Positions 1 to 64,000 of a DNA stretch of 64,000 nucleotides are shown piece after piece. This stretch comes from Alphaproteobacteria bacterium (lineage in GTDB: Bacteria; Pseudomonadota; Alphaproteobacteria; Micavibrionales; UBA2020). The stretch covers positions 4,614-68,613 of the forward strand of contig JBGGMV010000037.1 of NCBI GenBank assembly GCA_041287865.1, in the 5' to 3' direction. A program made the position numbers and the translations under genes. How positions within the stretch are numbered: position 1 is the stretch's first letter; each line of letters opens with the position of its first letter. Below the pieces are notes generated by a model. It was not told where the DNA came from, did no database searches, and saw only the letters and a list, made by a program, of their open reading frames with translations.

Positions 1-333
1 AAAGCGCCCTTTTCCATAGCTTTATAGCGTGTTGTAAAGAGTGGCGTTCGGTCAACGAGTTTTGAGGTCTGGTTCGTTTTACCTCCTCCCCTCCGGATGC
101 TTTTCCGCTGGCGGCAGTACTAAACGGACAACGGTGATAACGAGACGACAAGCGATTTAAGTCTTTAAGCAGCGTCCACCCCCTCCCTTTGAGGACGCTC
201 TCTCCCGCAAGGCAGATGGGACGCTTGGTCTAGAACGGATCCGTGCAGGCCTTCTTCAAAACATCGGTGCGCCCTTGTTTCCCCTTTTGTCGCAGGGGGA
301 TGGCAAGGCGGCGCGCCCTATAAGGAATTAAAA
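1..333 (+). promoter_or_regulatory. Long 5' leader / promoter region of rne with predicted hairpins
   Basis: At least 333 nt of non-coding sequence upstream of the rne ATG. Hairpins AGCGTCC(171-177)/GGACGCT(193-199) and CCCCT(281-285)/AGGGG(295-299). RNase E genes are known to carry long autoregulatory leaders, but no specific Rfam family was recognised. Confidence 0.35.
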
Positions 334-3111
334 ATGACAAAGCGCATGCTGATTGATGCCACACATCCCGAGGAAACAAGGGTCGCGGTGGTGACGGGAA
401 GCCGTCTGGATGAATACGATTTTGAAACGGTTGTCAGGAAACAGCTTAAAGGCAACATCTACCTGGTAAAGGTAACAAGGGTCGAGCCCTCGCTGCAGGC
501 CGCCTTCGTCGACTTCGGCGGAAACCGCCACGGCTTCCTGCCCTTCCCCGAAATTCACCCCGATTATTACCGCATCCCGATCGCCGACCGCGAGGCCCTG
601 CTGGCCGAGGAACGCGCGCTGGCCGCAGAACAAGCCGCCCGCGAGGACGAGGAAGACGCAGCCGAGCTGGCAGCCCAAGGCCAGAGCATCGAGGATTTCG
701 ATGACGAGGAAGAAGACGGCACCGAAGACGAAGCCAATGCCGCGGCCGACGACTATGTGCCGAAGCACACCGGCTCGATCGCCGAGGAAATCGCGCGCGA
801 CGGCGTCATCTCCGAGCCCGAAGAAGACAACGACGAGGAAGAGGCTTCTTCCGAAACGTCATCTGAAGAACAGCATCCCGCCCCGCAGGAAAGCGCGCTC
901 AGCGAAGGCGCTGCACCGGCCTCCGAAGGCGGCGAACAGCCCGCACCCGAAAAAGACGATGTCGAAACCGTCGGCGGCGACGCTGTCGAACAGCCCGTCT
1001 ACCGCTCCAGCATCAAGCGCCGCTACAAGATCCAGGAAGTGATCAAGCGCAACCAGATCATGCTCATCCAGATCGCCAAGGAAGAGCGCGGCAACAAGGG
1101 AGCGGCCGTCACCTCTTATATCTCGCTCCCCGGCCGCTATTGCGTGCTGATGCCGAACAGCCCCCGTGGCGGCGGCGTGTCGCGCAAGGTTTCCAATGCA
1201 AAAGACCGCCAGCGCCTGAAGAAAATCCTGATCGAGCTGAACGTGCCGGAAGGCATGTCGGTGATCCTGCGCACCGCGGGCGTTTCCCGCTCGAAGGCCG
1301 AGATCAAGCGCGACCTCGACTACCTGCTGCGCCTCTGGGACCAGATCCGCGAACTCACCCTGCAATCGACCGCACCCGCGCTGATCTACGAAGAAGGCAA
1401 TCTGATCAAGCGTGCGATCCGCGACCTTTACCGCCGCGAGATCGACGAAGTGCATGTGGCCGGCGAAGAAGCCTACAAGACCGCGCATGATTTCATGCGC
1501 ACGCTGATGCCCAGCCACGCCTCGCGCATCCAGCACTATACCGACAATTCGATGCCGCTCTTCTTCCGCTATCAGGTGGAGAGCCAGATCGACGAGATCC
1601 ACAGCCCCACCGTGCACCTGAAATCGGGCGGCTATATCGTCATCAACCCGACCGAAGCCATGGTCTCCATCGACGTCAACTCGGGGCGCGCCACCAAGGG
1701 CAGGCACATCGAGGAAACGGCGCTGAAAACCAACCTTGAAGCGGCAGACGAAGTGGCCCGCCAGTTGCGCCTGCGCGACCAGGGCGGCCTGATCGTCATC
1801 GACTTCATCGACATGGAAGACAAGCGCAACAACCGCATTGTGGAGCGCCGTTTGCGCGACGCGATGCAGCATGACCGCGCGCGCATCCAGCTGGGCCGCA
1901 TTTCGGCCTTCGGCCTGCTTGAACTGTCACGCCAGCGCCTGCACCCGTCGCTGGTCGAAACCAACTTCGAGACCTGCAAGCACTGCAACGGCGCCGGCCT
2001 TGTCCGCACCGTGGAAACGACCGGCGTGATGATTTTGCGCTCGCTGGAAGAAGAATGCATGCGCGCGAAATCGTCGGAGATCCGCATCACGGCTCCGGCA
2101 GCCATCGCGCTCTATCTCTTCAACCACAAGCGCGAAATGCTCTCGGTCCTCGAGAAACGTTATAGCGTGAAGGTCTCGGTCAGCGTCGACGATACTCTCG
2201 TGAAGCCGAACTTCCAGATCGAGGGCGTGAAATCGCTGCATGAACGCGCGGACAACCGTCCGCGCCGTCCGGCACCGGTGCAGACCGTCGATATGTCGGA
2301 CCTGCCGGACATTCCCGAAGACCAGATCACCGACGATTCAACCGTCGCTGACGACAGCCGCTTTGAAGACGAAGGCGGCGACGCTGGAGATCGCGGCGAT
2401 CGCGGCGGACGTCACCACCATCACGGTGGTGGTGGCGGCGGCGGTGGTGGACGTGACCGCGGTGGCTTTGGCGACGACGGTGGCCGCAGACGCGGACGCC
2501 GTGGCGGCAAGCGCCGTGGCGGACGCCATCGTGACGGCGACCGCAACTTCGGCGATCGCGGCGGACGCCCCCATCATGGCGGCCAGGGTGGCGGCCAAGG
2601 CGGCCATCATCACGGCGGTGGTGAAGGCGGCGGCGAAGCTTTCCCGCAGGATGCAGAACAACCCGTCTTTGCAGGCGCCAGCGACCCTCAGGGCGAAGGC
2701 TTCCAGCCCTCCGCCGAAGGCCAGCCCGCTGAAGGCGGCCATCAGGGCGGTGGACATCATCAAGGTGGCGAACGTGGCGACCGTAACCGTGGCGGCAGAC
2801 GCCGCGGCGGACGTGGCCGCGGACGCGACCGTAACCGTGGCGGCGACCGCCATGGCGGCCAGCGTCACGGCCAGCACGGCGGCGGGCATCATCAGGGTGG
2901 CGGCGAAGGCGGCCAACCCTCGGGCGATACCGGCGGCGGCAACGAGAGCTTCAACAACGCGCCGCAGGGCGGTAACGATTCCCCTCCCCCGCGCCGCGAA
3001 TACAGCGCGCCGCAGGACAGCGGCAATTCCATGCCCGAAGCAGCCAACGAAGGCGGCGGCGACGGTGACGGAAAAAACCGCAAGGGCTGGTGGAAGCGTT
3101 TGACCGAGTAA
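334..3111 (+). CDS. rne: Ribonuclease E
   Basis: 925-aa ORF. The N-terminus MTKRMLIDATHPEETRVAVV and the S1/DNase-I-like catalytic core are typical of RNase E/G. There is an acidic insertion near aa 88-215. The C-terminal Arg/Gly/His-rich disordered tail ends in KGWWKRLTE. Confidence 0.95.
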   Translation: MTKRMLIDATHPEETRVAVVTGSRLDEYDFETVVRKQLKGNIYLVKVTRVEPSLQAAFVDFGGNRHGFLPFPEIHPDYYRIPIADREALLAEERALAAEQAAREDEEDAAELAAQGQSIEDFDDEEEDGTEDEANAAADDYVPKHTGSIAEEIARDGVISEPEEDNDEEEASSETSSEEQHPAPQESALSEGAAPASEGGEQPAPEKDDVETVGGDAVEQPVYRSSIKRRYKIQEVIKRNQIMLIQIAKEERGNKGAAVTSYISLPGRYCVLMPNSPRGGGVSRKVSNAKDRQRLKKILIELNVPEGMSVILRTAGVSRSKAEIKRDLDYLLRLWDQIRELTLQSTAPALIYEEGNLIKRAIRDLYRREIDEVHVAGEEAYKTAHDFMRTLMPSHASRIQHYTDNSMPLFFRYQVESQIDEIHSPTVHLKSGGYIVINPTEAMVSIDVNSGRATKGRHIEETALKTNLEAADEVARQLRLRDQGGLIVIDFIDMEDKRNNRIVERRLRDAMQHDRARIQLGRISAFGLLELSRQRLHPSLVETNFETCKHCNGAGLVRTVETTGVMILRSLEEECMRAKSSEIRITAPAAIALYLFNHKREMLSVLEKRYSVKVSVSVDDTLVKPNFQIEGVKSLHERADNRPRRPAPVQTVDMSDLPDIPEDQITDDSTVADDSRFEDEGGDAGDRGDRGGRHHHHGGGGGGGGGRDRGGFGDDGGRRRGRRGGKRRGGRHRDGDRNFGDRGGRPHHGGQGGGQGGHHHGGGEGGGEAFPQDAEQPVFAGASDPQGEGFQPSAEGQPAEGGHQGGGHHQGGERGDRNRGGRRRGGRGRGRDRNRGGDRHGGQRHGQHGGGHHQGGGEGGQPSGDTGGGNESFNNAPQGGNDSPPPRREYSAPQDSGNSMPEAANEGGGDGDGKNRKGWWKRLTE

Positions 3112-3130
3112 GTCAACAATCGCTCAACAA

Positions 3131-3167
3131 AAAACCGGAAGCGGCCAAAGCTCTTCCGGTTTTTTTG
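3131..3167. terminator. Bidirectional rho-independent terminator between convergent rne and the sensor kinase gene
   Basis: Stem CCGGAAG (3135-3141) / CTTCCGG (3153-3159), with an A-run on the left and a T-run (3160-3166) on the right. Confidence 0.7.
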
Positions 3168-3180
3168 TGCCTGTCTTTTC

Positions 3181-5556
3181 TTAGGTGCCCGTTTCGGTCT
3201 TCGCGGGCAGCGCGTCGGCTTTCGGCAGCGGCAGCTTGCAAATCACAAACGTACCCGCGCCCTCGCGGCTTTCGATGGCGACATCGCCGCCGTGCAGCTG
3301 GACGATGCTCTTCACCAATGCAAGGCCGAGGCCGGCGCCAGAGCGGCGTTGTGTCTTGCGCGATTGTATCTTCTCGAACGGCGTAAAGACGCGCGCGAGG
3401 TCTTCCGGCGGGATGCCCATGCCGGTGTCGCGCACGCCCAGCAGCACAAAATCGCCTGCGCGCTGCGCCGATATCGTCACGCGGCCGCCGTTGGGTGAAT
3501 AGTTGATGGCGTTGGAAATCAGGTTCAGCAGCACCTGTTTCATGCGCCGTTCGTCCGCCGTGATCGCAAGGCGGTCGTCGGGGCACTGGATGATGATGTC
3601 GAGCCGCTGCTTGCGCGCCCATTCTTCGGTCAGGTGCGCGACCTGTTCGATCAGGCCCTTGACGCGCACTTCGGACGGGTAAAGCTTCAGGTAGCCGGCC
3701 TCGATGGTGGAGAGGTCAAGAATGTCGTTGACGAGCGACACGAGCCGCTGGCCGGCCTCGATCATACTGGTGGTATATTCCAGCTGCCGTTCGTTCAGCT
3801 TGCCGAAGTATTGCTGGTTGAGCATTTCGGCGAAGCCCATGATGGCGTTGAGCGGCGTGCGCAGCTGGTACGAGACGTTGGCCAAAAAGTCTGTTTTCAG
3901 GCGTTCGGCTTCTTCCAGCGCGGCGTTCTTTTCCATCAGCGCCTGTTCGACCTTCACGGTGTCGGTGATGTCAAAATAGGCGTTCAAAATGTTTCCGTCG
4001 GGCAGAGGGACGATGGAATATTCCAGCACTGTGCCGTTGTTACGCTGGATGCGGCCCTTGCGCGGCTCGCGTTCCAGCGCGTTCGCCATGATGACCTGCT
4101 TCATTTCAGGCCAGTCATCGTTTGTGAAAAAGGCCTTGGTGCGCTCGATGATATGCATGATATGGGGCGTGCCCTGCATATCGGCGGCAGGGATGTTCCA
4201 CATCGCGGCGAAGGCCTGGTTTGACAGGCGCACGCGCCCGTCTTCGCCGAACACCGCGATGCCCTCGGCCAGATTGTCCATCGTTTCTTCCTGCACGGCG
4301 ATCAGGGTGTTGTACGATGTTTCCAGTTGCAGGCGCGAGGTGACGTCTTCCAGCGTCAGCAGCAACCCTCCCATGGGGCGCGGCACGACGATCAGGCGCA
4401 TGACCGTGCCGTCGGGCAGGTATTGCATTTCCTCGTAAGGTTCCAGCAATGATGTAAAGCGGTTGACCCAGGCCTGCTTGAACTGCTTGTAATCCGCCTG
4501 TTCTGGTAGCTTGCGCAATTCCCGCATTTTTTCGATGATTTCCGTCATCTTTGGCTTGGCGTCGAGCCAGCTGCCTGTCATGCCGGTCAATTGCTCGTAA
4601 GCGGAGTTGTAGAATTCGAGGCGCGTATCGGCATCGAACATGGCGATGGCCGTGCGCAGCTGTTCCAGCGATTCACGGTGGGAGGTGTTGAGGCGGTCGT
4701 AGGAGGCCGACAGTTCTTCCTCTTTCGTGACGTCGATCGCCACGCCCACCACGCGCTTTTCCTGCGGCAGCGGAATTTCGGTGATTTCGATCAGGCGACG
4801 CTGGCCCTCCACGATCATATGGCCGCGCATCGACTGGGCGGTCAGTTTCGCCAGCGCTTTTTGGGCGAGGACGCGCTGCGTCAGGTCCGCCTTGTTCGCG
4901 CCTGTCATGGGCAGTTCTTTCTGGTCGGCGACAACGGCGGCGCCGGTATCGTCGCAGATTTTCGCGTAAGCCTTGTTGCACCAGGTGATATCAAGCCTGT
5001 GGTTGCGTACCCAGACAGGGAAGGGCAGCGAATTCGCGTTGGTGCGCAATTCCTGTTCGCGCTTTTCCACGGCGGAAATGGCGTCGGAGGCGCGGGTAGC
5101 TGCCGTTGCGAAATCGGTGATATCCATCGCCCAGACGACGCTGAACACTTCCCCGCCCTGCTGCAGCACGCCGCGCTTGCCGAAGATTTTCAGCGCGCGC
5201 TTGCCCGTGGCGGTATGTACCGCAATCTCGAAATGCTCGCCATATTGCTGCAGGCGGTCGTAAAGCCCTTCCAGCGCGGCGGCGTCGCCGGGGGTCAGGC
5301 CCGTTTGCAGGTCGTGGATATCGTCGATGGTATTGACGCCGATCAGGGCCGCGAAGCCGGGCGACATGGCCTGCACGCCGTCCTGGTTCCAGCCGCAGTA
5401 TTCGATGGGGATGGCGCGTAAAAACGCCTCCAGCCGCTCGTTCTGGCGGGTCAGACGCTTCTTGTCCTTGCGGGCGGGGATCAGCGCGTCCAGCAGCCGG
5501 CTGAAAAGCGGCTGCGGTTTGGCGCTGTCCTGTTTTGCGTCGGTTGCGGTCACCAT
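3181..5556 (-). CDS. Multi-PAS sensor histidine kinase (no receiver domain)
   Basis: 791-aa ORF with several PAS-like segments. H-box FLANVSYQLRTPLNAIMGFAEML. C-terminal HATPase_c motifs NLISNAINYSP, RDTGMGI and GAGLGLALVKSIVQLHGG. Confidence 0.85.
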   Translation of the reverse strand: MVTATDAKQDSAKPQPLFSRLLDALIPARKDKKRLTRQNERLEAFLRAIPIEYCGWNQDGVQAMSPGFAALIGVNTIDDIHDLQTGLTPGDAAALEGLYDRLQQYGEHFEIAVHTATGKRALKIFGKRGVLQQGGEVFSVVWAMDITDFATAATRASDAISAVEKREQELRTNANSLPFPVWVRNHRLDITWCNKAYAKICDDTGAAVVADQKELPMTGANKADLTQRVLAQKALAKLTAQSMRGHMIVEGQRRLIEITEIPLPQEKRVVGVAIDVTKEEELSASYDRLNTSHRESLEQLRTAIAMFDADTRLEFYNSAYEQLTGMTGSWLDAKPKMTEIIEKMRELRKLPEQADYKQFKQAWVNRFTSLLEPYEEMQYLPDGTVMRLIVVPRPMGGLLLTLEDVTSRLQLETSYNTLIAVQEETMDNLAEGIAVFGEDGRVRLSNQAFAAMWNIPAADMQGTPHIMHIIERTKAFFTNDDWPEMKQVIMANALEREPRKGRIQRNNGTVLEYSIVPLPDGNILNAYFDITDTVKVEQALMEKNAALEEAERLKTDFLANVSYQLRTPLNAIMGFAEMLNQQYFGKLNERQLEYTTSMIEAGQRLVSLVNDILDLSTIEAGYLKLYPSEVRVKGLIEQVAHLTEEWARKQRLDIIIQCPDDRLAITADERRMKQVLLNLISNAINYSPNGGRVTISAQRAGDFVLLGVRDTGMGIPPEDLARVFTPFEKIQSRKTQRRSGAGLGLALVKSIVQLHGGDVAIESREGAGTFVICKLPLPKADALPAKTETGT

Positions 5557-5564
5557 TTTAATGT

Positions 5565-5600
5565 AAAACGCTTCCCCTGCGGTAACAAGGGAAGCGTTTT
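5565..5600 (-). terminator. Rho-independent terminator downstream of ahcY
   Basis: Perfect 12-bp stem AAAACGCTTCCC / GGGAAGCGTTTT with a 12-nt loop. It lies 9 nt upstream of the kinase start codon, so it may act as a partial terminator or as part of the kinase leader. Confidence 0.65.
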
Positions 5601-5622
5601 AAAATAAAGGCTTAATGCGAGG

Positions 5623-6936
5623 TTAGTAACGATAGTGTCCGGGCTTGAAGGGGCCTTCCTCGTCAATGTCGAGGTACTCGGCCTGCTTTTCCGTAAGCTT
5701 GGTCAGCTTCACGCCGAGTTTCTCGAGGTGCAGGCGCGCGACTTTCTCGTCGAGGTGCTTGGGCAGCACATAGACCTTGTTCTCGTACTTGGCATGATTG
5801 TTCCAGAGCTCGATCTGCGCCAAAACTTGGTTCGTAAAGGACGCCGACATCACAAAGCTCGGGTGGCCGGTGGCGCAGCCGAGGTTCACAAGGCGGCCCT
5901 TGGCCAGCACGATCAGGCGCTTGCCGTCGGGGAAGATGACTTCATCAACCTGCGGCTTCACTTCTTCCAATTTGTAGTTGGAAAGGGCTGCGATCTGGAT
6001 CTCGCTGTCAAAGTGGCCGATGTTGCAGACGATCGCGCGGTCTTTCATCTGGCGCATGTGGTCGAGCGTGATGACGTCGACGTTGCCGGTGGCGGTGACG
6101 AAGATATCGCCCAGCGGCGCGGCGTCTTCCATCGTCACGACCTGATAGCCTTCCATCGCGGCCTGCAGCGCGCAGATGGGGTCGACTTCCGTGACCATGA
6201 CGCGAGCACCTTGTGAGCGGAGCGAAGCGGCGGAGCCTTTGCCCACGTCGCCGTAACCGCAGACGACGCCGACCTTGCCGGCCAGCATCACGTCGGTTGC
6301 GCGCTTGATGCCGTCGACGAGGCTTTCGCGGCAGCCGTAGAGGTTGTCGAATTTCGACTTGGTGACGCTGTCGTTGACGTTGATGGCGGGAACCTTCAGC
6401 GTGCCTTTTTTCTCCATGTCATAGAGGCGATGCACGCCCGTGGTGGTTTCTTCCGACAGGCCCTTCACGTTCTTCATCATCTCGGGATATTTTTCGTGCA
6501 TGATTTTCGTGACGTCGCCGCCATCGTCGAGGATCATGTTGGGAACCCAGCCGTTGGGGCCGCGTAAGGTCTGTTCGATGCACCACCAGAATTCCTCCTC
6601 GTTCATGCCTTTCCAGGCGAAGACGGGAACGCCAGTTGCGGCGATAGCGGCGGCGGCCTGATCCTGCGTCGAGAAGATGTTGCAGGACGACCAGCGCACT
6701 TCGGCGCCGAGCGACGTCAGGGTTTCGATCAGCACAGCCGTTTGAATGGTCATGTGCAGGCAGCCGACGATGCGGGCGCCTTTCAGCGGGCTTTTGCCCT
6801 TGAATTCCGTGCGCAGCGCCATCAGGCCCGGCATTTCAGTTTCGGCGATGGCGATTTCCTTGCGGCCCCAGTCGGCGAGGCTCATGTCTTTTACCTTGAA
6901 GTCGCCCGAAGTTGTTTTTGCTTGTGCCACGGCCAT
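5623..6936 (-). CDS. ahcY: Adenosylhomocysteinase
   Basis: 437-aa ORF. NAD-binding [12 protein letters not shown], the [10 protein letters not shown] motif and the C-terminal KPGHYRY are typical of S-adenosyl-L-homocysteine hydrolase. Confidence 0.95.
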
Positions 6937-7007
6937 TGCCTGCTCCTGTTAGAGTGTTAATAAACTGGCCTTAAAATAGGCATAAAACAGGCGTTTTTCA
7001 AGCTGAT

Positions 7008-8759
7008 TCAGGGCCTGAATTGGGCCACAATCGCGATTATTTTGGCAGGTTCGTATTGGCTCATGACATGCCGCGCATGTTCTTCGGCCTGTTCTAGCGA
7101 TATGGCGCGGATTCGCTCCTTCACGCGCGGGAGAGAGGCGTAACCGATGGAGAATTCACGGATGCCAAGGCCCAGCAGCAGGGCCGTATATTTCGGGTCC
7201 GCCCCCATTTCACCGCAGATGCTGATGGGAATGCCCATGCGCTTCGCAGCCTCAATGGCGAACTCCATCAGGCGCAGCACGGCGGGGTTCAAAGGGTTAT
7301 AGAGCGCGGCCACCTGATCATTCCCGCGGTCGATAGCGACTGTGTACTGCGTCAGGTCGTTCGTGCCGAGCGCGAAGAAATCGGAGACAGCCGCAAGGCC
7401 ATCGGCCGAGAGCGCCGCCGCCGGTATCTCGATCATCGTGCCGAGCGGCGGGGTTTTGGCCGGAATGGCGGCTTTTTCGGTTTGCAATTCCTTGTAGCAG
7501 GTCTTGAGGATTTTCCGCGCCTGCTCCACCTCCTCCGCTGTCGTCACCATTGGCAGCAGGATTTTGACAGGGCCCAGCGCAGCCGCGCGTAAAATAGCGC
7601 GGAACTGGGTTTTCAGCAGATGCGGTTCTTTTAACTGCAACCGTATGGCGCGCAACCCCAGCGCGGGGTTCGCCGCATCGGCCAGATATTCGCCGACCGA
7701 TTTCGCCAGCTTATCGCCGCCGATGTCGAGCGTGCGGAAGGTGACGGGCTGCCCCTGCATCTGGCGCACGATATCGGCCATGGCCTCGAACTGTTCGTCC
7801 TCCGACGGCAGGGTCGAGCGGTTCATGAATAAAAATTCGGTGCGGTAAAGGCCGATGCCTTCCGCGCCCGAAGCTTTAATGGCTTCGGATTCACGCGGAA
7901 TTTCGAGGTTGGCGCGCAAGATCACCCGCGTGCCATCCTTTGTCACGGCGGCTTCGGCCGACAGCGCCTCCAGCGCCTCGCGGTCCTTCAGCAGCTGTGC
8001 GCGTTTGGCAGCGTAAATTTCCAGCGTGGCAGGCGTGGGATTGAGGATAAGCTTGCCTTCGATACCGTCGACAATCGCGGTATGGCCGTGCACGCCGCTT
8101 TCCAGCATCGCGGCATCGACCCCCAGCACGGCGGCAAGGCCAAGGCTGCGCGCCATCACCGCCGTATGGCCGGCAGCGCCGCCATGAACGGTCGCAAGGC
8201 CCGCAAAGCGACGCGGGTCGAGCAGCGCGGTATCAGCCGGCGAAATTTCACGCGCCAGCACGATACCTCCCGGCGGCACGGAATCAAGGGATATATAAGG
8301 AAGATCAAGCAGCGCCCGCATTAAACGATTACCCACCGCCTCGACATCGTCGATGCGCGTAGCGATATAATTGTCCTTCAGCGCGCGGAATTGTTCGGCC
8401 AGATCGCGCATGACCATGTCGAGCGCCCATTCGGCGTTGATACCCTCGTCCGCGATTTTCTTGAGCGCGCCGCGCACAAGGCGTGAGCCGGAGATCATGG
8501 CAAGGTGCGCATCCAGCAGCAGCGACACTTCCTCGACCGCCGTGTCGGGCAGGGAGAGCGATTTTTCCTTGAGGTCGATCAATTCCTGCCGCACGCGGGC
8601 GACGGCGGCCTCGAACCGTTTTTGCTCGGCGGGCGCGTCGGAAGGCTCTATCTTGCGCTGCGGAGCCTTGGGCTTTTCAAGCTGGACAAGGTAGGCGGGG
8701 CCCGACGCGATGCCATGCGAAACGCCGATGCCGGTGAAGATAACCTCGCCCTGCATCAT
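7008..8759 (-). CDS. ptsI: Phosphoenolpyruvate-protein phosphotransferase (PTS enzyme I, no GAF domain)
   Basis: 583-aa ORF. Phosphohistidine region GGAAGHTAVMARSLG and PEP-utilising C-terminal barrel (FFALGTNDLTQY). At this length there is no room for the N-terminal GAF domain of PtsP. Confidence 0.9.
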   Translation of the reverse strand: MMQGEVIFTGIGVSHGIASGPAYLVQLEKPKAPQRKIEPSDAPAEQKRFEAAVARVRQELIDLKEKSLSLPDTAVEEVSLLLDAHLAMISGSRLVRGALKKIADEGINAEWALDMVMRDLAEQFRALKDNYIATRIDDVEAVGNRLMRALLDLPYISLDSVPPGGIVLAREISPADTALLDPRRFAGLATVHGGAAGHTAVMARSLGLAAVLGVDAAMLESGVHGHTAIVDGIEGKLILNPTPATLEIYAAKRAQLLKDREALEALSAEAAVTKDGTRVILRANLEIPRESEAIKASGAEGIGLYRTEFLFMNRSTLPSEDEQFEAMADIVRQMQGQPVTFRTLDIGGDKLAKSVGEYLADAANPALGLRAIRLQLKEPHLLKTQFRAILRAAALGPVKILLPMVTTAEEVEQARKILKTCYKELQTEKAAIPAKTPPLGTMIEIPAAALSADGLAAVSDFFALGTNDLTQYTVAIDRGNDQVAALYNPLNPAVLRLMEFAIEAAKRMGIPISICGEMGADPKYTALLLGLGIREFSIGYASLPRVKERIRAISLEQAEEHARHVMSQYEPAKIIAIVAQFRP

Positions 8760-9031
8760 TCATCCTCGTCGAAGCGGCGTTCGATCAGGCCTGATAATTC
8801 GCTCAGGGCCGCATCAGCGCCCTCGCCCGACACGCGGATAACCACCGCGGTGTTCTGGCTGGCAGAGAGCATCAACAGGCCCATGATAGAGGTGCCGCAG
8901 ACGTCCATATCGTCTTTCAGCACGCGGATGTCGGCCTTATGCGTTTCGGCCAGCTTGACGAATTTCGCCGCCGCGCGGGCGTGAAGGCCGCGCTTGTTCA
9001 CAATCTTGACGGTTTTTTCGAGCGGCTGCAT
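8756..9031 (-). CDS. ptsH: HPr-family phosphocarrier protein
   Basis: 91 aa. VKIVNKRGLHARAAAKFV contains the active-site His. Its stop overlaps the ptsI start by 4 nt. Confidence 0.9.
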   Translation of the reverse strand: MQPLEKTVKIVNKRGLHARAAAKFVKLAETHKADIRVLKDDMDVCGTSIMGLLMLSASQNTAVVIRVSGEGADAALSELSGLIERRFDEDE

Positions 9032-9432
9032 CAGCCGGCTTGCAGCAGCGCCGAGGCGGCGTTGATGTATTTGCGGCCCGCTTCCTGACCCGAGAGCGCG
9101 GCCTGCGCCAGCGTTTCGGTCTGGCGCACGCTGGCCAGTTTGATCAGCATCGGCAGGTTGATGCCCGCCAGCGCCTCGACCTTCTTGTCCTCGGTGATCG
9201 AGATGGCGAGGTTGGAAGGCGTGCCGCCGAACATGTCGGTCAAAATTAAAACGCCCTTACCGCTGTCGACATCTTTCACCTTGGCGACAATTTCGAGCCG
9301 CTTTTTTTCCATGTCGTCGTCGGGGCCCATGCAGACGGCGGCCACCTGTTTTTGCGGGCCGACGATATGCTCCATCACGCTGATGAATTCTTCGGCCAGG
9401 CGGCCGTGGGTGACGAGAACTAAGCCGATCAT
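9031..9432 (-). CDS. PTS EIIA component, mannose/fructose family
   Basis: 133 aa. MIGLVLVTHGRLAEEF carries the phosphorylatable His, and LTDMFGGTPSN is also present. It overlaps neighbouring genes at both ends. Confidence 0.85.
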   Translation of the reverse strand: MIGLVLVTHGRLAEEFISVMEHIVGPQKQVAAVCMGPDDDMEKKRLEIVAKVKDVDSGKGVLILTDMFGGTPSNLAISITEDKKVEALAGINLPMLIKLASVRQTETLAQAALSGQEAGRKYINAASALLQAG

Positions 9433-10367
9433 GCTATTTTCCTTTGCTTTCTTCTTGAAATGGAATGGCCATGCGCTGTCTGCAAGCGCGCAGCGGGATC
9501 TTTTTCGAGGTCGCGATGGCGCACCGCCGTGCTGAATCCGCGCTTGCTAACCCAGCGATGCAATTCTTCCGCCACGCACACGGAGCGATGCCGCCCGCCG
9601 GTGCAGCCGACGGCGACAGTGAGATAATTTTTGCCTTCGTTGATATAACGCGGCAATAGCGGCGCGAGGAGTTTCGTTACGCCGGTATAGAAACCTTTAT
9701 AGGCCTTGTCCGATCGCACTTTTTTGGCAACGGCGGGATCAAGCCCCGAGAGCGGGCGCAGGTGTGCATCCCAATGCGGGTTATGCAGGAAACGCACGTC
9801 GAAAACCAGATCGGCCTCACGCGGGATGCCATTCTTGAATCCGAAGGAGGTCACGAAAACAAAGAGCCCTTTTTCCTGCTCCAGCTGGAAGTAACTCGCC
9901 ATGATGCGGCGAAGTTCAAACGCCTTGAGGTCGGAGGTGTCGATCACATGCCCTGCGGCGCGACGCAAGGGTGTCATCAATTGCCGCTCGCGGATCACGC
10001 CGTCCGATACGGGACGGTCGACCGCCAATGGATGCACACGGCGCGTTTCGGTATAGCGCTGCTGTAAAATACTGTCCTGACAGTTGATAAAGACCAGCTC
10101 GGCCTGCAGCGATTTGTCTTTTTTCAGCTTATCCATCTGCTTCAGCAGCGCGGCGGGCGTGAAATCCCATGTGCGGCTGTCGATGCCGATGGCGATAGGG
10201 GTTCCCTGCCCCTGTTTTTGCCTGAGCAGCGCATCTACCAGCCCGAGCGGCAGGTTGTCGATCGCCTTGTAGCCAAGGTCTTCGAGTGATTTGAGAGCAG
10301 TCGACAGCCCCGCACCGGACAGGCCCGTCACCACCAATACGCGGCGCTTTGCGGGCTTGCGGGCCAT
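9429..10367 (-). CDS. rapZ: RNase adapter protein RapZ (YhbJ family)
   Basis: 312 aa. Walker A VTGLSGAGLSTALK and the C-terminal GCTGGRHRSV motif. Confidence 0.9.
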   Translation of the reverse strand: MARKPAKRRVLVVTGLSGAGLSTALKSLEDLGYKAIDNLPLGLVDALLRQKQGQGTPIAIGIDSRTWDFTPAALLKQMDKLKKDKSLQAELVFINCQDSILQQRYTETRRVHPLAVDRPVSDGVIRERQLMTPLRRAAGHVIDTSDLKAFELRRIMASYFQLEQEKGLFVFVTSFGFKNGIPREADLVFDVRFLHNPHWDAHLRPLSGLDPAVAKKVRSDKAYKGFYTGVTKLLAPLLPRYINEGKNYLTVAVGCTGGRHRSVCVAEELHRWVSKRGFSTAVRHRDLEKDPAARLQTAHGHSISRRKQRKIA

Positions 10368-10849
10368 TACTTCACCACCAGCCCGGGTTTGTGCACGACA
10401 TCCATCGCTTTATAAATCTTCAGCGCGGTGGAAACATCAAAGGCATGGAGTTTCAGGAGCGGGATATCGACGCCCAGGATATTGACGAATTGCGGGTCGG
10501 GGAGGCGCGGGACTTCTTCGTGCTTCACAAGGTCGACCACAAGGCGCAGACGGGCGGGGTCGGCCACGGGATAGCGCAGCAGGCCGATGCCGCGCACTTC
10601 GATCAAGCCGCTGATGGCCTCGACCGCGCCGGCATAAATTTTATCCTGACGTTTCTCGAAACTGACCTGATCGTCGCAGATCAGCTCGCTGCCGTTCTCG
10701 ATCAGGCGGAAGGCAAGGTCGGACTTGCCGGAGCCGGAGCGGCCGCGCAGGAAGACGACGGAGGGCGAAAAATTGACGCTCTTCAGCAGCACGGCCGAGC
10801 CATGCAGCACCGTAGTCTTGGGAGGCGGTGGCGTCTTTGGGATGCCCAC
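10367..10849 (-). CDS. hprK: HPr kinase/phosphorylase, C-terminal-domain-only form
   Basis: 160 aa with P-loop LRGRSGSGKSDLAFRLI. Short HprK lacking the N-terminal domain is the usual alphaproteobacterial form. Confidence 0.8.
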   Translation of the reverse strand: MGIPKTPPPPKTTVLHGSAVLLKSVNFSPSVVFLRGRSGSGKSDLAFRLIENGSELICDDQVSFEKRQDKIYAGAVEAISGLIEVRGIGLLRYPVADPARLRLVVDLVKHEEVPRLPDPQFVNILGVDIPLLKLHAFDVSTALKIYKAMDVVHKPGLVVK

Positions 10850-10871
10850 GGCTGGATGAACCTTTTTTGGG

Positions 10872-12218
10872 TCAGCCGTTCAGTTTCAGGGCATGGCCGA
10901 CCAGGTAAAGAGAGCCCGTAATGATTATACGCTGCGGCGTCGTGAATTGTAAGGCAAGCGACCGGATCGCGCTTTCCAGATTATCGGCAGGCTGCGCATT
11001 GGCAAAGCCCATAGCCTTCAGGGAATCACATAATTCCTGCGGCGGCACCAGCGGCGCGTCGATGCGGGCATCCACGGCCTGAATGCTTTTGGGAATGCCG
11101 ACAAGGCGTTCGTAGAAACCGTCGGTATCTTTCTTTTTCTTGAAGCCGGTGATGATATGCAGCGGCTTTTCATCGCCCCAGGCCTTGGCCTGCGCCGCCA
11201 AAACTTCCGCGCCAGAATCGTTATGCGCGCCATCGGCCCAAAGCTCCCAACCCTTCGGCAGCAGATCGGCCAGATGGCCGCGGGTGAGTTGCTGGAAGCG
11301 GCCCGGCCATGTAACGGTTTCCATGGCGCGGGTGAGCGTGTCCTGCTTCAGCAGGCTGGCGAAGGGGCTGTTCTCCAGACCCGCAATCGCCGTGCCTGCG
11401 TTGATGACCTGATGCCCGCCCAGCAGTTTCGGCAGGGGTAGCGTGAATTTGTTTTTGCCCTGATAGGTGAAGGCATTGCCCCGCACCTCCGTGCTCCAGT
11501 CGCGGCCCGCAACGAACGTCGGCGCGCCCATTTCAGCGGCGCGGCGCAGGAAAACCTCGTTCACCTCGGGCGACTGGGGGGCCACGATGGCGGGGCATCC
11601 GCGCTTGATAATACCGGCCTTCTCGCCCGCAATGGCCGGCAGCGTATCGCCCAGCAGGCGGGTATGGTCATAGGAAATACGCGTCAGCAGCGCGATGCTT
11701 TTTTCGATCACGTTAGTGGCGTCATAATTGCCGCCAAGGCCGGTTTCGAGAAGTACGGCATCGGCGGGCGTGCGCGCGTAAATCAGGAACGCGAGCGCGG
11801 TGAAAAATTCGAAGAAGGAGATTTCATCGTCACCCGCCGCGCGCTTCACTTCGCCGATCAGTTCCAGCAGGTGATCGGGCTCGATCTGCTTGCCCGCCAC
11901 GACAATCCGTTCCTCGAAACGGACGAGGTGCGGGGAGATGAATTTATGGACGGTTAATCCGCCAGCCTCGAACATCGATTGCAGGAAGGCCAGCGTCGAG
12001 CCCTTGCCGTTGGTGCCCGCAACGTGAAAAACGGGCGGCATTTTGTGCTGCGGGTTGCCAAGTTTTGCCAGCATCTGCTTCGGCCTATCAAGGCCGTTCG
12101 GCAGCATCGGCGGGCTTTTCAGGCGGATTTCGTTGACGGCAAGCTCGACGGCGGGGACGGGCGAAAAGGTCCACTCGCGTTGCGGCTGCGGGGCGGCGGC
12201 CTCTTTTTTGTCAAGCAT
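10872..12218 (-). CDS. folC: Bifunctional folylpolyglutamate synthase / dihydrofolate synthase
   Basis: 448 aa. Mur-ligase P-loop HVAGTNGKGST and conserved accD-folC synteny. Confidence 0.9.
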   Translation of the reverse strand: MLDKKEAAAPQPQREWTFSPVPAVELAVNEIRLKSPPMLPNGLDRPKQMLAKLGNPQHKMPPVFHVAGTNGKGSTLAFLQSMFEAGGLTVHKFISPHLVRFEERIVVAGKQIEPDHLLELIGEVKRAAGDDEISFFEFFTALAFLIYARTPADAVLLETGLGGNYDATNVIEKSIALLTRISYDHTRLLGDTLPAIAGEKAGIIKRGCPAIVAPQSPEVNEVFLRRAAEMGAPTFVAGRDWSTEVRGNAFTYQGKNKFTLPLPKLLGGHQVINAGTAIAGLENSPFASLLKQDTLTRAMETVTWPGRFQQLTRGHLADLLPKGWELWADGAHNDSGAEVLAAQAKAWGDEKPLHIITGFKKKKDTDGFYERLVGIPKSIQAVDARIDAPLVPPQELCDSLKAMGFANAQPADNLESAIRSLALQFTTPQRIIITGSLYLVGHALKLNG

Positions 12219-12229
12219 GCGGGGCCCCC

Positions 12230-13120
12230 TTATTCGGCGTGGCCGTTGGCTTTTTTGGCGGCGGCGTCACGCGGCTGGGTCAGCAGCTGCAACAGGGTCG
12301 TGATTTTATCGCGCAGCTCGGCGCGCGGGATGACGAGGTCGACCATGCCATGTTCGCGCAAGTATTCGGCCGTCTGGAAACCGTCGGGCAGCGACGCGCG
12401 GATCGTTTCCTGAATGACGCGGCGGCCGGCGAAGCCCACCTGCGCGCCGGGTTCGGCAATGTGAATGTCGCCCAGCATGGCGAAGGAGGCCGAAACGCCG
12501 CCCGTGGTCGGGTTGGTCAGCAGCACGATATAGGGCAGGCCCGCTTCCTTCACCTGTTCGACGGCGATGACCGAGCGCGGCATCTGCATCAGCGACAGCA
12601 TGCCTTCCTGCATGCGCGCACCGCCGGAGGCGGGAATGACGATAAAGGGCGCTTTCTGCGCGACAGCAAGACGCGCGGCGGTGATAAGACCGTCGCCCAC
12701 GGCGGCACCCATCGATCCGCCCATGAAATCGAAATCGAAAGCGGCGATGACAACAGGCTTGCCGCCCATGTTCCCTTGCGCAACCACGATTGCATCCTTG
12801 CGGCCGGTTTCGGCCTGCGCGTCTTTCAGGCGGTCTGTGTATTTTTTACGGTCGCGGAATTTCAGCGGGTCGAGCGCGGCCTTGGGCAGTTCGGTGTCTT
12901 TCCACTGGCCGTCGTCAAAGAGCGTGGCAAGCCGGTCTTTCACGCCGATGCGCAGGTGGTGGCCGCAATTGTGGCAGACGTTCAAATTCTTGGTCAGCTC
13001 CTGATGGTGGAGCATAGTTTCGCAACCCGGGCATTTCTGCCAGAGGTTGTCGGGCACATCCTTTTTGGTGGGGATGAGCGCCTTGATCTTGGGGCGGACG
13101 AAGTTGGTTATCCAGTTCAT
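12230..13120 (-). CDS. accD: Acetyl-CoA carboxylase carboxyltransferase beta subunit
   Basis: 296 aa. N-terminal zinc ribbon CPGCETMLHHQELTKNLNVCHNCGHH followed by the carboxyltransferase domain (FDFDFMGGSMG). Confidence 0.95.
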   Translation of the reverse strand: MNWITNFVRPKIKALIPTKKDVPDNLWQKCPGCETMLHHQELTKNLNVCHNCGHHLRIGVKDRLATLFDDGQWKDTELPKAALDPLKFRDRKKYTDRLKDAQAETGRKDAIVVAQGNMGGKPVVIAAFDFDFMGGSMGAAVGDGLITAARLAVAQKAPFIVIPASGGARMQEGMLSLMQMPRSVIAVEQVKEAGLPYIVLLTNPTTGGVSASFAMLGDIHIAEPGAQVGFAGRRVIQETIRASLPDGFQTAEYLREHGMVDLVIPRAELRDKITTLLQLLTQPRDAAAKKANGHAE

Positions 13121-13231
13121 TCGGTTACATAACGCTTTTGGCGTCCTTTCGAGGATGAGTCTTTAACATGGGGCGCGGTTTACCGTCACCTGATTTATAA
13201 TTAACATAATTTGATTGTTAAGTACCTGAAA

Positions 13232-13933
13232 TCAAGCCGCTTGTTTGGCCAGCGTCGCCAGTATTTCGCGCGCGGCCAGCGCAGGATCGGCCGCCTGCGT
13301 AATCGGGCGGCCAATGACAAGGTAATCGGCCCCGAGGGTGGAGGCCTCCGCGGGCGTCATCACACGCTTCTGGTCGCCCGTTTCAGCGCCCGCAGGACGG
13401 ATGCCGGGGACAACCAGCAGCGTGTTAGGCGCGAGGAGTTTGCGCAGCATGACAATTTCCTTCGGCGAGCAGACAACACCGGCAAGACCGGATTTCTCGG
13501 CGAGAAGAGCAAGGCGCAGCACCTGCGGCGCGACATCAATCCCCTGCCCTACACTTTCAAGATTTTTTTCGTCAAGGCTGGTGAGGACGGTGACGCCCAG
13601 AATTCTGGTGGATGTATCTCTCGAGACATCGACGGCTGCCTGCATCATCTCCAACCCGCCTGAAGTATGGATGGTAAGAAAATCGGGGCGGCAGTTGAGC
13701 GCGGATTTCACCGCGCCCGCGACCGTATTCGGAATATCATGCAGCTTGAGGTCGAGAAAAATTTCGGCATCAGGCGCCAGCTTGCGGATGGCTTCAATGC
13801 CCTTGGGCCCTTCGGCGACGAAAAATTCAAGGCCCAGCTTGATGCCGACCTTCGTTCCCGCAAGGCGTTTTACAAGGGCGGCGGCGTCATCCAGCTTGTT
13901 CGCATCGATCGCGCAGAAAACCCTTGCCGCCAT
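13232..13933 (-). CDS. pyrF: Orotidine 5'-phosphate decarboxylase
   Basis: 233 aa with the DLKLHDIPNTV motif and a C-terminal GRPITQA. Confidence 0.9.
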   Translation of the reverse strand: MAARVFCAIDANKLDDAAALVKRLAGTKVGIKLGLEFFVAEGPKGIEAIRKLAPDAEIFLDLKLHDIPNTVAGAVKSALNCRPDFLTIHTSGGLEMMQAAVDVSRDTSTRILGVTVLTSLDEKNLESVGQGIDVAPQVLRLALLAEKSGLAGVVCSPKEIVMLRKLLAPNTLLVVPGIRPAGAETGDQKRVMTPAEASTLGADYLVIGRPITQAADPALAAREILATLAKQAA

Positions 13934-13943
13934 GTGCTTTTCC

Positions 13944-14405
13944 TCACTTTATTTCAAAGATGGCATCGACCTCGACCGCGGCGCCCAGCGGCAGCGCGGA
14001 AACGCCGACGGCGGCGCGCGCATGTTTTCCGGCATCGCCGAAAACCTCGACGATCAGGTCGGATGCGCCGTTGACCACTTTCGGATGGTCGGTGAATTCG
14101 GGCGTGGAGGCGACGAAGCCGCCGAGGCGCAGGCAGCGCGAAATTTTATCGAGGTCGCCCAGCGCGGCCTTCGCCTGCGCGACGATGTTGATAGCGCAAA
14201 CGCGCGCGGCTTTCTGGCCGTCTTCGAGCGAGACATCTTTTCCAAGATGGCCCTTGGTCATCTGACCGCCCGCACCGGGAAGCTGGCCCGAGATATAAAG
14301 AGTCTTGCCGGAAATGGTGAAGGGCACATAGTTCGCAACCGGCGGCGCGAGATCGGGGATGGTGATACCAAGCGCCGCAAGGCGCGCGTCGATTTTCGAG
14401 GTCAT
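13944..14405 (-). CDS. RidA/YjgF-family protein
   Basis: 153 aa with RidA-like length and C-terminal block ARAAVGVSALPLGAAVEVDAIFEI. Confidence 0.8.
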   Translation of the reverse strand: MTSKIDARLAALGITIPDLAPPVANYVPFTISGKTLYISGQLPGAGGQMTKGHLGKDVSLEDGQKAARVCAINIVAQAKAALGDLDKISRCLRLGGFVASTPEFTDHPKVVNGASDLIVEVFGDAGKHARAAVGVSALPLGAAVEVDAIFEIK

Positions 14406-14438
14406 TAAAAAGCTCCTTTAGCAGCAAACTAAAGGAGC
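14406..14438 (-). terminator. Rho-independent terminator after the 64-aa ORF
   Basis: 10-bp stem GCTCCTTTAG (14412-14421) / CTAAAGGAGC (14429-14438), followed on the minus strand by a T-run. Confidence 0.6.
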
Positions 14439-14465
14439 CTTATCCGTCGTGCAATTGCAATTCCG

Positions 14466-14660
14466 TTATTTGTTCACCAGCATTTCGAAGTCGAGCTCGA
14501 CGCAGGCGAACTCCTTGTACTCGGCATTAATGCCGGCAGGCTCGGGCGTGCCTTTCGCGCGGGGCGCGGATTTCGCAAACTGATCACGGACATCAAGCGC
14601 ATCGGCCCAGGCGTCCGCTTCAGGGAAATCAACAGCAGGGCTCATCATTAAGGACTCCAT
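14466..14660 (-). CDS. Small acidic hypothetical protein (64 aa)
   Basis: ORF with its own terminator and an AT-rich upstream region. No family recognised. Confidence 0.4.
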   Translation of the reverse strand: MESLMMSPAVDFPEADAWADALDVRDQFAKSAPRAKGTPEPAGINAEYKEFACVELDFEMLVNK

Positions 14661-14922
14661 CCTTGTTCAGGCCTTGATTCTGGCGATAGCCTTAGTATTG
14701 CATCTATATGTTAATTATATGCTAATATGGTTAATAGACTCCTAGCGCTTGAAAACATCATTATACATTTGATTTATAATGATTTTTATAGCCTCAAACC
14801 CCCTCTGAAATTACTTTACATAATTATTGCAATCCCACCCCTTTTGTATAATAATGTCCCAATGCCCAAAACAGCCGATTTAGCGCCTCTTTAGAAGGAC
14901 ATGGCCGGATGTGTGAAGGCAA
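14661..14922. promoter_or_regulatory. AT-rich divergent intergenic region upstream of the ankyrin operon
   Basis: About 260 nt that are visibly much more AT-rich than the flanks (for example ttaattatatgctaatatggttaatag and tttataatgatttttata). It separates divergent genes. No specific sites were assigned. Confidence 0.4.
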
Positions 14923-15750
14923 ATGGAGTGTGTGATGCCCGTCATGGATTTTTTCACCAAGGCCGCGACAAAAATGGCCCAGCCTGACCTCGACCGCCAC
15001 CTTGTGCTGGCGGCGCAGGAGGGCGATATCGAAAAAATGAAAACCCTGATCAAGCAAGGCGCCAGCATCGACGGCCGCGACGCCAGCGAAGACACTCCCC
15101 TGATCGGCGCAGCGCGCGAAGACAAGCTGGAGGCCGTGAAATTCCTGCTGAAGCAAGGCGCCGACCCGACCCTGCAAAACGGCATCGGCAAGACCGCGCT
15201 GCTGATCGCGCTTTGCGACCATGTGGCCGAAGAAATCTCGCTCACGCTGGTCAAGACCGGAAAAGCGCTCGATGCAGTCGACATGCACGGCAACCCCGCC
15301 GCCTTTTACGCCGCGCAATACGGCCACCCAAAAGTGCTGGAGGCCCTGGCCGAAGGCGGCGCCGATATGGCGAAGCCCGGCAAGTACGGCACCACGCCGC
15401 TGATGCGTGCTATCGAAGTCGGGCAGATTGATGCCGGCCGCACGCTGATCGGCGAGAAGCTGGTGCCTGCGGTTGGCATTGATATGCAGGATAATAACGG
15501 CTCGACCGTGCTGGCGCTGGCGGTCGAAAACAAGCGCGATATCTTCGTCATGTCCTTTATCGCGCTGGGCGCGAACGCGGACCTGAAAGACAAGCAGGGC
15601 CGCACGCCCTATTCCATCGCCGAGGAAACGGGACAGACCGCTATCTGCCGCGCCCTCGAAGAACAGCGCGCAAAAAAATACGCCGTGGCAGCATCGGCAA
15701 CGGTCAAGACCATGAAAACGATTTCGCTGCGGACGGGGGCCACGCCATGA
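14923..15750 (+). CDS. Ankyrin-repeat protein 1 (275 aa)
   Basis: Repeated ANK consensus (GASIDGRDASEDTPLIGAAREDKLEAVKFLLKQGADP, GNPAAFYAAQYGHPKVLEALAEGGAD, and others). An AAGG RBS precedes the ATG. Confidence 0.85.
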   Translation: MECVMPVMDFFTKAATKMAQPDLDRHLVLAAQEGDIEKMKTLIKQGASIDGRDASEDTPLIGAAREDKLEAVKFLLKQGADPTLQNGIGKTALLIALCDHVAEEISLTLVKTGKALDAVDMHGNPAAFYAAQYGHPKVLEALAEGGADMAKPGKYGTTPLMRAIEVGQIDAGRTLIGEKLVPAVGIDMQDNNGSTVLALAVENKRDIFVMSFIALGANADLKDKQGRTPYSIAEETGQTAICRALEEQRAKKYAVAASATVKTMKTISLRTGATP

Positions 15751-17774
15751 AAAGCCCGACGCCCGCAGACAAAGAAAAGCTGGACAAGGCAATCGCCGAC
15801 GCCGTGCGTCTCGGCAATATTTTCCGCGTCGAGGACCTGATCGACCAGTACAGCTGCAACCCCGACGCAAGTATTGCGGGCCACCCGCTGGTGACGCTCG
15901 CCGTCAAGCACAAGCAGCCGAAGATGCTGGCGCTGCTGCTGCAAAAGGGCGCAGCGGTCGATGCCGTCAACCCCGACGGAGATTCAGCGCTATTGCTGGC
16001 GACACGCGCCAGAAAGGGCGATTTTGTAAAGCTGCTGCTGGCGGCAGGCGCGCCACTGCTGCAACAGAACAACGCCGGCGACAGGTCGGCCGATATCGCG
16101 CTGCGCAGCACGCTGGCATCGCGCCGCGAGGAAGACGCCGCCCACCAGAACCGCAAGCATGAATTCCGCGCCGTGATCGACAAATGGGGCGAAGTGCTCG
16201 AAGCCTTCGTCACGCACCCCGCTTTCGACGCCACCACAGGCTGCGACGGCAAGCCTTATATCAATTTCGCCGTCGATGCCTCCACCCCCGGCGTCGTGTC
16301 TGCCTTGCTTGCACGCGGGGCCAGCATTGAATCGATCACGGCTGCGGGCGATACCCCGCTGTTGCAGGCTGCGCAGCACTGCCGTGAAGATTTCACAGAA
16401 CTGCTGCTAGGCAAAGGCGCAAACGTCAATGCCGTTAATAACGCCGGCGAAGACGCCGTCAGCACCCTGCTGAAAAAAGCCGCAAATATGTGCGCGGAAG
16501 AAGCTGACCTCTACGACTTCCAGCTGAAGGATCACCGTCCCGAAACCGCGCGGCGTGAAGCGCTGGCCACGCTGCTGATCAACCAGCAGGGCTTTAATGC
16601 GAAAGGTGCTGCGGGCGGGCAGCCCTACATCGCGCTGGCCGCCGCAGGTACGGGCATCGCGGTAGTCGAAGCGCTGCTGGCGAAGGGCGCGAATGTCGAC
16701 GCGCAGGATTCCGCAGGCGATACGCCGTTGTTCAAAGCGGCGCGCGCCGGAAACCAGGAGATGGCCGAATTCCTGCTGCAAAAGGGCGCGGATGCGCGTC
16801 ATATCAATGCGACCGGCGAAACGCTGGAATCGATCGTGCTGAAGGGGTTTGCCGACTTCGTGAACACCCCGTTGCGCACCGGCCACAAGCAGACAAGAGC
16901 AAAATGGGAAAAATTCTCCGCCTGGGCGATCGAGAAAGACGGCTATAACATCGAGGCCGCCGCAGGCGGCCTGACGCTGCTGGGCCTTGCCGCGCGGCTG
17001 GACGAGCCCGCGCTGGTGGAAGCACTGCTGAAAAAAGGCGCAGATATAAACGGCCAGCATGACAGCGGCTACACGCCCCTGATGGCGGCGGTGCAGGGCT
17101 GCAGGAAAGAATTCGCGCAGGCGCTGCTGTCAGGCGGCGCAAGGCTGGACATCACGACGAAAACGGGTGAAACCGTCATCGGCACCGCGCTGAAGGGCAC
17201 GTCGGATTTCATGGACCAGATGGATAACCCGCCCGAGCACTTCGACTTGAGGGAGGCCCCCGAACAGCTGGCACGCTGGGAAAGCCTGTTCGAAATGCTG
17301 GCCGCCGGGCAGGGTTACGATGCCAATGCAAAGGGCGGCGGCAAGCCGCTGGTGGCGCTGGCGGCGCGCTTTAATTCCGCGGCGACGCTTAAGTCATTGC
17401 TGGAGGCCGGCGCAACCCCCGACGCGCCCGCCGACAACGGCGACACCGCCCTGATGGTCGCAACCCGTCATTGCCATCCCGACCATGCCAAATTACTGCT
17501 GGAAAAAGGCGCCAGCCCCTATGCGCAGAACGCCGCCGGCATTACTGCCCAGAAAATCGCGGTCGATGCCGAAGACGCCTTCCTGCAGACCCGTCCCGGC
17601 AGCGGCACGACATGGGAACAGCACGAAGCAACCCGCAGGAAATGGGACAAGCTGGTCGACATGCTGTCGAGTCAGCAGGAAAACGTCGCCTCGGCGCTCA
17701 TCGCCCCGCCCACCGAAGCCGTTGCCGTGCGCAACAAGCCGCTCAGGCTGAAACTGAAGCTGGGGCAGCAATGA
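15747..17774 (+). CDS. Ankyrin-repeat protein 2 (675 aa, built of super-repeats)
   Basis: Many ANK units (for example GDTPLLQAAQHCREDFTELLLGKGANVNA). Its ATGA start overlaps the stop of ankyrin gene 1. Confidence 0.9.
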   Translation: MKSPTPADKEKLDKAIADAVRLGNIFRVEDLIDQYSCNPDASIAGHPLVTLAVKHKQPKMLALLLQKGAAVDAVNPDGDSALLLATRARKGDFVKLLLAAGAPLLQQNNAGDRSADIALRSTLASRREEDAAHQNRKHEFRAVIDKWGEVLEAFVTHPAFDATTGCDGKPYINFAVDASTPGVVSALLARGASIESITAAGDTPLLQAAQHCREDFTELLLGKGANVNAVNNAGEDAVSTLLKKAANMCAEEADLYDFQLKDHRPETARREALATLLINQQGFNAKGAAGGQPYIALAAAGTGIAVVEALLAKGANVDAQDSAGDTPLFKAARAGNQEMAEFLLQKGADARHINATGETLESIVLKGFADFVNTPLRTGHKQTRAKWEKFSAWAIEKDGYNIEAAAGGLTLLGLAARLDEPALVEALLKKGADINGQHDSGYTPLMAAVQGCRKEFAQALLSGGARLDITTKTGETVIGTALKGTSDFMDQMDNPPEHFDLREAPEQLARWESLFEMLAAGQGYDANAKGGGKPLVALAARFNSAATLKSLLEAGATPDAPADNGDTALMVATRHCHPDHAKLLLEKGASPYAQNAAGITAQKIAVDAEDAFLQTRPGSGTTWEQHEATRRKWDKLVDMLSSQQENVASALIAPPTEAVAVRNKPLRLKLKLGQQ

Positions 17775-18361
17775 AGGACGATTTTGACGATAAAGCCGCG
17801 CCGCATAATGGCAAGAACCTGCTCGGCGAACAGCTGATCACCGCGATCAATACCGGCGATCACGGCGAAGTCGTATCTCTGCTGGACAAATGGGCCGACC
17901 CCGCCGCCTATACCGACGCGGAAGGGCACGCCATCATCGCGGCCGTCAAGCAGCATAACCCCGAGATTTTAAAAACATTGGTCGAAGCCGGCGCGCCGCT
18001 GAACGTGCGCGACCGCGACGGCAAGACGCCGCTGCATGTGGCCGTCACCTACGGAAACGTCGACCATGTTAAAACGCTGGTGACGAAGGGCGCGATTGTC
18101 ACCATTCCCTGCCACGAGGGTCGCACGGCGCTGCAGCGCGCAGAAGAATCCTACGACTACGCCTATAAGATGCTGGAAAATGCCGCGCAGTCGGAAAGCG
18201 CGACCGATTTCGAGCAGGAAACGGTCAATCGCCTCGACAAGATCACCAGCCTGCTGAAACAGTATGTGAACAACGCTCCCGATACGACTTTCGACGACGG
18301 GCTGCTGGAAAACATCCACATCAAGTCGCCGCTGCGCCTGAAGAAGCCGGGGGCGACATGA
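17771..18361 (+). CDS. Ankyrin-repeat protein 3 (196 aa)
   Basis: The internal start MKDDFDDK of ORF 17471-18361 was chosen because its ATG overlaps the stop of gene 2 (ATGA) and the upstream part lies inside gene 2. ANK units include DGKTPLHVAVTYGNVDHVKTLVTKGA. Confidence 0.8.
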   Translation: MKDDFDDKAAPHNGKNLLGEQLITAINTGDHGEVVSLLDKWADPAAYTDAEGHAIIAAVKQHNPEILKTLVEAGAPLNVRDRDGKTPLHVAVTYGNVDHVKTLVTKGAIVTIPCHEGRTALQRAEESYDYAYKMLENAAQSESATDFEQETVNRLDKITSLLKQYVNNAPDTTFDDGLLENIHIKSPLRLKKPGAT

Positions 18362-18897
18362 GCATCGGCGACGAAGTGGAAACGCCGGGACGCGATATTC
18401 CCTGCGATGGCGACAATGCACTGATGTTCTACGCAAAGCGCGCAGGCAGCCATCGCAAGATATTCAGGCTGGCGTCTGAAGGCCATGACCTCAACGCACG
18501 CGACGACCTTGAACGCTGCTCGTTGATACTGGCGACAGTCAGCCACGATGTGCGCAACGTTCTGGTGCTCTTGCGCAAAGGCGCGGACCTGCATTCAACC
18601 GACGAGGGCGGCGATACGCCGCTGCACTGGGCGGTTTACCACAAGAACGCCGATGTCGCGCGCCTGTTGCTAAAAAAGGGCGCGGACATGGAGAAGCCCA
18701 ACCTGAAGGGCCAAACCCCGTTGCAGGCGGCGCTAGACGATTGCCATGCGCCGATGGTCGAAACCTTTATCACCGCTAAAACGGAACGCCTGACGGCCGC
18801 CTTCACCAAAGGCACGGCGGCACCGCTGACTGTGAGGCTTCCCCTGACCCTGGGCGCACGCGCCAAATTGAAACAAAAAGCTAGGAAGCCGCTTTAA
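18358..18897 (+). CDS. Ankyrin-repeat protein 4 (179 aa)
   Basis: ANK units (GGDTPLHWAVYHKNADVARLLLKKGADM). Its ATGA start overlaps the stop of gene 3. Confidence 0.85.
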   Translation: MSIGDEVETPGRDIPCDGDNALMFYAKRAGSHRKIFRLASEGHDLNARDDLERCSLILATVSHDVRNVLVLLRKGADLHSTDEGGDTPLHWAVYHKNADVARLLLKKGADMEKPNLKGQTPLQAALDDCHAPMVETFITAKTERLTAAFTKGTAAPLTVRLPLTLGARAKLKQKARKPL

Positions 18898-21436
18898 GCA
18901 GCTCGGGCACCGGCTGTGCGGCGCGTTTTTCCACACTGACGGGCGGCGCGAAAACCGGATAGAGCAGCGAACAGCCGTCACGGTACAGCCGCAAGCTTTT
19001 CACGCCATATTCCCATGCCTGCAGCGACAGTTTCGCCACGTCTTCGATAGCGGCGTGGTGCGGCAGCTCGACCGTATGGGCGACGGCGCCTGAAATAAAG
19101 CTTTCGATGCCGGCCTGCATCCGCACCTGCGCCTGCGGCGATACGCTGCGCACGCTGACATTTCCCGCCACGCAGTCGAAGACCGGCAGGTGCTTTTCCT
19201 TCAGGTGCGGCGCGCCCTGCAGCGTCATCGCGCCGCAGCAGTAGAGGTTCGCGGCGTCGATATCATCCTCGGAAAAGCCAAGGGCGGAGAGCATGTCAAA
19301 GGCGCTGTCCTCGATCGCGGCGGCGGGCAGGCCCAGCATATGGCGGCAGAAATCCGCGCCCAGCGTCCATTTGTTGAAGGCGTAGCGGATATGCTGCGCC
19401 GAATGCAGCGCGGCCTCCAGCGCATCCAGCGCTGCCTGATGGAACCCTTTTTCGCGCAAAGAGGCGTGGTTGATGGCGGGCGCGTCCAGCAGCGTGCCGT
19501 GGCCAGCGGCGTAGAAATGGATGTCTTCTTCCTGCTGCACGCTGTAGCCGAGCTTTTTCAGAGCGCGGGCGGCCATGGGGTTGATCTTCTTGCCATAGAT
19601 GGCGTCGCGCGAAATATCGCCGTAATAGCCTTCGAACCTGACCAAACTTGCTTCGGGCGCGATATCGCGCGTCTGCGCACCCAGCAGGTGCTGCGTTTCG
19701 ATAGATGTTCCCACCGCCGTCAGGTGTGCGTGGCGGAAACCGTGCTGGCGGCCCGCGGCATAGGCGGCCTCCCACGTGGCGCGCGCGGCTTCGGCAAGCG
19801 CCGTATCGGGGCAGAGCGAAGCCTTCATCTGCACGGGGCGGCGCGTCATGCCTTTTTGCATGGCGGATGCGCCGTTCAGCGCGGTGATTTTATCCTTCAC
19901 CGCCTGCAGGTGGTCTTTTTCAAGCAGGCGGTACATGTCATAAGGACCAGCCGCAGCGGCGATGTCGGCCGAAGTGAGCTGAGCCGCCGCCGACACAAGC
20001 GCGGCCACCAGCCCCGCCGTCGCACGGCCTTCGTCGCTGTCATAGGCAAGGGCGGAACCCATCAGCAGCGCCGCAAATCCGGTCATGCCGATATCAATCG
20101 GACGATAGGCGCGCGTTTTGTCGGAGACAGTCGCAAGGCCGAACGAGCCCTCCAGCGCGATGGCGATCAATTGCGTTGCGTGAACCAGCAGCGCGGCGTC
20201 AACAACGCCCTCGCCCTTCTGGAAGGCGGGAAGATTGAGCACAGCGCCCGGCGCTTCGGTGCCGGGCAGGAAGACAAGGCCGGATTCCAGACCCGGCCCC
20301 TGCGCGCCCCAGATTCCGGCGGCGCTGTCACGGAAGAACAATCCCGGCTCGCCCGATGACCACATGGCAGCGGTGATTTTTTCCCACAGCTTGTCGGCTG
20401 GATAATGCCGCTGCCCGCCCAGCAGGAAACCGTGGCCGGTCAGCGCGCGTTCGATAAATTCGTCCGGCAACGAGAGCACGGCAGAAAGCGAGGCGGGCGA
20501 CGGGTCTTCCTGCGTGCGCGGCAGGTCGATATCCTCGAACCCCTGTTCGGCGCGCGAAATCGCCATGCGGATCGCGGCCTCGGCCACGCCGGCGGCGCGG
20601 GCGGATTCCATCGCAAGGTAAAGGTCGCGGTTATAGACGGGATCAAAACCGCGCAGGTTGCCACGGTCGCAGGCGTCCATCACGCCATGCAGCGCCTGCC
20701 GCAGGGTGGAGGCGCCAAGGGCGCGGGAAATATCGTCGACGTCGCTGCGCAGTTTTTGTTCCGCGAAGCCGGGGCTGGACAGGTTTTCAACCGGCAGCAC
20801 CACGGCGGCCTTCGCATTATCCAGCGCGAACCTTGCGCCAAGGATGCCCACGCGCTTCAGGATATCGGCACGACTGTCGTCAGCCGCCACCATGGCGGAG
20901 ACGCCCGTCACCACTGGCATGTTTTCGCTGAAAGCCGCGATGCCGGCGGCGGGCACAAAGCCCGCTTCAAGGCCATAGGCCCAGTTCAATCCGGCCATAG
21001 CCAGCAACTGCGGCTCCGGCATCGCCATCTGGCAGGCAACAAGACGCTGGAATTCGTCGAAGAAGATGCGCGCGTCGTCCTCGCCGTCAAAAATACCCGC
21101 CTGCCATGCGTGATAGCAAAGCCCGCCCGCGACCCGATGCAGCACCTCGCGGAAGTCGCGCTCGTAGCGGTAGCGCGATTCGGCCGAAATACCGTCGAGG
21201 TCGTCATCGGCCACGCGGCGGCAGAGCCATTCCGGCACGCCCTCTTCCTGCACGGCGCGCGTCAGCGCGGGCAGCGATCCGCGGTAAAAAACCTTTTCAA
21301 TCAGCAGCTCAGCCGCCGCCGCGCCCCAGCTGGCCGGCACGATGTACTCCAGCCAGTCCTCGCCCTTGTGCACGCGCCATGACAGGCCCTCGAAGGGGCC
21401 CTGGTCGGCGCGTGTCTGCAGGCGGTTCAAGCGCAT
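18881..21436 (-). CDS. Class II (B12-dependent) ribonucleotide reductase homologue, apparently lacking catalytic motifs
   Basis: 851-aa intact ORF with several NrdJ-like blocks: HRVAGGLCYHAWQAGIFDGEDDARIFFDEF, YRPIDIGMTGFAALLMGSALAYDSDEGRA, YAFNKWTLGADFC, LYCCGAMTLQGAPHLKEKHLPVFDC and LRLYRDGCSL. I cannot find the SACF, GSGxG or NPC(S/G)E motifs, or the long C-terminal tail. Confidence 0.75.
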   Translation of the reverse strand: MRLNRLQTRADQGPFEGLSWRVHKGEDWLEYIVPASWGAAAAELLIEKVFYRGSLPALTRAVQEEGVPEWLCRRVADDDLDGISAESRYRYERDFREVLHRVAGGLCYHAWQAGIFDGEDDARIFFDEFQRLVACQMAMPEPQLLAMAGLNWAYGLEAGFVPAAGIAAFSENMPVVTGVSAMVAADDSRADILKRVGILGARFALDNAKAAVVLPVENLSSPGFAEQKLRSDVDDISRALGASTLRQALHGVMDACDRGNLRGFDPVYNRDLYLAMESARAAGVAEAAIRMAISRAEQGFEDIDLPRTQEDPSPASLSAVLSLPDEFIERALTGHGFLLGGQRHYPADKLWEKITAAMWSSGEPGLFFRDSAAGIWGAQGPGLESGLVFLPGTEAPGAVLNLPAFQKGEGVVDAALLVHATQLIAIALEGSFGLATVSDKTRAYRPIDIGMTGFAALLMGSALAYDSDEGRATAGLVAALVSAAAQLTSADIAAAAGPYDMYRLLEKDHLQAVKDKITALNGASAMQKGMTRRPVQMKASLCPDTALAEAARATWEAAYAAGRQHGFRHAHLTAVGTSIETQHLLGAQTRDIAPEASLVRFEGYYGDISRDAIYGKKINPMAARALKKLGYSVQQEEDIHFYAAGHGTLLDAPAINHASLREKGFHQAALDALEAALHSAQHIRYAFNKWTLGADFCRHMLGLPAAAIEDSAFDMLSALGFSEDDIDAANLYCCGAMTLQGAPHLKEKHLPVFDCVAGNVSVRSVSPQAQVRMQAGIESFISGAVAHTVELPHHAAIEDVAKLSLQAWEYGVKSLRLYRDGCSLLYPVFAPPVSVEKRAAQPVPELLKAAS

Positions 21437-21617
21437 TTCGTAACCCGCTGGAAAAACAGGGAAAACTTATAGATGTTCCGTAGTGGAATGGCTGTGACTG
21501 TGGCATAGGCGCACAGGCTGATCAACGAATGATTTTCCAGGGCGTTTTTGCCAAGAAAAACATTGCGCTTTCCCAAGGGTTAAGCGTATTTAGGATGTTA
21601 CGGAACGGTGAAAAACA

Positions 21618-22007
21618 ATGGCTAAATTTTTCATATTTAGCGTACTGAGCAATGTCTCCATGCTGCTGCATACCACCTTTTGCGGCAAGGCTGCGGGACA
21701 GGATCATCTCGGCAACCGCTATTATCGCGGCAAGCCCCGCTTCAAGGGCGGGCGCGAACGCCGCTGGGTGATTTACAAGAACGAGATCGAGGCTTCGCTG
21801 GTTCCGCCGGAATGGCACGGCTGGCTGCACCACCAGACGGACGTTGTGCCGCCGCGCGACAGCCGCCACCGCAAGGATTGGCAGAAACCGCACCAGCCCA
21901 ACGTCACCGGCACCGACGCGGCATACCTGCCGCCCGGCCATACCCTCAAGGGCGGCAAACGCGACGCCGCCACCGGCGACTACACCGCCTGGCAACCCCC
22001 GCAGTAA
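21618..22007 (+). CDS. NDUFA12-family (complex I 17.2-kDa subunit-like) protein
   Basis: 129 aa with GNRYYRGKPRF..RRWVIYKNEIEASLVPPEWHGWLHHQTD, the signature of bacterial NDUFA12 homologues. Confidence 0.85.
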   Translation: MAKFFIFSVLSNVSMLLHTTFCGKAAGQDHLGNRYYRGKPRFKGGRERRWVIYKNEIEASLVPPEWHGWLHHQTDVVPPRDSRHRKDWQKPHQPNVTGTDAAYLPPGHTLKGGKRDAATGDYTAWQPPQ

Positions 22008-22026
22008 ATAAAAGGCAAGTAAAGTA

Positions 22027-22518
22027 ATGCAACGCAATATCGTCGAAACAATTCTGGGCGCGGTCGTGCTGCTGGTGGCGGGGGCCTTCCTGCTCTTCTT
22101 CTACCGCTCGACCGATATCGCCCCCGCGACGGGCTATGAAATCCAGGCGCGCTTCGACAAGATCGACGGCCTTGAAGCCGGCAGCCCCGTGCGCATCAGC
22201 GGCGTGAAGGTCGGGCAGGTGATGGGCTTCGAGCTTGACCCCGAATCTTTCCGCGCCATCGTCCACATGAACCTCGACAATTCGATCAAGCTGCCGACCG
22301 ACACCGCTGCCGTGATTTCGAGCGCGGGTTTGCTGGATGGCAAGTTCCTCTCGCTCCAGCCCGGCAACGAGGATGAGATCCTGAAGGACCGCGGCGAGAT
22401 CACGCTGACGCAGTCCACCCCCAGCCTTGAACAGCTGCTGGGACAAGTCATCTTCAGCCTGACCAGCAAGAAGGATGACGGCGGCGGTGAAGAAACGCCC
22501 GCACCGGCCACGCCCTGA
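22027..22518 (+). CDS. mlaD: Outer-membrane lipid asymmetry maintenance protein MlaD
   Basis: 163 aa. N-terminal TM MQRNIVETILGAVVLLVAGAFLLFF followed by an MCE domain. The NDUFA12-mlaD-DUF2155 synteny is conserved. Confidence 0.85.
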   Translation: MQRNIVETILGAVVLLVAGAFLLFFYRSTDIAPATGYEIQARFDKIDGLEAGSPVRISGVKVGQVMGFELDPESFRAIVHMNLDNSIKLPTDTAAVISSAGLLDGKFLSLQPGNEDEILKDRGEITLTQSTPSLEQLLGQVIFSLTSKKDDGGGEETPAPATP

Positions 22519-23219
22519 TGCGCCTTTTAGCCGCCATTGTCTTGCTTGGCCTGATGATGCCTCTGCCCGCGCTGGCGCAGGAAGACGCTGCCGCCCCTGA
22601 CGTGGCGCCGATGCCCGCCCCTGCTGCGCCGGCACGCAAGATGGAAGACACCCCCACCGTCGTACTGCGCACCGTCGACAAGCTATCGGCGCGCACGCAT
22701 ACCTTCGACATCCCGGTCGACAAGACCGTCAAGTTCGGCAATTCGCTGTTTATCAAGGTCCGCGCCTGCCGCCGCGCCTCGCCGCTCGACAAGCCTGAAT
22801 CGGCCGCTTTCCTGCAGGTCTGGGAGCGCAAGCCGTCGGAAGATATCTCCAGCTGGATTTTCAGCGGCTGGATGTTCGCCTCCAACCCCTCCCTCTCCGC
22901 CATGGACCATCCGGTCTATGACGTCTGGGTGATCGAGTGCAAGAACGCCTCGACCTCGGCCAAGTCGCAGGAAACATTCTCGTCCGAAACCGCGCCCGCG
23001 CATGCGCCCGACAGCGCAGCCTCCGTGGCCAAGCTGCCCGTCGCAGGTGAAACGCCGATTGTCGAAGCCGCGCCCGCCGCAGCCAAGCCGGAAGACAAAA
23101 AGCCCGCCCCCGCTGCGCCCGCCGCCGCCGATGCGCCCCGCCCCGCTGGCGTGCCCGCTTTGGACGCCCTGCCGGGTTCTTTCGAGGGCGGCGAAGAGGC
23201 TCCCGTCACGGATGATTGA
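22518..23219 (+). CDS. DUF2155-domain periplasmic protein with Ala/Pro-rich tail
   Basis: 233 aa with a signal peptide. The block LRTVDKLSARTHTFDIPVDKTVKFGNSLFIKVRACRRASPLDKPESAAFLQVWE matches DUF2155 as I remember it. Confidence 0.75.
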   Translation: MRLLAAIVLLGLMMPLPALAQEDAAAPDVAPMPAPAAPARKMEDTPTVVLRTVDKLSARTHTFDIPVDKTVKFGNSLFIKVRACRRASPLDKPESAAFLQVWERKPSEDISSWIFSGWMFASNPSLSAMDHPVYDVWVIECKNASTSAKSQETFSSETAPAHAPDSAASVAKLPVAGETPIVEAAPAAAKPEDKKPAPAAPAAADAPRPAGVPALDALPGSFEGGEEAPVTDD

Positions 23220-23803
23220 GCATTAAAGGCAACGTCCTTCGTCAGCGCAGGCGCAAGGCGTTTCAGGTATTCCTCGCGCGTAATCTCCTCGATCCCGAAC
23301 TGCTTCAGGTGCTCGTTCACGAACTGCGTGTCGAAGAGCACATAGCCTAAAGCCTTCAGCCTTGCGCAAAGATGCACCAGCGCGATCTTGCTGGCGTCGG
23401 TGCGTACCGAAAACATGCTCTCGCCGAAAAACGCTCCGCCAATGGCAATACCATAGACACCACCCGCCAGCACCTCGCCGTCCCAGGCCTCGACGCTATG
23501 CGCATGCCCCTGGCCGTGCAGCGTGGTGTAAAGGCCGATGATTTCATCGTTGATCCATGTCTCGGGGCGTGTGTCAGCGCAGCCGCGGATCACGCCGTCG
23601 AAAGCGCGGTCAAAGGTAATCGGGTAAGGTTGCTGGCGAATACGGCGCACTAGGCGCTTCGGCACATGCAGCCGGTCGAGCGGCAGCACGCCACGCTTGC
23701 CTGCTTCGTACCATTTGATTTCCGGCGCATCGCGCGCCTCGGCCATCGGGAAGACGCCCATGCGATAGGCCTGCAGGACAAGCTCGGGCGTAATACGCGT
23801 CAT
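22916..23803 (-). CDS. aat: Leucyl/phenylalanyl-tRNA--protein transferase with an unusual C-terminal extension of about 95 aa
   Basis: 295-aa ORF. The Aat core runs from MTRITPELVLQAYRMGVFPMAE to about ..EYLKRLAPAL. The reading frame then continues without a stop, antisense to the tail of the DUF2155 gene. Confidence 0.8.
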   Translation of the reverse strand: MTRITPELVLQAYRMGVFPMAEARDAPEIKWYEAGKRGVLPLDRLHVPKRLVRRIRQQPYPITFDRAFDGVIRGCADTRPETWINDEIIGLYTTLHGQGHAHSVEAWDGEVLAGGVYGIAIGGAFFGESMFSVRTDASKIALVHLCARLKALGYVLFDTQFVNEHLKQFGIEEITREEYLKRLAPALTKDVAFNAQSSVTGASSPPSKEPGRASKAGTPAGRGASAAAGAAGAGFLSSGLAAAGAASTIGVSPATGSLATEAALSGACAGAVSDENVSCDLAEVEAFLHSITQTS

Positions 23804-24309
23804 AATTTTTTTGTCAGCTTCAGCGTCAGCATATCGTCGATGGGCTTAAGCTCGCCCATCGTCACGGGCACTTCGTCATAGGCCGCACCGGCGCCGTCGG
23901 GCATATAGCCGAGCCGCACGTAAAGTCGCTGCGCGGCGCCAAAGCGGCCGTGGAGCCCGACGCTGATGCCCATTTCGCCGCTGCCGCGCTGCCGTGCGAT
24001 CGCCTCGCAATGCGCCACCAGCGCCTCGCCCACGCCCTGTCGGCGAAAGCCGGGGATGACGTTGAGGTCCTGTATCTCGGGGATGCCGAGCCGGCGGAAC
24101 GGCGGGTAAAGCGGGTTGAGGTTCAACTGCACATAGCCGAAGGCGCGGCCGTCGCTTTCCGAGACGTAAATCAGCCGGCGGCCTTCGTCCTGCTCCAGCA
24201 TGCAGCGCTCGAAATAATGCGCTTCGTGCTGCGCCTTCATCTCGTTCGCGATGGCGTAGAGGGAGGGAATGTCGGCCTGTGTCGCCGCCTTGATCGTTGC
24301 CATTTTCAT
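23800..24309 (-). CDS. GNAT-family N-acetyltransferase
   Basis: 169 aa with acetyl-CoA binding motif A, FRRQGVGEALVAHCEAIARQRG. Overlaps the aat start by 4 nt. Confidence 0.8.
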   Translation of the reverse strand: MKMATIKAATQADIPSLYAIANEMKAQHEAHYFERCMLEQDEGRRLIYVSESDGRAFGYVQLNLNPLYPPFRRLGIPEIQDLNVIPGFRRQGVGEALVAHCEAIARQRGSGEMGISVGLHGRFGAAQRLYVRLGYMPDGAGAAYDEVPVTMGELKPIDDMLTLKLTKKL

Positions 24310-24402
24310 ATCGCTCGTTCGGTCTGCGGGTCAGGCCATGCTAGCCCTTTTTGCTGGCTTTGGCACCCCAAAAGGGGGAATACTTGAACAAGGAGTTGCC
24401 CC

Positions 24403-25371
24403 ATGGAAGAGACACGCGCCTGCCTGCTGAGCTATGCCTTCGACGGCGAAGGCGGCGGCCGCCTGCTTGATCTCGCGACAATTGCGGACGACGACCAGCG
24501 TTTTATCTGGATCCACCTCAACGGCCGCCATGCCGACGCGAAACGGTTCATCAAAGACCAGCTGAAGCTCGACCCGCTGCTGCAAAAGGCGCTGCTGGCC
24601 GAAGAAATGCGCCCGCGGCTGGAAGAACGCGGTGCCAACGCGCTGCTGCTGCTGCGCGGCATCAACTTCCATCCCGGCCCGACGCCGGAAGACCTTGTTT
24701 CTATCCGCCTCTGGATCAACGGCAACCGCATCATCAGCGTCAGCCGCCGCAAAAGCCGCGCCGTATCCGACATGGACGACCGCGTCAAGCAGGGCATCGG
24801 CCCCAAGCGCGTGGGCGAATTCATCGCCATGCTCTGCAGCAGCCTGAACGACGGCATCGAGCCCGCTATCCTCGACCTCGACGAAACCGTCGACCGGCTG
24901 GAGGAAATATCGCTGGAAAGCCCAGATACGAACCTGCGCAACGACATCGCCGCGATCCGCAAGCAGGCGACGCTGTTCAAGCGCCATATGTCGCCGCAGC
25001 GCGACGTTTATTCGCGCCTTTACATCTCGCAGCTGAACTGCCTGACGCCGGCCGACAAATGGCTGATGCAGGACAACAACGACCGCATGACGCGCTTCCT
25101 CGAAGACCTCGACGTCTTACGCGAACGCTCGCAGATTTTGCAGGACGAGCTCACCTCGGCCCTGTCGTCCAAGCTCAACAAGAACCTTTACATCCTCTCC
25201 ATCATCACCGCGCTGTTCATGCCGCTCAGCTTCTTCAGCGGGCTTCTGGGCATGAACCTTTCCGGCATCCCGGGCGCGTCGCACCCGATGTCGTTTGGCA
25301 TCGCCTGCGGCATCGCCGTGATGATCGCGCTCTGCGAAGTTCTCATCTTCAAGAAGCTGAAGTGGTTCTAG
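24403..25371 (+). CDS. CorA/ZntB-family divalent metal transporter
   Basis: 322 aa with two C-terminal TM helices flanking the GLLGMNLSGIPG (GMN-type) motif. Confidence 0.85.
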   Translation: MEETRACLLSYAFDGEGGGRLLDLATIADDDQRFIWIHLNGRHADAKRFIKDQLKLDPLLQKALLAEEMRPRLEERGANALLLLRGINFHPGPTPEDLVSIRLWINGNRIISVSRRKSRAVSDMDDRVKQGIGPKRVGEFIAMLCSSLNDGIEPAILDLDETVDRLEEISLESPDTNLRNDIAAIRKQATLFKRHMSPQRDVYSRLYISQLNCLTPADKWLMQDNNDRMTRFLEDLDVLRERSQILQDELTSALSSKLNKNLYILSIITALFMPLSFFSGLLGMNLSGIPGASHPMSFGIACGIAVMIALCEVLIFKKLKWF

Positions 25372-25421
25372 GATTGCCATAATGCCCCTGTAGCCGGCTA
25401 TTTCTGTTGCAATAGACGAAC

Positions 25422-25967
25422 GTGGCAAGCAAGATAATTCATTCCATATTTGCAAAGGATGAGCGCGTGGGCGCCAGGAAAAAATATGCTGTGCTGGTCA
25501 TGCTGCTGGTCATGCTGGCGGCGGCGATCGCCAATTTCCTGATGGTCAACGAGGCCTATGACACATCCATGAAACGGCTGTCGGCGCCTGCGGGCGACAG
25601 TGCTGCGGCTTCGTCCCCCGGCGCGCGGCATCAACGGCTCAACAGGGAAGATTCCCAGACGATTGTTTATCGGGGCCGCAGCTGGCGCGGCGATGTTTCG
25701 CTGAACAAATTAGACAACGGCAGCTATGAAATTACCGTGCGGGCGAGCAACAAAAAGAATGAAACTGTTCCCCTGACATCTTTTGAAATCGACGTGCGCC
25801 GGCCCGATAGCGACCGGCCCATCCTGATGCCGGTTTTCAACCAGAAGGGCGACGGGTATTTCACCGCGACCGTCACGTTTCCGGGACCGGGCGACTGGGA
25901 AGTGCGCATGCGGATGCACCGCGGCAACCAGACGCTTGAATTCGCGCGCCGCTTCCGCATCAAGTGA
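25422..25967 (+). CDS. Membrane-anchored FixH/YtkA-like Ig-fold protein (start uncertain)
   Basis: 181 aa with one N-terminal TM (AVLVMLLVMLAAAIANFLMV). The C-terminal domain YEITVRASNKKNETVPLTSFEIDVRRPD...FTATVTFPGPGDWEVRMRM resembles FixH-like domains. Confidence 0.5.
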   Translation: MASKIIHSIFAKDERVGARKKYAVLVMLLVMLAAAIANFLMVNEAYDTSMKRLSAPAGDSAAASSPGARHQRLNREDSQTIVYRGRSWRGDVSLNKLDNGSYEITVRASNKKNETVPLTSFEIDVRRPDSDRPILMPVFNQKGDGYFTATVTFPGPGDWEVRMRMHRGNQTLEFARRFRIK

Positions 25968-25970
25968 TTT

Positions 25971-26486
25971 TTATTTAACCGGCAGCTCGTAGAAAAACTC
26001 GGTTTCTTTTTCGCCGTTGTACCAGACCGTTTCCTTCGCGCCCGTGAACTTGAAGCCGAAGCGCTGGTTGGCGCGTTTCGATACCGCATTGCTCTTGCGG
26101 TGCGAGACGACGAGTTTCTTGATCGTCGGATGCGCCCTGGCCCAGGCGATGCGGGCTTCGTACATCTTGCGCGACAGGCCTTTGTTGCGCCACGCGGGCT
26201 CCAGCCACGAACCCCAGAGTTTGCCGGTCTGAGCCGCATCATCGTTACGGTCAACAGCGACGCCCGTCATGCCGATGGGCTGGCCGTCGTTGAAGACGCC
26301 GAGGACGAGGAATTTCGGATCGCTGAGGCGTTCCTGCCAGTGGTTGTCGGCCAGCACCTTTTCCTCGTCATAGCGCGAGCCGAAAAATTTCGGATCGCTT
26401 TCCAGCGCGCGCAGGCGGGTTTCTTTATAAATCTGCCATTCGTCGGGGCGAAAAGCACGGACCTCGATGCCGGGATATTCTGCCAT
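25971..26486 (-). CDS. GNAT-family N-acetyltransferase
   Basis: 171 aa with a GNAT core (WRNKGLSRKMYEARIAWA). Last gene of a three-gene minus-strand operon. Confidence 0.8.
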   Translation of the reverse strand: MAEYPGIEVRAFRPDEWQIYKETRLRALESDPKFFGSRYDEEKVLADNHWQERLSDPKFLVLGVFNDGQPIGMTGVAVDRNDDAAQTGKLWGSWLEPAWRNKGLSRKMYEARIAWARAHPTIKKLVVSHRKSNAVSKRANQRFGFKFTGAKETVWYNGEKETEFFYELPVK

Positions 26487-26489
26487 GTC

Positions 26490-27593
26490 TCACCCCGCTT
26501 TTTTCTTCGCCAGCGCGTATTTGTCGGCTTCGTAGCCACGCAGGTATTGCGCGGGGATCGGGGGTTCCGCCCCCAGTTCCAGCGCGGCGTGGATCGGCCA
26601 ATAGGCGTCGCTGAGCAGTTTGCGCGCAAGGAAGACCATGTCGGCTTCGCCCTTCGCAATGATGTCGTTCGACTGCTGCGCCTGCGTGATCATGCCGACA
26701 GCGGCGGTGGCGATGCCCGCTTTTTCGCGGATTTCCTTGGCAAAAGGCACCTGGAAGCCGGGCGCGAAGGGAACCTTGGCGTCGCCTGTGACAAAGCCCG
26801 AAGAACAATCGATGAAATCAACGCCGATCGCTTTCAATTGCTGCGACAGCCTTGTGGTATCGGCGATGGTCAACCCGCCCTCCACCCAGTCGGTGCAGGA
26901 AAGGCGTACGCCCATGACGATATTCGCGGGAATGGCGGCGCGCACCATTTTTGCGATTTCAAGCGTCAGGCGGAAACGGTTTTCTTCCGACCCGCCGTAT
27001 TTGTCATCGCGCTTGTTGCTGAGCGGCGAGAGGAACTGGTGCAACAAGTATCCATGCGCACCATGCAGCTCGATGACTTGAAAGCCCGCCTTTACGGCGC
27101 GCAGCGCGCCCGCAACGAAAGCCTCTTTCAGTTTTTCGATTTCATCCAGCGTCAGCGCATGCGGCGCCGGATCGGTCGCGGTAAAGGGAATGGCGGAGGG
27201 TGCGACGGGCAGCCATCCGCCCTGACCGGGCAGCAGCGTCTTGTTGCTATCCCAAGGCCGCGCCTTCGAGGCCTTGCGGCCCGCATGGGCGATTTGAATA
27301 CCGGCGACAGCGCCGTTCGAGCGGATCACATCGGTCACGCGCTTCAGCGGTTCGATATGCGCATCCAGCCAGATGCCATTGCAACCGGGCGAAATACGCC
27401 CCTCGGGCGTCACATCGGTCATTTCCATGATGACCAGCCCCGCCCCGCCCGCCGCGCGCGATCCCAGGTGCACCACATGCCAGTCGGTGGCGAAACCGTC
27501 TTCCGACGAATACTGGCACATTGGCGACACGCCGATGCGGTTGCGGAATTCGAGCCCGCGCAAAGTGATGGGGGTGAAAAGGGGCGCTGTCAT
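26490..27593 (-). CDS. NADH:flavin oxidoreductase, Old Yellow Enzyme family (YqjM/NamA-like)
   Basis: 367 aa with LFTPITLRGLEFRNRIGVSPMCQYSS and ELHGAHGYLLHQFLSPLSN. Confidence 0.9.
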   Translation of the reverse strand: MTAPLFTPITLRGLEFRNRIGVSPMCQYSSEDGFATDWHVVHLGSRAAGGAGLVIMEMTDVTPEGRISPGCNGIWLDAHIEPLKRVTDVIRSNGAVAGIQIAHAGRKASKARPWDSNKTLLPGQGGWLPVAPSAIPFTATDPAPHALTLDEIEKLKEAFVAGALRAVKAGFQVIELHGAHGYLLHQFLSPLSNKRDDKYGGSEENRFRLTLEIAKMVRAAIPANIVMGVRLSCTDWVEGGLTIADTTRLSQQLKAIGVDFIDCSSGFVTGDAKVPFAPGFQVPFAKEIREKAGIATAAVGMITQAQQSNDIIAKGEADMVFLARKLLSDAYWPIHAALELGAEPPIPAQYLRGYEADKYALAKKKAG

Positions 27594-28135
27594 GCGGTTT
27601 TCTCCAATGATATCAGGAATTCTTCCGTCGCCTTGGGCGACTGCAGCCGAATATAGCGGACGGAAGGGTTTTTTCCAGCCCCGGCAAAATGTTCTTCATA
27701 CCTTTTTTCCAGCCGCCAGTAGCTCTGGAACAGCCAGACAATGATGCTTTTTTTCGAAAACATCAGCCGCCAGCTTTCGGTATTGCCGTTGCAAACGGGA
27801 TTCTTGTCGACCGCGCGCATGATTGACCTGCGCAACAGCTGCCAGAGCACGCGCGGGAAAGAATAATTGATCCAGATAAAGGCATCGGCGCGCGGCCAGA
27901 TGGCGTCTTTGACCTTGGAATAATTTCCCATGATGATCCACTTGTCTTCCGCCGCGGCCGCTTGCGCCAATACCAGCATTTCCTCGGGTGTGCGGTTCAG
28001 CCACGCGCCTTCTGAGGCCGGTTTCCAGTGCAGGTCGTCAAGGTCGACGGGCTTCAGGCCCAGCTTTTCCGCAAGCCTGAATCCCAAAGTCGTTTTGCCG
28101 GAGCCGGTGGGGCCGAGGATGACGATGCGCTTCAT
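27590..28135 (-). CDS. P-loop NTPase, adenylate-kinase/topology-modulation-protein-like
   Basis: The internal start MKRIVILGPTGSGKTTLG of ORF 27590-28426 was chosen because the upstream 97 codons are antisense to the MFS gene. Overlaps the OYE start by 4 nt. Confidence 0.7.
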   Translation of the reverse strand: MKRIVILGPTGSGKTTLGFRLAEKLGLKPVDLDDLHWKPASEGAWLNRTPEEMLVLAQAAAAEDKWIIMGNYSKVKDAIWPRADAFIWINYSFPRVLWQLLRRSIMRAVDKNPVCNGNTESWRLMFSKKSIIVWLFQSYWRLEKRYEEHFAGAGKNPSVRYIRLQSPKATEEFLISLEKTA

Positions 28136-28202
28136 AATGCCGCCGAGTATAGCCTTTCCCTCGCCGCTTAAAAAGCCTAACATATCCGGACAGGTGGACG
28201 TT

Positions 28203-29378
28203 ATGTCACTGAAAAAAATGCCAAAAGGGATTATCGCGCTCGGTTTTGTATCCATGTTCATGGATATATCGTCGGAGATGATCCACAGCATCCTGCCCGT
28301 CTTCATGATGACGGTGCTGCATACATCTGCCCTGTGGGTCGGCATCGTCGAGGGCATCGCTGAATCGACCGCCGCGATCGTCAAAATATTCTCCGGCGCA
28401 ATCAGCGACTGGATCGGCAAGCGCAAGCCGCTGCTGCTGCTGGGCTATGGCCTTGCGACCGTCACACGCCCCCTCTTCCCCATCGCCGAAACCATCCACA
28501 TGGTGCTACTGGCGCGCTTTACCGACCGCATCGGCAAGGGCATACGCGTCGCACCGCGCGACGCTTTCGTGGCCGACCTCACCACGCCGGAAAATCGCGG
28601 CGCGGCTTATGGGCTGCGGCAGACGATGGATACCATCGGCGCCTTTCTGGGCCCGCTGATCGCCATTCTGCTGATGCTTTGGACGGCGAATGATTTTAGG
28701 TTCGTCTTCTGGGCGGCGATGATACCGGCAGTCATGGTTTTGCTGATTATCATCTTTGCGGTCAAGGAACCGCCGCGCGCGAAAGAGACGGAGAAAAAAC
28801 CCTTCCCGCTGAAGAAAAGCCAGTTGAAACTGCTGGGCCGCGCCTTCTGGTTCGTGACCATCCTCGGCTCTGTCCTGACGCTGGCGCGGTTTTCGGATGC
28901 CTTTCTGATCCTGCGCGGCGACAGCCTTGGTCTTTCCGCCGCCTATGCGCCGGCGATTTTAATTGCGATGAATGTCGTCTATTCGCTGTCGGCATGGCCG
29001 GCGGGCGTGCTTTCTGACCGTATCGGGAGGACGGGGATGCTGGCCGCCGGCATCATTGTATTGATTGCGGCCGACCTTGTGCTGGCGCAGGCGGCGGGGC
29101 CGGTATTGCTGTTTCTGGGCGCTGGATTATGGGGACTGCATATGGGGCTGACGCAGGGCATTTTAACCGCCCTCGTCGCCGACGCCGCGCCCGCCCACCT
29201 GCGCGGCACCGCCTTTGGCATGTACAACCTGATGACAGGCGTGGCATTGTTATTGGCAAGCGTCCTTGCGGGGGCACTGTGGAAATTCCACGGGCCGGCG
29301 CATGCCTTTATCGCCGGCGCGGGTTTTTCGGCGCTGTCGCTGGTGGGTTTCCTGCTGCTGAAAGGGAAGAAAGCATGA
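28203..29378 (+). CDS. MFS transporter
   Basis: The internal start MSLKKMPKGIIALGFVSMFMD of ORF 27930-29378 was chosen. About 12 predicted TM helices and an MFS loop motif, DRIGKGIR. Confidence 0.85.
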   Translation: MSLKKMPKGIIALGFVSMFMDISSEMIHSILPVFMMTVLHTSALWVGIVEGIAESTAAIVKIFSGAISDWIGKRKPLLLLGYGLATVTRPLFPIAETIHMVLLARFTDRIGKGIRVAPRDAFVADLTTPENRGAAYGLRQTMDTIGAFLGPLIAILLMLWTANDFRFVFWAAMIPAVMVLLIIIFAVKEPPRAKETEKKPFPLKKSQLKLLGRAFWFVTILGSVLTLARFSDAFLILRGDSLGLSAAYAPAILIAMNVVYSLSAWPAGVLSDRIGRTGMLAAGIIVLIAADLVLAQAAGPVLLFLGAGLWGLHMGLTQGILTALVADAAPAHLRGTAFGMYNLMTGVALLLASVLAGALWKFHGPAHAFIAGAGFSALSLVGFLLLKGKKA

Positions 29379-29848
29379 ACGAGCATACATTGCAGGTCTG
29401 GGAACTGGCGAGCTATGTCGTGACCGTGATCGGCCTGCCCTATGCCATCGCCATGTTCGCGTTCGACAGCTACAAGGAGCGCCAGCTGGAGAACGAGGAG
29501 CTCTATCAGGCGCTGGCCGAGGAATACGCCAAGTTCGGCAACCTGATGATCGAAAACGCCGATTTGCAGCTGATGACCGGCGGCGTGCCCGACGAGAAAC
29601 TCAATACCGAGCAGAAAGAGCGCAAGACCGTGATTTTCGACATGCTGGTCGCGCTGTTCGAACGCGCCTACATCCTTGTCTACGAGGAAAAGATGGACAA
29701 GCAGACGAAACGCCTTTGGGCGACCTGGGAAGACTATATAAAATTCTGGTGCCAGCGCGAGGATTTCAAGCGCGCGCTGCCCGGCCTGCTGGTGGGCGAG
29801 GATGCCGATTTTTCGGGCTATATCCGCAAAACCGCGGGAATCAATTAA
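29375..29848 (+). CDS. Hypothetical protein with N-terminal TM helix (157 aa)
   Basis: The start MNEHTLQVWELASYVVTVIGLPYAIAMFAF overlaps the MFS stop (ATGA). No family recognised. Confidence 0.5.
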   Translation: MNEHTLQVWELASYVVTVIGLPYAIAMFAFDSYKERQLENEELYQALAEEYAKFGNLMIENADLQLMTGGVPDEKLNTEQKERKTVIFDMLVALFERAYILVYEEKMDKQTKRLWATWEDYIKFWCQREDFKRALPGLLVGEDADFSGYIRKTAGIN

Positions 29849-29868
29849 TTTTTTAAGGAGTAAAAATC

Positions 29869-30285
29869 ATGACATTGCTTTACACAGCACGCGCAACCGT
29901 CACCGGCGGCAGGGATGGCAAGGCGGAAACCGACGATGGCAAGCTGGCGATCACCCTCTCCCGCCCGGGCGGCGGCGGCACGGGCACGAACCCCGAACAA
30001 TTATTCGCGGCAGGCTATGCCGCCTGCTTCGGCGGCGCATTGTCTTACGTCGCGGGCCAGCGAAAGCTGGAAACCGGCGCGATCACCATCCATTCCGAAG
30101 TGACGCTGAACCAGAACGAACAAGGATTTTTCATCGCAGCCCAGCTGAACGTGCAGATGGCCGGCATCGACGAAAAAACCGGCGCGGTGCTGGTGCAGGA
30201 CGCGCACAAGGTCTGCCCCTATTCCAAGGCGACGAAGGGCAACATCACCGTGACGCTGAAGCTGAACGGCAAGCCCGTCACCTAG
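29869..30285 (+). CDS. ohr: Organic hydroperoxide resistance protein (Ohr/OsmC family)
   Basis: 138 aa with TNPEQLFAAGYAACFGGAL and AHKVCPYSKAT, which carry the two catalytic Cys. Confidence 0.9.
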   Translation: MTLLYTARATVTGGRDGKAETDDGKLAITLSRPGGGGTGTNPEQLFAAGYAACFGGALSYVAGQRKLETGAITIHSEVTLNQNEQGFFIAAQLNVQMAGIDEKTGAVLVQDAHKVCPYSKATKGNITVTLKLNGKPVT

Positions 30286-30411
30286 GCCTGATTCCGTCAA
30301 TCTATATTGACATATAATTTTTCACGCGCGATGGCCCTTCGCATCTGCCGCTGGCTTATCCCCTGCGTTGGGATAAGATATTGGCAGGGTTTATCCGGGG
30401 GTATCGCCATC

Positions 30412-31386
30412 ATGCTGAAAATATCTTTTGCCGCTCTGTGCCTGTCATTGCTGATGCTGGCCCGCCCCGCTTGCGCCGAGCCGCCGGCGCAGGCCGTTAT
30501 CGGCACGGTGATGGAGGTGGAGGGGCAGGCCTGGATATCCTCTCCCGTCACCAAGACGAAAACGGCGGCGAAGGTCGAAACCCCACTGCATATCAACGAC
30601 GTCATCGACACCGGCCCCAAGTCGCGCGTCTTTATCCTCTTCATCGACAACACGCAGATCACCCTGTCGGCCAATACCAAGTTCCGCGCCGAGGACTATG
30701 TCTTCGACGAAAGCGCGCCCGCGTACAACAAGGCGCGGTATAACGTGATGAGCGGGACGTTCCAGTATCTGAGCGGCGCGCTGGGCAAGACCAAGGATCC
30801 GGATGTCGAGATCGAGACGCCCTATGGCGCGATCGGCATCCGCGGCACGAAATTCTGGGCCGGCGAAATCGAAAACGCCTATGGCGTCAACGTGCAGGAA
30901 GGCCGCGTGCGCGTGCGCAACGAGGGTGGCGAAGTCTTCGTCGACAAAGGCAAGGGCACATCGCTCAAAAGCCGCAAGCAAAAACCCTCCGCCGCCGTTC
31001 CATGGCCCGCGAAACAACTCCAGCTGATTGCGGCCACCGTCTTGCTGTCGCGGCAGGACGACGTGCTGAAGCGCGTCATGGGTTTCCAGGGCAAAAACAA
31101 CATGCTGCGCGGCCAGTTCAAGGATTTCCTGAAGATCAACGGCGGAATACCCGGCATGAACAATGTGCCCGGCAACATGGTGCCCGGCCAGATAGTCCCG
31201 GGCCAGAAGGGCGGCATGCTGTTTGATATTCCGGGAGGCACCGCGCCGGTCAAGAACAGGGCGACCGTCGCCCCCGGCACCAGAACAAAAGCCGGCAATC
31301 GCACTGCGCCTGCAGAGGCAGTGCCGTCCACGCCAAGCCCCCGGGCTCCCTCGCCCTTTAAAATGTTCAAGGTTCCGGGCCTATGA
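30412..31386 (+). CDS. Secreted FecR-domain protein with Pro/Gly-rich C-terminus
   Basis: The internal start MLKISFAALCLSLLMLARPACA-EP (signal peptide) of ORF 30307-31386 was chosen. FecR-like block: GTVMEVEGQAWISS..PLHINDVIDTGPKSRVFILFIDNTQITLSANTKF. The tail has PGNMVPGQIVPGQ repeats. Confidence 0.7.
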   Translation: MLKISFAALCLSLLMLARPACAEPPAQAVIGTVMEVEGQAWISSPVTKTKTAAKVETPLHINDVIDTGPKSRVFILFIDNTQITLSANTKFRAEDYVFDESAPAYNKARYNVMSGTFQYLSGALGKTKDPDVEIETPYGAIGIRGTKFWAGEIENAYGVNVQEGRVRVRNEGGEVFVDKGKGTSLKSRKQKPSAAVPWPAKQLQLIAATVLLSRQDDVLKRVMGFQGKNNMLRGQFKDFLKINGGIPGMNNVPGNMVPGQIVPGQKGGMLFDIPGGTAPVKNRATVAPGTRTKAGNRTAPAEAVPSTPSPRAPSPFKMFKVPGL

Positions 31387-32546
31387 CGCAGCAAAACGTC
31401 TCCCTGCGCAAATGGCTCGGCGATAAATTTTCCACGCGGTCGGGCACCCGAGCGCTGATCAGCCCGGGGATGGATTTCCTGCTGGTGGGCGGGCTTTCCT
31501 GCATCACGCTGGCGATCTATTTCCTGATCAGCGACGGTTTCAAGATCGAGGTCAAGGACGAAACCTATATCGTCGCCGCCTGGCTTTCCTTCGTCATCAA
31601 CTACCCGCATTTCGCCTATTCCTACATGCTGTTCTACAAGGGTTTCGTCGCGCGCCTCTTCGCGCCGGAAACAGAATTCTGGAGCCGCGTGAGGATGTCC
31701 ATCGCCGGGCTTTTCGTACCCGCGCTGATGCTCGCCTATTTCGTCCGCGCCTATGTGACGCAAAACCCCGAATACATCATGTGGGCGCTGTTCACGATGA
31801 TCTTTACCGTCGGCTGGCACTACGTGAAGCAGGCCTACGGCGTACTGATCACCATGTCCGTCTACCGCAATATTTTCTATGCGACCTGGGAAAAGCGGAT
31901 TTTGTGGATCAATGCCTATGCCGTCTGGGCCTATTCGTGGTGCCGCACCAACAGCACCGGCAACGACATCCCCTATCGCCATATCCAGATGAAATCCTTC
32001 AAGTTCCCGCTGGAAGTGATAGACGGCAGTTTCTATTTCGCCTGCTTCACCACCGCCGCCTGCATCGCCATCGTGCTGAACCGCTGGCTGTCGGAGAACA
32101 GGGGAATATCGGTGAACGCCGTCATCGGCTATGCCTGCGGGATTTACATGTGGGTGATGATACCCTTCATGAACATGGCTTTCTATATCCTGATCCCGAT
32201 GTTCCATTCCCTGCAATACCTGCCCTTCGTCTACAAATTCAAGAAATCGGAGCTGGTGCGGGAGCTGGAACGCCCGCTTGGCGACTACAAGCGCTCGCGC
32301 CGCAACTTCATCATCCATGCGCTGCTGTTTACCGTCACGGGCGGCGTGCTGGGGCTGTTGTTCTTTGAAACCATCCCCAACCTGCTGGACGATCATTACA
32401 GCACGAAGCTTGAATACGCGGGGCTGGACCCGCTGTTCTTCTTCTTCGCCTTTACCGTCTTCATCAACGTCCACCATTTCTTCATCGACAGCGCCTTCTG
32501 GCGCCGCGACAACAGGGACGCGCAGAAGAACCTGTTCAGGGCGTGA
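31383..32546 (+). CDS. Polytopic membrane protein with four conserved His motifs (paralogue A)
   Basis: 387 aa with about 9-10 hydrophobic helices. Motifs YPHFAYSYMLFY, GWHYVKQAYGVLIT, PMFHSLQYLPFVYKFK and NVHHFFIDSAFWRRDN. The ATG overlaps the FecR-like stop (ATGA). Family not recognised. Confidence 0.75.
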   Translation: MTQQNVSLRKWLGDKFSTRSGTRALISPGMDFLLVGGLSCITLAIYFLISDGFKIEVKDETYIVAAWLSFVINYPHFAYSYMLFYKGFVARLFAPETEFWSRVRMSIAGLFVPALMLAYFVRAYVTQNPEYIMWALFTMIFTVGWHYVKQAYGVLITMSVYRNIFYATWEKRILWINAYAVWAYSWCRTNSTGNDIPYRHIQMKSFKFPLEVIDGSFYFACFTTAACIAIVLNRWLSENRGISVNAVIGYACGIYMWVMIPFMNMAFYILIPMFHSLQYLPFVYKFKKSELVRELERPLGDYKRSRRNFIIHALLFTVTGGVLGLLFFETIPNLLDDHYSTKLEYAGLDPLFFFFAFTVFINVHHFFIDSAFWRRDNRDAQKNLFRA

Positions 32547-32550
32547 GTAA

Positions 32551-33639
32551 ATGACCGAGGCTGCCGTCCGCACCCGCGCGCTGATTTCTCCGCAGGCCGA
32601 TTTCTGGCTGCTGGGCGGGGCCTCGCTGCTCAGCTTTTTTCTTTATCTGACCGTGCTGCCCTATGTGGACCGCGAATTCCGCAAGGCGCTGCCGGTCATC
32701 ATCATCACGCTGTCCTTCGTGATGTCGTATCCGCACTTCGCCTATTCATACCTGCTGTTCTATCGCGGCTTTACCGGGCGCCTGTTTGGCGAGGGCACGG
32801 AATTTTTTAGCCGCATCCGCCATGCCCTGGCAGGCATCATCGTGCCGGCAGCGCTGGCGGCCTATTTCGCCGTGACATTCCACGAGCGTGATACATCAAT
32901 GGTGGGCTGGGGCTATTTCGTCATGCTGTTCACCGTCGGCTGGCACTACGTCAAGCAGGGCTACGGCGTGCTGATAACACTGTCGCTCTACAAGGGCGTT
33001 TTCTACGGCGTGTGGGAAAAACGCGCGCTCTGGATCAATGCCTATGCCGTCTGGCTCTGGTCATGGGCGGCGGCCAACAACGCGCTGGCGGCGCAGGTGG
33101 TGGATAAAAACTATCCGCCGGGACTTTACCCATCAATCCCCCTGCCCGACTGGGTCGTGACCTATGGCGGCGTTTTCGCCTGCATTACCACGCTCGCGGC
33201 GGCAGCCGTCGTGCTGGCGCCGTGGCTGGAAGGAGAAAAGAAAATATCGGTTAACGCCGTGGTGGGTTATGTGTCGGCTATCTACATGTGGGTGCTGATG
33301 CCGCGCATCGACATGATGTTCTATGCCATCGTACCGCTGTTCCACGGCCTTCAATACCTGCCCTTCGTCTATAAATTCAAGCGCGAGGAATTCAGGAAGA
33401 TGACAAGCGCGCGCGGTGCGGCGGCTTTCACGCTGCTGGGCCTGTTTGCGGGGGCGGTGCTGATGGAGTTTTTCCCAAAGGCGCTCGACCGCAACTTCGG
33501 CATCACGGGCCTCTCTTACGAGCCGAAATTTTACCTGACGTCCTTTATCATTTTTATCAACGTGCATCATTTCTTCATCGACGCCGCTTTCTGGCGGCGC
33601 GACAATAAAGACGTGCAGAATTACCTGTTTAAGGCTTAA
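32551..33639 (+). CDS. Polytopic membrane protein with four conserved His motifs (paralogue B)
   Basis: 362 aa, collinear with paralogue A. It carries the same motifs: YPHFAYSYLLFY, GWHYVKQGYGVLIT, PLFHGLQYLPFVYKFK and NVHHFFIDAAFWRRDN. Confidence 0.75.
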   Translation: MTEAAVRTRALISPQADFWLLGGASLLSFFLYLTVLPYVDREFRKALPVIIITLSFVMSYPHFAYSYLLFYRGFTGRLFGEGTEFFSRIRHALAGIIVPAALAAYFAVTFHERDTSMVGWGYFVMLFTVGWHYVKQGYGVLITLSLYKGVFYGVWEKRALWINAYAVWLWSWAAANNALAAQVVDKNYPPGLYPSIPLPDWVVTYGGVFACITTLAAAAVVLAPWLEGEKKISVNAVVGYVSAIYMWVLMPRIDMMFYAIVPLFHGLQYLPFVYKFKREEFRKMTSARGAAAFTLLGLFAGAVLMEFFPKALDRNFGITGLSYEPKFYLTSFIIFINVHHFFIDAAFWRRDNKDVQNYLFKA

Positions 33640-34061
33640 GAGATTTTTTTCAGCAGGGCGTCGAAATCGTAAGACAGGCCCGCCTCTTCCTTATCCGCCC
33701 AGTAGAGATCGAAGGCAACCGGCGTTTTGTCTTCGCCCGAAGGAGTCATTTCCCAGTGCCGCCATTTTTCAGGCGCAGGGTTGGCGCATTGCAGGTGGAA
33801 GAAATGACGTTCATGCACTTCGCCGCCGCGGCCCACTTTCGCTGCGTCAAAATCTTCGGCACCCAGATACTTCACCAACTGCAGGCCTTTAAGGCCGGTT
33901 TCTTCCTCGGCTTCGCGCAAAACAGCTTCCGGCAGTTCTTCTTCGGCTTCGACGGTGCCGGCGGGAACCTGCACGCCTGCCTCAGGATAATCGCGGTGGT
34001 TGAAGACCAGCAGCTTGTCGCCCAGCGTGATATAGGCAACGACTTTGCGAACGCGGCTCAT
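33636..34061 (-). CDS. NUDIX hydrolase
   Basis: 141 aa with Nudix box GTVEAEEELPEAVLREAEEETGL. Confidence 0.85.
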   Translation of the reverse strand: MSRVRKVVAYITLGDKLLVFNHRDYPEAGVQVPAGTVEAEEELPEAVLREAEEETGLKGLQLVKYLGAEDFDAAKVGRGGEVHERHFFHLQCANPAPEKWRHWEMTPSGEDKTPVAFDLYWADKEEAGLSYDFDALLKKIS

Positions 34062-34070
34062 GGATAATCC

Positions 34071-34394
34071 TTAAGGTACGATAGCGGGAACGGTTGTCGG
34101 GGTGGCCGCAGTTTCCGGTTTCTGGCGCAAGGAGTCGAGTTCTTTTTCCAGCCGCGCGGTCTTGCGGCTTTCCTGCCAGAGTTTCAGGCGGATTTTCTGG
34201 TACTGGATCCAGACAAACAGCGCCCCCAGCAAAAACCCGATGCCGAGCATCGCAAGGCCGAAAATATTGACCCCGAAATCTACTTTGTTTTCAAAGGGCC
34301 AGAGCCCAAGCGTGACGATGCCGGTATTCGACAGCGAAAAAAGCCCAGCGAAAATGGTGAGCGGAATGGTGATAAGGAGCGTGATATAGGCCAT
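34071..34394 (-). CDS. LapA/DUF1049-family inner-membrane protein
   Basis: 107 aa with two TM helices followed by a coiled-coil. Its position directly downstream of ihfB is conserved in alphaproteobacteria. Confidence 0.7.
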   Translation of the reverse strand: MAYITLLITIPLTIFAGLFSLSNTGIVTLGLWPFENKVDFGVNIFGLAMLGIGFLLGALFVWIQYQKIRLKLWQESRKTARLEKELDSLRQKPETAATPTTVPAIVP

Positions 34395-34437
34395 TTATCC
34401 CCCTTTATAATCAGCGGTTTAAGGGGCGTAAGGACGC

Positions 34438-34749
34438 TTAGTCCTTCATATCGTCTTCGTCATCGGAGACGATGCCGTTCAGGCGCTCGTGCATTTTCTT
34501 GCCGATTTTGAAGAAGGGCACGCGCTTGTTCTCGACCTTCACGGTCTCGCCGGTGCGCGGGTTGCGGCCCATGCGGGCCTTGCGCTGCTTCACCGAGAAA
34601 GCCCCGAAACCGCGCAGTTCAACGCGGCTGCCGTTCGCCAATGCCTTTGTAATCTCTTCAAAAATCGTGTCCACGATCTGCTCCGCATGGCTCTGGTAGA
34701 GGTGCGGGTTCAGCTCGGCGAGCTTGAGGATCAGTTCAGATTTTGTCAT
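34438..34749 (-). CDS. ihfB: Integration host factor beta subunit
   Basis: 103 aa. [12 protein letters not shown]...[29 protein letters not shown]. Acidic C-terminal tail. Confidence 0.9.
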
Positions 34750-34864
34750 GGCGACAGGGTCCTTGATTGAAAATCAACGCTATCAGAGTCTTAGCGTGCC
34801 AAGCTTTCGGTTCCCCGTCAAGCAAAAACCAGAAAAAAACACGTGAAATCAAATGAATAAAAGG

Positions 34865-36118
34865 TTAAAGCCGCCCGTCCCGTAAAATCCGGGGCGGATT
34901 GCCGCCCAAACCCATCGCCTGGCGGGCAAAAAAGGCCTTCAGGGGGGGTATTTTGTCAACGATGCCAATCCCGAGGTCTCGAATCGTGGCGACCGAGACG
35001 AGGTTATTCGAGAAGAGCCGATTAAGCAGGTCGGTGAAACCCGCCATCAATAATGTATCGGTGCGCCGCCATTGTTCATAATCAGCCAAAAGTGCGCCCG
35101 AGCCGATATCGATTCCCAGTTTCAGACGGTCGACCACCAGTTCGGACAGCACGGCCACGTCGCGCATCGACAGGTTCAGCCCCTGCCCCGCAATCGGGTG
35201 GATCACATGCGCGGCTTCGGCCATCAGCGCGCAGCGTTTGCCTGTATATGATGTCGCGTGCATGAGCGAGAGCGGATAGCCCATCGGCTTCGACACTGCG
35301 CGCACATTGCCCAGATGCTCGCCGAAAAGCTTTTGCAGCTCGTCATTAAAATCATCCGGCGACAGCGCGAGGAATTTCTTCGCGTCCTTTTCCTCGACCG
35401 TCCAGACGACGGAGGAACGATGGTTTCCATCGGCATCATCCGCCATCGGCAGCACAGCGAAGGGGCCCGCGGGCAGGAAATGCTCCAGCGCCACGTTTTC
35501 ATGGTCTATTTCATGGGCGGCGTTGCAGACGATCGCAATCTGCCCGTAAGACCACTGTTTTACATCGATGCCCAGCCAGTCACGCGTGGCGGACCCACGG
35601 CCATCCGCACCGATCAGCAGCGAGGCGGAAACGCTGCGGCCGTCTTTCAATTTCACGCCCGCCACCGCGTCATCGGCGAAGAAAGACGCAATTTCAACAG
35701 GCGCGAGGTGCTTAACGTTTTTAAAGCGCGAGAGGTTCTTGAACAGCGCACGGCGCAGCAGCAGGTTCTCGATGATCCAGCCGAAGGGCTCGCCATTGCC
35801 GTCCTGATCGGTCGCAAAATGCAGGAACAGCGGCGATGCGCCGTCGGCCACGCGGATGTCGAGGATGGGCGAGCAGTTATCTTCCATCGCAGCCCAGACA
35901 CCGGCCGCCTGCAACACCTTGTGCGAGGCATATGATATGGCGGTGGTGCGGCCATCGTAATTGTCGTTGAGGTGGACGGAGGGCGGCGCGCGGTCGATGA
36001 TGATCGTCTCCACCCCCGCTTCGCCCAAGACACCCGCCAGCGACAGGCCCGCAAGGCCGCCGCCGATAATCAGCACGTCGCAGCGCAGTGTATTTTTAGG
36101 GGTCTTTTCTTTCGCCAT
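34865..36118 (-). CDS. UbiH/UbiF/VisC/COQ6-family FAD-dependent ubiquinone hydroxylase
   Basis: 417 aa with the FAD fingerprint DVLIIGGGLAGLSLAGVLGEAG and AHVIHPIAGQGLNLSMRD. Confidence 0.9.
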   Translation of the reverse strand: MAKEKTPKNTLRCDVLIIGGGLAGLSLAGVLGEAGVETIIIDRAPPSVHLNDNYDGRTTAISYASHKVLQAAGVWAAMEDNCSPILDIRVADGASPLFLHFATDQDGNGEPFGWIIENLLLRRALFKNLSRFKNVKHLAPVEIASFFADDAVAGVKLKDGRSVSASLLIGADGRGSATRDWLGIDVKQWSYGQIAIVCNAAHEIDHENVALEHFLPAGPFAVLPMADDADGNHRSSVVWTVEEKDAKKFLALSPDDFNDELQKLFGEHLGNVRAVSKPMGYPLSLMHATSYTGKRCALMAEAAHVIHPIAGQGLNLSMRDVAVLSELVVDRLKLGIDIGSGALLADYEQWRRTDTLLMAGFTDLLNRLFSNNLVSVATIRDLGIGIVDKIPPLKAFFARQAMGLGGNPPRILRDGRL

Positions 36119-36226
36119 TTGGCACCTTTTCTGCCGGGAGACTAGCCGATTTAAACCCTTGCTGCATCAGGAAAAACAGCCCCCAAGTTGACAGGCGTGC
36201 GATGATACCGCAAACTTGTCTTACCA

Positions 36227-36934
36227 ATGGAAAAACCCAAGCGAAAGCGATCGCTTACAAGGAAATTCACCATGGCCGTGCTGGGCCTGACGGCCACGGC
36301 AGCCTGCCTTTACGGCGCATGGTTCGGGGCCTTCTATGCCGGACGCGGCGATACGCTGACGCCAAGCGAGACATCCGCCGTCACCTCCATCTTCGGCGAT
36401 GAAATCAACGCCAATGCGATCCGCAAGCACGAACGCTCCGAGGCCAGCGCGACGCATCTTTTCCGCTGGGTCGACGGCATGGTGCCGCCGCCCTTCAGCC
36501 ATATCGATTTCTTCGGCCCCGATGCGCATGCGCGCGATTACACGCGCGAAGATAAACGGCTTTTCTCGCTGTTTATGCACGAAGTTACGCATGCATGGCA
36601 GGGCCAGAACTTCAACTTCTCGCGCCACAATGTGGGCCAGTATGCCTATAGCCTGAAAGAAGGCTCCAAATTCTCCGACTTCGGCACCGAGCAGCAGGCC
36701 GATATCATCAGCGATTACGCCGGCACCTTCATGCATCAATCCAGCATCGGGAAGGAGCGCAGCCCAGAAGATATATTGTTAAGGGATGTCGTCGAAACCC
36801 GCTTCCCCAGTGCGCGTGACACCCGCCTGTCGATGGAGGCGGGCCGTATGGCCGCCTTCCGCAACGAGGCCCAGCCTGTCCGCGTGGCCCAGCCCACGCC
36901 CACCCCCCCGCCCTCCATCCCCAAAACCGCCTGA
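36227..36934 (+). CDS. Membrane-anchored HExxHxxQ (DUF4157-like zincin motif) protein, paralogue 1
   Basis: 235 aa with an N-terminal TM (FTMAVLGLTATAACLYGAWFGAFYA). Motifs IFGDEINANAIRKH ... IDFFGPDAHARDY ... LFMHEVTHAWQGQN. Confidence 0.7.
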   Translation: MEKPKRKRSLTRKFTMAVLGLTATAACLYGAWFGAFYAGRGDTLTPSETSAVTSIFGDEINANAIRKHERSEASATHLFRWVDGMVPPPFSHIDFFGPDAHARDYTREDKRLFSLFMHEVTHAWQGQNFNFSRHNVGQYAYSLKEGSKFSDFGTEQQADIISDYAGTFMHQSSIGKERSPEDILLRDVVETRFPSARDTRLSMEAGRMAAFRNEAQPVRVAQPTPTPPPSIPKTA

Positions 36935-37037
36935 CCCCCCCTTTTCGGCCCCCTATCCGGCCTTTTTTCGACTTAATCGTTGACATTATGAATAATAATT
37001 CGCTATCCTGAAGCCTTCAAAAAACAAGGACGTCCTG

Positions 37038-37691
37038 ATGGCGGAACGCCAGAAGAAATCGTTGATTCGCAAATTTGCGACAGCTGCGGCGAAAACCGTC
37101 GCCGTGGCGGCGCTCGCCTATGGCGCGTGGTTCGGCGCGTTTTACGCAGGCCGCGGCGAGACGCTGACGAAGGGCGAGACGCAGGCGGTCGAAGGCATTT
37201 TCGGCGACCAGCTGGATGCTTCCATGATCCGCAAGCACTTCCGCAACCAGAGCAGCGTCACGCATGTGATGGGCAATACGCGCGGCATGGTGATGCCGCC
37301 CTTCAGCCATATCGACTTCTTCGGGCCCGACGCGCAGTCGAAAGACTACAGCAAAGAAGGCATCGGCAAATTCGGCCTCTTCATGCATGAAGTCACGCAT
37401 ACATGGCAGGGCCAGAACCTGAAATTTTCCACGAAAGCCTTCCGCCGCTACGACTACGATTACATGCTGCGCCCCACGTCGCAGTTCAGGGATTTCGGCA
37501 CGGAACAGCAGGCGGAGATTGTCGAGAATTACGCCGAGCGCTGGATACACCGCGACGGCATCATAGAGCCGCGCACGGCGAAAGACACGCTGGTCATGAA
37601 TGTGGTCGAAAGACAATTCCCGCGCGCAAAGGCAACGCGCGACAGCGTCTGGCGCGCAAACGCGCCAAAAGCGAATACCCTCAAAACCTGA
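37038..37691 (+). CDS. Membrane-anchored HExxHxxQ (DUF4157-like zincin motif) protein, paralogue 2
   Basis: 217 aa, collinear with paralogue 1: IFGDQLDASMIRKH ... IDFFGPDAQSKDY ... LFMHEVTHTWQGQN. Confidence 0.7.
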   Translation: MAERQKKSLIRKFATAAAKTVAVAALAYGAWFGAFYAGRGETLTKGETQAVEGIFGDQLDASMIRKHFRNQSSVTHVMGNTRGMVMPPFSHIDFFGPDAQSKDYSKEGIGKFGLFMHEVTHTWQGQNLKFSTKAFRRYDYDYMLRPTSQFRDFGTEQQAEIVENYAERWIHRDGIIEPRTAKDTLVMNVVERQFPRAKATRDSVWRANAPKANTLKT

Positions 37692-37694
37692 GAA

Positions 37695-38372
37695 TTAATA
37701 GTTCGGCTTAATTTTCTTGACCGGCAGGTCGGCGGCGACGGGTTCGTCGTCGATCATCTCGATCATGCCGTTTTCGGTCATCGAGAAGCGCGCGGAGAAA
37801 AGCGCGTTGCCGTAGAGAACCATGGCCGACGCCTCGTGCGCACCTTCGGCCGAGCGGCCTTCGAAAGCGGCGGGGCGGATCGCGTCCTCGATCACCTTGC
37901 GGGTGTTCGGGTCCAGTTTCGCCTGGTCGATCGCGGGGTGGTTGATGTCTTCCACGATCAGGAAGGGCCCTTCGTCGCCATGGACGAAGTAGCAGAAGAA
38001 ACGCAGGTATTCGAGGTTGTTGGCGTCGGTCACCTTGATCGGATCGGCTTCGTTCGCGTCATGGATGGGAGCAGACGAACCGTCGAGCAGGAACATGCGG
38101 CCCTGTTTGGCCAAAAACCAGAAGGGGCCGGTGCCGGCGGACCAGGCGCTGTCGTTCACGCGCACAAGGCCGATCGAGGTGTAGAAGGGCAGCTGGCACC
38201 ACTCGGCGGTGCCGGTGGCGGCGGAGGCGTTATGCTTGCCCTGGATGGGGTTGACCAGCTTGAGGAAGGGCTCGAGCTGAGCGCCGCTGACCTTTTGCCA
38301 GTTATACTGATCGAACATCGTATTTGGAGCCTTTCCAGAAGGTTGCTGTGCAGCCTGTGTTGATGTTGTCAT
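37695..38372 (-). CDS. Hypothetical protein (225 aa)
   Basis: Intact ORF with normal GC and no overlapping better-supported gene. It is convergent with the HExxH pair, and the stops are 3 nt apart. No family recognised. Confidence 0.55.
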   Translation of the reverse strand: MTTSTQAAQQPSGKAPNTMFDQYNWQKVSGAQLEPFLKLVNPIQGKHNASAATGTAEWCQLPFYTSIGLVRVNDSAWSAGTGPFWFLAKQGRMFLLDGSSAPIHDANEADPIKVTDANNLEYLRFFCYFVHGDEGPFLIVEDINHPAIDQAKLDPNTRKVIEDAIRPAAFEGRSAEGAHEASAMVLYGNALFSARFSMTENGMIEMIDDEPVAADLPVKKIKPNY

Positions 38373-38416
38373 GACTTCCCCGCTATTGCAAGAGTTTGAA
38401 ATTCAAGCCTTTAATA

Positions 38417-39586
38417 TTATGCTGCCGTGCGCAATTTGTCCAGTAGTCTATCCATAAAGTTCTCGCACTTCACGATTTGTTCCTTGGCAATGAACTCGTT
38501 GGGCTTGTGCGCCTGGGCGATAGAACCGGGGCCGCAGACGACCGTCGGGATGCCTTTATTGTGGAAGATGCCGGCCTCGGTGGCGAAGCTGACCTTTTCC
38601 GTGGCGTTTGAACCGGACAGGGACAGGACGAAATCGACCATCGGGTTGTCGTTGGCGATATCGAAGGATTTGACGCCGGCGGTGTATTTGAAATCGAAGC
38701 CCGTCTTGGGGTCGATGTCCTTCATGCGGGGTTCAAGGTGCTTGAAGGCATACTGGCGGATTTCTTCCAGAATGTCCTCGGAATTGACCTCGGGGATGTT
38801 GCGCACCTCGATGGCGAATTCGCAGTGGTTGGGCACGATGTTCAGCGCCGTACCGCCCTTGATGATGCCGACGTGGACGGTGGTGAAGGGCGGATCGAAC
38901 TGGCGGTTGAAGGGGCCTTCGTTCTGGATGCGGCGCGCGATCGATTTCGTATGCGCGATCAGCTCGGCTGCATATTCGACAGCGTTGACGGAGTAAGGTG
39001 CCAGCGAGGAATGCGATTCCTTGCCGTGCACCGTGCATTCCAGATCGCAAATGCCTTTGTGGCCGGTAATCGTCTTCATCAGCGTGGGTTCGCCCACGAC
39101 GCAAAGCTTGGGTTTTACGCCTGCCTGCACGATATGGTCGGCAAGGCTATGCGCGCCAAGGCAGCCAAGCTCTTCGTCATACGAGAGCGCGAAGTGGATG
39201 GGGCTGTTCAGCGGACGCTTCACCATCTCGGGAAGCTTGGCGAGGGCGACGGCGATAAAACCCTTCATGTCGCAGGTGCCGCGCGCGAAAAGATGTTCGT
39301 TCTGGTCGCGGAGCACAAAGGGATCGCTGTCCCATGCCTGACCCTCGACCGGCACCACATCGGTATGGCCGGAGAGGACAACACCGGCTTTGTCAGCGGG
39401 GCCGACGATGGCGTGGAGGTTGGCTTTTTTCTTCGTCTCGTCGTAGACGAGCTGCGACTTGATCCCGTAGCCTTCGAGGTAGTTCTGCACCCAGTGGATG
39501 AGCTCGAGGTTGCTCTTGACCGAGGTCGTGTCGAAGGAGACCAGCCTGGCCAGCATCTCCTGGCTTGAAAGAACGGTTTTCGTCAT
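38417..39586 (-). CDS. argE: Acetylornithine deacetylase (M20 peptidase family)
   Basis: The internal start MTKTVLSSQEMLARLVSFDTTSVKSN of ORF 38417-39745 was chosen. M20 motifs LSGHTDVVP and GTCDMKG are present. Confidence 0.85.
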   Translation of the reverse strand: MTKTVLSSQEMLARLVSFDTTSVKSNLELIHWVQNYLEGYGIKSQLVYDETKKKANLHAIVGPADKAGVVLSGHTDVVPVEGQAWDSDPFVLRDQNEHLFARGTCDMKGFIAVALAKLPEMVKRPLNSPIHFALSYDEELGCLGAHSLADHIVQAGVKPKLCVVGEPTLMKTITGHKGICDLECTVHGKESHSSLAPYSVNAVEYAAELIAHTKSIARRIQNEGPFNRQFDPPFTTVHVGIIKGGTALNIVPNHCEFAIEVRNIPEVNSEDILEEIRQYAFKHLEPRMKDIDPKTGFDFKYTAGVKSFDIANDNPMVDFVLSLSGSNATEKVSFATEAGIFHNKGIPTVVCGPGSIAQAHKPNEFIAKEQIVKCENFMDRLLDKLRTAA

Positions 39587-39658
39587 GGTGGCGCTGCCTT
39601 CCTGCACGGTATATAATGGGTTCAAAATAAGCTTTTTTGGGCATTTTTCAACGCCCAA

Positions 39659-40531
39659 ATGAATCAGGAAGATAGCGTGCAGGACGTCCTTATTTGTCAA
39701 AAACCGCCCAAACAGGCCGCCCCGCTGGTGCTGGACAGCCCGCATAGCGGCAATGTTTACCCTAAGGACTTCAAATACGACTGCCCCAAGGCCTGGCTGG
39801 CCGAAACCGAGGACGCCTTCGTCGACGAGATTTTCGGGCAGGCCCCGCAGCTGGGCGTGCCGCTGCTGGCGGCCCTTTTCCCGCGCTGCTATATCGACGC
39901 CAACCGGGCTGAGGACGATATCGACCCGCTGCTGCTGGAGGGCACATGGCCCGGCACCGCCAACCCGACGGCAAGATCCGCGATGGGCGTGGGGCTGATA
40001 CGCCGCTTGTTCAAGCAGAACGACCCGCAGCCCATCTACAGCCGCCCGCTGACGGTTTCAGAGATTGAACACCGCATAAACGCCTATTACAGGCCCTATC
40101 ACAAGGCTTTGAGCGAATTGCTGGACGCGACGCACCGCGATTTCGGCGCGGTCTATCACATCAACTGCCATTCGATGCCCTGTTCACCGGGCGGGGCCAC
40201 GCGCCATATGCCGGATATCGTGCTGGGCGACCGCGACGGCACGACCTGCGATGCCAGCTTCACGCAGTTCGCGGCAAAAAGTTTGAAAGAGATGGGATAT
40301 CGCGTCGCCATCAACAAGCCTTACAAGGGCGTCGAGATTTTGCGCCGCCATGCCGCGCCCGCCCAGAATCGCCACAGCCTGCAGATCGAGCTCAGGCGCG
40401 GGCTCTACATGGACGAGGCCTCCCGCCGCAAGACGCCGGGCTTTGCGCGGATGCGCAAAAACATGACCCTGTTCGTGACCCAGATGATTGATTTTACACG
40501 GAAAAATTCGATCGATCTGGCCGCCGATTAA
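39659..40531 (+). CDS. N-formylglutamate amidohydrolase family protein
   Basis: 290 aa with LVLDSPHSGNVYP, YIDANR and HINCHSMP, all typical of the FGase family. Confidence 0.85.
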   Translation: MNQEDSVQDVLICQKPPKQAAPLVLDSPHSGNVYPKDFKYDCPKAWLAETEDAFVDEIFGQAPQLGVPLLAALFPRCYIDANRAEDDIDPLLLEGTWPGTANPTARSAMGVGLIRRLFKQNDPQPIYSRPLTVSEIEHRINAYYRPYHKALSELLDATHRDFGAVYHINCHSMPCSPGGATRHMPDIVLGDRDGTTCDASFTQFAAKSLKEMGYRVAINKPYKGVEILRRHAAPAQNRHSLQIELRRGLYMDEASRRKTPGFARMRKNMTLFVTQMIDFTRKNSIDLAAD

Positions 40532-40555
40532 CCGGCTTTCTATTCACATAGTATA

Positions 40556-40584
40556 TTGACATAAACAAACCGCAGGTGCTAGAA
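40556..40584 (+). promoter_or_regulatory. Candidate sigma-70-type promoter upstream of the 437-aa gene
   Basis: TTGACA (40556-40561), a 17-nt spacer, then CTAGAA. The -35 sits inside the 12-mer TATATTGACATA, which also occurs at 30303-30314. Confidence 0.3.
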
Positions 40585-40647
40585 CGGGGACACCTTTTCA
40601 AGCAACTGCGGGCGGTTTAACGCCTGCCATTCACAGCGGGTGATCCC

Positions 40648-41961
40648 ATGGCCGACATCAAAGACCTCGAATTCAAAGACACAGGCCTGCCCAACGATCC
40701 CGCCGTTTTCCGCGCCTACCGTCTCTACCAGAAAAACGCCGAAAGCTATGCGGATGAATCCGGCCTGCCGCAGGATTTCCCGCTGAAGGTCGCGCGCGCC
40801 GTGCGCGCCGCTTCGGGCGACGCCAACACGACCGCGCTGGCGCTGCTGATGTCCATCCCCGCCCCCGCCTATAGCGCGGTTGAAAAACAATTCGGCGCCG
40901 ACACCGTGAAGCAGCTGGACACAGCATGGAGCCATGAGCGCACCGGCTTCGCCTATATCGAGGACGCGCCGCCCGCGATCAAGGCGCTTGCCGCGGCTTC
41001 CGCCGCCGTCGCCTTCGACAATTTCATCGAAGCCGCTGCAACAGTTTCCGAGAAATTATTGCGCGTACCCGCAAAAGCAGATTTGAAAAAAGCAGCCCCG
41101 CAGCTGGTGCTGCCCGAACCCCGCGTCTATGAAATGCTGGCCGGCCGCCTTGAGGGCGAGGCTGCCGTGGCCTACGACCAGAAATTCGCCGCATATCAAA
41201 ACGCTTACGAAAGCTACCGTCAGGAGCTGGATTTCGTCGGCATCGTCGTGCCCAAGAAAGACGCGGCAAAGCCTGAAAATCCGGCCTTCGATGAAACCGG
41301 CCTGATGGAAGACCCGACGGTGAAGGCGGCTTACGAGCTGGTGACGCGTCACCCCGGCGCAAGCCCGCGCACCGTGAACGACGCCGTGCTTTTTGGCAAG
41401 CTGCTGGGCAGCTTCGCGCCCGAAGAAAACCCCTCGGTCATCGCCGCCGGCATCATGCAGGCAGGGCTACAGGGCATCACGCGCGACGATATCGGCTTTT
41501 TGCAAAAACGTCTGGGCGGCGAAGTCGGCCAGATCATGGAAACCTTCAACGTGCGCGACGCGCTGATGCGCGACCGCTCCGCCCTCGACAAATGCCCCGA
41601 CGAATTCCGCCAGATGGCGCTGGCCTATGGCATCGTGATGATGGACAACGCCAAGCAAAGCGGCGAACGCGTGCTGAAGCAATTGAAGGAAGGCGCCGAC
41701 GTCATCCCCGAAGACGCCTACAAGGAAATCAAGCTGATCGGCTTCAAGCCGCTCTTCGCGCTTGCCATGGCCATGCCGATGATCATGGAACCGCTCCGTG
41801 GCCGCACCGGCGCACCCGCGCTGGAAAAAGCGTTCGAGGAAGAACATTCCCGCCTGCAACATTTCGTGCAGCAGAACATGCCCGAAATGCCCGACCTGAA
41901 GGCGCTGCCGACGCAAGTGATGGCGGCAGGACCGCGCCGCCGCCCGCGCATCGGGATGTAA
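40648..41961 (+). CDS. Hypothetical internally duplicated protein (437 aa), paralogue of 42368-43711
   Basis: Two repeats, each starting (D/E)TGL..DP.V..AY. The repeats faintly resemble a RelA/SpoT HD domain whose H and D residues are replaced (ALALLMSIP..VEKQFGADTVKQL). The C-terminus is basic. Confidence 0.7.
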   Translation: MADIKDLEFKDTGLPNDPAVFRAYRLYQKNAESYADESGLPQDFPLKVARAVRAASGDANTTALALLMSIPAPAYSAVEKQFGADTVKQLDTAWSHERTGFAYIEDAPPAIKALAAASAAVAFDNFIEAAATVSEKLLRVPAKADLKKAAPQLVLPEPRVYEMLAGRLEGEAAVAYDQKFAAYQNAYESYRQELDFVGIVVPKKDAAKPENPAFDETGLMEDPTVKAAYELVTRHPGASPRTVNDAVLFGKLLGSFAPEENPSVIAAGIMQAGLQGITRDDIGFLQKRLGGEVGQIMETFNVRDALMRDRSALDKCPDEFRQMALAYGIVMMDNAKQSGERVLKQLKEGADVIPEDAYKEIKLIGFKPLFALAMAMPMIMEPLRGRTGAPALEKAFEEEHSRLQHFVQQNMPEMPDLKALPTQVMAAGPRRRPRIGM

Positions 41962-41998
41962 TTCGGACTTAAATTGCCATAATCATATTCCCATAGCA

Positions 41999-42027
41999 TT
42001 GACGCTCCCTGTAGGGGGTGCTAAAAA
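41999..42027 (+). promoter_or_regulatory. Candidate promoter upstream of the small ORF
   Basis: TTGACG (41999-42004), a 17-nt spacer, then TAAAAA (42022-42027). Confidence 0.3.
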
Positions 42028-42058
42028 CGATTCCACTCATTTTTATGGAATCGCAACT

Positions 42059-42355
42059 ATGTCGCTCAAAGAAGACCTTATGAATTCCCCCAAGCTGGAC
42101 GCGCGCCTCAGGGCGAGCCTCGCCTTCCTTGATGATGCGACCGATCCGGCGGCTCCCCTCTTCAGCCTTTTCGTGAAGGTGAGCGGCACGGGCGCGCTCG
42201 ATACGAAACAAGTCCATGTGAACATCATCGCCGGCGATATCGGCACGGCGCATAACGTCTCGCTGAACGGCCTCAAGGAACTGGTCGACAATCCTCGCGT
42301 CAATTACCTGCAGGGCAGCACCAAGATGCGTCCCAACAACGGCCCCCGCTTTTAA
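42059..42355 (+). CDS. Small hypothetical protein (98 aa; start uncertain)
   Basis: In-frame part of ORF 41999-42355, starting at MSLKEDLM downstream of the candidate promoter. It lies between the two paralogues. No family recognised. Confidence 0.45.
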   Translation: MSLKEDLMNSPKLDARLRASLAFLDDATDPAAPLFSLFVKVSGTGALDTKQVHVNIIAGDIGTAHNVSLNGLKELVDNPRVNYLQGSTKMRPNNGPRF

Positions 42356-42367
42356 GGAGCAATCCCC

Positions 42368-43711
42368 ATGACCGATTACCGCGAAACAGGCCTGCCGCAG
42401 GACCCGACCGTTTTCAGGGCCTTCAAGACCTACGAGAAAAACGCGAAAGACGCCGCCGCCGAACTGGGCCTGTCGGAAGATTTCCCCGTGCGCGTGGCGC
42501 AGGCGATCAATACGACCATGGCAGCCGACAGCACGCTGCTATCTGCCGCGCTTCTTTCCGTCGTGCCGCGCCCGTCGTGGGATATCATCGAGAAAAACTT
42601 CGGCAAGGCCACGACCGCCCTGATGGAAGAAGCCGACCTGCACAATCGCACCGGATACGCCTATATCGACCAGGCGTCGGAGCCCGTGAAGGCGATCGCG
42701 CTGGCATCGGCCATCGCTGCTTTCAGCGAATTCAAGACGATTTCCGAAGGCATCGAGCAGGCGGTGACGAAAGTCATCAGCGGGCAGGCGCCGATGGAAT
42801 CGCTGCAGCAGAAAATGATGATGATGCCGAACGTGGAGGTCTATGCGCACCTGCAAAAGGCCCTCTCGGACAAGAGCGGCTCGCCCGCACTGGAAGCGCT
42901 GTTCCAGGAACGTTTCGACGCTTTCCGCGAAGCGCGCGAAGCACATAACGAAAAACTGGCCGAGATGGGCATCGTCTTCACCATGCCGGGCCAGCCGATG
43001 CCGGGCATGGCATCCGCCGAACTCCGCTTCCCCGCGTTTGAGGACACCGGCCTGCTGGACGACGCCAAGGTGCGCGCCGTTTACGAGGTCATCACCAACC
43101 ACCCCCGCGTTCAGCCCGATGATTTCGAGGGCGCGCTGGCGGCCGCGAAAATGCTGTCGGAACTGCCCGCATCGAAAAACCCGACCGCGATTGCCGGCGC
43201 TTTGCTTGATGTCGGCCTGCGTTCGCTCGGCCCCGACGACCATCAGTTCCTGAAAACGAAAATCGACTGGGATGTGCTGGAACTGCTCTCCGCCCATAGC
43301 GTGCGCGACCCGCTCACCCCTGCCGCGCTGAAAGCAGCGCCGGAGGAATTCCAGCAGATCGTGATCGCCAATGCGACAGCTGCCCTCGGCCACGCCAAGG
43401 AAGGCATCAAGGGCGCTCTTGAATCACTCGACCAGCAGGATTTTGCCATGCCGGAAGAAATGACCATGCCGCCCGAGCTGAAAATGATGATGAAGATGCA
43501 GGCCTTGCAGCAGCTCGATATGCTGGCCGCAATGTCGCGCCACATGATCGGCCCGGTGCTGGGCCACACGGCTGCGCCCGAGCTTGAAAAAGCCTACGAG
43601 CAGAGCCTGAAAGACGCGCAGCAATTCATCCGCGACAACGCGCCGAAGCAGCAAAAACTGCTGCCCCCGCCGCCCCGCAAAAAGCCCGGCAACGATTTCA
43701 CGTTTGACTGA
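42368..43711 (+). CDS. Hypothetical internally duplicated protein (447 aa), paralogue of 40648-41961
   Basis: Collinear with the 437-aa protein: ETGLPQDPTVFRAFKTYEKNA...; FEDTGLLDDAKVRAVYEVITNHP... Met-rich stretches (KMMMMP, LKMMMKMQ). Basic C-terminus PPPPRKKPGNDFTFD. Confidence 0.7.
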   Translation: MTDYRETGLPQDPTVFRAFKTYEKNAKDAAAELGLSEDFPVRVAQAINTTMAADSTLLSAALLSVVPRPSWDIIEKNFGKATTALMEEADLHNRTGYAYIDQASEPVKAIALASAIAAFSEFKTISEGIEQAVTKVISGQAPMESLQQKMMMMPNVEVYAHLQKALSDKSGSPALEALFQERFDAFREAREAHNEKLAEMGIVFTMPGQPMPGMASAELRFPAFEDTGLLDDAKVRAVYEVITNHPRVQPDDFEGALAAAKMLSELPASKNPTAIAGALLDVGLRSLGPDDHQFLKTKIDWDVLELLSAHSVRDPLTPAALKAAPEEFQQIVIANATAALGHAKEGIKGALESLDQQDFAMPEEMTMPPELKMMMKMQALQQLDMLAAMSRHMIGPVLGHTAAPELEKAYEQSLKDAQQFIRDNAPKQQKLLPPPPRKKPGNDFTFD

Positions 43712-44248
43712 TTAGTCGAGCTTCTTGAGGTTTTGTTCCGAGAAGGCGCAAGTGATCGACGCGCCGCGCACCAGTTCGGGCACATCGAAGGTGCGCTTCA
43801 GCCCCGCCGCCAGGTCGTCGTCCAGCGCGTAAAGGCTGGTGCAGGCGATACGCGCATCAGGCGGGCCTTCCACCACCGGGCAGAAGATGATTTTTTGCCC
43901 TTCCTTGTCGAACAATCCCTGCATCTGCGTGACGCCGCGCCGGTTGTTCTCGCGCGTCAGGGTGATATTTACGCGGCTGCCCGCAGGGATCGAGAATCCG
44001 GTTTCTTCAAAAGGTGCCCAGGCTTTGCCGAAAAGCGCCGTGCCGCGGCCCGCGCGGCAGATCAGGCGCGGGGCCGCGCCCGTAGGGGCCGCCAGCGCCG
44101 CCACTTCGCTATCCAGCGGGTGAAATTGCTGCTGGGTGCCGCCCGGCCACGACAGGCTGGGCATGCTCCAGCCGCCGCCCGCGCAGGCCGACAGCAGCAG
44201 GCAGGCCACAAGGGGGGCGAAAGGGGATATTTTACGTGCGAAAGACAT
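43712..44248 (-). CDS. Hypothetical lipoprotein (178 aa)
   Basis: Lipobox LLLSAC at the N-terminus. The stop directly abuts the stop of the 447-aa gene. Confidence 0.6.
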   Translation of the reverse strand: MSFARKISPFAPLVACLLLSACAGGGWSMPSLSWPGGTQQQFHPLDSEVAALAAPTGAAPRLICRAGRGTALFGKAWAPFEETGFSIPAGSRVNITLTRENNRRGVTQMQGLFDKEGQKIIFCPVVEGPPDARIACTSLYALDDDLAAGLKRTFDVPELVRGASITCAFSEQNLKKLD

Positions 44249-44361
44249 GACTTGTTTTTCCGGTATAAGTTATATCTTAATAGAAACCGGACACGGGCGC
44301 AAATCTATCCGGCATCCTGTCCGTTTCACGAAATGCGACTTCAGGTAAAGGAAGCATCCCC

Positions 44362-45513
44362 TTGTTCCGCCGCGCGACACTGTTCCACTTCTTCGGCTTT
44401 CCGGTCAAGGCGGATGCCAGCTGGGTGTTTTTATCCGTGCTGCTGATGTGGACACTGTCCACCAAAATCTTCCCCTACTCGCTGCCGAAACTCGACCTGC
44501 AGACCTACCAGATCATGGGCTTCGCGGCGCTGGTGGGGATTTTCGTTTCCATCATCGCGCACGAAGTCGCCCATGCGGTGATCGCCGAATATTATCATAT
44601 GCCGATCGAGAGCATCACGCTCTTCATCTTCGGCGGCGTGGCCGAAATGCGCGGCGACCCCAGTCACCCCAAGGGCGAATTCCTGATGGCCATCGCGGGG
44701 CCGGTGATGAGCGGGCTGATGGGCCTGTTTTTCTGGGCGGCGGCGGAACTGTACCAGCTGTACTTCCGGCCTGGCCCCACGACGGAAGTTTTAATCTACC
44801 TTGGCAATATCAACCTGCTGATCGCGGTCTTCAACATGGTGCCGGCCTTCCCGCTCGACGGCGGCCGCGCGCTCCGCGCCGTGATCTGGAAGATGAAGAA
44901 CAATCTGGTTCTTGCGACGCGCATCGCCTCGAACCTCGGCGCTGCCTTCGCCTACGGGCTGATGGCCTATGCGTGCTATAAAGTCGTCTGGTGGAACCAG
45001 CTGGGCGCGGCCTTCTGGTGGGGGATGCTGGGCTATTTCGTGCTGGCCGCCGGCTCCTACGCGGTGAAGCAGACGGAAAACCGCTCGCTGCTGGGCGCCG
45101 AAACGGTGTCACGCTTTATGCACGACCAGATCGTGCCCGTCTCCCCCGACCTTGTGCTGAACGACCTTGTCGAAAATTTCGTCTCGAAACATTACCAGCG
45201 CGTCTATCCCGTGGTGGACAGGGGCCAGCTGGTGGGCGTTATCACGCTGCAGTCCCTGCTGTCGATGGACAGGTCGAAATGGCTCTGGCTGCATGTCAGC
45301 AGCGTGATGGAGCCGGTGACCGCAGACAATACCGTGTCGTCATCCTATAACGCCGCCGAAGCGCTCGACCTGATGCAGCGCCACCAGCGCGACCAGTTGC
45401 TCATCGCCGACGACGGCAAATTCATGGGGGCGGTCGCGCTCCGCGACCTCGCGGCTTTCCTGTCGATCACCAAGAAGATCGATTACAACAAGCCTGTCGT
45501 TCACAGTAAATAA
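44362..45513 (+). CDS. Site-2 protease (M50) family metalloprotease with C-terminal CBS pair
   Basis: 383 aa with the HEVAHAVIA zinc motif in a TM helix, NMVPAFPLDGGR, and then CBS-like repeats. Confidence 0.85.
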   Translation: MFRRATLFHFFGFPVKADASWVFLSVLLMWTLSTKIFPYSLPKLDLQTYQIMGFAALVGIFVSIIAHEVAHAVIAEYYHMPIESITLFIFGGVAEMRGDPSHPKGEFLMAIAGPVMSGLMGLFFWAAAELYQLYFRPGPTTEVLIYLGNINLLIAVFNMVPAFPLDGGRALRAVIWKMKNNLVLATRIASNLGAAFAYGLMAYACYKVVWWNQLGAAFWWGMLGYFVLAAGSYAVKQTENRSLLGAETVSRFMHDQIVPVSPDLVLNDLVENFVSKHYQRVYPVVDRGQLVGVITLQSLLSMDRSKWLWLHVSSVMEPVTADNTVSSSYNAAEALDLMQRHQRDQLLIADDGKFMGAVALRDLAAFLSITKKIDYNKPVVHSK

Positions 45514-46203
45514 TTACGCCGTAGCCTTACGCTCGAAAGCGCCGCCGTGGTCGCGCGACCATTCGGCGGGGGCGGCGAGGAATTTTTCGACCTCGACGAA
45601 GACTTCCTCCGGATAGCGCTTGCGTGCCTTGGCTTCGGCCAGCACGTCTTTCCATGTGGCCAGCGCATGCAGTTTCAGACCCGCATCGCCGAAGATTTTC
45701 GGGCTTTCGGTATAGATGCCGTAGAAGAAAACCGAGAATACATCGGTGACGACAGCGCCGCCGTCACGAAGCGCATTGGCAAAGGCGACTTTCGATGCGC
45801 CGTCGGTCGCGAGGTCTTCGACCAGCAGCACGCGGGCGCCTTCGGGCATATGGCCTTCGATCTGCGCGCCACGGCCGAAGCCTTTCGGCTTCTTGCGCAC
45901 GTAGAGCATCGGTTTATCCAGTTCTTCGGACATCCAGGCTGCGTAGGAGATACCAGCCGTTTCACCGCCCGCGATATAATCGACCTTCGAAATATCGCAG
46001 CTTGATGCCAGCAACTCGCAGCCCATGTTGGTGATTTCACGGCGGGCGTTTAAAAACGAGATCACCTTGCGGCAGTCGATATAGACCGGGCTCGCCCAGC
46101 CGGAGGTGAAGATATAGGGTTTATCCGAATTGAAATGGACGGCTTCGATATCCAGCAGCAGTTGCGCGGTGCGTCTTGCCGCTTTTTGCGTATCGAAGGC
46201 CAT
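45514..46203 (-). CDS. pyrE: Orotate phosphoribosyltransferase
   Basis: 229 aa with PRPP-binding motif VLLVEDLATDGASK. Confidence 0.9.
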   Translation of the reverse strand: MAFDTQKAARRTAQLLLDIEAVHFNSDKPYIFTSGWASPVYIDCRKVISFLNARREITNMGCELLASSCDISKVDYIAGGETAGISYAAWMSEELDKPMLYVRKKPKGFGRGAQIEGHMPEGARVLLVEDLATDGASKVAFANALRDGGAVVTDVFSVFFYGIYTESPKIFGDAGLKLHALATWKDVLAEAKARKRYPEEVFVEVEKFLAAPAEWSRDHGGAFERKATA

Positions 46204-46204
46204 C

Positions 46205-46519
46205 TTACCAGCTCCCCGGCCTGCGCGGCGGCTTGAAGATCCAGAAATTGCGGAGCAGGAACATGACGGTCAGGAAAGTGATTTCGATGCCGAGACCGGC
46301 GATGGCGATCAGCGGCAGGCGCCATTTTTCGTAGGCGGCGGGGCCGAAGATGACCTTGACGTTGAAGGCAGCCGCTGCCGAGACCATCAGGCAGGCCGCC
46401 ATCACCGACCAGTTGAAGATCGACAGCGCGCGCTTGTTCGCCCATTCGGGCTGGAAGGAAAAGAAGGCCCAGGCCACAAAGACGCCAAGACAGATGAGCA
46501 GCCCTACAAGCGGACCCAT
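46205..46519 (-). CDS. Small membrane protein (104 aa, 3 TM helices)
   Basis: Hydrophobic ORF packed tightly upstream of pyrE. No family recognised. Confidence 0.5.
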   Translation of the reverse strand: MGPLVGLLICLGVFVAWAFFSFQPEWANKRALSIFNWSVMAACLMVSAAAAFNVKVIFGPAAYEKWRLPLIAIAGLGIEITFLTVMFLLRNFWIFKPPRRPGSW

Positions 46520-46573
46520 GGATTCCCCTTAGATGGTTAAAAACGTCGCTATTTTATAACTTTTTTCCGGCCG

Positions 46574-46966
46574 TCAGGCAACTACCTGGCTTTCGAGGAA
46601 GCGCTGGGCGTGCAGCCCGTCCAGCACGCGCTCGAACTTGCGGCGCGCCTCGGGCGACAGCGGCAGGAATTCGGCCGCCATGCCGCGCTGCGCGGCCCTG
46701 ACAACGCGGCCTACCTGCCGGATGCTGACGATTTCATGCGCCAGCTTGAATTTCAATGTGAGCTGTATTTTGTCGCCGACCGACATGCCGGCATAGGGGC
46801 TGGTTTCGAACGACACGCCGCCCAGGCTCCAGTCCTTGACCCCGTAGGCCTTGCTGCCCACCTCGACCTCGGCCTTCACGCCATCGTGGCGGATATGCTT
46901 GCGGCGCGTGCCGATATCGTCGTTGCCGGTGCGCAGGCCGATGAGCTCTAGGACGCGATTAATCAT
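46574..46966 (-). CDS. PilZ-domain protein
   Basis: 130 aa with the c-di-GMP binding motifs RRKHIR and DWSLGG. Confidence 0.75.
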   Translation of the reverse strand: MINRVLELIGLRTGNDDIGTRRKHIRHDGVKAEVEVGSKAYGVKDWSLGGVSFETSPYAGMSVGDKIQLTLKFKLAHEIVSIRQVGRVVRAAQRGMAAEFLPLSPEARRKFERVLDGLHAQRFLESQVVA

Positions 46967-47113
46967 GTGTTTTTCCCCCGATGCTGAAACTTATCCCCAA
47001 GCCGATTCTATCTGTTTTGGGGGTAAAAGTTCAAGTTTTTCAACATTCTGGCCCCTGTTTTGCACGTAAAATCAGGGTAATATCAGGTGCTTATGACAAA
47101 ATAGGCGTCTTGC

Positions 47114-47141
47114 TTGACTCAACAAGCCCCCAAAGTATATA
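47114..47141 (+). promoter_or_regulatory. Candidate sigma-70 promoter of rpmI-rplT
   Basis: TTGACT (47114-47119), a 16-nt spacer, then TATATA (47136-47141), about 90 nt upstream of the rpmI ATG. Confidence 0.45.
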
Positions 47142-47230
47142 AATTCTCTCCATAACAGCGGCTAAACCCGCACCCGTCCTCTGGCTCGAATTGGCTGCCT
47201 CGTTGGCGGGATTTTTGAAAGGAAAACAAA

Positions 47231-47488
47231 ATGCCAAAGATGAAGACCCACAAGGGCGCTGCAAAGCGTTTCCGTGTGACGCGCCGCGGCAAGGTTAAGT
47301 CCCGCCCCGCGCACAAGCGCCACCGCCTCACCAGCAAATCCAGCCGCATGAAGAGAGAAGGACGCTCGACGCTCATCGTTCGCGATGAAGACGCCAAGAT
47401 CATTCTCGACAACTTCCTGCCCTACCAGCTGAAGTACACGCGCAAGAAAAAGCGTTACGTCGCTAAGAACAAGAAGGAGGCCGCATAA
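47231..47488 (+). CDS. rpmI: 50S ribosomal protein L35 (with basic C-terminal extension)
   Basis: [23 protein letters not shown]. At 85 aa it is about 18 aa longer than the L35 proteins I remember. Confidence 0.9.
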
Positions 47489-47859
47489 TGGCACGCGTCA
47501 AAGGGGGCACAGCCTCCATCAACCGCCACAAGAAAGTCCTGAAGCTCGCAAAAGGCTATCGCGGCCGCAGCAGCAAATGCTTCCGCTCCGCGCTGGGACG
47601 TCTTGAAAAGGCTCTCCGTTACGCTTACCGCGACCGTCGCAACAAGAAGCGCGACTTCCGCGGTCTCTGGATCCAGCGCATCAACGCAGGCGCGCGCCTG
47701 CACGGCCTGACGTATTCGACGCTGATGCACGGCCTGAAACTGGCCGGCATTACGCTCGACCGTAAAGTGCTGTCCGACATCGCCATTCGCGATGCCGCCG
47801 GCTTCGGCAAGATCGCCGAGCAGGCGAAAGCAAAGCTGCCCAAGAAGAAAGCAGCTTAA
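47488..47859 (+). CDS. rplT: 50S ribosomal protein L20
   Basis: [27 protein letters not shown]. Its start overlaps the rpmI stop by 1 nt. Confidence 0.95.
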
Positions 47860-47875
47860 GCTTTACGATTGATGA

Positions 47876-48265
47876 TTAAGGTTTGGGCGTCGGGCTTGCG
47901 GTAGCGGGTCCGACGCCAATCTTTTTATTGAGCAGCGCGTTGCCCACTTTCGCCACGCCATCGGTCAGCGCGGCGACTGTCGTGGCCGCGACCTTGACCA
48001 CGCAAAGACCCAGTACAATCCCGCCCGATGTCACGGCGGCGCCCGGCAGTATCGCCGTCATGGCGGCGCCGGTGCCGAAAATAAGACCCGCCACGCCAAT
48101 GCCCGTCAGGGCGCGATCGATGATGCGCGCGGCGCGGCCGAACTTGAAGCCGCCGTATTCGGGATTGCCGGCGATGCGGTTGAATTCGTTGCCCAGGGTA
48201 AAGGGACGCTCTGGCGGCGTTGCAGCCCAGTTGAAAGCTTCGCTGACCCAAGACACGATAGACAC
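47876..48265 (-). CDS. Hypothetical Gly/Ala-rich membrane protein (129 aa)
   Basis: ORF with two Gly-rich hydrophobic stretches (GIGVAGLIFGTGAAMTAILPGAAVTSGGIVLGLCVV). No family recognised. A longer ORF on the opposite strand overlaps it, so the coding call is tentative. Confidence 0.4.
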   Translation of the reverse strand: MSIVSWVSEAFNWAATPPERPFTLGNEFNRIAGNPEYGGFKFGRAARIIDRALTGIGVAGLIFGTGAAMTAILPGAAVTSGGIVLGLCVVKVAATTVAALTDGVAKVGNALLNKKIGVGPATASPTPKP

Positions 48266-48417
48266 CCCGTTTTACACGTTATTACAGACAATTAGATTAT
48301 ATCGGGGGCGTAAGTTTATGTCAAATAATAATATTACCCGATCCGGCCAAACGGATAGAACATATAATGAATCTTGGTGTTTGCAACGGCCTGTCTATCT
48401 GGTCTATTGGTAACATT

Positions 48418-49782
48418 ATGGCGCGTCCGGCTACATTATATGTCTGTCAATCCTGCGGCTCCTCCCACAACCGGTGGTCGGGGAAATGCGAGGCCTGCGG
48501 CGAATGGAATTCCATCGTCGAGGAAGCGCAGAAAGAACGCCCGCCCCAGGGTCTCGGCCGCGCGCGCGGCAAGGCCATCGACTTCACGCCCCTCTCGGCT
48601 GCCACCGAAGCCGTAGTCCGCCGCACCACCGGCATCGGCGAATTCGACCGCGTGACCGGCGGCGGGCTTGTGCCCGGCTCGGCGCTGCTGATCGGCGGCG
48701 ACCCCGGCATCGGCAAATCGACGTTGTTGTTACAGGCAACCGCGTTGCTCTCCAAGGGCGCGAAATGCGCCTATATCTCGGGCGAGGAATCGCTGGAGCA
48801 GGTTCGCCTGCGCGCAGGGCGCCTAGGCGTGACACAGGCGCCGGTAGAGCTTGCCTCCGCCACCAACGTGCGCGACATCATTGAAACAATCGACAAGCAC
48901 CGCTTTGACGCCATCGTCATCGATTCAATCCAGACCATGTATCTCGACAACCTCGATTCAGCCCCCGGCACAGTTGCGCAGGTACGCGCCTCTGCGGCTG
49001 AACTGATCCGCGCGGCCAAGCGTCGCGGCACCTGCCTGCTGCTGGTCGGCCATGTCACCAAGGAAGGCCAGATCGCGGGCCCTCGTGTTTTAGAACACAT
49101 GGTGGATACCGTTTTGTATTTCGAGGGCGACCGCGGCCACAGCTTCCGTATCTTGCGCGCCGTGAAAAACCGCTTCGGCCCCACCGATGAAATCGGCGTG
49201 TTCGAAATGGCGGAACAGGGGCTGATCGAAGTCACCAACCCGTCGGAGCTTTTCCTCGCGCAGCGCCAGCAGGAAATTTCCGGCTCCGCCGTCTTTGCGG
49301 GCATGGAAGGCACGCGCCCCGTGCTGGTGGAGATTCAGGCGCTTGTCGCGCCCTCGCCGCTGGGCACGCCGCGCCGCGCGGTGATTGGCTGGGATCAGGG
49401 GCGTCTGTCGATGGTGCTGGCGGTGCTGGAGGCACGCTGCGGCGTCGTCATCGGCCCGAACGATGTTTACCTGAACGTCGCCGGTGGCCTGAAAATTTCC
49501 GAACCCGCCGCCGACCTTGCCGTTGCCGCTGCGCTTGTCAGCTCGCTGACCGGCACGCCCGTGCCGCAGGATATGATCGTCTTTGGCGAAATCGGCCTGT
49601 CGGGCGAAGTGCGTAGCGTCGGCCAGATGGACAACCGGCTGAAGGAAGCATCGAAACTCGGTTTCAAATCCGCGCTGGTGCCCGGCCTTGCCGGCAAGAA
49701 GCCGCTGAACCCCGGCAACCTGAAACTGACGCAAGCCATGCAATTAAAAGATATCCTGCCCCTGTTTTCAGAGGAGAATTAA
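48418..49782 (+). CDS. radA: DNA repair protein RadA (Sms)
   Basis: The start MARPATLYVCQSCGSSHNRWSGKCEACGEWNS (zinc finger) was chosen. Walker A GGDPGIGKSTLLLQ, a KNRFG motif and a Lon-like C-terminal domain are present. Confidence 0.95.
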   Translation: MARPATLYVCQSCGSSHNRWSGKCEACGEWNSIVEEAQKERPPQGLGRARGKAIDFTPLSAATEAVVRRTTGIGEFDRVTGGGLVPGSALLIGGDPGIGKSTLLLQATALLSKGAKCAYISGEESLEQVRLRAGRLGVTQAPVELASATNVRDIIETIDKHRFDAIVIDSIQTMYLDNLDSAPGTVAQVRASAAELIRAAKRRGTCLLLVGHVTKEGQIAGPRVLEHMVDTVLYFEGDRGHSFRILRAVKNRFGPTDEIGVFEMAEQGLIEVTNPSELFLAQRQQEISGSAVFAGMEGTRPVLVEIQALVAPSPLGTPRRAVIGWDQGRLSMVLAVLEARCGVVIGPNDVYLNVAGGLKISEPAADLAVAAALVSSLTGTPVPQDMIVFGEIGLSGEVRSVGQMDNRLKEASKLGFKSALVPGLAGKKPLNPGNLKLTQAMQLKDILPLFSEEN

Positions 49783-49785
49783 AAC

Positions 49786-50586
49786 ATGACCCCCGACGCG
49801 CTCGATATCATCGTCGCCATCCTGCTGGTTTTATCAGGCCTGATGGCCTGGTTCCGCGGTCTCATCAAAGAGGTCTTTACCATCGTGGCGCTCTTCTCCG
49901 CCTCCGCAGCCTCGTATTTCGGCGGGCAGCTGATGATCGGGCCGTTCGAGCGCTGGTTGAAGGTCGACAAGGTCGCGGGCGAACAGGCGGCCAATGCCGT
50001 ATCGAAGGCCGCCGCCGCCGGCACAGATGCCACCGTCGCCAAAACGAACCTGTTTATGGGCGTCGCCAGCCCCGAGATCGTGGCCAAAGTCGCGGCCTAT
50101 GGCTCTGTCTTCCTGTTTATCTATTTCGTCATGAGCCTGATCGGCTTTTTCCTGTCGCGCACAGTCAATGAGTCAGGTCTCGGCATCCTCGACAAGCTGG
50201 GCGGCGCAGGCTTCGGCTTTGCGCGCGGCTTCCTCGTCGTGTTCCTGCTTTACCTGCCCGTGTCCTTCATGATCGAGCATGAGAGCATGCCGCTCTGGGC
50301 GAAAAATTCGGTGACCGTGCCCGTGCTCGACAAGGCCGTCGCCTTCGCCGACACCCAGTTCGGCCTGCATGACATGATCGTGGATCGCGGCGGAGAGATC
50401 GCCGTGAAGATCGGCAAGAAAATCAATCCCGATGAAATCGGCAAGGACGACATCGAAACGGCGGCAGGCGACGTGACCGTCACGCAAGGCAACAAGTTCG
50501 AGCTCGGCCCCGCCCACCTGCAGGCTGAATTGCAGCAGGAACTGACCGCCGAGGAGAAAGGCATCCCGCATGAGCCGCTCCCATAA
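49786..50586 (+). CDS. cvpA: CvpA-family membrane protein
   Basis: 266 aa with N-terminal LDIIVAILLVLSGLMAWFRGLIKEVF. The radA-cvpA synteny is conserved. Confidence 0.8.
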   Translation: MTPDALDIIVAILLVLSGLMAWFRGLIKEVFTIVALFSASAASYFGGQLMIGPFERWLKVDKVAGEQAANAVSKAAAAGTDATVAKTNLFMGVASPEIVAKVAAYGSVFLFIYFVMSLIGFFLSRTVNESGLGILDKLGGAGFGFARGFLVVFLLYLPVSFMIEHESMPLWAKNSVTVPVLDKAVAFADTQFGLHDMIVDRGGEIAVKIGKKINPDEIGKDDIETAAGDVTVTQGNKFELGPAHLQAELQQELTAEEKGIPHEPLP

Positions 50587-50887
50587 GCACGCAGCGCCCA
50601 AAAGCAAAAAGCGCCTTTACCTGATGGCGGGTGGCGTCTTCGTCGCCGCCTGCGCCCTGTTTATCGCCATCGACCGCCAGCAATTGCCGGCGGGCGTAAG
50701 ATCGAACCCCTATGTTATCGGCGCTTACGAAACGCGTGACGCCGCGCTTGAAAAAGGCGAAGCGCTGCTGGGCCGCAAGGCCGCAGAAGTCGAGCCCGCC
50801 GCAGGAAATGACGACGGCGCAGGGTATAAGCGCGAAGACCGCGCCCGCCTTGAACGCCTGATACGCGAAGGAGCAGAGGATGAGTAA
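50570..50887 (+). CDS. Hypothetical single-TM protein (105 aa)
   Basis: ORF overlapping the cvpA end by 17 nt and the SDR start by 8 nt. One TM helix (LYLMAGGVFVAACALFIAI). No family recognised. Confidence 0.4.
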   Translation: MSRSHKHAAPKSKKRLYLMAGGVFVAACALFIAIDRQQLPAGVRSNPYVIGAYETRDAALEKGEALLGRKAAEVEPAAGNDDGAGYKREDRARLERLIREGAEDE

Positions 50888-51596
50888 TTCGAACAAACGG
50901 CTGGACGGGCGCGTCGCGCTTGTGACCGGCGCGTCGCGCGGCATCGGCGCGGCTGTGGCCAAGGCTTTCGCAGCCGAAGGCGCGCATGTGATTTTGCTGG
51001 CCCGCACGCAGGGCGCGCTGGAAGAAACCGACGACGCGATAAAAGCCCTCGGCGGCAAGGCGACGCTGCTGCCCTTCGACCTCAATGAGAGCAAGAAAAT
51101 CGCCGCCATCGGCCCGACCATCGCCGATCGTTTCAAGCGCCTTGATATCCTTGTCGGCAATGCCGCGATGCTGGGCAACCTCAGCCCCGTCGCCATGTCT
51201 GACCCGAAAGTTTACGAAGAAACATTCCGCGTGAACTTCCTTGCCAATTACCACCTGATCCGCGCGCTCGATCCGCTGCTGCGCGGCTCCGACGCCGGAC
51301 GCGCCATCTTCGTCACCTCCGGCGCCGCGCATATGGGCAGCCCCTTCTGGAGCGCCTATGCAGCCTCCAAGGCTGCGCTCGAGGAAATGGTGGCGTCTTA
51401 CGCCGCCGAAACGGCCTATAGCCCGCTGAAGGTCAACATCCTTGATCCCGGCGTGGTGCGCACCGAAATGCGCGCCGAGGCCTTCCCGGCCGAAGACGCG
51501 AAAACGCTGCCGCTGCCCGAGACCATCACGGGCCGCTTTATCGAACTCGCCCTGCCCGCCTGTGAAAAAAACGGAAAAGTGGTCAAGGCCGCGTGA
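50880..51596 (+). CDS. SDR-family oxidoreductase
   Basis: 238 aa with cofactor motif VALVTGASRGIGAAVA and catalytic YAASKAALE. Confidence 0.85.
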   Translation: MSNSNKRLDGRVALVTGASRGIGAAVAKAFAAEGAHVILLARTQGALEETDDAIKALGGKATLLPFDLNESKKIAAIGPTIADRFKRLDILVGNAAMLGNLSPVAMSDPKVYEETFRVNFLANYHLIRALDPLLRGSDAGRAIFVTSGAAHMGSPFWSAYAASKAALEEMVASYAAETAYSPLKVNILDPGVVRTEMRAEAFPAEDAKTLPLPETITGRFIELALPACEKNGKVVKAA

Positions 51597-52543
51597 GTAT
51601 CGCCAACCCCCACCTGCACGGAATATCGGATGGCTCGCCGCCCACCAGCCTGAAACGCTGGGCGGCTGTGGCTTCGCTGTCAGTCGCGACAGTGCTGGTG
51701 GCGGTCAAGTTCATGGCCTTCCTGATGACGGATTCGGTGAGCTTGCTGTCGTCGCTGATGGATTCGTCGTTTGACGCCTTCGCCTCGCTGATCACCATGC
51801 TCTCGGTCATCCATGCCGCGACGCCCGCCGACGAAGAACACCGTTTCGGCCATGGCAAGCTGGAGGCGTTATCCGCGCTGGGGCAAGCCGTGTTTATCTT
51901 CGGCTCCGCGATCTTCCTGCTGTTCGAATGCGCGCGGCGTTTCGTAACACCCATCCAGATCCACGAACCCACGATTGCGATTGCCGTGATGGTGCTGTCG
52001 ATCGTGCTGACGGCTTTCCTGCTGGTCTTCCAGATTTACGTGATCAAGAAAACAAAATCCGTCGCTATCTCCGCCGATTACCTGCATTACAAGGGCGACT
52101 TGCTGGCGAACCTCAGCGTCTTCGCGGCCCTCGCCCTCAGCTACTACACGAAAATGAAATACGTCGACCCGGCTTTCGCCAGCATCATCGCGCTGACGCT
52201 GCTCTGGGGCGCTTTCTCGATCACGCGGCAGTCCTTCGACATTTTAATGGACAAGGAGATCAGTACCGCCGACCGCGACAAGATCATGGCGCTGGTGACC
52301 GCGCACAAGGACGTGGTGGCCGTGCACGACCTGCGCACCCGCAACACCGGCGACAGGATTTTTATAGAATTCCACATGGAAGTCGACGGCACGCTCTCGC
52401 TCAACCGCGCCCATGCGATTACCGAGGATATCGAGAAAACGCTTTTCGACGCCTTCCCCACCTCGGAAGTCCTGATCCACCAGGAACCCGCCGGCATTGA
52501 CGATCACCGGCTGGATAATATTATCCCCATAAAAAATACCTGA
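51593..52543 (+). CDS. Cation diffusion facilitator (CDF) family transporter
   Basis: 316 aa with six TM helices. The SLLSSLMDSSFDAFAS and HYKGDLLAN metal-site motifs are followed by a cytoplasmic domain. Confidence 0.85.
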   Translation: MSIANPHLHGISDGSPPTSLKRWAAVASLSVATVLVAVKFMAFLMTDSVSLLSSLMDSSFDAFASLITMLSVIHAATPADEEHRFGHGKLEALSALGQAVFIFGSAIFLLFECARRFVTPIQIHEPTIAIAVMVLSIVLTAFLLVFQIYVIKKTKSVAISADYLHYKGDLLANLSVFAALALSYYTKMKYVDPAFASIIALTLLWGAFSITRQSFDILMDKEISTADRDKIMALVTAHKDVVAVHDLRTRNTGDRIFIEFHMEVDGTLSLNRAHAITEDIEKTLFDAFPTSEVLIHQEPAGIDDHRLDNIIPIKNT

Positions 52544-52554
52544 CCGCCTTTACA

Positions 52555-52610
52555 CCTCCCCCTCGGGGGAGGGAGGGGCCCGCGCCCTTGCGCGGGAGGG
52601 TGAGGGGAAC
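52555..52610. repeat. Left inverted repeat (double-hairpin REP-like element)
   Basis: CCTCCCCCTCGGGGGAGG and CCCGCGCCCTTGCGCGGG hairpins. The reverse complement matches 53181-53235 at about 46 of 55 positions in my hand alignment. Confidence 0.8.
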
Positions 52611-52621
52611 TCCGTGACGTA

Positions 52622-53137
52622 TTACTTTTTGACCCACGATGCTATAGGGATCGCGCCTTTTTGATTTGCCAAAATATTCAGCGTATCGAAAGCTCGCGAG
52701 AGTGCGATGTCTTCACAAGCGCCACAATCTGACAGCCACAAAAGCCATTTTTGTGTAGCTTCACATTCCTTCGGGCTTAACTGAGGCCAACGTTTTGCAA
52801 AGAAATCATCCCAAGAGTTAGGGGCATTGCCACGGTCAAGGCAACTTACAAGTGAGCTATTAACTATCAAATTAGGCTGATTCTCCCTAATCCCGGCACA
52901 ATAAATGCCCGGCAAAAAATATCGAAAAGCTTCGGGGGAGAAACCAAATATTGCGTCGTAATATTGCTGTAATTCAGCACACGTTATTTGCTGCCATGCT
53001 TTACCAGTAAACTCTTGAGCATCTTCGTATAAATCAGAATCCGGACTTTCTGCCTTGATGACCGTTTCGGGCATGGCTCGATCTTTGAAAGCCTCCGCGA
53101 TAAAAGTCAGCAATGCTTCAATATCTTCTTGCATCAT
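52622..53137 (-). CDS. Hypothetical cytoplasmic protein in an AT-rich cassette (about 171 aa)
   Basis: The start MMQEDIEALL of ORF 52622-53242 was chosen because the upstream 35 codons only translate the flanking repeat. The codon and GC composition are visibly foreign. It is small, Trp/Cys-containing and has no TM helix. Confidence 0.55.
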   Translation of the reverse strand: MMQEDIEALLTFIAEAFKDRAMPETVIKAESPDSDLYEDAQEFTGKAWQQITCAELQQYYDAIFGFSPEAFRYFLPGIYCAGIRENQPNLIVNSSLVSCLDRGNAPNSWDDFFAKRWPQLSPKECEATQKWLLWLSDCGACEDIALSRAFDTLNILANQKGAIPIASWVKK

Positions 53138-53180
53138 CAATTCATCAAATTTGAACAGGACAAGGTTCGCGCCTTCCAAA

Positions 53181-53235
53181 GTTCCCCTCACCTTCCCATG
53201 CTTCGCATGGGCCCCTTCCTCCCCCGAGGGGGAGG
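53181..53235. repeat. Right inverted repeat (double-hairpin REP-like element)
   Basis: GTTCCCCTCACC..CCCATGCTTCGCATGGG..CCTCCCCCGAGGGGGAGG. Base changes relative to the left copy are compensatory in the central stem. Confidence 0.8.
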
Positions 53236-53245
53236 CGGGCAAGGA

Positions 53246-54664
53246 TCAATCCGTATAAGGGTTCTTCGCGGCCTTCAGCACCATGCGAATCGGCACGGCG
53301 GGCAGGCCGAAATCGCGGCGCAGGCCGTTCACGATGAAGCGTTCATGCGTGTCGGGGTACTGGTCGGGGCGCGACAGCCACAAGGCAAAGGTCGGCGGGC
53401 GGGCCTTCAGCTGCGTAATGTAACGCAGGCGGTTCTGGCGGCCGTTGACCAGCGGCGCGGGGTTCTGCGATTCCATGGCGCGGAGCCAGCGGTTCAGCTT
53501 GTTGGTCGGCACGCGGCAGTTCCAGAGCTTGTAGGCGTCGAGCACGCCCTGCAAAACGCTTTCGACGCGCTGGCCCTTCAGCGCCGAAATCGTCACCAGC
53601 GGCACGCCTTTGACCTGCGGCAGGGATTTATCCAGCTGGTATTGAAGTTCCTCCAGCTTCGCGGCGCGGTCTTTCACGGCGTCCCATTTATTGACGGCGA
53701 TCACCAGCGCGCGGCCTTCCCGCGTGACCAGATCGCCGATCATCAGGTCTTGTTTTTCGAATTCGTTCTCGGCGTCGATCACCAGCACGACGACCTGCGC
53801 AAGACGGATGGCGCGAAGGCTGTCTTCCACCGCCATGCGCTCGATCTCGTTCACGATTTTCGATTTACGGCGGAGACCTGCGGTATCGACAAGGCGAATC
53901 TTGCGGCCGCCGAAGGCCCAGTCCACATGCACAGCGTCGCGCGTCAGGCCCGCTTCGGGCCCTGTCATCGAGCGTTCTTCGCCCACCATCGCGTTCAGCA
54001 GCGTCGATTTGCCGACGTTGGGGCGGCCGACGATGGCGATCTTGATCGGGTTGCTGAGGTCTTCTGCTTCTTCTTCCTCGTCGCCGAAGCCTTTTTCGTC
54101 GCCTTCGTGGTATTTCTGGAAGTAAATCTCGAGGTCTTCTTCCTGTTCTTCGGTCAGCGGCGGGTTGGCGGCGTCGACATGCGGGCGCAGCAGGTCGTAA
54201 AGATCATTCATGCCCATGCCATGCTCGGCGGAAACGGGGATCGGCTCGCCAAGGCCCAGTTCATAGGCCTCCAGCAGTCCCTGCGCCGAGGCCTTGGTGT
54301 CGCATTTATTGACGACCAGCGCCGATTTCACCTTCTGCTTGCGCAGCCACAGGGCGAAGTGCCTGTCCATCGGCGTGATGCCGGTGCGGCCATCGACGAC
54401 CAGAATGGCCATATCGGCCTTTTCCAGCGCGCGTTCGGTCTGCTGGCGCATCCGCGCCTCGATCGAGGCGTCGAAATGTTCTTCCAGCCCAGCCGTGTCG
54501 ATGACGCGGAATTGCAGGCCCATCAGGTTGGCATCCGCCGCGCGCCAGTCGCGCGTCAGGCCGGGGCTGTCATGCACCAGCGCCAGTTTCTTGCCGACAA
54601 GGCGGTTGAACAGCGTCGACTTGCCGACGTTGGGGCGCCCGATGATTGCTAAGGTGAATGTCAT
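53246..54664 (-). CDS. der: Ribosome biogenesis GTPase Der (EngA)
   Basis: 472 aa with two GTPase domains (GRPNVGKSTLFN and GRPNVGKSTLLN) and a KH-like C-terminus. Confidence 0.95.
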   Translation of the reverse strand: MTFTLAIIGRPNVGKSTLFNRLVGKKLALVHDSPGLTRDWRAADANLMGLQFRVIDTAGLEEHFDASIEARMRQQTERALEKADMAILVVDGRTGITPMDRHFALWLRKQKVKSALVVNKCDTKASAQGLLEAYELGLGEPIPVSAEHGMGMNDLYDLLRPHVDAANPPLTEEQEEDLEIYFQKYHEGDEKGFGDEEEEAEDLSNPIKIAIVGRPNVGKSTLLNAMVGEERSMTGPEAGLTRDAVHVDWAFGGRKIRLVDTAGLRRKSKIVNEIERMAVEDSLRAIRLAQVVVLVIDAENEFEKQDLMIGDLVTREGRALVIAVNKWDAVKDRAAKLEELQYQLDKSLPQVKGVPLVTISALKGQRVESVLQGVLDAYKLWNCRVPTNKLNRWLRAMESQNPAPLVNGRQNRLRYITQLKARPPTFALWLSRPDQYPDTHERFIVNGLRRDFGLPAVPIRMVLKAAKNPYTD

Positions 54665-54665
54665 T

Positions 54666-62991: not shown

Positions 62992-63813
62992 TTAAATCTC
63001 GTAATCCGGATTAAACGGCGGCGCGGCCGGTGGCGGCGGCGGTGTTTGCGTGTTCGTCGGCTTCAGCGTCAGGCGCTGCGGCGGCGCGTTTTGCTTCAGC
63101 GTGTCGCGGCGCGCTTCGGCCAGTGCCGCGGCGAAGTCGAATTTCTTCTTGAGCCGTGCCGGCACGTCTTCCCAGAGCTTTTCCATGTCTTCGGTCTTGC
63201 CGGTCCAGCTCTTGGGGTTGAAGATATCCTTGAGGTTATCTTCGCGGAAGGTGATCTTGGGCGCTGCGGGCGCGGCAGTAGCGCCGCCTTCGGCTGCATC
63301 CGACATCGCGCCGAAGCTCTGGGGCGACGCGGGTTTTTTCGCGGCGGCCTTTTTCGGCGCGGCTTTTTTCTTTTTCGGCTTCACATCGTCGTCATCGTCG
63401 AAGCCGAAATCATCGTCATCCCAGCCACCGCCGCCGCGCGTGGCGCGTTTCGAGGTTCCGCCGCCTCTGCGGCTGCTGCCGTGCATCCAGTCGTCATCAT
63501 CATCCCACGATGGCGTGGAGGGCGAGACGCCTTCGTCTTCCAGGTATTTCGCAATTTTCACGTAGCCGTAGCTGTTCGCAGCGTCGAGCGCGTTGTTGCC
63601 GGTGTAATTCGTGCGGTGCGGATCCGCGCCGCCGTCGATGAGCGCCTTCACGATGGGCAGGTGGCCCTGACGCGCGGCCGCGAGCAGCGGCGTATCGCCG
63701 TAAGTGTCGTCGAAATCGGGATCGACGCCTTTTTTCAGGAGCGCCTTCACGCGGCGCGTGTTGCCATCAAAGATGGCATCCATCAGCGATTCCTGGTCTT
63801 TGGTCAATTTCAT
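62992..63813 (-). CDS. Ankyrin-repeat protein 6 (273 aa) with charged low-complexity C-terminal half
   Basis: N-terminal ANK units (YGDTPLLAAARQGHLPIVKALIDGGADP). These are followed by DDDDDW..GGGGWDDDDFGFDDDDD and KPKKKKAAPKKAAAKKP tracts and a Pro-rich end. Confidence 0.85.
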   Translation of the reverse strand: MKLTKDQESLMDAIFDGNTRRVKALLKKGVDPDFDDTYGDTPLLAAARQGHLPIVKALIDGGADPHRTNYTGNNALDAANSYGYVKIAKYLEDEGVSPSTPSWDDDDDWMHGSSRRGGGTSKRATRGGGGWDDDDFGFDDDDDVKPKKKKAAPKKAAAKKPASPQSFGAMSDAAEGGATAAPAAPKITFREDNLKDIFNPKSWTGKTEDMEKLWEDVPARLKKKFDFAAALAEARRDTLKQNAPPQRLTLKPTNTQTPPPPPAAPPFNPDYEI

Positions 63814-64000
63814 GACTCCAAGCCTGCCAACGATTCTAGATATTGAACATAAAGGTTTATGCTAGAGGGCGCGCACAGCTTTGGCAATCCGTCCCGCGAA
63901 ATATAGTTAAGACATTGATATTATATAACTTTATTACCGGCACCGCCTTTATCCTCCTTTAACACATTTGTCGTAAAATATAGGCAGTTTCAAAGGGGTG

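Follow-up and report, generated by a model that had tools for sequence, protein, structure and literature searches.

Layout of the array and its promoter region

The window, meaning the whole 64-kb stretch of DNA analyzed, carries six ankyrin-repeat (ANK) genes, four of which (A1 to A4) stand back-to-back and co-directionally on the plus strand and encode 271/275, 675, 196, and 179 aa; the other two are ORFs 56898-57470(+) and 62992-63813(-). All four array products pass the Pfam Ank/Ank_2 gathering scores (E = 6e-17 to 3e-48), and ATGA stop/start overlaps occupy all three array junctions (15747-15750, 17771-17774, and 18358-18361). The initial annotation, which had described four head-to-tail ANK ORFs, an ATGA at each junction, and six ANK genes in the window, was thus borne out on these points. 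The locus comprises the following features:

14466..14660, minus strand: conserved ORF of 58-67 aa that opens the divergent yjgF-pyrF unit, called in nine of nine lineages
14661..14934, no strand: divergent promoter/leader region separating A1 from the minus-strand small ORF, AT-rich (37-38% GC)
14711..14725, plus strand: TTAA-N7-CTAA box similar to the CtrA box of alphaproteobacteria, located 50 nt upstream of where the small ORF starts
14827..14855, plus strand: predicted sigma-70-like promoter of the ANK operon, TTGCAA-17 nt-AATAAT (consensus scan)
14893..14903, plus strand: conserved SD plus ATG in the leader, AGAAGGACATG, invariant in the window and in lineages L006 and L003
14935..15750 (14923-15750 with the earlier ATG), plus strand: A1, ancestral ANK gene (Pfam match, AF2 model)
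15747..17774, plus strand: A2, 675 aa, five modules plus tail (Pfam match)
17771..18361, plus strand: A3, 196 aa, most conserved paralog, built of three or four ANK repeats, a pair of long helices, and tail
18358..18897, plus strand: A4, 179 aa, basic (pI 9.0) ANK protein with tail (Pfam match)
18881..21436, minus strand: class II (B12-dependent) ribonucleotide reductase (RNR; Pfam match; PDB 7b9p, E=5e-115)

For A1, ATG 14935 (271 aa) is more likely to be the start than ATG 14923 (275 aa), since it has a GGAG 6 nt upstream, was also picked by an independent gene caller, and yields an N-terminus in register with the M-x(2-5)-[LIF]-F-[ND]-x-x-A that the orthologs conserve. Furthermore, the dN/dS values of the array genes against the nearest lineage (0.11-0.30) and a GC3 typical for the window (0.72-0.77) indicate that these genes are real and constrained.

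The spacer preceding A1 (14661-14922, 262 nt) has a GC content of 37%, compared to about 60% in the window. The AT-rich region of about 260 nt noted earlier ahead of the cluster therefore exists, but it is not specific to ANK genes: homologous spacers with the same layout and 34-40% GC are kept in nine lineages, and the region most likely acts as a divergent promoter serving both the array and the small-ORF-yjgF-pyrF unit. It holds long invariant blocks common to the window, L006, and L003, with a conservation exceeding that of the A1 and A2 proteins. The 64 kb contain just two TTAA-N7-YTAA sites, and each homologous spacer (9/9 lineages) contains exactly one box of this type, with invariant half-sites and a varying 7-nt spacer; given the known consensus, the box at 14711 is a putative CtrA box. 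In seven of the nine lineages, a TTGNNN-17/18-NATAAT element precedes the first ANK start by 31-84 nt, and the transcription start of the operon can be tentatively placed from this sigma-70-like promoter. The conserved SD plus ATG of the leader opens a 28-codon out-of-frame uORF in the window (14901-14987) and a 4-codon uORF in L006, and in L003/L004 it extends the A1 N-terminus in frame.

Inside the array, no promoter or terminator signals rose above the shuffled background, and stop/start overlaps between ANK genes recur in the other lineages carrying two or four genes at this position. Together with the single conserved upstream promoter, these observations indicate that A1-A4 very probably form one operon read as a single transcript, as initially proposed. 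The ATGA junctions proved less remarkable than the initial annotation implied, and its claim of obligately coupled translation was not supported. Four-nucleotide overlaps join 9 of the 40 co-directional neighbor pairs of the window, 6 of them outside the ANK cluster; with the cluster junctions excluded, the same ATGA-type overlap is found in 6/37 same-strand pairs and is the commonest operon junction in the window. Moreover, every internal start of the array is preceded at 4-7 nt by a G-rich SD-like run of its own. With a four-base overlap and an SD-like run inside the upstream gene, the array is like ordinary translationally coupled operons with ATGA junctions, and in this respect no difference separates them.

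Copy number and evolution of the slot

The array fills a slot between the small-ORF-yjgF-pyrF unit and the class II RNR gene that contains one, two, or four ANK genes in nine lineages, across which RNR identity ranges from 100 down to 44%. The RNR gene is convergent with A4, with a 17-nt overlap kept in L003 and L006, and the small flanking ORF (dN/dS of 0.10-0.25) gave no match in Pfam and NCBIfam searches. Four ANK genes are present in each member of the window clade (window, L006, and L003) and in L014, two in L010, and a single one in each of L009, L011, L012, and L013.

In L009, L010, L011, L013, and L014, this slot holds an A1 ortholog (35-40% identity), and the second gene of L010 is an ortholog of A4 (44% identity); A1 is the ancestral array member and A4 the second oldest. 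The four-gene array of L014, in which two copies are A1-like and the fourth gene is A4-like, looks like a partly independent expansion. The C-terminal region of A2 is 30% identical to A3 over 150 aa (pairwise BLAST), and A1-A4 are best described as lineage-specific paralogs, tandem duplicates of one old gene. Tandem duplication of an ancient ANK gene (A1) in a fixed chromosomal slot of Micavibrio-like alphaproteobacteria first produced a pair and later four genes, and A2 additionally multiplied an internal three-repeat module. A2 contains five modules of 117-135 aa, each made of a helix and about three ANK repeats and mutually 24-38% identical, and its orthologs measure 434 aa with three modules in L003 and 678 aa in L006. 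A1 and A2 evolve 3-7 times faster than the flanking housekeeping genes, yet under purifying selection. Orthologs of A3 (dN/dS of 0.11-0.17) form only 8 clusters among 5.8 billion proteins, with 72-100% identity and 194-196 aa each. The locus as a whole is core and syntenic, set among housekeeping genes, with A3 and A4 fairly well conserved.

Copy number also bears on the initial suggestion that the four proteins act jointly or in fixed stoichiometry. A single A1-A4 hetero-complex, its stoichiometry enforced by the overlapping genes, would account for the stop/start overlaps at every junction and in other lineages, and no copy lacks either the groove or the tail (see below). ANK grooves bind extended peptides, and in a variant of this model the P-L-x-L-(K/R) tail of one paralog would bind the groove of another to give head-to-tail assemblies. 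Taken jointly, these two models seem unlikely: relatives with only one or two slot genes and an A2 of either three or five modules argue against an obligate complex of fixed stoichiometry, the ATGA junction is the commonest in the window, internal starts have their own SD-like runs, and AF2 monomers, built from shallow alignments, leave the tail undocked on its own groove.

Protein architecture and the shared C-terminal tail

The paralogs follow a common plan of ANK solenoid, capping helix, and C-terminal tail predicted to be disordered. The AF2 model of A1 (mean pLDDT 87.9) comprises seven ANK helix pairs, a capping helix, and the tail. Its solenoid spans residues 16-231 and is followed by a helix (235-254); confidence is low from about residue 251 onward, with pLDDT <50 at 265-271. 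In the A3 model, residues 171-196 have pLDDT <50. An N-terminal hydrophobic segment or signal peptide is absent in every paralog (KD(10) ≤1.4, compared to 2.2-2.6 for two signal-peptide-like neighbors). The four tails are located as follows:

15697..15747, plus strand: A1 tail, ATVKTMKTISLRTGATP (tail alignments, HMM searches)
17694..17771, plus strand: A2 tail, ALIAPPTEAVAVRNKPLRLKLKLGQQ (tail alignments, HMM searches)
18281..18358, plus strand: A3 tail, DTTFDDGLLENIHIKSPLRLKKPGAT, predicted disordered
18799..18894, plus strand: A4 tail, AFTKGTAAPLTVRLPLTLGARAKLKQKARKPL (tail alignments, HMM searches)

The tail is kept in all copies and is their most conserved segment, with the core …G-T-x3-φ-x-φ-K-x-P-L-R-L-K… and the full motif aromatic-(H)-x-G-(T/V/L)-x3-phi-x-phi-(K/R/M)-(K/S)-(P)-phi-(R/K)-phi-(K/R). 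SPLRLKKPG is invariant in 8/8 A3 orthologs even though the segment is predicted to be disordered, and A4 has at least 12 further residues after the motif. A segment that is predicted to be disordered yet strongly conserved bears the hallmark of a short linear docking motif. When trained without any of the window sequences, an HMM matched only A1-A4 among 899 window ORFs, and the full tail HMM recovered family members only, both from 267 fetched proteins (about 200 of them unrelated ANK proteins) and from 2986 ORFs in 213 kb of related loci. The motif appears to be family-specific, and no non-ANK protein bearing the tail was found in these 213 kb of sampled DNA. The net charge of the tail ranges from 0 to +8 and is positive in 24 of 25 family members, the bodies are mostly acidic, and the last 50 residues contain 16-34% KHPMWC.

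The basic, P/K-rich tails, which carry S/K-P-x-R/K-x-K-K-P, could contact DNA in an SPKK/AT-hook-like manner, making the products nucleoid- or DNA-associated; ANK6 of the same window has a histone-H1-like KPKKKKAAPKK stretch, and Ehrlichia Ank200 binds DNA (PMC3417381). We nevertheless regard this role as highly improbable, as the conserved hydrophobic positions (phi-x-phi...P-phi-+-phi-+) are atypical of minor-groove motifs, the net charge of the A3 tail is only +1, and the bodies are acidic. Overall, the common basic tail points to docking or export as a step that all four proteins share, rather than to a four-protein complex of fixed composition.

Possible roles and comparison with known systems

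The closest named relatives of the host are MAGs labeled Micavibrio (uncultured Micavibrio sp.), and cultured Micavibrio are obligate epibiotic predators of other bacteria (PMC3189940). The earlier implication that the host is not an ordinary free-living bacterium is thus supported, and it is probably a predatory bacterium and not a parasite living inside eukaryotic cells. The abundance of ANK genes was also rightly singled out: six lie within 64 kb, whereas only 202 of 1912 surveyed bacterial strains have at least four per whole genome, and ANK enrichment tracks host-associated lifestyles (PMC3932732).

Our preferred, though tentative, reading is that A1-A4 are parallel binding modules sharing one C-terminal address that may be an export signal. 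One conserved sigma-70-type promoter would drive all four genes, with closely packed starts, and the products would be made in the cytoplasm without a Sec signal. The variable ANK solenoid would form the target-binding surface, followed by the long capping helix and a flexible, net-positive tail of 15-30 residues bearing the family-specific motif. Instead of forming one fixed complex, the copies would be alternative binders working side by side, the constant tail being a shared "address" that docks all of them onto the same partner. With the tail acting as an uncleaved C-terminal export or translocation signal, the proteins would leave the cell and reach prey or host, and the diverged ANK surfaces would there engage different targets. 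An effector role, as hinted at in the initial annotation, is conceivable.

A basic disordered tail and the absence of a signal peptide fit known C-terminal export signals, which are unstructured and positively charged in VirB/D4 substrates and uncleaved in T1SS substrates, including the Ehrlichia ANK protein Ank200 (PMC3417381). However, secretion signals are usually degenerate, so the sharply conserved motif fits a specific peptide-protein contact better, and its confinement to ANK paralogs in the sampled DNA argues against a general export signal, expected on other cargo too. Typical T1SS signals are KHPMWC-poor, unlike the family tails, which also give no exact fit to the R-X7-R-X-R-X-R pattern (PMC3417381). 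Genes for a secretion apparatus were absent both from the window and from the related loci examined (roughly 200 kb); the only published Micavibrio genome encodes T1SS and T2SS, its authors having seen no evidence of T3SS or T4SS (PMC3189940). The core, syntenic setting amid housekeeping genes and the conservation of A3 and A4 would fit a cytoplasmic role too.

In such a role, A1-A4 might be intracellular tethering adaptors or scaffolds whose ANK domains capture different cytoplasmic clients, a possibility we consider doubtful but nearly as likely as export. In E. coli, SspB has a tail ending in ...PALRVVK, similar to PLRLKK, and the architecture is SspB-like (binding domain, disordered linker, short conserved terminal peptide). 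The tail motif is much more sharply conserved than typical export signals, the locus is under purifying selection, the array promoter is near consensus, and secretion genes are absent nearby. Against this, A1-A4 lack sequence homology to SspB or any known adaptor, the motif of A4 is not terminal, and the ANK gene density and faster evolution of A1 and A2 better fit foreign targets.

A predatory lineage might also use such an array for self-protection, with ANK proteins neutralizing its own toxins or hydrolases. Tandem arrays of immunity paralogs exist, and ANK-type immunity proteins occur in polymorphic toxin systems. The only ANK protein characterized in a bacterial predator, Bd3460 of Bdellovibrio bacteriovorus, is a self-protection protein, likewise small and acting purely by partner binding (PMC4686830). 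Bd3460 is, however, periplasmic, has a signal peptide, and is encoded beside its target DD-endopeptidase (PMC4686830), whereas A1-A4 have neither signal peptide nor enzyme neighbor. It is reported absent from epibiotic predators (PMC4686830). As hydrolase and toxin genes are absent within about 7-10 kb in the nine lineages and the constant tail would be left unexplained, we find an immunity role quite unlikely.

Among other known systems, SspB-type AAA+ protease adaptors share the logic of the array, namely, a folded domain and a disordered C-terminus ending in a docking peptide (PMC9963277), but their fold is the SspB domain, not ANK, and the array proteins are non-homologous. The ANK effectors of intracellular bacteria (Legionella/Coxiella Dot/Icm Ank proteins, Anaplasma AnkA, and Ehrlichia Ank200) are likewise Sec-independent, with a functional C-terminal region, many paralogs per genome, fast evolution, and variable copy number; Ank200 has a T1SS signal and AnkA a basic C-terminal T4SS-type signal (PMC3417381). 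They show no full-length similarity to A1-A4, and NCBIfam T4SS_Ank* models scored A1-A4 at 15-106 bits against cut-offs of 450-1400, matching the ANK region only. The array differs from these effectors in its core and syntenic locus and in a tail motif that is sharply conserved and unlike known signals, and secretion apparatus genes are absent from the loci examined. Finally, tandem ANK expansions in symbionts such as Wolbachia and those of sponges also arise as local duplications with copy and repeat numbers varying between close relatives, whereas the array combines a fixed core slot and a conserved promoter with overlapping frames and a constant non-ANK tail.

Four ankyrin genes and their upstream region

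The features described in the initial annotation were all present: four co-directional ankyrin-repeat (ANK) open reading frames, here A1 to A4, an ATGA tetranucleotide at each of their three junctions, an AT-rich spacer upstream, and two further ANK genes, ANK5 and ANK6.

Ankyrin-repeat genes of the window
14923-15750, + strand: A1, ORF of 275 aa
15747-17774, + strand: A2, ORF of 675 aa
17771-18361, + strand: A3, ORF of 196 aa
18358-18897, + strand: A4, ORF of 179 aa
56898-57470, + strand: ANK5, Pfam ANK match
62992-63813, - strand: ANK6, Pfam ANK match

A1-A4 cleared the gathering thresholds of the Pfam ankyrin models by a wide margin (E-values 6e-17 to 3e-48), and across all six genes Ank, Ank_2, and Ank_4 exceeded their cut-offs at E-values of 1e-13 to 3e-48. 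A1 more probably starts at ATG 14935 (271 aa) than at 14923, since GGAG lies 6 nt upstream of that codon, on the identical ENA contig an independent gene caller placed the start there, and the conserved N-terminus of the orthologs, M-x(2-5)-[LIF]-F-[ND]-x-x-A, aligns with it. Judged by their coding signatures, A1-A4 are real, functional genes: their GC3 (0.72-0.77) is typical for the window, and their dN/dS relative to the nearest lineage is 0.29 (A1), 0.27 (A2), 0.11 (A3), and 0.15 (A4); the values of yjgF, pyrF, accD, folC, and the class II RNR gene are 0.04-0.13. Selection on the ANK genes is purifying, yet they evolve faster than their neighbors.

Two other origins were considered. Recent horizontal transfer was ruled out, as the cluster does not stand out from the window in GC or GC3 and the site is syntenic in nine lineages. 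Phage origin was likewise rejected, a viral scan with A1 having returned generic ANK matches alone (23-32% identity, mostly giant-virus MAGs).

The ATGA overlaps, which the initial annotation had singled out as striking, proved ordinary. Overlaps of 4 nt join 9 of the 40 co-directional neighbor pairs in the window, six of them outside the cluster, making ATGA the commonest junction type in this genome; four further pairs overlap by 1 nt. Translational coupling of A1-A4, though not necessarily obligate, nevertheless appears plausible from the sequence, which displays the features of a coupled operon, namely, one strand, stop/start overlap, and a Shine-Dalgarno (SD)-like element within the upstream gene. 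Ahead of each internal start (A2, A3, and A4), a separate SD-like run of G residues (GGGG or GGGGG) lies 4-7 nt before the ATG, and the overlapping arrangement recurs in four related loci (L003, L006, L010, and L014).

The AT-rich spacer (14661-14922; 262 nt, 37% GC versus a window average of about 60%) is a divergent promoter region. It too had been presented as remarkable, and it too is unexceptional, with 34-40% GC in the homologous spacers of all nine lineages. Its conservation between lineages exceeds that of the A1 and A2 proteins.

Features of the spacer and the adjoining gene
14827-14855: sigma-70-like promoter, TTGCAA-17-AATAAT, directed toward the ANK genes
14711-14725: TTAA-N7-YTAA box, CtrA-box-like, found exactly once in the homologous spacer of each of the nine lineages
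14466-14660, - strand: small ORF, 64 aa here and 58-67 aa elsewhere, without family match

A TTGNNN-17/18-NATAAT element lies 31-84 nt before the first ANK start in seven of the nine lineages. The small ORF, which faces the other way, has the TTAA-N7-YTAA box 43-91 nt before it; across the nine lineages the half-sites of the box are invariant and its N7 spacer varies, and only two such boxes occur in the whole 64-kb window. The box has the form of an alphaproteobacterial CtrA site and is putatively assigned to CtrA, which may control either of the two divergent units. The small ORF is always divergently paired with the ANK genes and heads the yjgF-pyrF unit; its dN/dS of 0.10-0.25 indicates that it is probably a real gene.

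The ANK leader (14893-14987) carries a conserved SD and ATG (AGAAGGACATG, ATG at 14901). In the window this ATG begins a 28-codon out-of-frame uORF that reaches across the A1 start, in L006 the uORF has 4 codons, and in L003/L004 the ATG is in frame and lengthens A1 by 13 residues. This may be no more than a 1-nt indel difference, or else a feature of re-initiation or of a leader peptide. Scanned for Rfam families and tRNAs, the window gave no matches; the conserved leader thus matches none of the known RNA families.

Other genes of the window were noted in passing. ANK6 encodes about three N-terminal ANK repeats, then acidic DDDD runs, a Gly-rich stretch, the histone-H1-like KPKKKKAAPKKAAAKKP, and one more C-terminal region, Pro-rich at its end. 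ANK5 adjoins, tail-to-tail and with zero gap, a 1592-aa ORF (57471-62249, - strand) with coding-like GC3 (0.81) and P/A/K-rich segments; this ORF had no Pfam or NCBIfam match, its only PDB match was weak and to a low-complexity stretch, and upstream of it lies the only perfect TTAA-N7-TTAA of the window (62378-62392). Elsewhere, tandem paralogs at 31383-32546 and 32551-33639 (+ strand) encode C-termini that are almost the same, FINVHHFFID[S/A]AFWRRDN; a weak Peptidase_M50B-like match was obtained for the first, which shares 4 nt with the FecR-domain gene upstream (30307-31386).

Growth of the array in a conserved slot

A1-A4 lie between the divergent small ORF-yjgF-pyrF unit and the class II RNR gene, which is convergent with A4. 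As ANK searches returned close orthologs or generic ANK proteins, distant relatives were reached outward via the neighboring RNR gene. ANK genes were found in this slot in all nine lineages examined (the window included, L003 and L004 counted as one).

ANK genes in the slot, by lineage
Window, L006, L003/L004: RNR identity 100% (window) and 84% (L003/L004), L006 RNR incomplete at contig end; four ANK genes
L010: RNR 58%; two ANK genes, A1-type and A4-type, with 4-nt overlap
L014: RNR 57%; four ANK genes of other composition (two A1-like, one A3/A2-module-like, one A4-like)
L013, L011, L009: RNR 54-57%; one ANK gene, A1-type
L012: RNR 44%; one ANK gene, short, A1-type

These counts and types mark A1 as ancestral and A4 as next oldest. 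A2 and A3 are, by sequence similarity, related to each other (the C-terminal region of A2 is 30% identical to A3 over 150 aa), and A2 itself consists of five modules of 117-135 aa, 24-38% identical among themselves, plus a C-terminal tail. Its ortholog has three modules in L003 (434 aa) and measures 678 aa in L006. As read from these comparisons, the array has grown through tandem duplications that, at least in part, took place independently in two lineages. This history bears on the earlier proposal that the four proteins act in fixed stoichiometry. A fixed four-subunit complex fits poorly because relatives function with one or two copies in the slot, and we consider such a complex unlikely, its variant with tail-into-groove assembly included.

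Protein searches gave a similarly narrow family. In word-based searches, A3 orthologs formed eight clusters among 5.8 billion proteins and close A1 orthologs seven, the remaining matches being generic ANK proteins. A metagenome scan with the A3 alignment found no new A3 orthologs, only generic ANK loci at 31-43% identity. The A1 ortholog alignment, searched as a profile against 1.84 billion representatives, gave 526,954 matches, and no distant family members were discernible in the best 150 of these, almost all giant multi-ANK proteins.

Several relatives carry an extra tail-bearing ANK gene between pyrF and accD, always on the - strand (L009 13940-14575, L010 6797-7600, and L011 13194-13871). 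A fragment of about 90 aa accompanies it in L009 and L011 and occurs alone in L013; the window has merely a 111-nt spacer there (13121-13231). At the other end, the 3' ends of A4 and the class II RNR gene share 17 nt in the window (18881-18897), L003 (11099-11115), and L006 (6300-6316); the overlap measures 4 nt in L014, and in L011 and L013 it is 0 nt. The overlap leaves no space for a terminator, so read-through antisense transcription between both units is likely. Furthermore, in one relative (L009) RNR and the ANK gene are separated by an inserted ORF (10794-11279, + strand) for a Gly/His/Gln-rich protein of 161 aa whose N-terminus resembles a signal peptide.

The shared C-terminal tail

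AF2 predicted a confident seven-repeat solenoid of seven helix pairs for A1 (mean pLDDT 87.9) and, for A3 (mean pLDDT 73.8), a 3-4-repeat solenoid with two long C-terminal helices. Confidence dropped at the C-termini, from about residue 251 in A1 (below 50 for 265-271) and to below 50 for residues 171-196 of A3. A Foldseek search with the A3 model returned DARPins and generic ANK structures alone, the best matches at probability 1.00, and gave no functional lead. At the other terminus, no hydrophobic segment was found in A1-A4, the maximum KD(10) in the first 35 residues being 0.4-1.4, compared with 2.2-2.6 in two signal-peptide-like neighbor proteins used as controls.

The C-terminal segments of all paralogs in all lineages follow one pattern, aromatic-(H)-x-G-(T/V/L)-x3-phi-x-phi-(K/R/M)-(K/S)-(P)-phi-(R/K)-phi-(K/R)-x-(K/P/G).

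Tail sequences
A1: ATVKTMKTISLRTG
A2: EAVAVRNKPLRLKLK
A3: ENIHIKSPLRLKKPG
A4: APLTVRLPLTLGAR
L014 copies: PFHSGTDGSVTIMKRLVLKG
L010 copies: NPFHRGTKKRIAVKSPLVIRPR

Within the A3 tail, SPLRLKKPG is invariant across eight orthologs. An HMM of the tail built without window sequences retrieved only A1-A4 among 899 window ORFs, and an all-member HMM matched nothing unrelated to the family, either in 213 kb of related loci (2986 ORFs) or among 267 fetched proteins, of which about 200 were other ANK proteins. In part, the terminal Gly or Pro-Gly falls on the SD-like run of G residues that precedes the following gene; since single-gene loci and last genes also keep the motif, it is a protein-level feature. 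These alignments and profiles define the tail as a previously undescribed conserved C-terminal motif of a lineage-specific core ANK family. ANK5 and ANK6 were rejected as tail bearers, their by-eye likenesses (PDRFRR and QRLTLKP) having no match to the tail HMM.

Tail net charge ranges from 0 to +8 and is positive in 24 of 25 family members, and the protein bodies are mostly acidic. That these ANK proteins bind DNA seems to us very improbable.

Possible roles and known systems

A protein identical to A2 is encoded on one ENA metagenome contig, and identical A3 and RNR proteins bear the NCBI label 'MAG: Alphaproteobacteria bacterium'. The closest species-level genome, with an RNR 84% identical to that of the window, is a MAG titled 'uncultured Micavibrio sp.', and another titled 'Micavibrio sp.' occurs among the more distant syntenic relatives. 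NCBI taxonomy still places the genus under Bdellovibrionota; MAG labels and gene content (DUF2155, NDUFA12, and an HprK-RapZ-EIIA-HPr PTS-Ntr cluster) are alphaproteobacterial. To our knowledge, almost nothing is established about the action of Micavibrio and other epibiotic predators on their prey. Cultured Micavibrio are obligate epibiotic predators, and for the M. aeruginosavorus ARL-13 genome T1SS and T2SS were reported, the authors finding no evidence of T3SS or T4SS (PMC3189940). Ankyrin is unmentioned in the text and supplements of that genome paper.

The variable ANK surfaces could serve as parallel binders and the constant tail as one common 'address'. This proposal draws on the combination of a variable ANK surface with a C-terminal peptide that is constant, basic, and conserved yet predicted to be disordered, and also on differing numbers of copies and modules, on evolution that outpaces that of the neighbors though under purifying selection, on the lack of a Sec signal, and on one conserved promoter. 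Our preferred, though tentative, reading is that the address would be an uncleaved C-terminal export or translocation signal. Favoring it are precedents, namely, VirB/D4 substrates with their positively charged C-termini and Ank200 with its C-terminal T1SS signal (PMC3417381), along with predatory relatives, ANK gene density, and the faster evolution of A1 and A2. Counting against it, the motif is conserved far more sharply than known signals, it occurs on ANK paralogs only (in the DNA searched, the window and related loci), and no cognate machine is known, the authors of the ARL-13 genome paper having found no evidence of a T4SS (PMC3189940). Somewhat less probably, the tail may instead tether intracellular ANK adaptors to a cytoplasmic machine, as in the logic of SspB; the sharp conservation of the motif, the core-genome setting, and the strong promoter speak for this. 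With SspB-like tethering adaptors the family shares architecture only (tails of low AF2 confidence in A1 and A3, that of A3 invariant in orthologs), not homology.

A more specific form of the export reading is rather unlikely, namely, that the tail is a new translocation or docking signal handing diversifying ANK binders to one machine and so into the bacterial prey of Micavibrio-like epibiotic predators. If true, ANK effectors would be aimed at bacterial rather than eukaryotic targets, and the tail would offer a sequence handle on 'leeching' predation, first on its cargo and in time on its route. More generally, the ANK family is core, conserved, and expanding in a Micavibrio-like lineage, has a conserved promoter region with a CtrA-like box, and bears a short, sharply conserved motif usable as a probe. 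If the tail serves in export or docking, it would identify both the cargo of predation and its machinery; if it tethers the proteins to a machine in the cytoplasm, ANK repeats would be the basis of a new family of adaptors; if it does neither, the locus is of purely local interest, as a neat case of a repeat-protein gene duplicated in tandem.

The tails were also compared with the signals of known secretion substrates. The C-terminal signal of VirB/D4 substrates is unstructured, hydrophilic, and net-positive, approximating R-X7-R-X-R-X-R (PMC3417381). The tails are predicted to be disordered, with a net charge of 0 to +8, and A2 has +x+x+ (RLKLK), which is absent in A1; no tail fits R-X7-R-X-R-X-R fully, which counts against the export reading, and no T4SS is encoded in the 64-kb window or related loci. 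T1SS substrates have an uncleaved C-terminal signal rich in LDAVTSIF and poor in KHPMWC, on an acidic protein that often carries RTX or GD-rich repeats, and the Ehrlichia ANK protein Ank200 has a C-terminal T1SS signal (PMC3417381). In the last 50 residues of family members, LDAVTSIF makes up 36-62%, overlapping the 38-66% reported for substrates (PMC3417381), but KHPMWC, at 16-34%, is not low, again contrary to export. A1-A3 are acidic (pI 5.3-5.9), whereas A4 is basic (pI 9.0), and no RTX repeats were found in A1-A4. Compared with the Dot/Icm Ank effectors of Legionella and Coxiella (NCBIfam T4SS_AnkC/D/F/G/H/I/X/Y), the best score was 106 bits versus cut-offs of 450-1400, with matches confined to the ANK repeats rather than full-length.

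The only characterized ANK protein of a bacterial predator found in the literature searched is the Bdellovibrio self-protection protein Bd3460, which has a signal peptide and is encoded beside its target enzyme (PMC4686830), whereas A1-A4 have neither. The slot neighbors in all lineages are yjgF, pyrF, accD, folC, class II RNR, NDUFA12, MlaD, and DUF2155, and no toxin, hydrolase, or secretion genes were found in the window or related loci. An immunity role of the array is quite unlikely. Among anti-phage systems with ANK components, A1-A4 score 41-136 bits against MzaA (cut-off 800) with matches confined to the repeats, matches to PADLOC 'Ankyrin' and PDC-M72A are limited to the ANK part of the profiles, and no partner genes of such ANK anti-phage systems lie nearby. 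In kind, the array belongs among bacterial ANK paralog arrays or effector-like families, and its distinctive content is a core, lineage-specific family with its own C-terminal motif.

What the first reader, a model, noticed from the sequence alone, without database searches (positions are those of the whole stretch)
18881..21436. Intact class II ribonucleotide reductase homologue that appears to have lost all catalytic motifs
The 851-aa ORF is collinear with B12-dependent NrdJ across many blocks I recognise:
- N-terminal PFEGLSWRVHK..VPASWGAAAAELLIEKVFYRG;
- HRVAGGLCYHAWQAGIFDGEDDARIFFDEFQRLVACQMAMPEPQLLAMAGLNWAYG;
- YRPIDIGMTGFAALLMGSALAYDSDEGRA;
- AAGHGTLLDAPAINHASLREKGF;
- YAFNKWTLGADFC;
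- GAMTLQGAPHLKEKHLPVFDC;
- FISGAVAHTVELP;
- LRLYRDGCSL.
The catalytic positions are replaced at every point where canonical enzymes carry them:
- the first active-site Cys (SACFI) reads SAMVA (about 20867-20911);
- the GSGxG/KSGGxxRRAAKM region is shortened;
- the thiyl-radical loop NPC(S/G)E...ACNL reads GLESGLVFLPGTEAPGAVLNL (about 20231-20299);
- the long C-terminal extension with the redox Cys pair is absent.
The frame is intact, so this looks like a retained pseudoenzyme rather than a decaying gene. It converges on the ankyrin operon with a 17-nt overlap of 3' ends.
Basis: partly seen in the sequence, partly recalled or inferred. Interest (0 to 1): 0.7.

Follow-up and report, generated by a model that had tools for sequence, protein, structure and literature searches.

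The report
Conserved dead B12 ribonucleotide reductase
This gene is the original B12-dependent ribonucleotide reductase of a group of uncultured Micavibrio-like bacteria: it has lost every part needed for catalysis and regulation, yet evolution still preserves it as carefully as a housekeeping gene while a separate class I enzyme makes the DNA precursors, so it must now do something else.

Summary
ORF 18881-21436 (-) encodes an intact 851-aa homologue of class II ribonucleotide reductase (NrdJ). It lacks both redox Cys, the thiyl-radical Cys, the catalytic Asn and Glu, specificity loops 1 and 2, both phosphate-binding loops and the C-terminal TSCPD/zinc-finger tail.

It is not a decaying gene. 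At least 45 orthologues (40-100% identity) are all intact. dN/dS is 0.04-0.25, like neighbouring pyrF and folC and like live nrdJ. The predicted fold matches R. sphaeroides NrdJ (TM-score 0.87).

New findings:
- It occupies the same chromosomal slot (next to the NDUFA12/MlaD genes) as live nrdJ in many other alphaproteobacteria.
- It has lost the tandem NrdR operator (0/23 loci against 17/22 live loci) and carries its own conserved sigma-70 extended -10 promoter.
- Family-bearing genomes encode a complete, NrdR-controlled class I nrdAB on the same contig.
- The most constrained part is a 160-aa helical insertion shared with live alpha-type NrdJ, with no other structural relative.
- Many other dead NrdJ-like groups exist, including one in cultured Haematobacter.

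Its present function is only inferred: most likely non-catalytic binding or scaffolding.

The parts
18881..21436 (-). Intact 851-aa ORF: catalytically dead NrdJ homologue (identical to NCBI MAG protein ACAH80_06085, annotated 'hypothetical protein')
   Evidence: NCBIfam NrdJ equivalog PRK07562 scores 496 bits against a cut-off of 1737
21029..21343 (-). Class II RNR N-terminal domain (PF08471), residues 32-136, retained
   Evidence: pLDDT above 90
21008..21019 (-). Former apical phosphate-binding loop: PNSP of live diphosphate reductases reads PEPQ (residues 140-143)
   Evidence: the role of the motif is from PMC8365446
20792..20962 (-). Degenerate beta-A strand (first redox Cys lost) plus a shortened replacement of specificity loops 1 and 2, residues 159-215
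   Evidence: live proteins are at least 0.90 conserved here, the family 0.53-0.56
20231..20329 (-). Former finger loop, residues 370-402: SNPCSEY...ACNL reads PGLESGL...EAPG. Variable in length and sequence across the family, and the least constrained part of the gene.
   Evidence: sliding dN/dS about 0.26; pLDDT dip
19691..19723 (-). Former distal phosphate-binding loop (APTG(T/S) of live enzymes reads GTSI), residues 572-582
19142..19639 (-). About 160-aa all-helical insertion specific to alpha-type NrdJ, residues 600-765. It is the most constrained part of the dead protein and the part most similar to live NrdJ.
   Evidence: sliding dN/dS 0.02-0.09; 57-80% same consensus as live NrdJ; model pLDDT 85.8; the only structural match is the same insertion in 7b9p
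21497..21525 (-). Conserved sigma-70 extended -10 promoter-like element: -35 TTGATC (21525-21520), 17-nt spacer containing TG (21505-21504), -10 CACAGT (21502-21497)
   Evidence: Alignment of 18 family loci: TTG, TG, -11A and -7T are invariant while the flanks are unalignable; coordinates; absent from live loci
21437..21617 (.). Divergent intergenic region shared with the NDUFA12-like gene; it lacks the tandem NrdR boxes found upstream of live nrdJ
   Evidence: 0/23 family loci against 17/22 live loci above the 99th percentile of shuffles, Mann-Whitney p = 8e-8
21618..22007 (+). NDUFA12-like gene, the divergent neighbour; a synteny anchor shared with live nrdJ loci
18358..18897 (+). Last gene of a four-gene ankyrin-repeat operon (14923-18897), convergent with the dead gene, with a 17-nt overlap of 3' ends (18881-18897). 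A local feature, not conserved across the family.
13232..14405 (-). YjgF-family and pyrF genes: downstream synteny anchors (YjgF also follows live nrdJ in several orders)

Best explanation
The gene is the positional orthologue of the ancestral alphaproteobacterial nrdJ. In a Micavibrio-like clade it has become a non-catalytic protein (a pseudoenzyme).

Shown:
- It lacks all radical and redox residues, both phosphate-binding loops, the allosteric specificity loops and the reductant-shuttling C-terminal domain, so it cannot reduce ribonucleotides by any known RNR mechanism.
- It keeps the RNR barrel fold, the class II N-terminal domain and the alpha-type insertion.
- It is under purifying selection as strong as housekeeping genes.
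- It has left the NrdR regulon and has its own conserved promoter.
- Deoxynucleotide synthesis in family-bearing genomes is covered by a complete, NrdR-controlled class I nrdAB.

Inferred: once class I took over, catalysis decayed. The gene was kept because the scaffold carries a second, non-catalytic activity that live alpha-type NrdJ may already possess. That activity is most probably binding of a protein partner or ligand through the highly conserved insertion and the N-terminal domain. What it binds is unknown.
For: - Loss of catalytic, effector and substrate motifs in every member.
- Score far below the NrdJ equivalog cut-off.
- Fold retained: TM-score 0.87 to 7b9p, pLDDT 87.8.
- dN/dS 0.13, against pyrF 0.12 and folC 0.11. 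Ten other family pairs give 0.04-0.25, against live nrdJ at 0.20-0.24.
- Monophyletic family on a long stem branch.
- Same NDUFA12-MlaD-DUF2155 slot as live nrdJ in Kiloniellaceae, Geminicoccaceae, Robiginitomaculum, Rhizobium, Micropepsaceae, Desertibaculum and others.
- NrdR operator lost; conserved extended -10 promoter gained.
- Class I nrdAB with all catalytic residues lies 2 kb from the dead gene in L018, and on the same 2.2-Mb contig in another genome. NrdR boxes sit upstream of those nrdA genes.
- The insertion is the most constrained and most live-like segment. It is also retained in an independently dead Caulobacteraceae protein at the same locus.
- The finger loop, the centre of the old active site, is the least constrained part and carries indels. 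This argues against a new active site there.
Against: - No direct evidence of expression, of a binding partner or of any ligand.
- A class I RNR was demonstrated in four family-bearing genomes, not in the window's own MAG.
- About 23 polar or charged positions are conserved only in the family: D254, D257, R258, D325, E329, H335, R532, R533, H646, D651, H657 and others. These could equally mark a new catalytic site.
- Cultured M. aeruginosavorus ARL-13 apparently lacks the gene, so it is not indispensable for this kind of organism.
- Whether live NrdJ has a second function is unknown.
Confidence: 0.62

Rival explanations
1. Neo-functionalised enzyme: the remodelled barrel, or the surface around the family-specific motifs (LPVEN, MDACDRD, ALTGHGF, FFRDSA, RHAHLT, RDIAPE), forms a new active site that catalyses a different, non-radical reaction.
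For: 23 positions are conserved in the family but variable or absent in live NrdJ, and 26 more are conserved in both but with a different residue. Many of these are Asp, Glu, His or Arg. The signature motifs are confined to this family. Constraint is as strong as for real enzymes.
Against: The centre of the barrel (the finger loop) is the least constrained region and varies in length by more than 20 aa. No Pfam, NCBIfam or PDB similarity to any other enzyme.
Confidence: 0.2
2. Regulatory or adaptor subunit for nucleotide metabolism: the dead protein binds deoxynucleotides or AdoCbl, or binds the class I RNR or another replication-linked protein, and acts as a sensor, buffer or modulator.
For: Pseudoenzymes commonly regulate the pathway they came from (general knowledge). 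In L018 the dead gene lies 2 kb from nrdAB. The fold is retained.
Against: Both phosphate-binding loops and both specificity loops, which are the known nucleotide sites, are destroyed. In the other genomes nrdAB is hundreds of kb away. The gene has left the NrdR regulon.
Confidence: 0.12
3. Plain pseudogene: a relic of nrdJ that is drifting and has not yet acquired stop codons.
For: All catalytic motifs are lost, and NCBI annotates it as a 'hypothetical protein'.
Against: Intact in about 45 proteins and about 35 species down to 40% identity. dN/dS 0.04-0.25. Conserved promoter. Confident fold.
Confidence: 0.01
4. Still a ribonucleotide reductase that uses a non-canonical radical site or an external partner.
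For: The barrel fold is retained.
Against: No conserved Cys anywhere in the finger loop or the beta-A region. Asn, Glu, both phosphate loops, the specificity loops and the reductant tail are all gone. A complete class I enzyme is present.
Confidence: 0.01

Closest known systems
Alphaproteobacterial-type class II ribonucleotide reductase NrdJ (NCBIfam PRK07562; structure 7B9P/7B9Q, Rhodobacter sphaeroides)
   Same: Ancestry; same chromosomal slot; the 10-stranded barrel fold (TM-score 0.87); the N-terminal PF08471 domain; the 160-aa helical insertion, with motifs GHGTL..AP.INH, FNKWTLG, GFSEDDIDAAN.YCCGAMT.EGAPHL and VFDC.
   Different: No catalytic Cys/Asn/Cys/Glu/Cys; no PNSP or APTG phosphate loops; loops 1 and 2 replaced; no TSCPD or zinc-finger tail; no NrdR operator; about 350 aa shorter; 31-38% identity; scores 496 against the 1737-bit family cut-off.
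Betaherpesvirus R1 homologues (MCMV M45, HCMV UL45): catalytically inactive RNR large-subunit homologues repurposed for host-cell-death control (my own knowledge; M45 is described as an inactive RNR homologue in bioRxiv 10.1101/324590, listed)
   Same: An RNR large-subunit scaffold that lost its catalytic residues but is retained and functional: the established precedent for an RNR-derived pseudoenzyme.
   Different: Those are viral, derive from class I, and owe their new function to an added N-terminal RHIM motif. This one is cellular, derives from class II, has no added domain, and its function is unknown.
Other dead NrdJ-like groups found here: Caulobacteraceae 'TSCPD domain-containing protein' (P0069-71); the Haematobacter protein WP_051930301.1 (P0120); the full-length Cys-to-Ala variant in L058
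   Same: NrdJ homologues that lack NPCxE and the redox Cys, keep the insertion, and share the YRT-to-YRP change. P0069 and L058 sit at the same NDUFA12-linked slot.
   Different: They lack the window family's signature motifs and keep different ancestral parts: P0069 keeps TSCPD but lost the N-terminal domain, and L058 keeps everything except the catalytic residues. The Haematobacter copy is at another locus.
NCBIfam NF005401 / PRK06948 'ribonucleotide reductase-like protein'
   Same: A curated family of RNR-like proteins of unknown role.
   Different: The window protein matches it only over residues 761-820, at 54 bits against a cut-off of 906, so it is not a member.

Membership tests
Class II ribonucleotide reductase (NrdJ) as an enzyme | RNR 10-stranded alpha/beta barrel fold | tested here: met
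   PF02867 at 1e-33; AlphaFold model pLDDT 87.8; Foldseek 7b9p TM-score 0.87, E = 6.5e-56
Class II ribonucleotide reductase (NrdJ) as an enzyme | Thiyl-radical Cys on the finger loop, flanked by Asn and Glu (NPCxE) | tested here: not met
   SNPCSEY aligns to PGLESGL. There is no NPCxE and no conserved Cys in any of 43 family members.
Class II ribonucleotide reductase (NrdJ) as an enzyme | Redox-active Cys pair (beta-A Cys in HACF, and Cys in ACNL) | tested here: not met
   Both are absent. The window protein has no Cys in residues 137-255 or 257-541.
Class II ribonucleotide reductase (NrdJ) as an enzyme | Substrate phosphate-binding loops (apical PNSP, distal APTG(T/S)) | tested here: not met
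   PNSP reads PEPQ and APTG reads GTSI. The role of the motif is from PMC8365446.
Class II ribonucleotide reductase (NrdJ) as an enzyme | Allosteric specificity site (loops 1 and 2: GSGTG...GGGxSSG...KSGGTTRRAAKM) | tested here: not met
   The segment is replaced by a shorter, poorly conserved stretch.
Class II ribonucleotide reductase (NrdJ) as an enzyme | C-terminal TSCPD (IscU-like) domain plus Cys-rich zinc finger that delivers reducing equivalents (NrdJd type) | tested here: not met
   No PF12637. The protein ends about 30 aa after the barrel. The role of the CRD is from PMC5704485.
Class II ribonucleotide reductase (NrdJ) as an enzyme | Curated whole-protein score (NCBIfam equivalog PRK07562 or TIGR02504) | tested here: not met
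   496.6 bits against a cut-off of 1737; 133 against 400
Class II ribonucleotide reductase (NrdJ) as an enzyme | Adenosylcobalamin binding and ribonucleotide reduction | not testable with these tools
   Needs biochemistry.
NrdR regulon | Tandem 16-bp NrdR boxes 31-32 bp apart upstream of the gene | tested here: not met
   0/23 family loci against 17/22 live nrdJ loci exceed the 99th percentile of shuffles. The boxes are present upstream of class I nrdA in family-bearing genomes. The consensus is from my knowledge of Rodionov and Gelfand 2005.
Pseudoenzyme (retained, catalytically dead homologue of an enzyme) | Clear homology to an enzyme family together with loss of essential catalytic residues | tested here: met
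Pseudoenzyme (retained, catalytically dead homologue of an enzyme) | Maintained by purifying selection across lineages | tested here: met
   dN/dS 0.04-0.25 in 11 pairs; intact ORF in about 45 proteins and about 35 species
Pseudoenzyme (retained, catalytically dead homologue of an enzyme) | Expressed, and demonstrably lacking the ancestral activity | not testable with these tools
   Only indirect evidence: a conserved extended -10 promoter.

The most novel reading that the evidence does not exclude
The alphaproteobacterial type of NrdJ has a second, RNR-independent function carried by its orphan 160-aa insertion together with the N-terminal domain and barrel surface. This family and the many other dead NrdJ-like groups would then be natural separation-of-function variants, kept solely for that function after class I RNR took over dNTP synthesis. 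The role could be, for example, a structural or regulatory one linked to replication or the cell cycle. If so, live NrdJ in model alphaproteobacteria (Caulobacter, Sinorhizobium, Rhodobacter) would be a moonlighting protein.
Probability: 0.3. Interest if true: 0.75.

Novelty: new variant of a known kind. Interest (0 to 1): 0.62.

Why it matters
RNR is among the most intensively studied enzymes, and its homologues are routinely annotated and counted as RNRs. This case shows three things.

- A class II RNR gene can lose every catalytic, allosteric and regulatory feature in place and still be conserved like a housekeeping gene across a whole clade.
- The phenomenon is not isolated. Roughly 80-90 of the 150 representative clusters closest to this family lack the catalytic motif. 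Some are annotated as 'vitamin B12-dependent ribonucleotide reductase' in cultured bacteria, so RNR inventories and B12-dependence predictions based on homology are inflated.
- The part that selection protects most is an insertion of unknown function shared with live enzymes. That gives a concrete, testable handle on a possible second function of alphaproteobacterial NrdJ. The culturable Haematobacter offers a route to genetics.

Tried and rejected
1. An internal tandem repeat in the insertion (LGYS.../LGFS...), noticed by eye, is not supported by BLASTP (E = 0.53).
2. Pfam scans of the isolated insertion and of the middle region gave nothing. The only hit was a sub-threshold TACO1/YebC N-terminal-like match at residues 263-298 (21 bits against a cut-off of 36). 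This is a lead only.
3. A fold search with the isolated insertion matched only the same insertion in 7b9p; the next hit had E = 1.8. It gives no functional hint.
4. L047 and L071, from one MAG, looked like a live plus a dead copy. They are two halves of one dead gene split across contigs.
5. P0050, which looked like a close live relative, is a truncated gene call of an unrelated live NrdJ.
6. Rfam found no cobalamin riboswitch or any other RNA family in the window.
7. The generic promoter scanner found nothing, and my first regular expression for the promoter element was faulty. The element was established by alignment instead.
8. The supplement of Loderer et al. has no Micavibrio entries.
9. 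An ankyrin gene as an obligate partner is rejected: it is absent downstream in several family loci.
10. The window itself holds no second RNR, nrdR, dNTP-salvage or B12 gene.
11. CtrA and DnaA boxes are not enriched upstream.
12. Whether all dead groups share one origin could not be settled. The neighbour-joining tree groups them, but long-branch attraction is likely, and only one shared derived residue (YRP) was found.
Full report
**1. The observation**

The ORF 18881..21436 on the minus strand is real, starts with ATG and encodes 851 aa without interruption. It is unquestionably a class II RNR homologue:
- Pfam: RNR barrel PF02867 at 1e-33, and the class II N-terminal domain PF08471 at 4.7e-15.
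- PDB: best match is the Rhodobacter sphaeroides NrdJ, 7b9p, at E = 4.7e-115.
- It fails the curated NrdJ models by a wide margin: PRK07562 scores 496 bits against a cut-off of 1737, and TIGR02504 scores 133 against 400.

| Live NrdJ | Window protein |
|---|---|
| SNPCSEY | PGLESGL |
| ACNL | EAPG |
| GSGTG...KSGGTTRRAAKM block | a shorter, unrelated stretch |
| TSCPD and Cys-rich tail | absent |

The protein has no Cys between residues 137-255 or 257-541.

The apical phosphate-binding loop PNSP, whose Ser hydrogen-bonds the beta-phosphate in diphosphate reductases (PMC8365446), reads PEPQ at residues 140-143. The distal loop APTG reads GTSI.

The beta-A strand aligns to VPAAGIAAF. This does not change the conclusion. 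The 17-nt overlap of 3' ends with the ankyrin gene is exact.

**2. It is a conserved family, not a decaying gene**

A search of 5.8 billion proteins found an identical MAG protein annotated 'hypothetical protein'. It also found about 44 further proteins of 800-920 aa at 43-84% identity. All lack the TSCPD domain, and the score then drops sharply to live 1200-aa NrdJ at 31-36% identity. A scan of species-representative genomes found the family in about 35 uncultured alphaproteobacterial MAGs, several labelled Micavibrio sp..

Every family member lacks every catalytic motif. Every one of 27 live positional orthologues has all of them.

Selection (Nei-Gojobori dN/dS):

| Comparison | dN/dS |
|---|---|
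| Window vs the 84%-identical orthologue (dS 0.83, unsaturated) | 0.134 |
| Syntenic pyrF | 0.122 |
| Syntenic folC | 0.113 |
| Syntenic MlaD | 0.218 |
| Ten independent family pairs | 0.04-0.25 |
| Two live nrdJ pairs | 0.20-0.24 |

The family is monophyletic on a long stem branch. AlphaFold2 with the family alignment gives a confident model (pLDDT 87.8, pTM 0.87). It superposes on R. sphaeroides NrdJ with TM-score 0.87.

**3. Where it came from**

The gene sits between a divergent NDUFA12-like/MlaD/DUF2155/Leu-Phe-transferase block and the YjgF, pyrF, accD and folC genes in all family loci. Live nrdJ occupies the same slot in many other alphaproteobacteria. It is divergent from NDUFA12/MlaD/DUF2155 in at least 25 loci from Kiloniellaceae, Geminicoccaceae, Robiginitomaculum, Rhizobium, Micropepsaceae, Desertibaculum and others, and it is followed by the YjgF gene in several. 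No locus holds tandem copies. The dead gene is therefore the positional orthologue of ancestral nrdJ, not a spare duplicate.

**4. Regulation changed**

I used the NrdR-box consensus (ACACWATATATWGTGT, two boxes 31-32 bp apart; from my knowledge of Rodionov and Gelfand 2005).
- 17 of 22 live nrdJ loci have a tandem operator scoring above the 99th percentile of shuffled sequence.
- 0 of 23 family loci do (Mann-Whitney p = 8e-8).

Instead, 18 family loci share a bipartite element about 60-90 nt upstream of the start codon. Its invariant bases are exactly the critical positions of a sigma-70 extended -10 promoter: the -35 TTG, the TG, -11A and -7T. The surrounding DNA is unalignable. In the window this is TTGATC (21525-21520), a 17-nt spacer containing TG (21505-21504), and CACAGT (21502-21497). 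That it acts as a promoter is an inference; its conservation is shown.

**5. Who makes the deoxynucleotides**

The window has no second RNR and nothing else relevant to dNTP supply. A probe scan of all fetched loci found a complete class I operon 2 kb upstream of the dead gene in family locus L018.
- NrdA (600 aa) has ISCFL, SNLCSEI, VCCLSSLNL, IAPTAS, the YY dyad and a C-terminal CLSCQ.
- NrdB has the iron ligands and the radical Tyr.

Using this NrdA as a within-clade probe, orthologues at 86-87% identity were found on contigs of exactly the lengths that carry dead NrdJ genes: 2,203,028, 209,210 and 835,559 bp. For the 2.2-Mb contig the record name is identical: nrdAB lies at 782-794 kb and the dead gene at 114-137 kb. 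The 209,210-bp case is consistent.

These NrdA proteins have all catalytic residues. Three of the four nrdA upstream regions carry tandem NrdR boxes, reached by at most 1 of 300 shuffles. Cultured M. aeruginosavorus ARL-13 also encodes a class I small subunit and NrdR. It has no RNR-like gene after pyrF (PMC3189940 supplement) and was not hit in the genome scan.

So the clade relies on NrdR-controlled class I RNR. This was not shown for the window's own MAG.

**6. What selection is protecting**

| Segment | Residues | Conservation in live NrdJ | Conservation in the family | Same consensus residue in both |
|---|---|---|---|---|
| Catalytic, effector and substrate segments | 151-240, 361-390, 571-600 | 0.83-0.93 | 0.53-0.68 | 17-30% |
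| Insertion | 631-750 | 0.65-0.75 | 0.63-0.81 | 57-80% |

- 81 positions that are at least 95% conserved in live NrdJ are below 50% conserved in the family.
- The former finger loop is the least constrained region (omega about 0.26) and varies in length. Residues 601-700 are the most constrained (omega 0.02).
- The insertion, modelled alone (pLDDT 85.8), is an all-helical domain. Its only structural match in the PDB is the same insertion in 7b9p.
- The family also has its own signature motifs: LPVEN, MDACDRD, ALTGHGF, FFRDSA, RHAHLT, RDIAPE, VRFEG and YGKKLNP. About 23 residues are conserved only in the family, many of them charged.

**7. Explanation**

Most likely (about 0.6), this is a pseudoenzyme kept for a non-catalytic role carried by the insertion, the N-terminal domain and the barrel surface. 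Such a role may already exist in live alpha-type NrdJ. The loss of catalysis followed take-over by class I RNR.

The main rival (about 0.2) is a new enzymatic activity that uses the family-specific residues. The unconstrained barrel centre argues against it, but I could not map residues in 3D. A nucleotide- or cobalamin-sensing role (about 0.1) is disfavoured, because all known nucleotide sites are destroyed. The readings 'plain pseudogene' and 'still an RNR' are effectively excluded.

**8. Wider context and novelty**

An exhaustive profile search of 1.84 billion representative proteins returned 12,403 homologues. Among the best 150 clusters, roughly 80-90 lack an NPCxE motif. They include:
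- A Caulobacteraceae group that keeps TSCPD and sits at the same NDUFA12 slot.
- A full-length variant with both key Cys changed to Ala at the same slot (L058).
- A 915-aa protein of cultured Haematobacter at another locus, named 'vitamin B12-dependent ribonucleotide reductase' or 'YebC/PmpR family regulator' by different sources.

These groups lack the window family's signature motifs. Nearly all share a YRT-to-YRP change. Whether NrdJ died once or repeatedly remains open.

Literature searches found only the herpesvirus R1 homologues as described RNR pseudoenzymes, and no description of dead bacterial NrdJ. Loderer et al. note that a few Alphaproteobacteria have two NrdJd of which only one carries the Cys-rich domain.

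I therefore rate this a new variant of a known kind (an RNR-derived pseudoenzyme), of moderate to high interest. The function is unknown, but the evolutionary case is unusually clean, and it makes a possible second function of NrdJ testable.

Noticed in passing
L058 (CANIGJ010000006.1, MAG Rhodospirillaceae bacterium RE-9nov16-338), gene from about 6001, 1217 aa: A full-length NrdJ at the same NDUFA12-linked slot. It keeps the TSCPD/Cys-rich tail, ACNL, APTG and the catalytic Glu. But HACF reads YAAF, GSGTG reads GLGTG, and SNPCSEY reads STPASEY, so both key Cys are Ala. It looks like an early-stage dead NrdJ and is sister to the window family in a neighbour-joining tree.
   Followed up: partly
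L080/L081 8001-10799 (P0069; also P0070, P0071), Caulobacteraceae MAGs: A 932-aa 'TSCPD domain-containing protein': an NrdJ homologue that lacks all catalytic motifs and the N-terminal domain but keeps the insertion, TSCPD and the Cys-rich tail. It sits at the same NDUFA12-MlaD-DUF2155 slot, so it is an independent in-place death of nrdJ.
   Followed up: partly
L082 8001-10748 (P0120 = WP_051930301.1, Haematobacter missouriensis and relatives): A cultured Rhodobacteraceae genus carries a 915-aa dead NrdJ-like protein (finger loop ASLDGDFMFLSDTAAMPATLN) at a different locus, next to a phage-type integrase. Sources annotate it as 'vitamin B12-dependent ribonucleotide reductase' or 'YebC/PmpR family DNA-binding transcriptional regulator'.
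   Followed up: partly
Representative proteins P0073-P0220: Of the 150 representative clusters closest to the family profile, about 80-90 have no NPCxE motif. They fall into several groups with different retained domains. Nearly all share canonical (F/Y)RT(L/I)G changed to YRP(L/I). Dead NrdJ-like proteins appear widespread and are often annotated as RNR.
   Followed up: partly
window 20543-20650 (residues 263-298): A weak, sub-threshold match to the TACO1/YebC N-terminal domain (E = 3.7e-4, 21 bits against a cut-off of 36). The same Pfam family is recorded on the Haematobacter dead paralogue, and live alpha-type NrdJ has a similar DP..N..L..A...A....P...I motif.
   Followed up: no
window 14923-18897 (+) and 56898-57470 (+); also L086/L087 3923-4564: A four-gene operon of ankyrin-repeat proteins with overlapping stop and start codons, plus another ankyrin gene elsewhere in the window. 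Ankyrin genes also flank the class I nrdAB operon in related genomes. Ankyrin-repeat proteins are unusually abundant in this clade.
   Followed up: no
window 57471-62249 (-): A 1592-aa ORF with high GC3 (0.81) and no Pfam match, in the most GC-rich part of the window (about 66%). Several other long ORFs also have no Pfam match: 26100-27656, 30879-32573, 32551-33639, 36227-38372, 40648-43711 and 53129-54652.
   Followed up: no
window 22916-23219: The DUF2155 ORF (22518-23219, +) and the Leu/Phe-tRNA-protein transferase ORF (22916-23803, -) converge and overlap by about 304 nt. The overlap runs through Ala/Pro/Gly-rich low-complexity tails on both strands. One of the two ends may be over-called.
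   Followed up: no
window 21553-21570 (intergenic, written on the minus strand: AAGCGCAATGTTTTTCTT): A second conserved element in the NDUFA12/RNR-like intergenic region. It is shared by many family loci and absent from live loci, and may belong to the divergent NDUFA12 promoter or leader.
   Followed up: no
window 18886-18904 (-): A terminator-like hairpin followed by a T-run lies at the very 3' end of the RNR-like gene, inside the last codons of the convergent ankyrin gene.
   Followed up: no

Follow-up and report, generated by a model that had tools for sequence, protein, structure and literature searches.

What do two histidine-rich polytopic membrane proteins do, and why is a secreted FecR-like protein encoded with them? 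The question is raised by three consecutive genes of an uncultured Micavibrio-like bacterium, found in the window (the whole stretch of DNA analysed, 64 kb). The FecR-like gene (30412-31386, plus strand; start ATG at 30412, stop TGA at 31384-31386) encodes 324 amino acids. It is followed on the same strand by a gene for a protein of 387 amino acids, hereafter called memA (31383-32546; start ATG at 31383-31385, stop TGA at 32544-32546), and by that of a paralogue of 362 amino acids, hereafter called memB (32551-33639; start ATG at 32551). The start codon of memA overlaps the stop codon of the FecR-like gene as ATGA, and the 4 nt gtaa lie between the memA stop codon and the memB start codon. The coordinates and both junctions are as given in an earlier reading of the DNA, made from the letters alone (the sequence-only reading), and the unit is tight. 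A convergent NUDIX gene (33636-34061, minus strand) overlaps the 3′ end of memB (33639) by 4 nt, and the other neighbours encode an OYE-family flavin oxidoreductase, a P-loop protein, an MFS protein, a 155-aa ORF, Ohr, a LapA-domain protein, IHF/HU and a UbiH-like protein. Neither an ECF sigma factor nor a TonB-dependent receptor, the FecR partners already noted as missing, was found between 26.5 and 37.7 kb in the window, and L007, a syntenic locus, has none either.

A family of inner-membrane proteins with five invariant histidines

MemA and memB have 47% amino acid identity over 371 columns (E=1e-109) and both contain all four histidine motifs quoted in the sequence-only reading, which was right to call them paralogues. 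The family to which they belong comprises 1,677 clusters at 50% identity and is present in at least 549 species genomes, including those of culturable Mesorhizobium and Sphingomonas; 1,029 homologues of memA were found, and memB scored 482.6 bits against the family profile. All homologues inspected were 'hypothetical' or unnamed, without precomputed Pfam domains, and the PGAP entry for memB is hypothetical protein MEZ0260575.1. No match above threshold was obtained for either protein in Pfam-A 2025, NCBIfam 20.0 or PADLOC 2.0, or by sequence in the PDB, and Foldseek found no neighbour of the memA model in the PDB or BFVD (best TM 0.24), in agreement with the initial failure to assign a known family. 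The Peptidase M50B-like profile (PF13398) was rejected, having scored 24.2 bits with memA only (cut-off 26) and matched 2 of 40 members; the family has no conserved Glu and no HExxH. MemA and memB are members of a widespread, previously unnamed inner-membrane family with about 10 TM helices and five invariant histidines.

The AF2 model of memA is confident (pLDDT 87, pTM 0.84). Its helices, together with a positive-inside count on the sequence (26 K+R on the inferred cytoplasmic side vs 7 on the periplasmic side), give about 10 TM helices with cytoplasmic N and C termini, of which TM2, TM4 and TM5 are weakly hydrophobic, polar-lined core helices. No internal repeat was detected (hhalign probability <1%).

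Conservation was assessed in 246 sequences, reaching down to approximately 31% identity with memA. Conserved in at least 99% of these were H76, H146, H275, H364, H365, D369, Q150, Q278, Y81 and Y279, with H76, H275, Q278, Y81 and Y279 present in 246/246 and H146, Q150, D369 and W373 in 245/246. The codons concerned lie at 31608 (H76), 31818 (H146), 32205 (H275), 32472-32477 (H364-H365) and 32487 (D369), and the family motifs are PHF, WHYxKQ, FHSLQY and NVHHxxxD. Position 149, beside H146, is lysine in 232 and arginine in 11 of the 246 sequences; D31 and D369 are the only conserved acids, and no Glu or Cys is conserved across the set. All counterparts are kept in memB (H62, H132, K135, Q136, H265, Q268, H339-H340 and D344). 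Five invariant histidines from four helices are also what a metal site would be expected to look like. By this topology the histidines are placed at a relative depth of about 0.5-0.64 from the periplasmic side, i.e. from mid-membrane into the cytoplasmic half. Since they are invariant down to about 31% identity, the histidine motifs are more than chance, and their conservation in homologues, on which the sequence-only reading depended, is confirmed. With 29 memA positions at least 95% identical and every invariant residue kept in both paralogues, the pattern of conservation suggests an enzyme.

The secreted FecR-like protein and its linkage to the family

The product of the first gene is genuinely FecR-like, both in Pfam score and in predicted fold. 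The Pfam FecR profile (PF04773) matched residues 63-167 over its whole length (1-97/97; E=4.7e-12, 46.6 bits vs a cut-off of 24) and was found in all 64 homologues, and PGAP labels the identical protein MEZ0260573.1 'FecR domain-containing protein'. The AF2 model (pLDDT 82; >90 over residues 30-245) gave as top Foldseek matches the C-terminal cell-surface signalling domain (CCSSD) of PupR, 6ovk, and a putative anti-sigma factor, 4m0n/4m0h (probability 1.00, E 3e-6 to 6e-5), the match to 6ovk (E=2.8e-6) extending over 140 columns with an rmsd of 3.2; the N-terminal 62 amino acids resembled 5ix9. A signal-peptide-like segment (MLKISFAALCLSLLMLARPACA/EPP, approximately residues 1-22, as read from the sequence) precedes a beta-rich FecR-type domain (29-185), a three-helix region (200-242) and a Pro/Gly-rich tail (246-324), and the initial description as a secreted FecR-domain protein is upheld. 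The PG(N/Q)(M/I)VPGQ repeat reported for the tail is present as NVPGN-MVPGQ-IVPGQ but amounts to three loose VPG(N/Q) units, common only to the closest homologue, that of L007, and the tail is predicted to be disordered (pLDDT <50 from residue 251 on). The mature protein has no Cys or cofactor motif.

The Gly145-Thr146 bond (codons at 30844-30849, plus strand) is a candidate for self-cleavage. R144-G145-T146 is invariant among 42 FecR-like homologues, and in an hhalign alignment, not significant by itself (E=0.42), G145-T146 falls on G181-T182 of E. coli FecR. The latter is the known autoproteolytic bond, and Gly-Thr self-cleaves in both FecR and FoxR (PMC9249621). The FecR-like protein may likewise cleave itself at G145-T146.

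The protein resembles the FecR/PupR anti-sigma factors in its above-threshold PF04773 score, in the superposition of its model on the PupR CCSSD (6OVK) and BDI_1681 and in the retained Gly-Thr. Unlike FecR, PupR and FoxR, it leads from the signal-peptide-like segment of 22 residues straight into the beta domain, without the cytoplasmic anti-sigma domain and TM helix; neither DUF4880 nor any other N-terminal domain was matched in Pfam. Where PupR has its second subdomain, the three-helix region and the disordered tail are found, and in place of an adjacent ECF sigma factor or TonB-dependent transducer the partners are polytopic proteins of no known family. The protein was therefore not classified as a cell-surface-signalling anti-sigma factor, in which an N-terminal anti-sigma domain with TM helix and sigma/TonB neighbours are expected. 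Secreted LysM-FecR proteins whose genes accompany those of CHASE2 histidine kinases (COG4254; the 'BiofilmReg' operon of Burkholderia) are similar in that a periplasmic FecR-domain protein stands beside a presumed inner-membrane partner, outside the sigma/TonB paradigm (PMC5192318). In the present case, however, there is no LysM domain, and the partner, which is no kinase, carries no signalling output domain.

A FecR-like gene is paired with a memA-type gene in eight related loci (the window, L007, L005, L006, L010, L089, L090 and the P0020 contig), directly upstream of it in seven, as in the window, and the pairing persists despite rearrangements, including reversed gene order. At the other family loci examined, about 80, the pairing was absent throughout, and some relatives of the FecR-like protein, at 42-46% identity, are encoded where no family gene is present. 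The proposed coupling therefore belongs to one clade and not to the family: it recurs in the related loci but does not extend beyond them. In a sister clade (nine Micavibrio-clade loci) the family gene overlaps a gene for a polytopic protein of 535 amino acids (permease), which stands after a GldA/DrrA-like (ABC-2-type) ABC ATPase gene. Among the remaining loci, the family gene is found within an OpuAC/BPD_transp operon (L073), between FdsB-like and FdsA-like formate dehydrogenase genes (L054) and, in a second genome, adjoining an FdsA-like gene (L055). Outside the two clades the neighbourhoods consist of unrelated housekeeping genes, so the context points to no substrate.

Possible functions of memA and memB

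Members of the memA/memB family are most likely enzymes. We tentatively prefer to see in memA and memB an integral-membrane enzyme whose chemistry would be a metal-free D369-H365-H364 relay, with the FecR-like protein as an accessory in the clade of the window; as to the site itself, the odds between metal-free His-His-Asp catalysis and a metal site are about even. TM2, TM4, TM8 and TM10 would each supply an invariant histidine followed, about one turn on, by an invariant polar residue (H76...S80/Y81, H146...K149/Q150, H275...Q278/Y279 and H364-H365...D369). Lying above a basic/aromatic rim on the cytoplasmic side (R104, W373, R374, R/K375, N377, D31 and Y85), these residues could form one buried active site, entered, judging from the topology, from the cytoplasm or the inner leaflet. 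The substrate would be an anionic amphiphile, e.g. acyl-CoA, phospholipid or polyprenyl phosphate; because a conserved mid-membrane K/R stands beside H146, binding of an anion is favoured over a neighbouring metal cation. The relay would act in covalent or general-base catalysis, analogous, without homology, to the way in which ELOVL elongases and ceramide synthases use a double histidine to form an acyl-imidazole. In the window clade the enzyme would have been duplicated, with the memA-type copy translationally coupled to the secreted FecR-like protein, which probably docks on the periplasmic face of memA as a clade-specific accessory or regulator. With the active site placed towards the cytoplasm and the FecR-like protein in the periplasm, their functional link would be indirect at best. 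No homology of memA or memB to any enzyme was found in Pfam, NCBIfam, PADLOC or the PDB.

ELOVL7 binds no metal; its H150 forms an acyl-imidazole, and K124, D130, H150, H151, N177, H181 and Q211 are essential (10.1101/2020.11.11.378570). His211/His212 of CerS6 are an adjacent mid-membrane pair serving as acyl-imidazole nucleophile, also without metal (PMC11919693). The sequence-only reading had called invariant histidines on several TM helices the hallmark of metal- or haem-dependent enzymes; in view of these two metal-free clusters this is not established. MemA shares with these enzymes a mid-membrane HH pair, followed in memA by Asp at i+4, a K, D, HH, H, N, Q, Q inventory parallel to that of ELOVL7, the lack of Cys and of obvious metal-type histidine boxes and, as it appears, a basic cytoplasmic entrance, whereas it has about 10 TM helices rather than seven and no inverted 3+3 repeat. 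The parallel is an analogy of residue inventory, the fold being undetected (best TM 0.24). ELO and TLC (Lag1), which are built as a 6-TM barrel of two inverted 3-TM units, were rejected as families, with no ELO or TRAM_LAG1_CLN8 Pfam match and only the adjacent HH in common. Neither ELOVL7 nor CerS6, whose solved structures were presumably in the PDB library used, was among the top 50 Foldseek PDB matches of memA. PAP2 phosphatases/phosphotransferases were rejected as well: of their motifs KX6RP, PSGH and SRX5HX3D, memA contains only the fragments P-x-x-H-S (P272..H275-S276) and H-x3-D (H365..D369), with a conserved K/R, KX6RP and SRX5H are absent, no Pfam or Foldseek match, including to PgpB, was obtained, and the site is predicted to face the cytoplasm, in contrast to the periplasm-facing site of PAP2.

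An integral-membrane metalloenzyme, as in the sequence-only reading, in which four to five histidines and D369 would bind non-haem Fe, Zn or Cu and a lipid would be oxidised or hydrolysed, as in membrane desaturases/hydroxylases, Blh-type dioxygenases or the Zn ceramidase/PAQR group, is an alternative of nearly equal probability. It agrees with the spread of the five invariant histidines and the invariant Asp over four helices at similar inferred depth, with the polar residue one turn from each histidine, which recalls the second-shell networks of metal sites, and with conserved glycines (G36/G37, G109, G153 and G324) that permit tight packing; polytopic families with at least four invariant TM histidines are mostly metal or haem proteins. 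The di-iron desaturases/hydroxylases (SCD1, AlkB, FA2H, CrtZ/W) are likewise polytopic, lipid-facing and rich in invariant histidines towards the cytoplasmic side, but have at least eight histidines in three spaced boxes (HX3-4H, HX2-3HH and H/QX2-3HH), whereas the memA family has a single histidine on three helices and one HH pair. This superfamily was rejected: the boxes are absent from the sequence, FA_desaturase, FA_hydroxylase, BCD or related Pfam profiles were unmatched in 40 members even at E<=10, and there was no fold match. Against metal binding in general stand the conserved K/R one turn from H146, the side chains of the adjacent HH, which at about 100 degrees apart rarely bind the same ion, and the fold matches, which include no solved metallo-membrane enzyme.

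That memA and memB are a transporter or channel, whose His/Tyr/Gln-lined interior would pass a metal ion, proton or small solute, partnered by the FecR-like protein in the window clade or by the ABC ATPase/permease in the sister clade, is quite unlikely. The polytopic 10-TM architecture with its polar-lined, weakly hydrophobic TM2, TM4 and TM5, the nine sister-clade loci, the OpuAC/BPD_transp operon and the classical link of FecR domains to iron uptake signalling (PMC9249621) are in its favour. The invariant residues, however, lie at one inferred depth and trace no path across the membrane, their density is unusually high for such proteins, the internal repeat of most secondary transporters is lacking, and no transporter was matched in fold. 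A haem b- or quinone-binding redox protein, connecting the quinone pool or the cytoplasm by electron transfer with a partner in the periplasm, is very improbable: histidines from different helices could ligate haem in bis-His fashion, and H-x2/3-Q (H146..Q150, H275..Q278) with many invariant Tyr/Trp resembles quinone sites, but the histidines are at about one depth, vs two levels in di-haem electron-transfer bundles, the mature FecR-like partner has neither Cys nor a cofactor motif, cytochrome b, NarI, MsrQ and CtaA structures are unlike in fold, and the formate dehydrogenase context is found in only 2 of about 90 loci. It is extremely improbable that a signal from the periplasm or the outer membrane is picked up by the FecR-like protein and relayed across the inner membrane by memA/memB. 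The PupR-like fold, conserved self-cleavage Gly-Thr and tight linkage to memA-type genes would fit, but the signal peptide replaces the anti-sigma domain and TM helix, helices 200-242 stand where an STN-like module would be, no regulator of any kind is adjacent, memA and memB have no cytoplasmic output domain, and most family members have no FecR partner.

It is conceivable, if somewhat unlikely, that a new fold and a new class of intramembrane enzyme have memA and memB as their first members, with a five-His/Asp/Lys mid-membrane centre performing an undescribed envelope-lipid or lipid-linked modification. In Micavibrio-like bacteria this enzyme would have undergone duplication and become connected to a secreted FecR-like partner that cleaves itself. 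The family is called 'new' in the sense that the libraries searched do not place it, and known lipid chemistry in a variant form may yet lie behind it. If the reading is true, a sizeable family with a sharp catalytic-looking signature and a confidently predicted fold without solved relative has so far been missed by curated protein-family resources; working out its chemistry would add an intramembrane enzyme class, and many 'hypothetical' genes would receive a name. It would also be a new use of the FecR module, as a periplasmic arm belonging to a membrane enzyme and not to an anti-sigma factor, and the clade-specific pairing, with Gly-Thr kept and the anti-sigma domain lost, would widen the known roles of FecR domains.

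The upstream region

A putative control region of the operon (30292-30377, plus strand) was recognised from blocks conserved upstream of the L007 genes. It includes the block TTCCGTCAATC..TTGACATAT at 30292-30315 and a perfect 8-bp inverted repeat, CTTATCCC-N7-GGGATAAG, at 30355-30377, both kept in L007 though the proteins of the window and L007 are only about 65% identical. No match was found in Rfam; the region may act as an operator or promoter. TTATC-N11-GATAA occurs once in the window (64 kb), against an expectation of 0 from shuffling, and elsewhere among the fetched loci in L007/L009 only.

Operon layout and upstream region

The FecR-like gene, encoding a secreted protein of 324 amino acids, occupies 30412-31386 of the window, and its stop codon overlaps, as ATGA, the ATG of memA (31383-32546, 387 amino acids). 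The gene of the second polytopic membrane protein, memB (32551-33639, 362 amino acids), starts 4 bases past the memA stop codon, and its own stop codon overlaps a convergent NUDIX gene. The listed ORFs and the junction sequences themselves agree with the three-gene layout, overlap and 4-nt gap described in the sequence-only reading, and PGAP calls exactly the same three proteins (MEZ0260573-5), named 'FecR domain-containing protein', 'hypothetical protein' and 'hypothetical protein'. memA and memB share 47 % amino acid identity (E=1e-109), which confirms the proposed paralogy, and the four histidine motifs quoted for them were found in both. The nearest genome is that of an uncultured Micavibrio sp., in which the locus (L007/L009) is fully syntenic. 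Tandem paralogous ORFs of 235 and 217 amino acids at 36227-36934 and 37038-37691 have a hydrophobic segment at the N terminus, match nothing in Pfam and are also conserved in L007.

A conserved block containing TTGACA is present at 30292-30315, and between it and the FecR-like start lies a perfect 8-bp inverted repeat, CTTATCCC-N7-GGGATAAG (30355-30377). The repeat occurs once in the window (0 expected), and is kept in L007 (6955-6975), though not in front of the remaining FecR-mem loci; it may serve as an operator. An Rfam search of the operon leader and 10 related loci returned tRNAs only and no riboswitch.

An unplaced family of membrane proteins

The claim that memA and memB fit no known family held across Pfam-A, NCBIfam, PADLOC, the PDB (by sequence and fold) and BFVD, by all of which the family is unplaced. 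No Pfam-A or NCBIfam model matched either protein above threshold, and no weak Pfam match recurred across 40 members at E≤10. Peptidase_M50B, matched by memA below threshold, was rejected, being seen in only 2 of the 40 members and with the HExxH motif absent. The PADLOC defence models gave no match to memA or memB. Searches of the PDB with a single sequence and with a 40-sequence profile gave nothing credible, the sole match being a spurious one to a GPCR (E=0.067), and Foldseek identified no similar structure in either the PDB (best E=0.09, TM 0.24) or BFVD. Nothing was found in the literature on the family motifs, or on Micavibrio together with FecR.

An indexed search yielded 1,029 homologues. 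When 1.84 billion cluster representatives were searched exhaustively with an HMM, 1,677 clusters matched at E≤1e-3 (1,076 at E≤1e-10). All members inspected were 'hypothetical' or unnamed, none with a precomputed Pfam domain. A scan of one genome per species placed relatives in at least 549 species, including Micavibrio-like MAGs, many Mesorhizobium, Sphingomonas/Novosphingobium, Pelagibius, Pseudobdellovibrionaceae, Bacteriovoracaceae, Nevskia, Woeseiaceae and a Vicinamibacterales MAG. Family genes of Mesorhizobium, Sphingomonas and Pelagibius are immediately preceded by tRNA genes (L003 7759-7830; L043 5515-5588 and 5633-5714; L077 4361-4432). Together with a phage-type integrase near the family gene of L004 and the patchy taxonomic spread, they hint at horizontal transfer.

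Conservation was assessed in 246 full-length members, with identity to memA down to about 31 %. At least 95 % identity was found at 29 positions (memA numbering throughout). H76, Y81, H275, Q278 and Y279 are present in 246/246 members, H146, Q150, D369 and W373 in 245, H365 in 244 and H364 in 243, so that the histidines pointed out from the sequence alone are indeed conserved in homologues, all five in 243-246 of the 246. Position 149 is K or R in 243/246, and no Glu or Cys is conserved among the 246.

The AlphaFold2 model of memA (pLDDT 87.2, pTM 0.84) is made up of about ten TM helices, with a beta-hairpin on the periplasmic side (195-204) and an amphipathic helix at the C terminus. The loops on one side contain 26 K+R and those on the other 7, and the N and C termini are therefore probably cytoplasmic. 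On this topology the histidines of TM2, TM4, TM8 and TM10 would lie at a relative depth of ~0.5-0.64 from the periplasm, above a predicted conserved cytoplasmic rim of D31, Y85, R104, W373, R374, R/K375 and N377. An internal duplication was rejected, as hhalign comparison of TM1-4 with TM7-10, and of the N-half with the C-half, gave a probability of <1 %. Longer members have two extra TM helices between TM8 and TM9, and no fused soluble or Pfam domain. Mean-field DCA of 324 sequences (Meff 222) gave only gap and truncation artefacts for contacts between the His helices.

Possible chemistry of memA and memB

Invariant residues of this density and kind, retained in memA and memB alike, favour an enzyme over a scaffold or simple transporter. 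Metal-free histidine catalysis and the metal site proposed in the sequence-only reading fit the residues about equally well. A metal site would draw a histidine from each of four helices, with a polar second-shell residue behind, but H146 has a conserved cation beside it, and the family lacks the spaced His boxes that membrane di-iron enzymes typically have. These two features give metal-free catalysis a slight edge; the difference is small. In such catalysis H364-H365, with D369 one turn on, could form an Asp-His-His relay, and the mid-membrane K/R149, the conserved Gln, Asn and Tyr, the absence of any conserved Glu or Cys and the basic rim on the cytoplasmic side all fit it.

The residue inventory closely parallels that of ELOVL7, in which K124, D130, H150, H151, N177, H181 and Q211 are essential, no metal is bound and an acyl-imidazole is formed on H150 (10.1101/2020.11.11.378570). 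It also parallels that of CerS6, in which His212 activates the nucleophilic His211 (PMC11919693). The sequence and fold tests run gave no homology to ELOVL/CerS or to any metallo-membrane enzyme. Haem or quinone redox chemistry, transport and signalling are weaker explanations than either metal-free catalysis or a metal site. The novelty lies in the protein family; in its chemistry it may prove a variation on lipid enzymology that is already known.

Membrane families without a name are no rarity, and none of the long-standing questions depends on this one. It is nevertheless a good experimental target, being large, having a sharp signature and a confidently predicted fold with no relative found, occurring in culturable genera and being unusually paired with FecR.

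The FecR-like protein and gene neighbourhoods

The assignment of the first gene product as a FecR-domain protein was upheld by a Pfam FecR match well above threshold and by its fold. In the model from a 42-sequence alignment (pLDDT >90 for residues 30-245), a beta-rich domain (29-185) is followed by three helices (200-242) and a disordered tail of Pro/Gly type. Foldseek matched it with probability 1.0 to the C-terminal cell-surface-signalling domain of PupR (6OVK) and to a putative anti-sigma factor of the Bacteroides group (4M0N/4M0H). The first ~60 residues also resemble the anchoring module of an RTX adhesin (5IX9) by Foldseek, which may be compared with the protein's weak match to the LapA retention module. 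In contrast to signalling anti-sigma factors, the protein begins with a signal peptide instead of an anti-sigma domain and TM helix, and helices take the position expected for a second periplasmic subdomain. As stated earlier, no ECF sigma factor or TonB-dependent receptor lies nearby, in either the window or L007. The tail described as PG(N/Q)(M/I)VPGQ repeats does contain repeats, but only as three loose VPG(N/Q) units within the disordered region, shared with L007 alone.

Residues R144-G145-T146 (30841-30849) are invariant in 42/42 homologues, and in the profile alignment G145-T146 falls on G181-T182 of E. coli FecR, the bond at which FecR and FoxR self-cleave by N-O acyl shift (PMC9249621). 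The FecR-like protein may therefore plausibly self-cleave into two fragments.

Of 89 loci, just the window, L007 (=L009), L005 (=L011), L006 and L010 have a FecR-like ORF next to a family gene; further look-ups added L089, L090 and the P0020 contig. Several short contigs, matched by their identical lengths, appear each to carry one family and one FecR-like protein. The association thus recurs in 8 related loci and is absent from about 80 others, none of which has a FecR-like gene within 5-8 kb; it is conserved within one clade only. In 7/8 loci a FecR-like gene immediately precedes a memA-type gene, the order seen in the window. The order mem - FecR - memA-type - FecR occurs in five, and the P0020 contig has one mem-FecR pair. 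In a neighbour-joining tree, without bootstrap, the memA-type genes all fall in one group, and the second paralogue is of two kinds, memB of the window and L007 and the upstream copy elsewhere. Homologues of the FecR-like protein with 42-46 % identity adjoin unrelated genes. The FecR-like protein is most reasonably regarded as a periplasmic accessory specific to the one clade.

Upstream of the FecR-mem genes of L005, L006, L089 and L090 are genes for a patatin-like phospholipase, an SDR, a chalcone-isomerase-like protein and Ohr/OsmC, sometimes with an acetoacetate-decarboxylase-like gene, which faintly suggests a lipid-metabolism theme. The patatin/SDR/chalcone-isomerase-like cluster is absent beside the window operon, where only Ohr is found. 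In L091 (5977-8705) a FecR-like gene with no family gene has patatin, acetoacetate-decarboxylase-like and SDR genes around it; the 467-aa gene upstream of it was considered and does not belong to the family.

In a sister Micavibrio clade, genes for a GldA/DrrA-like ABC ATPase and a 535-aa polytopic protein with no Pfam or NCBIfam match precede the family gene, which overlaps the end of the 535-aa gene (L001 5450-9167; also L012-L018 and L022), and look like a second, different operon partner. The downstream 265-aa gene of this clade was rejected as a FecR analogue, its product being low-complexity and coiled-coil-like with no signal peptide.

In Mesorhizobium and elsewhere the family gene stands alone, and function could not be read from gene neighbours, which outside the two clades are unrelated (Mfd/PolA, EF-G, GDH, FDH, T2SS ATPase, Clp, cyclophilin, OpuA). 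One MAG (GCA_025934695.1; L005 and L008) has three family copies, two FecR-linked on one contig and a solo copy on another; a YhdP-like gene lies ~620 bp upstream of the solo copy, separated from it by a short ORF on the opposite strand. In L054 (4008-10144) the family gene has an FdsB-like formate dehydrogenase gene on one side and an FdsA-like one on the other, and an FdsA-like gene adjoins it in a second genome (L055). In L073 (1927-5413) it splits the genes of a betaine-type ABC transporter, separating that of the OpuAC binding protein from that of the permease.

Follow-up and report, generated by a model that had tools for sequence, protein, structure and literature searches.

The closest characterised relative of the proteins described here is the C-terminal domain of VgrG2b of P. 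aeruginosa (VgrG2bC-ter), which acts in the periplasm, lowers membrane-bound lipoproteins, and has in its crystal structure a zinc site formed by H935, E936, H939 and E983, the last of these being the third ligand (Wood et al. 2019, PMC6899460). Mutation of the catalytic Glu abolishes the toxicity of this domain, and direct cleavage of a substrate by it was never shown (PMC6899460). The only role known for zincins of the VgrG2bC-ter or DUF4157-like kind is as cargo of contractile injection machines, and what they cut has yet to be identified (PMC6899460); the relative ACIAD0053 of Acinetobacter baylyi, for instance, is a stand-alone cargo of a type VI secretion system (T6SS). A different setting is offered by the mycobacterial stand-alone DUF4157 proteins of the Rv2189c type, which are conserved beside ripC, a gene for an NlpC/P60 hydrolase (PMC12067865). 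The pair of genes analysed here, A and B, lies in a stretch of 64,000 nucleotides (the window) from a Micavibrio-like alphaproteobacterium.

Gene A (36227-36934, + strand, 235 aa) encodes a protein in which a basic N-terminus and a hydrophobic helix precede a VgrG2bC-ter-like gluzincin domain; the tail is rich in Pro. Gene B (37038-37691, + strand, 217 aa) is its paralogue and is alike in layout; it follows after a spacer of 103 bp, and an AAGGA ribosome-binding-like site is seen in the sequence 8 nt upstream of it. The two proteins align over 201 aa at 54% identity (E 3e-74) and share the motifs IFGD(E/Q)(I/L)(N/D)A..IRKH, SHIDFFGPDA(H/Q) and LFMHEVTH(A/T)WQGQN; the loops between the conserved motifs have diverged, and A and B probably differ in substrate. 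The first-pass annotation had described adjacent, collinear paralogues of 235 and 217 aa, stand-alone, membrane-anchored and duplicated, each with a basic N-terminus and one helix, and this description was borne out: both ORFs and all motifs are in place, the pair belongs to a ten-gene expansion in the genome, and an uncharged helix was found in both proteins, with a hydrophobicity that is moderate. Compared with the orthologues of a related locus (L009), dN/dS was 0.26 for A and 0.22 for B, which indicates purifying selection and hence that the genes are truly read in these + strand frames. Both genes evolve faster than the housekeeping genes around them by the same measure, and their GC content is native to the genome.

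A and B are homologues of the VgrG2b toxin domain, with the fold shared and the catalytic residues intact. In comparisons made solely through PDB search tools, the family profile (A1) matched chain 6h56_A with an E-value of 9.6e-22 (profile positions 11-163 against chain positions 67-227), the next PDB match having an E-value of 0.7, and the AF2 model of A (pLDDT 91.8, pTM 0.82) gave 6h56_A/B as the only significant Foldseek match (E 1.5e-6, probability 1.00, TM 0.60 on the target), with all others at E > 0.2. The zincin similarity that had been predicted was thus found at both levels, and with a gluzincin. In gene A, H118-E119-V-T-H122 (36578-36592, + strand) is predicted to provide two zinc-binding His and the catalytic Glu, aligned to H935, E936 and H939 of VgrG2b, and E155 in GTEQQA (36689-36691, + strand) the third ligand, aligned to E983. 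The corresponding features of gene B are the putative catalytic motif H117-E118-V-T-H121 (37386-37400, + strand) and the predicted third ligand E156 (37503-37505, + strand). H118, E119, H122 and E155, an HExxH motif with a Glu on a later helix, are invariant in an alignment of 32 family members, as are F56 G57, R66 K67 H68, H92, D94 and D104, together with T121, Q125, Q127, Q156 and Q157.

The pair had first been likened to DUF4157 (PF13699), now named eCIS_core, a HExxH domain of ~80 residues located N-terminally in polymorphic toxins and eCIS-associated proteins. As a matter of remote homology this held, as hhalign of the A1 profile against 12 bona fide PF13699 domains returned a probability of 83.5% (E 8.3e-6, 89 columns) and paired the FG.D..(V/I)R.H and HExxHxxQ motifs exactly. 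Membership did not: scanning A and B against Pfam and NCBIfam yielded no model that reached its threshold, PF13699 (gathering threshold 22 bits) matched neither protein and only 3 of the 32 family members (best E 0.12), and within the genome only four divergent paralogues scored against it, at 18.7-20.8 bits. Because they fall under that threshold, A and B are best called DUF4157-like, and the VgrG2bC-ter family is their more precise relative. That family extends beyond DUF4157 to the helix with the third zinc ligand, so that the domain of A and B spans ~170 residues as compared to roughly 80 in PF13699. The open frames that contain bona fide PF13699 members, as sampled from alphaproteobacteria, are 131-1334 aa long, most of them at least 360 aa; unlike the polymorphic-toxin form, A and B are ~220 aa long, carry no extra toxin domain, and occur in a genome without an eCIS sheath. 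The putative metallopeptidase model PF20573 (DUF6782; threshold 27 bits) likewise stayed below threshold, with a best E-value of 0.058 in 3 of the 32 members and a score of 17.2 bits for one paralogue. The family, which comprises 408 representative clusters at E<=1e-3, is covered by neither Pfam nor NCBIfam. A defence-system or phage origin of A and B was rejected, since PADLOC and PHROGs searches gave nothing.

The order ihfB, ubiH, one or two copies of the metallopeptidase, a gene of 225 aa (unk225) and argE is conserved in 17 loci of related MAGs. The 225-aa gene (37695-38372), convergent to gene B and abutting it, is a real ORF, as the first-pass annotation had it, and a core gene of cytoplasmic type that has no signal peptide, is co-directional with argE and is extremely conserved (dN/dS 0.04). 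The suggested link between it and the pair was not supported, however, as unk225 is present in 149 of 151 genomes of the order and the metallopeptidase in 56 of 151, and the two lie ~8 kb apart in five related loci. A role for unk225 as partner or immunity protein was rejected, because it is order-wide, highly conserved, devoid of a signal peptide and not adjacent to the metallopeptidase in those five loci; its profile had no match among PDB sequences, and its AF2 model (pLDDT 76) had no significant fold match. In a sister clade (L019-L025) the A/B orthologue sits beside a membrane-anchored amidase of the NlpC/P60 superfamily (Peptidase_C92), much as the Rv2189c-type proteins sit beside ripC; in the genome of the window, C92 lies on a different contig. 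The likeness to the Rv2189c type, drawn by description only, further lies in a stand-alone, DUF4157-like HExxH protein with a conserved position and no toxin-delivery context.

Each of the two copies probably has its own promoter. The claim of a TTGACA element for each was upheld for B, where TTGACA (36980-36985) is followed after 18 nt by TATCCT (element at 36980-37009, + strand, 10 of 12 positions matched) in a conserved spacer; this element is kept in L009, and upstream of the second copy in L012, L014 and L018 the corresponding pairs are TTGCCA or TTGTTA with TATAAT or TATTAT. For A the claim was upheld in part: a TTGACA hexamer, a possible -35 element, is present 34 nt upstream of the gene (36188-36193, + strand) and is kept in L009, but it lacks an acceptable -10 hexamer, was not reported by the promoter scan, and is not conserved in more distant loci.

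The genome, which is 96.6% complete, holds 10 genes of the family with 12 domains between them, and searches of it for TssC (PF05943), Hcp (PF05638), VgrG/gpD (PF05954) and a phage or eCIS sheath found none, nor did TssC turn up in any of 42 genomes from the bacterium's family. With no T6SS found in the bacterium, the fold probably has a cell-envelope role outside such systems. In contrast to VgrG2b, A and B have no VgrG/PAAR fusion and no T6SS locus but a basic N-terminus and predicted export helix of their own, a vertically inherited position in the core genome, and no small periplasmic immunity gene downstream: a search for an immunity ORF of the PA0261 type, with PA0261 not serving as query, found no small ORF after A or B, and no conserved small ORF was found near them in the 17 syntenic loci. 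A similar search beside the other paralogues had one standout, a membrane protein of 149 aa encoded just after the C52 copy on its downstream side. As the family is present in only 56 of the 151 genomes of the order, its function is not an essential envelope function. Tandem duplication has been recurrent in the tree of the family, which does not support a single ancient A/B duplication common to all two-copy loci; the copies of L012-L018 are each other's sisters (97/93), with the backbone unresolved, and gene conversion is an alternative for the two-copy loci, given the conserved promoter-like spacer before copy 2.

We tentatively favour, at somewhat less than even odds, a reading in which A and B are Sec-exported gluzincins held in the membrane, facing the periplasm and acting on envelope proteins of the producer, rather than injected toxins. 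Instead of riding a VgrG/PAAR spike, each has a basic N-terminus and a hydrophobic helix of its own. In A the helix is an uncharged stretch of 26 residues (F14-G39, 36266-36343, + strand) preceded by 7 K/R, with a predicted role in export or as a signal anchor, modelled by AF2 as a helix at residues 10-36 with a pLDDT of about 93; in B it is an uncharged, hydrophobic stretch of 19 residues (T20-G38, 37095-37151, + strand). In each of the 32 members, 5-8 K/R precede the helix and 1-3 follow it, a bias from which we infer export and topology: by the positive-inside rule the N-terminus would be cytoplasmic, with the catalytic domain kept at the periplasmic surface of the inner membrane. An N-terminal hydrophobic segment is also found in 108 of the 150 closest representatives, and judging by these sequence features A and B are probably exported and membrane-tethered.

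The same picture comes independently from distant homologues in Rhodobacterales (Sulfitobacter, Ruegeria, Phaeobacter and others), which are unannotated, stand-alone proteins of about 225 aa with classic lipobox signal peptides; since these are lipoproteins, the stand-alone forms of the domain appear to be exported and membrane-tethered. They keep the HExTH..WQ and YEQQ motifs and, like A and B, a conserved position in the core genome, in their case a parE / cytochrome c / lolD-lolCE-like neighbourhood. They differ from A and B in being tethered by lipid rather than by a helix, in having conserved cysteines, and in sequence (22-28% identity).

Catalytic activity, and the identity and owner of the substrate (self or prey), we infer as well. 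On the favoured reading zinc would be bound by H-E-x-x-H and the downstream Glu, and the most likely targets of A and B, held at the membrane, would be those of the producer's own envelope proteins that lie close to the membrane, the candidates by analogy to VgrG2bC-ter being lipoprotein tethers and peptidoglycan-remodelling or division factors. The pair would then be a lineage-specific activity in envelope remodelling. With VgrG2bC-ter it has in common sequence homology, fold, HExxH with a distal Glu, a hydrophobic helix before the domain and, probably, the periplasm as the place of action.

Alternatively, though this we find rather unlikely, A and B could be weapons directed at prey, that is, Sec-exported, released, and active in the periplasm of the prey in the manner of VgrG2bC-ter. 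Release could occur through a cleaved signal peptide, which the AxA-like sites of A (ATA|A) and B (ALA|Y) would permit, or through shedding, either in vesicles or where the cells make contact, with the Micavibrio type II system as a possible route, and the predator would need no immunity if the activity were compartmented or the target absent. The closest characterised relative is, after all, a periplasm-acting antibacterial toxin, and the lineage is Micavibrio-like; cultured Micavibrio are epibiotic predators that have T1SS and T2SS but neither T3SS nor T4SS (PMC3189940). The 12 domains in the genome, five to six paralogues without an export signal that resemble soluble effectors, the recurrent tandem duplication, and a dN/dS above that of neighbouring genes also speak for a weapon, as does a distribution that is near-universal in the bacterium's own family (38 of 41 genomes) and sparse in sister families. 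We note that a toxin as nearest characterised relative, the number of domains, repeated duplication and faster evolution fit a housekeeping enzyme no better than a weapon. Against it, the 26 uncharged residues of A make a long stretch for a signal peptide that is cleaved off, and conservation is high in the C-terminal half of this stretch (YGAWFGAFYAGRG); a cleaved signal peptide is a less likely alternative to an anchor. The genes are moreover core-syntenic, vertically inherited and outside any island, lipoprotein homologues occur in an equally conserved chromosomal block of free-living, non-predatory Rhodobacterales, and predation by the uncultured genus itself is unproven.

It is improbable that A and B are cytoplasmic, with the helix being the first of the fold and the proteins serving as cargo of an unrecognised delivery route or as cytoplasmic peptidases. 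The 19-residue Kyte-Doolittle maximum is 1.3-1.5 in A and B (1.2-2.05 across the family), under the usual cut-off of 1.6, and in the profile alignment the helix of A falls on a hydrophobic stretch at the N-terminus of the 6H56 chain. The VgrG2b helix is more hydrophobic and yet lies inside a fragment (residues 833-1019) that was purified as a soluble protein and crystallised, so the helix of A and B could be an element of the fold and not an anchor. On the other side stand the strong and uniform K/R bias, the lipoprotein signal peptides of the homologues, the N-terminal half of the helix, whose sequence varies in the 32-member alignment while its hydrophobicity is kept, and two paralogues (C99 and C101) in which a Pro-rich linker of ~50 residues separates the hydrophobic segment from the domains, so that it cannot belong to the fold there.

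Equally doubtful is a non-catalytic or non-peptidase role, for example as a sensor or tether, in which the zincin scaffold would serve for binding, by analogy to the loading or trafficking role proposed for DUF4157 in eCIS toxins: two-domain paralogues in the genome have degenerate first domains (HEMAQ, NELTR), so pseudo-enzyme versions of the fold do exist, and VgrG2bC-ter itself has not been seen to cleave a substrate directly, but A, B and all 30 other members keep the four metal and catalytic residues without exception, and VgrG2bC-ter is no longer toxic once its equivalent Glu is mutated (PMC6899460).

The analysis defines a protein family not covered by Pfam and NCBIfam, and within it this locus stands for a core-syntenic, probably exported and tethered branch without an immunity gene that has lipoprotein counterparts in common marine Rhodobacterales. 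Mutants in these lipoproteins, for example, or cultured Micavibrio offer tractable and non-toxic starting points for learning what the fold cuts. It is a speculative notion, and one on which we would not count, that such tethered, T6SS-independent proteins either represent the VgrG2b toxin fold in its endogenous form, as envelope proteases, or serve as a contact-dependent weapon with an undescribed delivery route. If the latter were true, this would be an expanded family in an epibiotic predator that lacks a T6SS. If the former were true, the proteases, anchored by a helix in Micavibrio-like bacteria and by lipid in Rhodobacterales, would work at the surface of the inner membrane, trimming lipoprotein tethers or else factors of division and peptidoglycan, and their native substrates would reveal the target of the VgrG2bC-ter toxin family.

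The first-pass annotation had placed genes A (36227-36934, +) and B (37038-37691, +) exactly, and all the motifs it quoted are found in their products of 235 and 217 aa, which are collinear paralogues with 54% identity over 201 residues (E 3e-74). Both genes evolve under purifying selection, with dN/dS of 0.26 (A) and 0.22 (B) when compared with the orthologues in L009, the most closely related locus, so these frames are the genes and not long antisense shadow ORFs. When A and B are aligned with 30 database relatives, no variation is seen in the columns F56-G57, R66-K67-H68, H92, D94, D104, H118-E119-x-T121-H122, Q125, Q127 and E155-Q156-Q157. Single-sequence Pfam and NCBIfam scans of A and B returned no match, and a Pfam scan of every family member gave hints of DUF6782 and PF13699 that were all sub-threshold. 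Searched against all PDB sequences, the family profile matched one protein, 6H56 ("effector domain of Pseudomonas aeruginosa VgrG2b"; E 9.6e-22), in agreement with the zincin similarity originally proposed, and a confident AlphaFold2 model of A built from the family alignment (pLDDT 91.8, pTM 0.82) had this same structure as its sole significant Foldseek match (probability 1.00, TM 0.60). Wood et al. (2019, PMC6899460) solved the 6H56 domain, VgrG2bC-ter, and assigned it to the thermolysin-like gluzincins: H935, H939 and E983 bind its zinc, and E936 is the catalytic residue. The HMM alignment pairs these four residues with H118, H122, E155 and E119 of A, all invariant; the equivalents in B are H117, E118, H121 and E156. 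As for the suggested likeness to DUF4157, a profile-profile comparison with 12 bona fide PF13699 domains collected from alphaproteobacterial genomes aligned FG.D..(I/V)R.H and HExxHxxQ as had been described (hhalign probability 83.5%, E 8e-6, 89 columns), but the Pfam threshold was not reached. Taken together, these matches place A and B clearly in the VgrG2bC-ter structural family, with an intact gluzincin of that fold, and make them remote kin of DUF4157 lying under the Pfam threshold.

An uncharged helix, 26 residues long in A and 19 in B, is preceded in every family member by 5-8 Lys/Arg and followed by only 1-3, a bias that under the positive-inside rule would place the catalytic domain outside the cytoplasm. 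Export is further suggested by an N-terminal hydrophobic segment in 108 of the 150 closest 50%-identity representatives, by two paralogues of the same genome (contigs C99 and C101) in which a Pro-rich linker of ~50 residues separates this segment from the domains, so that it is not part of the fold, and by more remote homologues from Rhodobacterales (Sulfitobacter, Ruegeria, Phaeobacter, Sagittula and others), whose N-termini are classic lipoprotein signal peptides (...L[AS][GA]C-GRP). The Rhodobacterales proteins also have conserved cysteines, which are frequent in periplasmic proteins. Two caveats apply to export: the hydropathy of the A and B helices (1.3-1.5) is borderline, and the homologous VgrG2b helix, which is more hydrophobic, sits within a soluble crystallised fragment. 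Judging from AxA-like sites, a cleaved signal peptide may be an alternative to an anchor.

All close relatives (41-79% identity) belong to MAGs that carry the label Micavibrio sp. or unclassified Alphaproteobacteria, and in 17 such loci they occupy the same slot, lapA-ihfB-ubiH being followed by one or two copies and then by unk225-argE-FGase-unk437; GC content around the A/B locus is uniform. NCBI taxonomy spreads the MAGs of L009, L014, L017, L023 and L024 over Bdellovibrionota, Alphaproteobacteria and "Patescibacteria group", while their gene order and protein identities indicate one lineage, and database names for the group are unreliable. The tree gives a clear L009 orthologue for A (support 100/99) and for B (99/99). 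The two copies of the L012-L018 lineage group with each other as sisters (97/93), which suggests either a separate duplication or gene conversion; the backbone of the tree lacks resolution. Of the promoters proposed for each copy, that of B is probably real, given that its TTGACA-18 nt-TATCCT element (upstream of B, +) scores 10/12, is kept in L009 and recurs before copy 2 in L012, L014 and L018 with a near-consensus -10, whereas the TTGACA ahead of A (36188-36193, +) is shared with L009 alone and has no -10 hexamer. The convergent neighbour of B, unk225 (37695-38372, -), lies 3' of argE in the same orientation, and has no match in Pfam, PDB sequences or the fold search. Its suggested link to the pair is not supported, as it is found in 149 of 151 genomes of the order with or without the metallopeptidase (up to four matches per genome) and ~8 kb away in five loci; with 80-97% identity among loci and a dN/dS of 0.04, unk225 is a core protein of very high conservation, unrelated to the metallopeptidase.

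The slot 3' of the metallopeptidase is variable, since in L010 a DUF2726 protein (5705-6319, +; PF10881, E 1e-10) is inserted before unk225. In single-copy loci the place of the second copy is taken by a membrane-anchored Peptidase_C92 (YiiX/YaeF-type, NlpC/P60-like amidase), as in L019 (6599-7321, -), L020-L024 and L025 (2999-3724, -); the C92 gene of the genome studied here is away from A and B, on contig C72. The placement of a C92 gene beside the metallopeptidase in the single-copy loci echoes the mycobacterial pairing of ripC with an uncharacterised DUF4157 gene (reviewed in PMC12067865).

The family occurs in 38 of 41 genomes of the same bacterial family and 9/9 of one other, and is rare in three further families of the order (6/68, 1/15 and 0/10). 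This genome alone (3.6 Mb, 96.6% complete) has 10 family genes with 12 domains: four carry a hydrophobic helix at the N-terminus (two of these have two domains, the first degenerate), one is lipoprotein-like, four show no clear export signal, and one is truncated at the end of contig C30, with its N-terminus missing. In the two-domain paralogues (C99:2073-3464, +; C101:3867-5180, -), TM helix and linker precede a degenerate (HEMAQ/NELTR) and then an intact zincin domain (HENTH/HEMTH), and this order of degenerate and intact domain recurs in most of the 39 two-domain representatives. Two adjacent paralogues without signal sequence (C130:3649-5166, -) are more VgrG2b-like (HEM[AT]HVWQ), and on C52 (8491-9900, -), downstream of a 288-aa paralogue, lies the gene for a 149-aa membrane protein, possibly a partner of the immunity type.

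The toxicity of VgrG2bC-ter is confined to the periplasm and depends on the catalytic Glu; the domain makes cells bleb at the division site and reduces the levels of membrane-bound MltC, LolB and RcsF (PMC6899460). M. aeruginosavorus in culture reportedly has T1SS and T2SS and no T3SS or T4SS (PMC3189940). TssC, Hcp, VgrG/gpD and a phage-type sheath were not detectable in the genome studied here, TssC was found in 0/42 genomes of its bacterial family, and no small ORF of the PA0261 immunity type was found downstream of A and B. Because of these absences, the VgrG2bC-ter effects, the intact fold, purifying selection, a conserved export signature (charge and helix) and vertical inheritance in a housekeeping block, we tentatively favour, at somewhat under even odds, A and B being inner-membrane-tethered periplasmic peptidases that would act on the producer's own membrane-proximal envelope proteins. 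Release of the proteins to act on prey is the main competing explanation, and a less probable one. Toxin ancestry, family expansion, repeated duplication and faster evolution would all fit it; the conservation of the long anchor, the core-syntenic position and the existence of lipoprotein homologues in free-living bacteria fit it less well. A cytoplasmic location, which would suit the borderline helix and not the charge bias, and a non-catalytic role, which would sit poorly with the invariant active site, both appear rather improbable.

For the Rhodobacterales loci (L036-L088), where ~225-aa lipoprotein homologues (for example L042:7974-8657, +) have a lipobox, the conserved Cys and intact HExTH/YEQQ, a link to lipoprotein trafficking is possible: the genes of these homologues are accompanied, in a conserved block, by parE, a small cytochrome c gene and lolD/lolCE-like genes, a neighbourhood made suggestive by the VgrG2b lipoprotein observations, and, as these genomes are close kin, a lead only.

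The fold and chemistry of A and B are already known, and Wood et al. (PMC6899460) went no further than to remark that another role is hinted at by homologues in Sphingomonadaceae, which are poor in T6SS; a limited literature search found no description of a stand-alone, tethered, T6SS-independent form. The novelty lies in a form of the fold that stands alone, is probably exported and membrane-tethered, has no immunity gene, is T6SS-independent and core-syntenic, and has expanded in a Micavibrio-like lineage.
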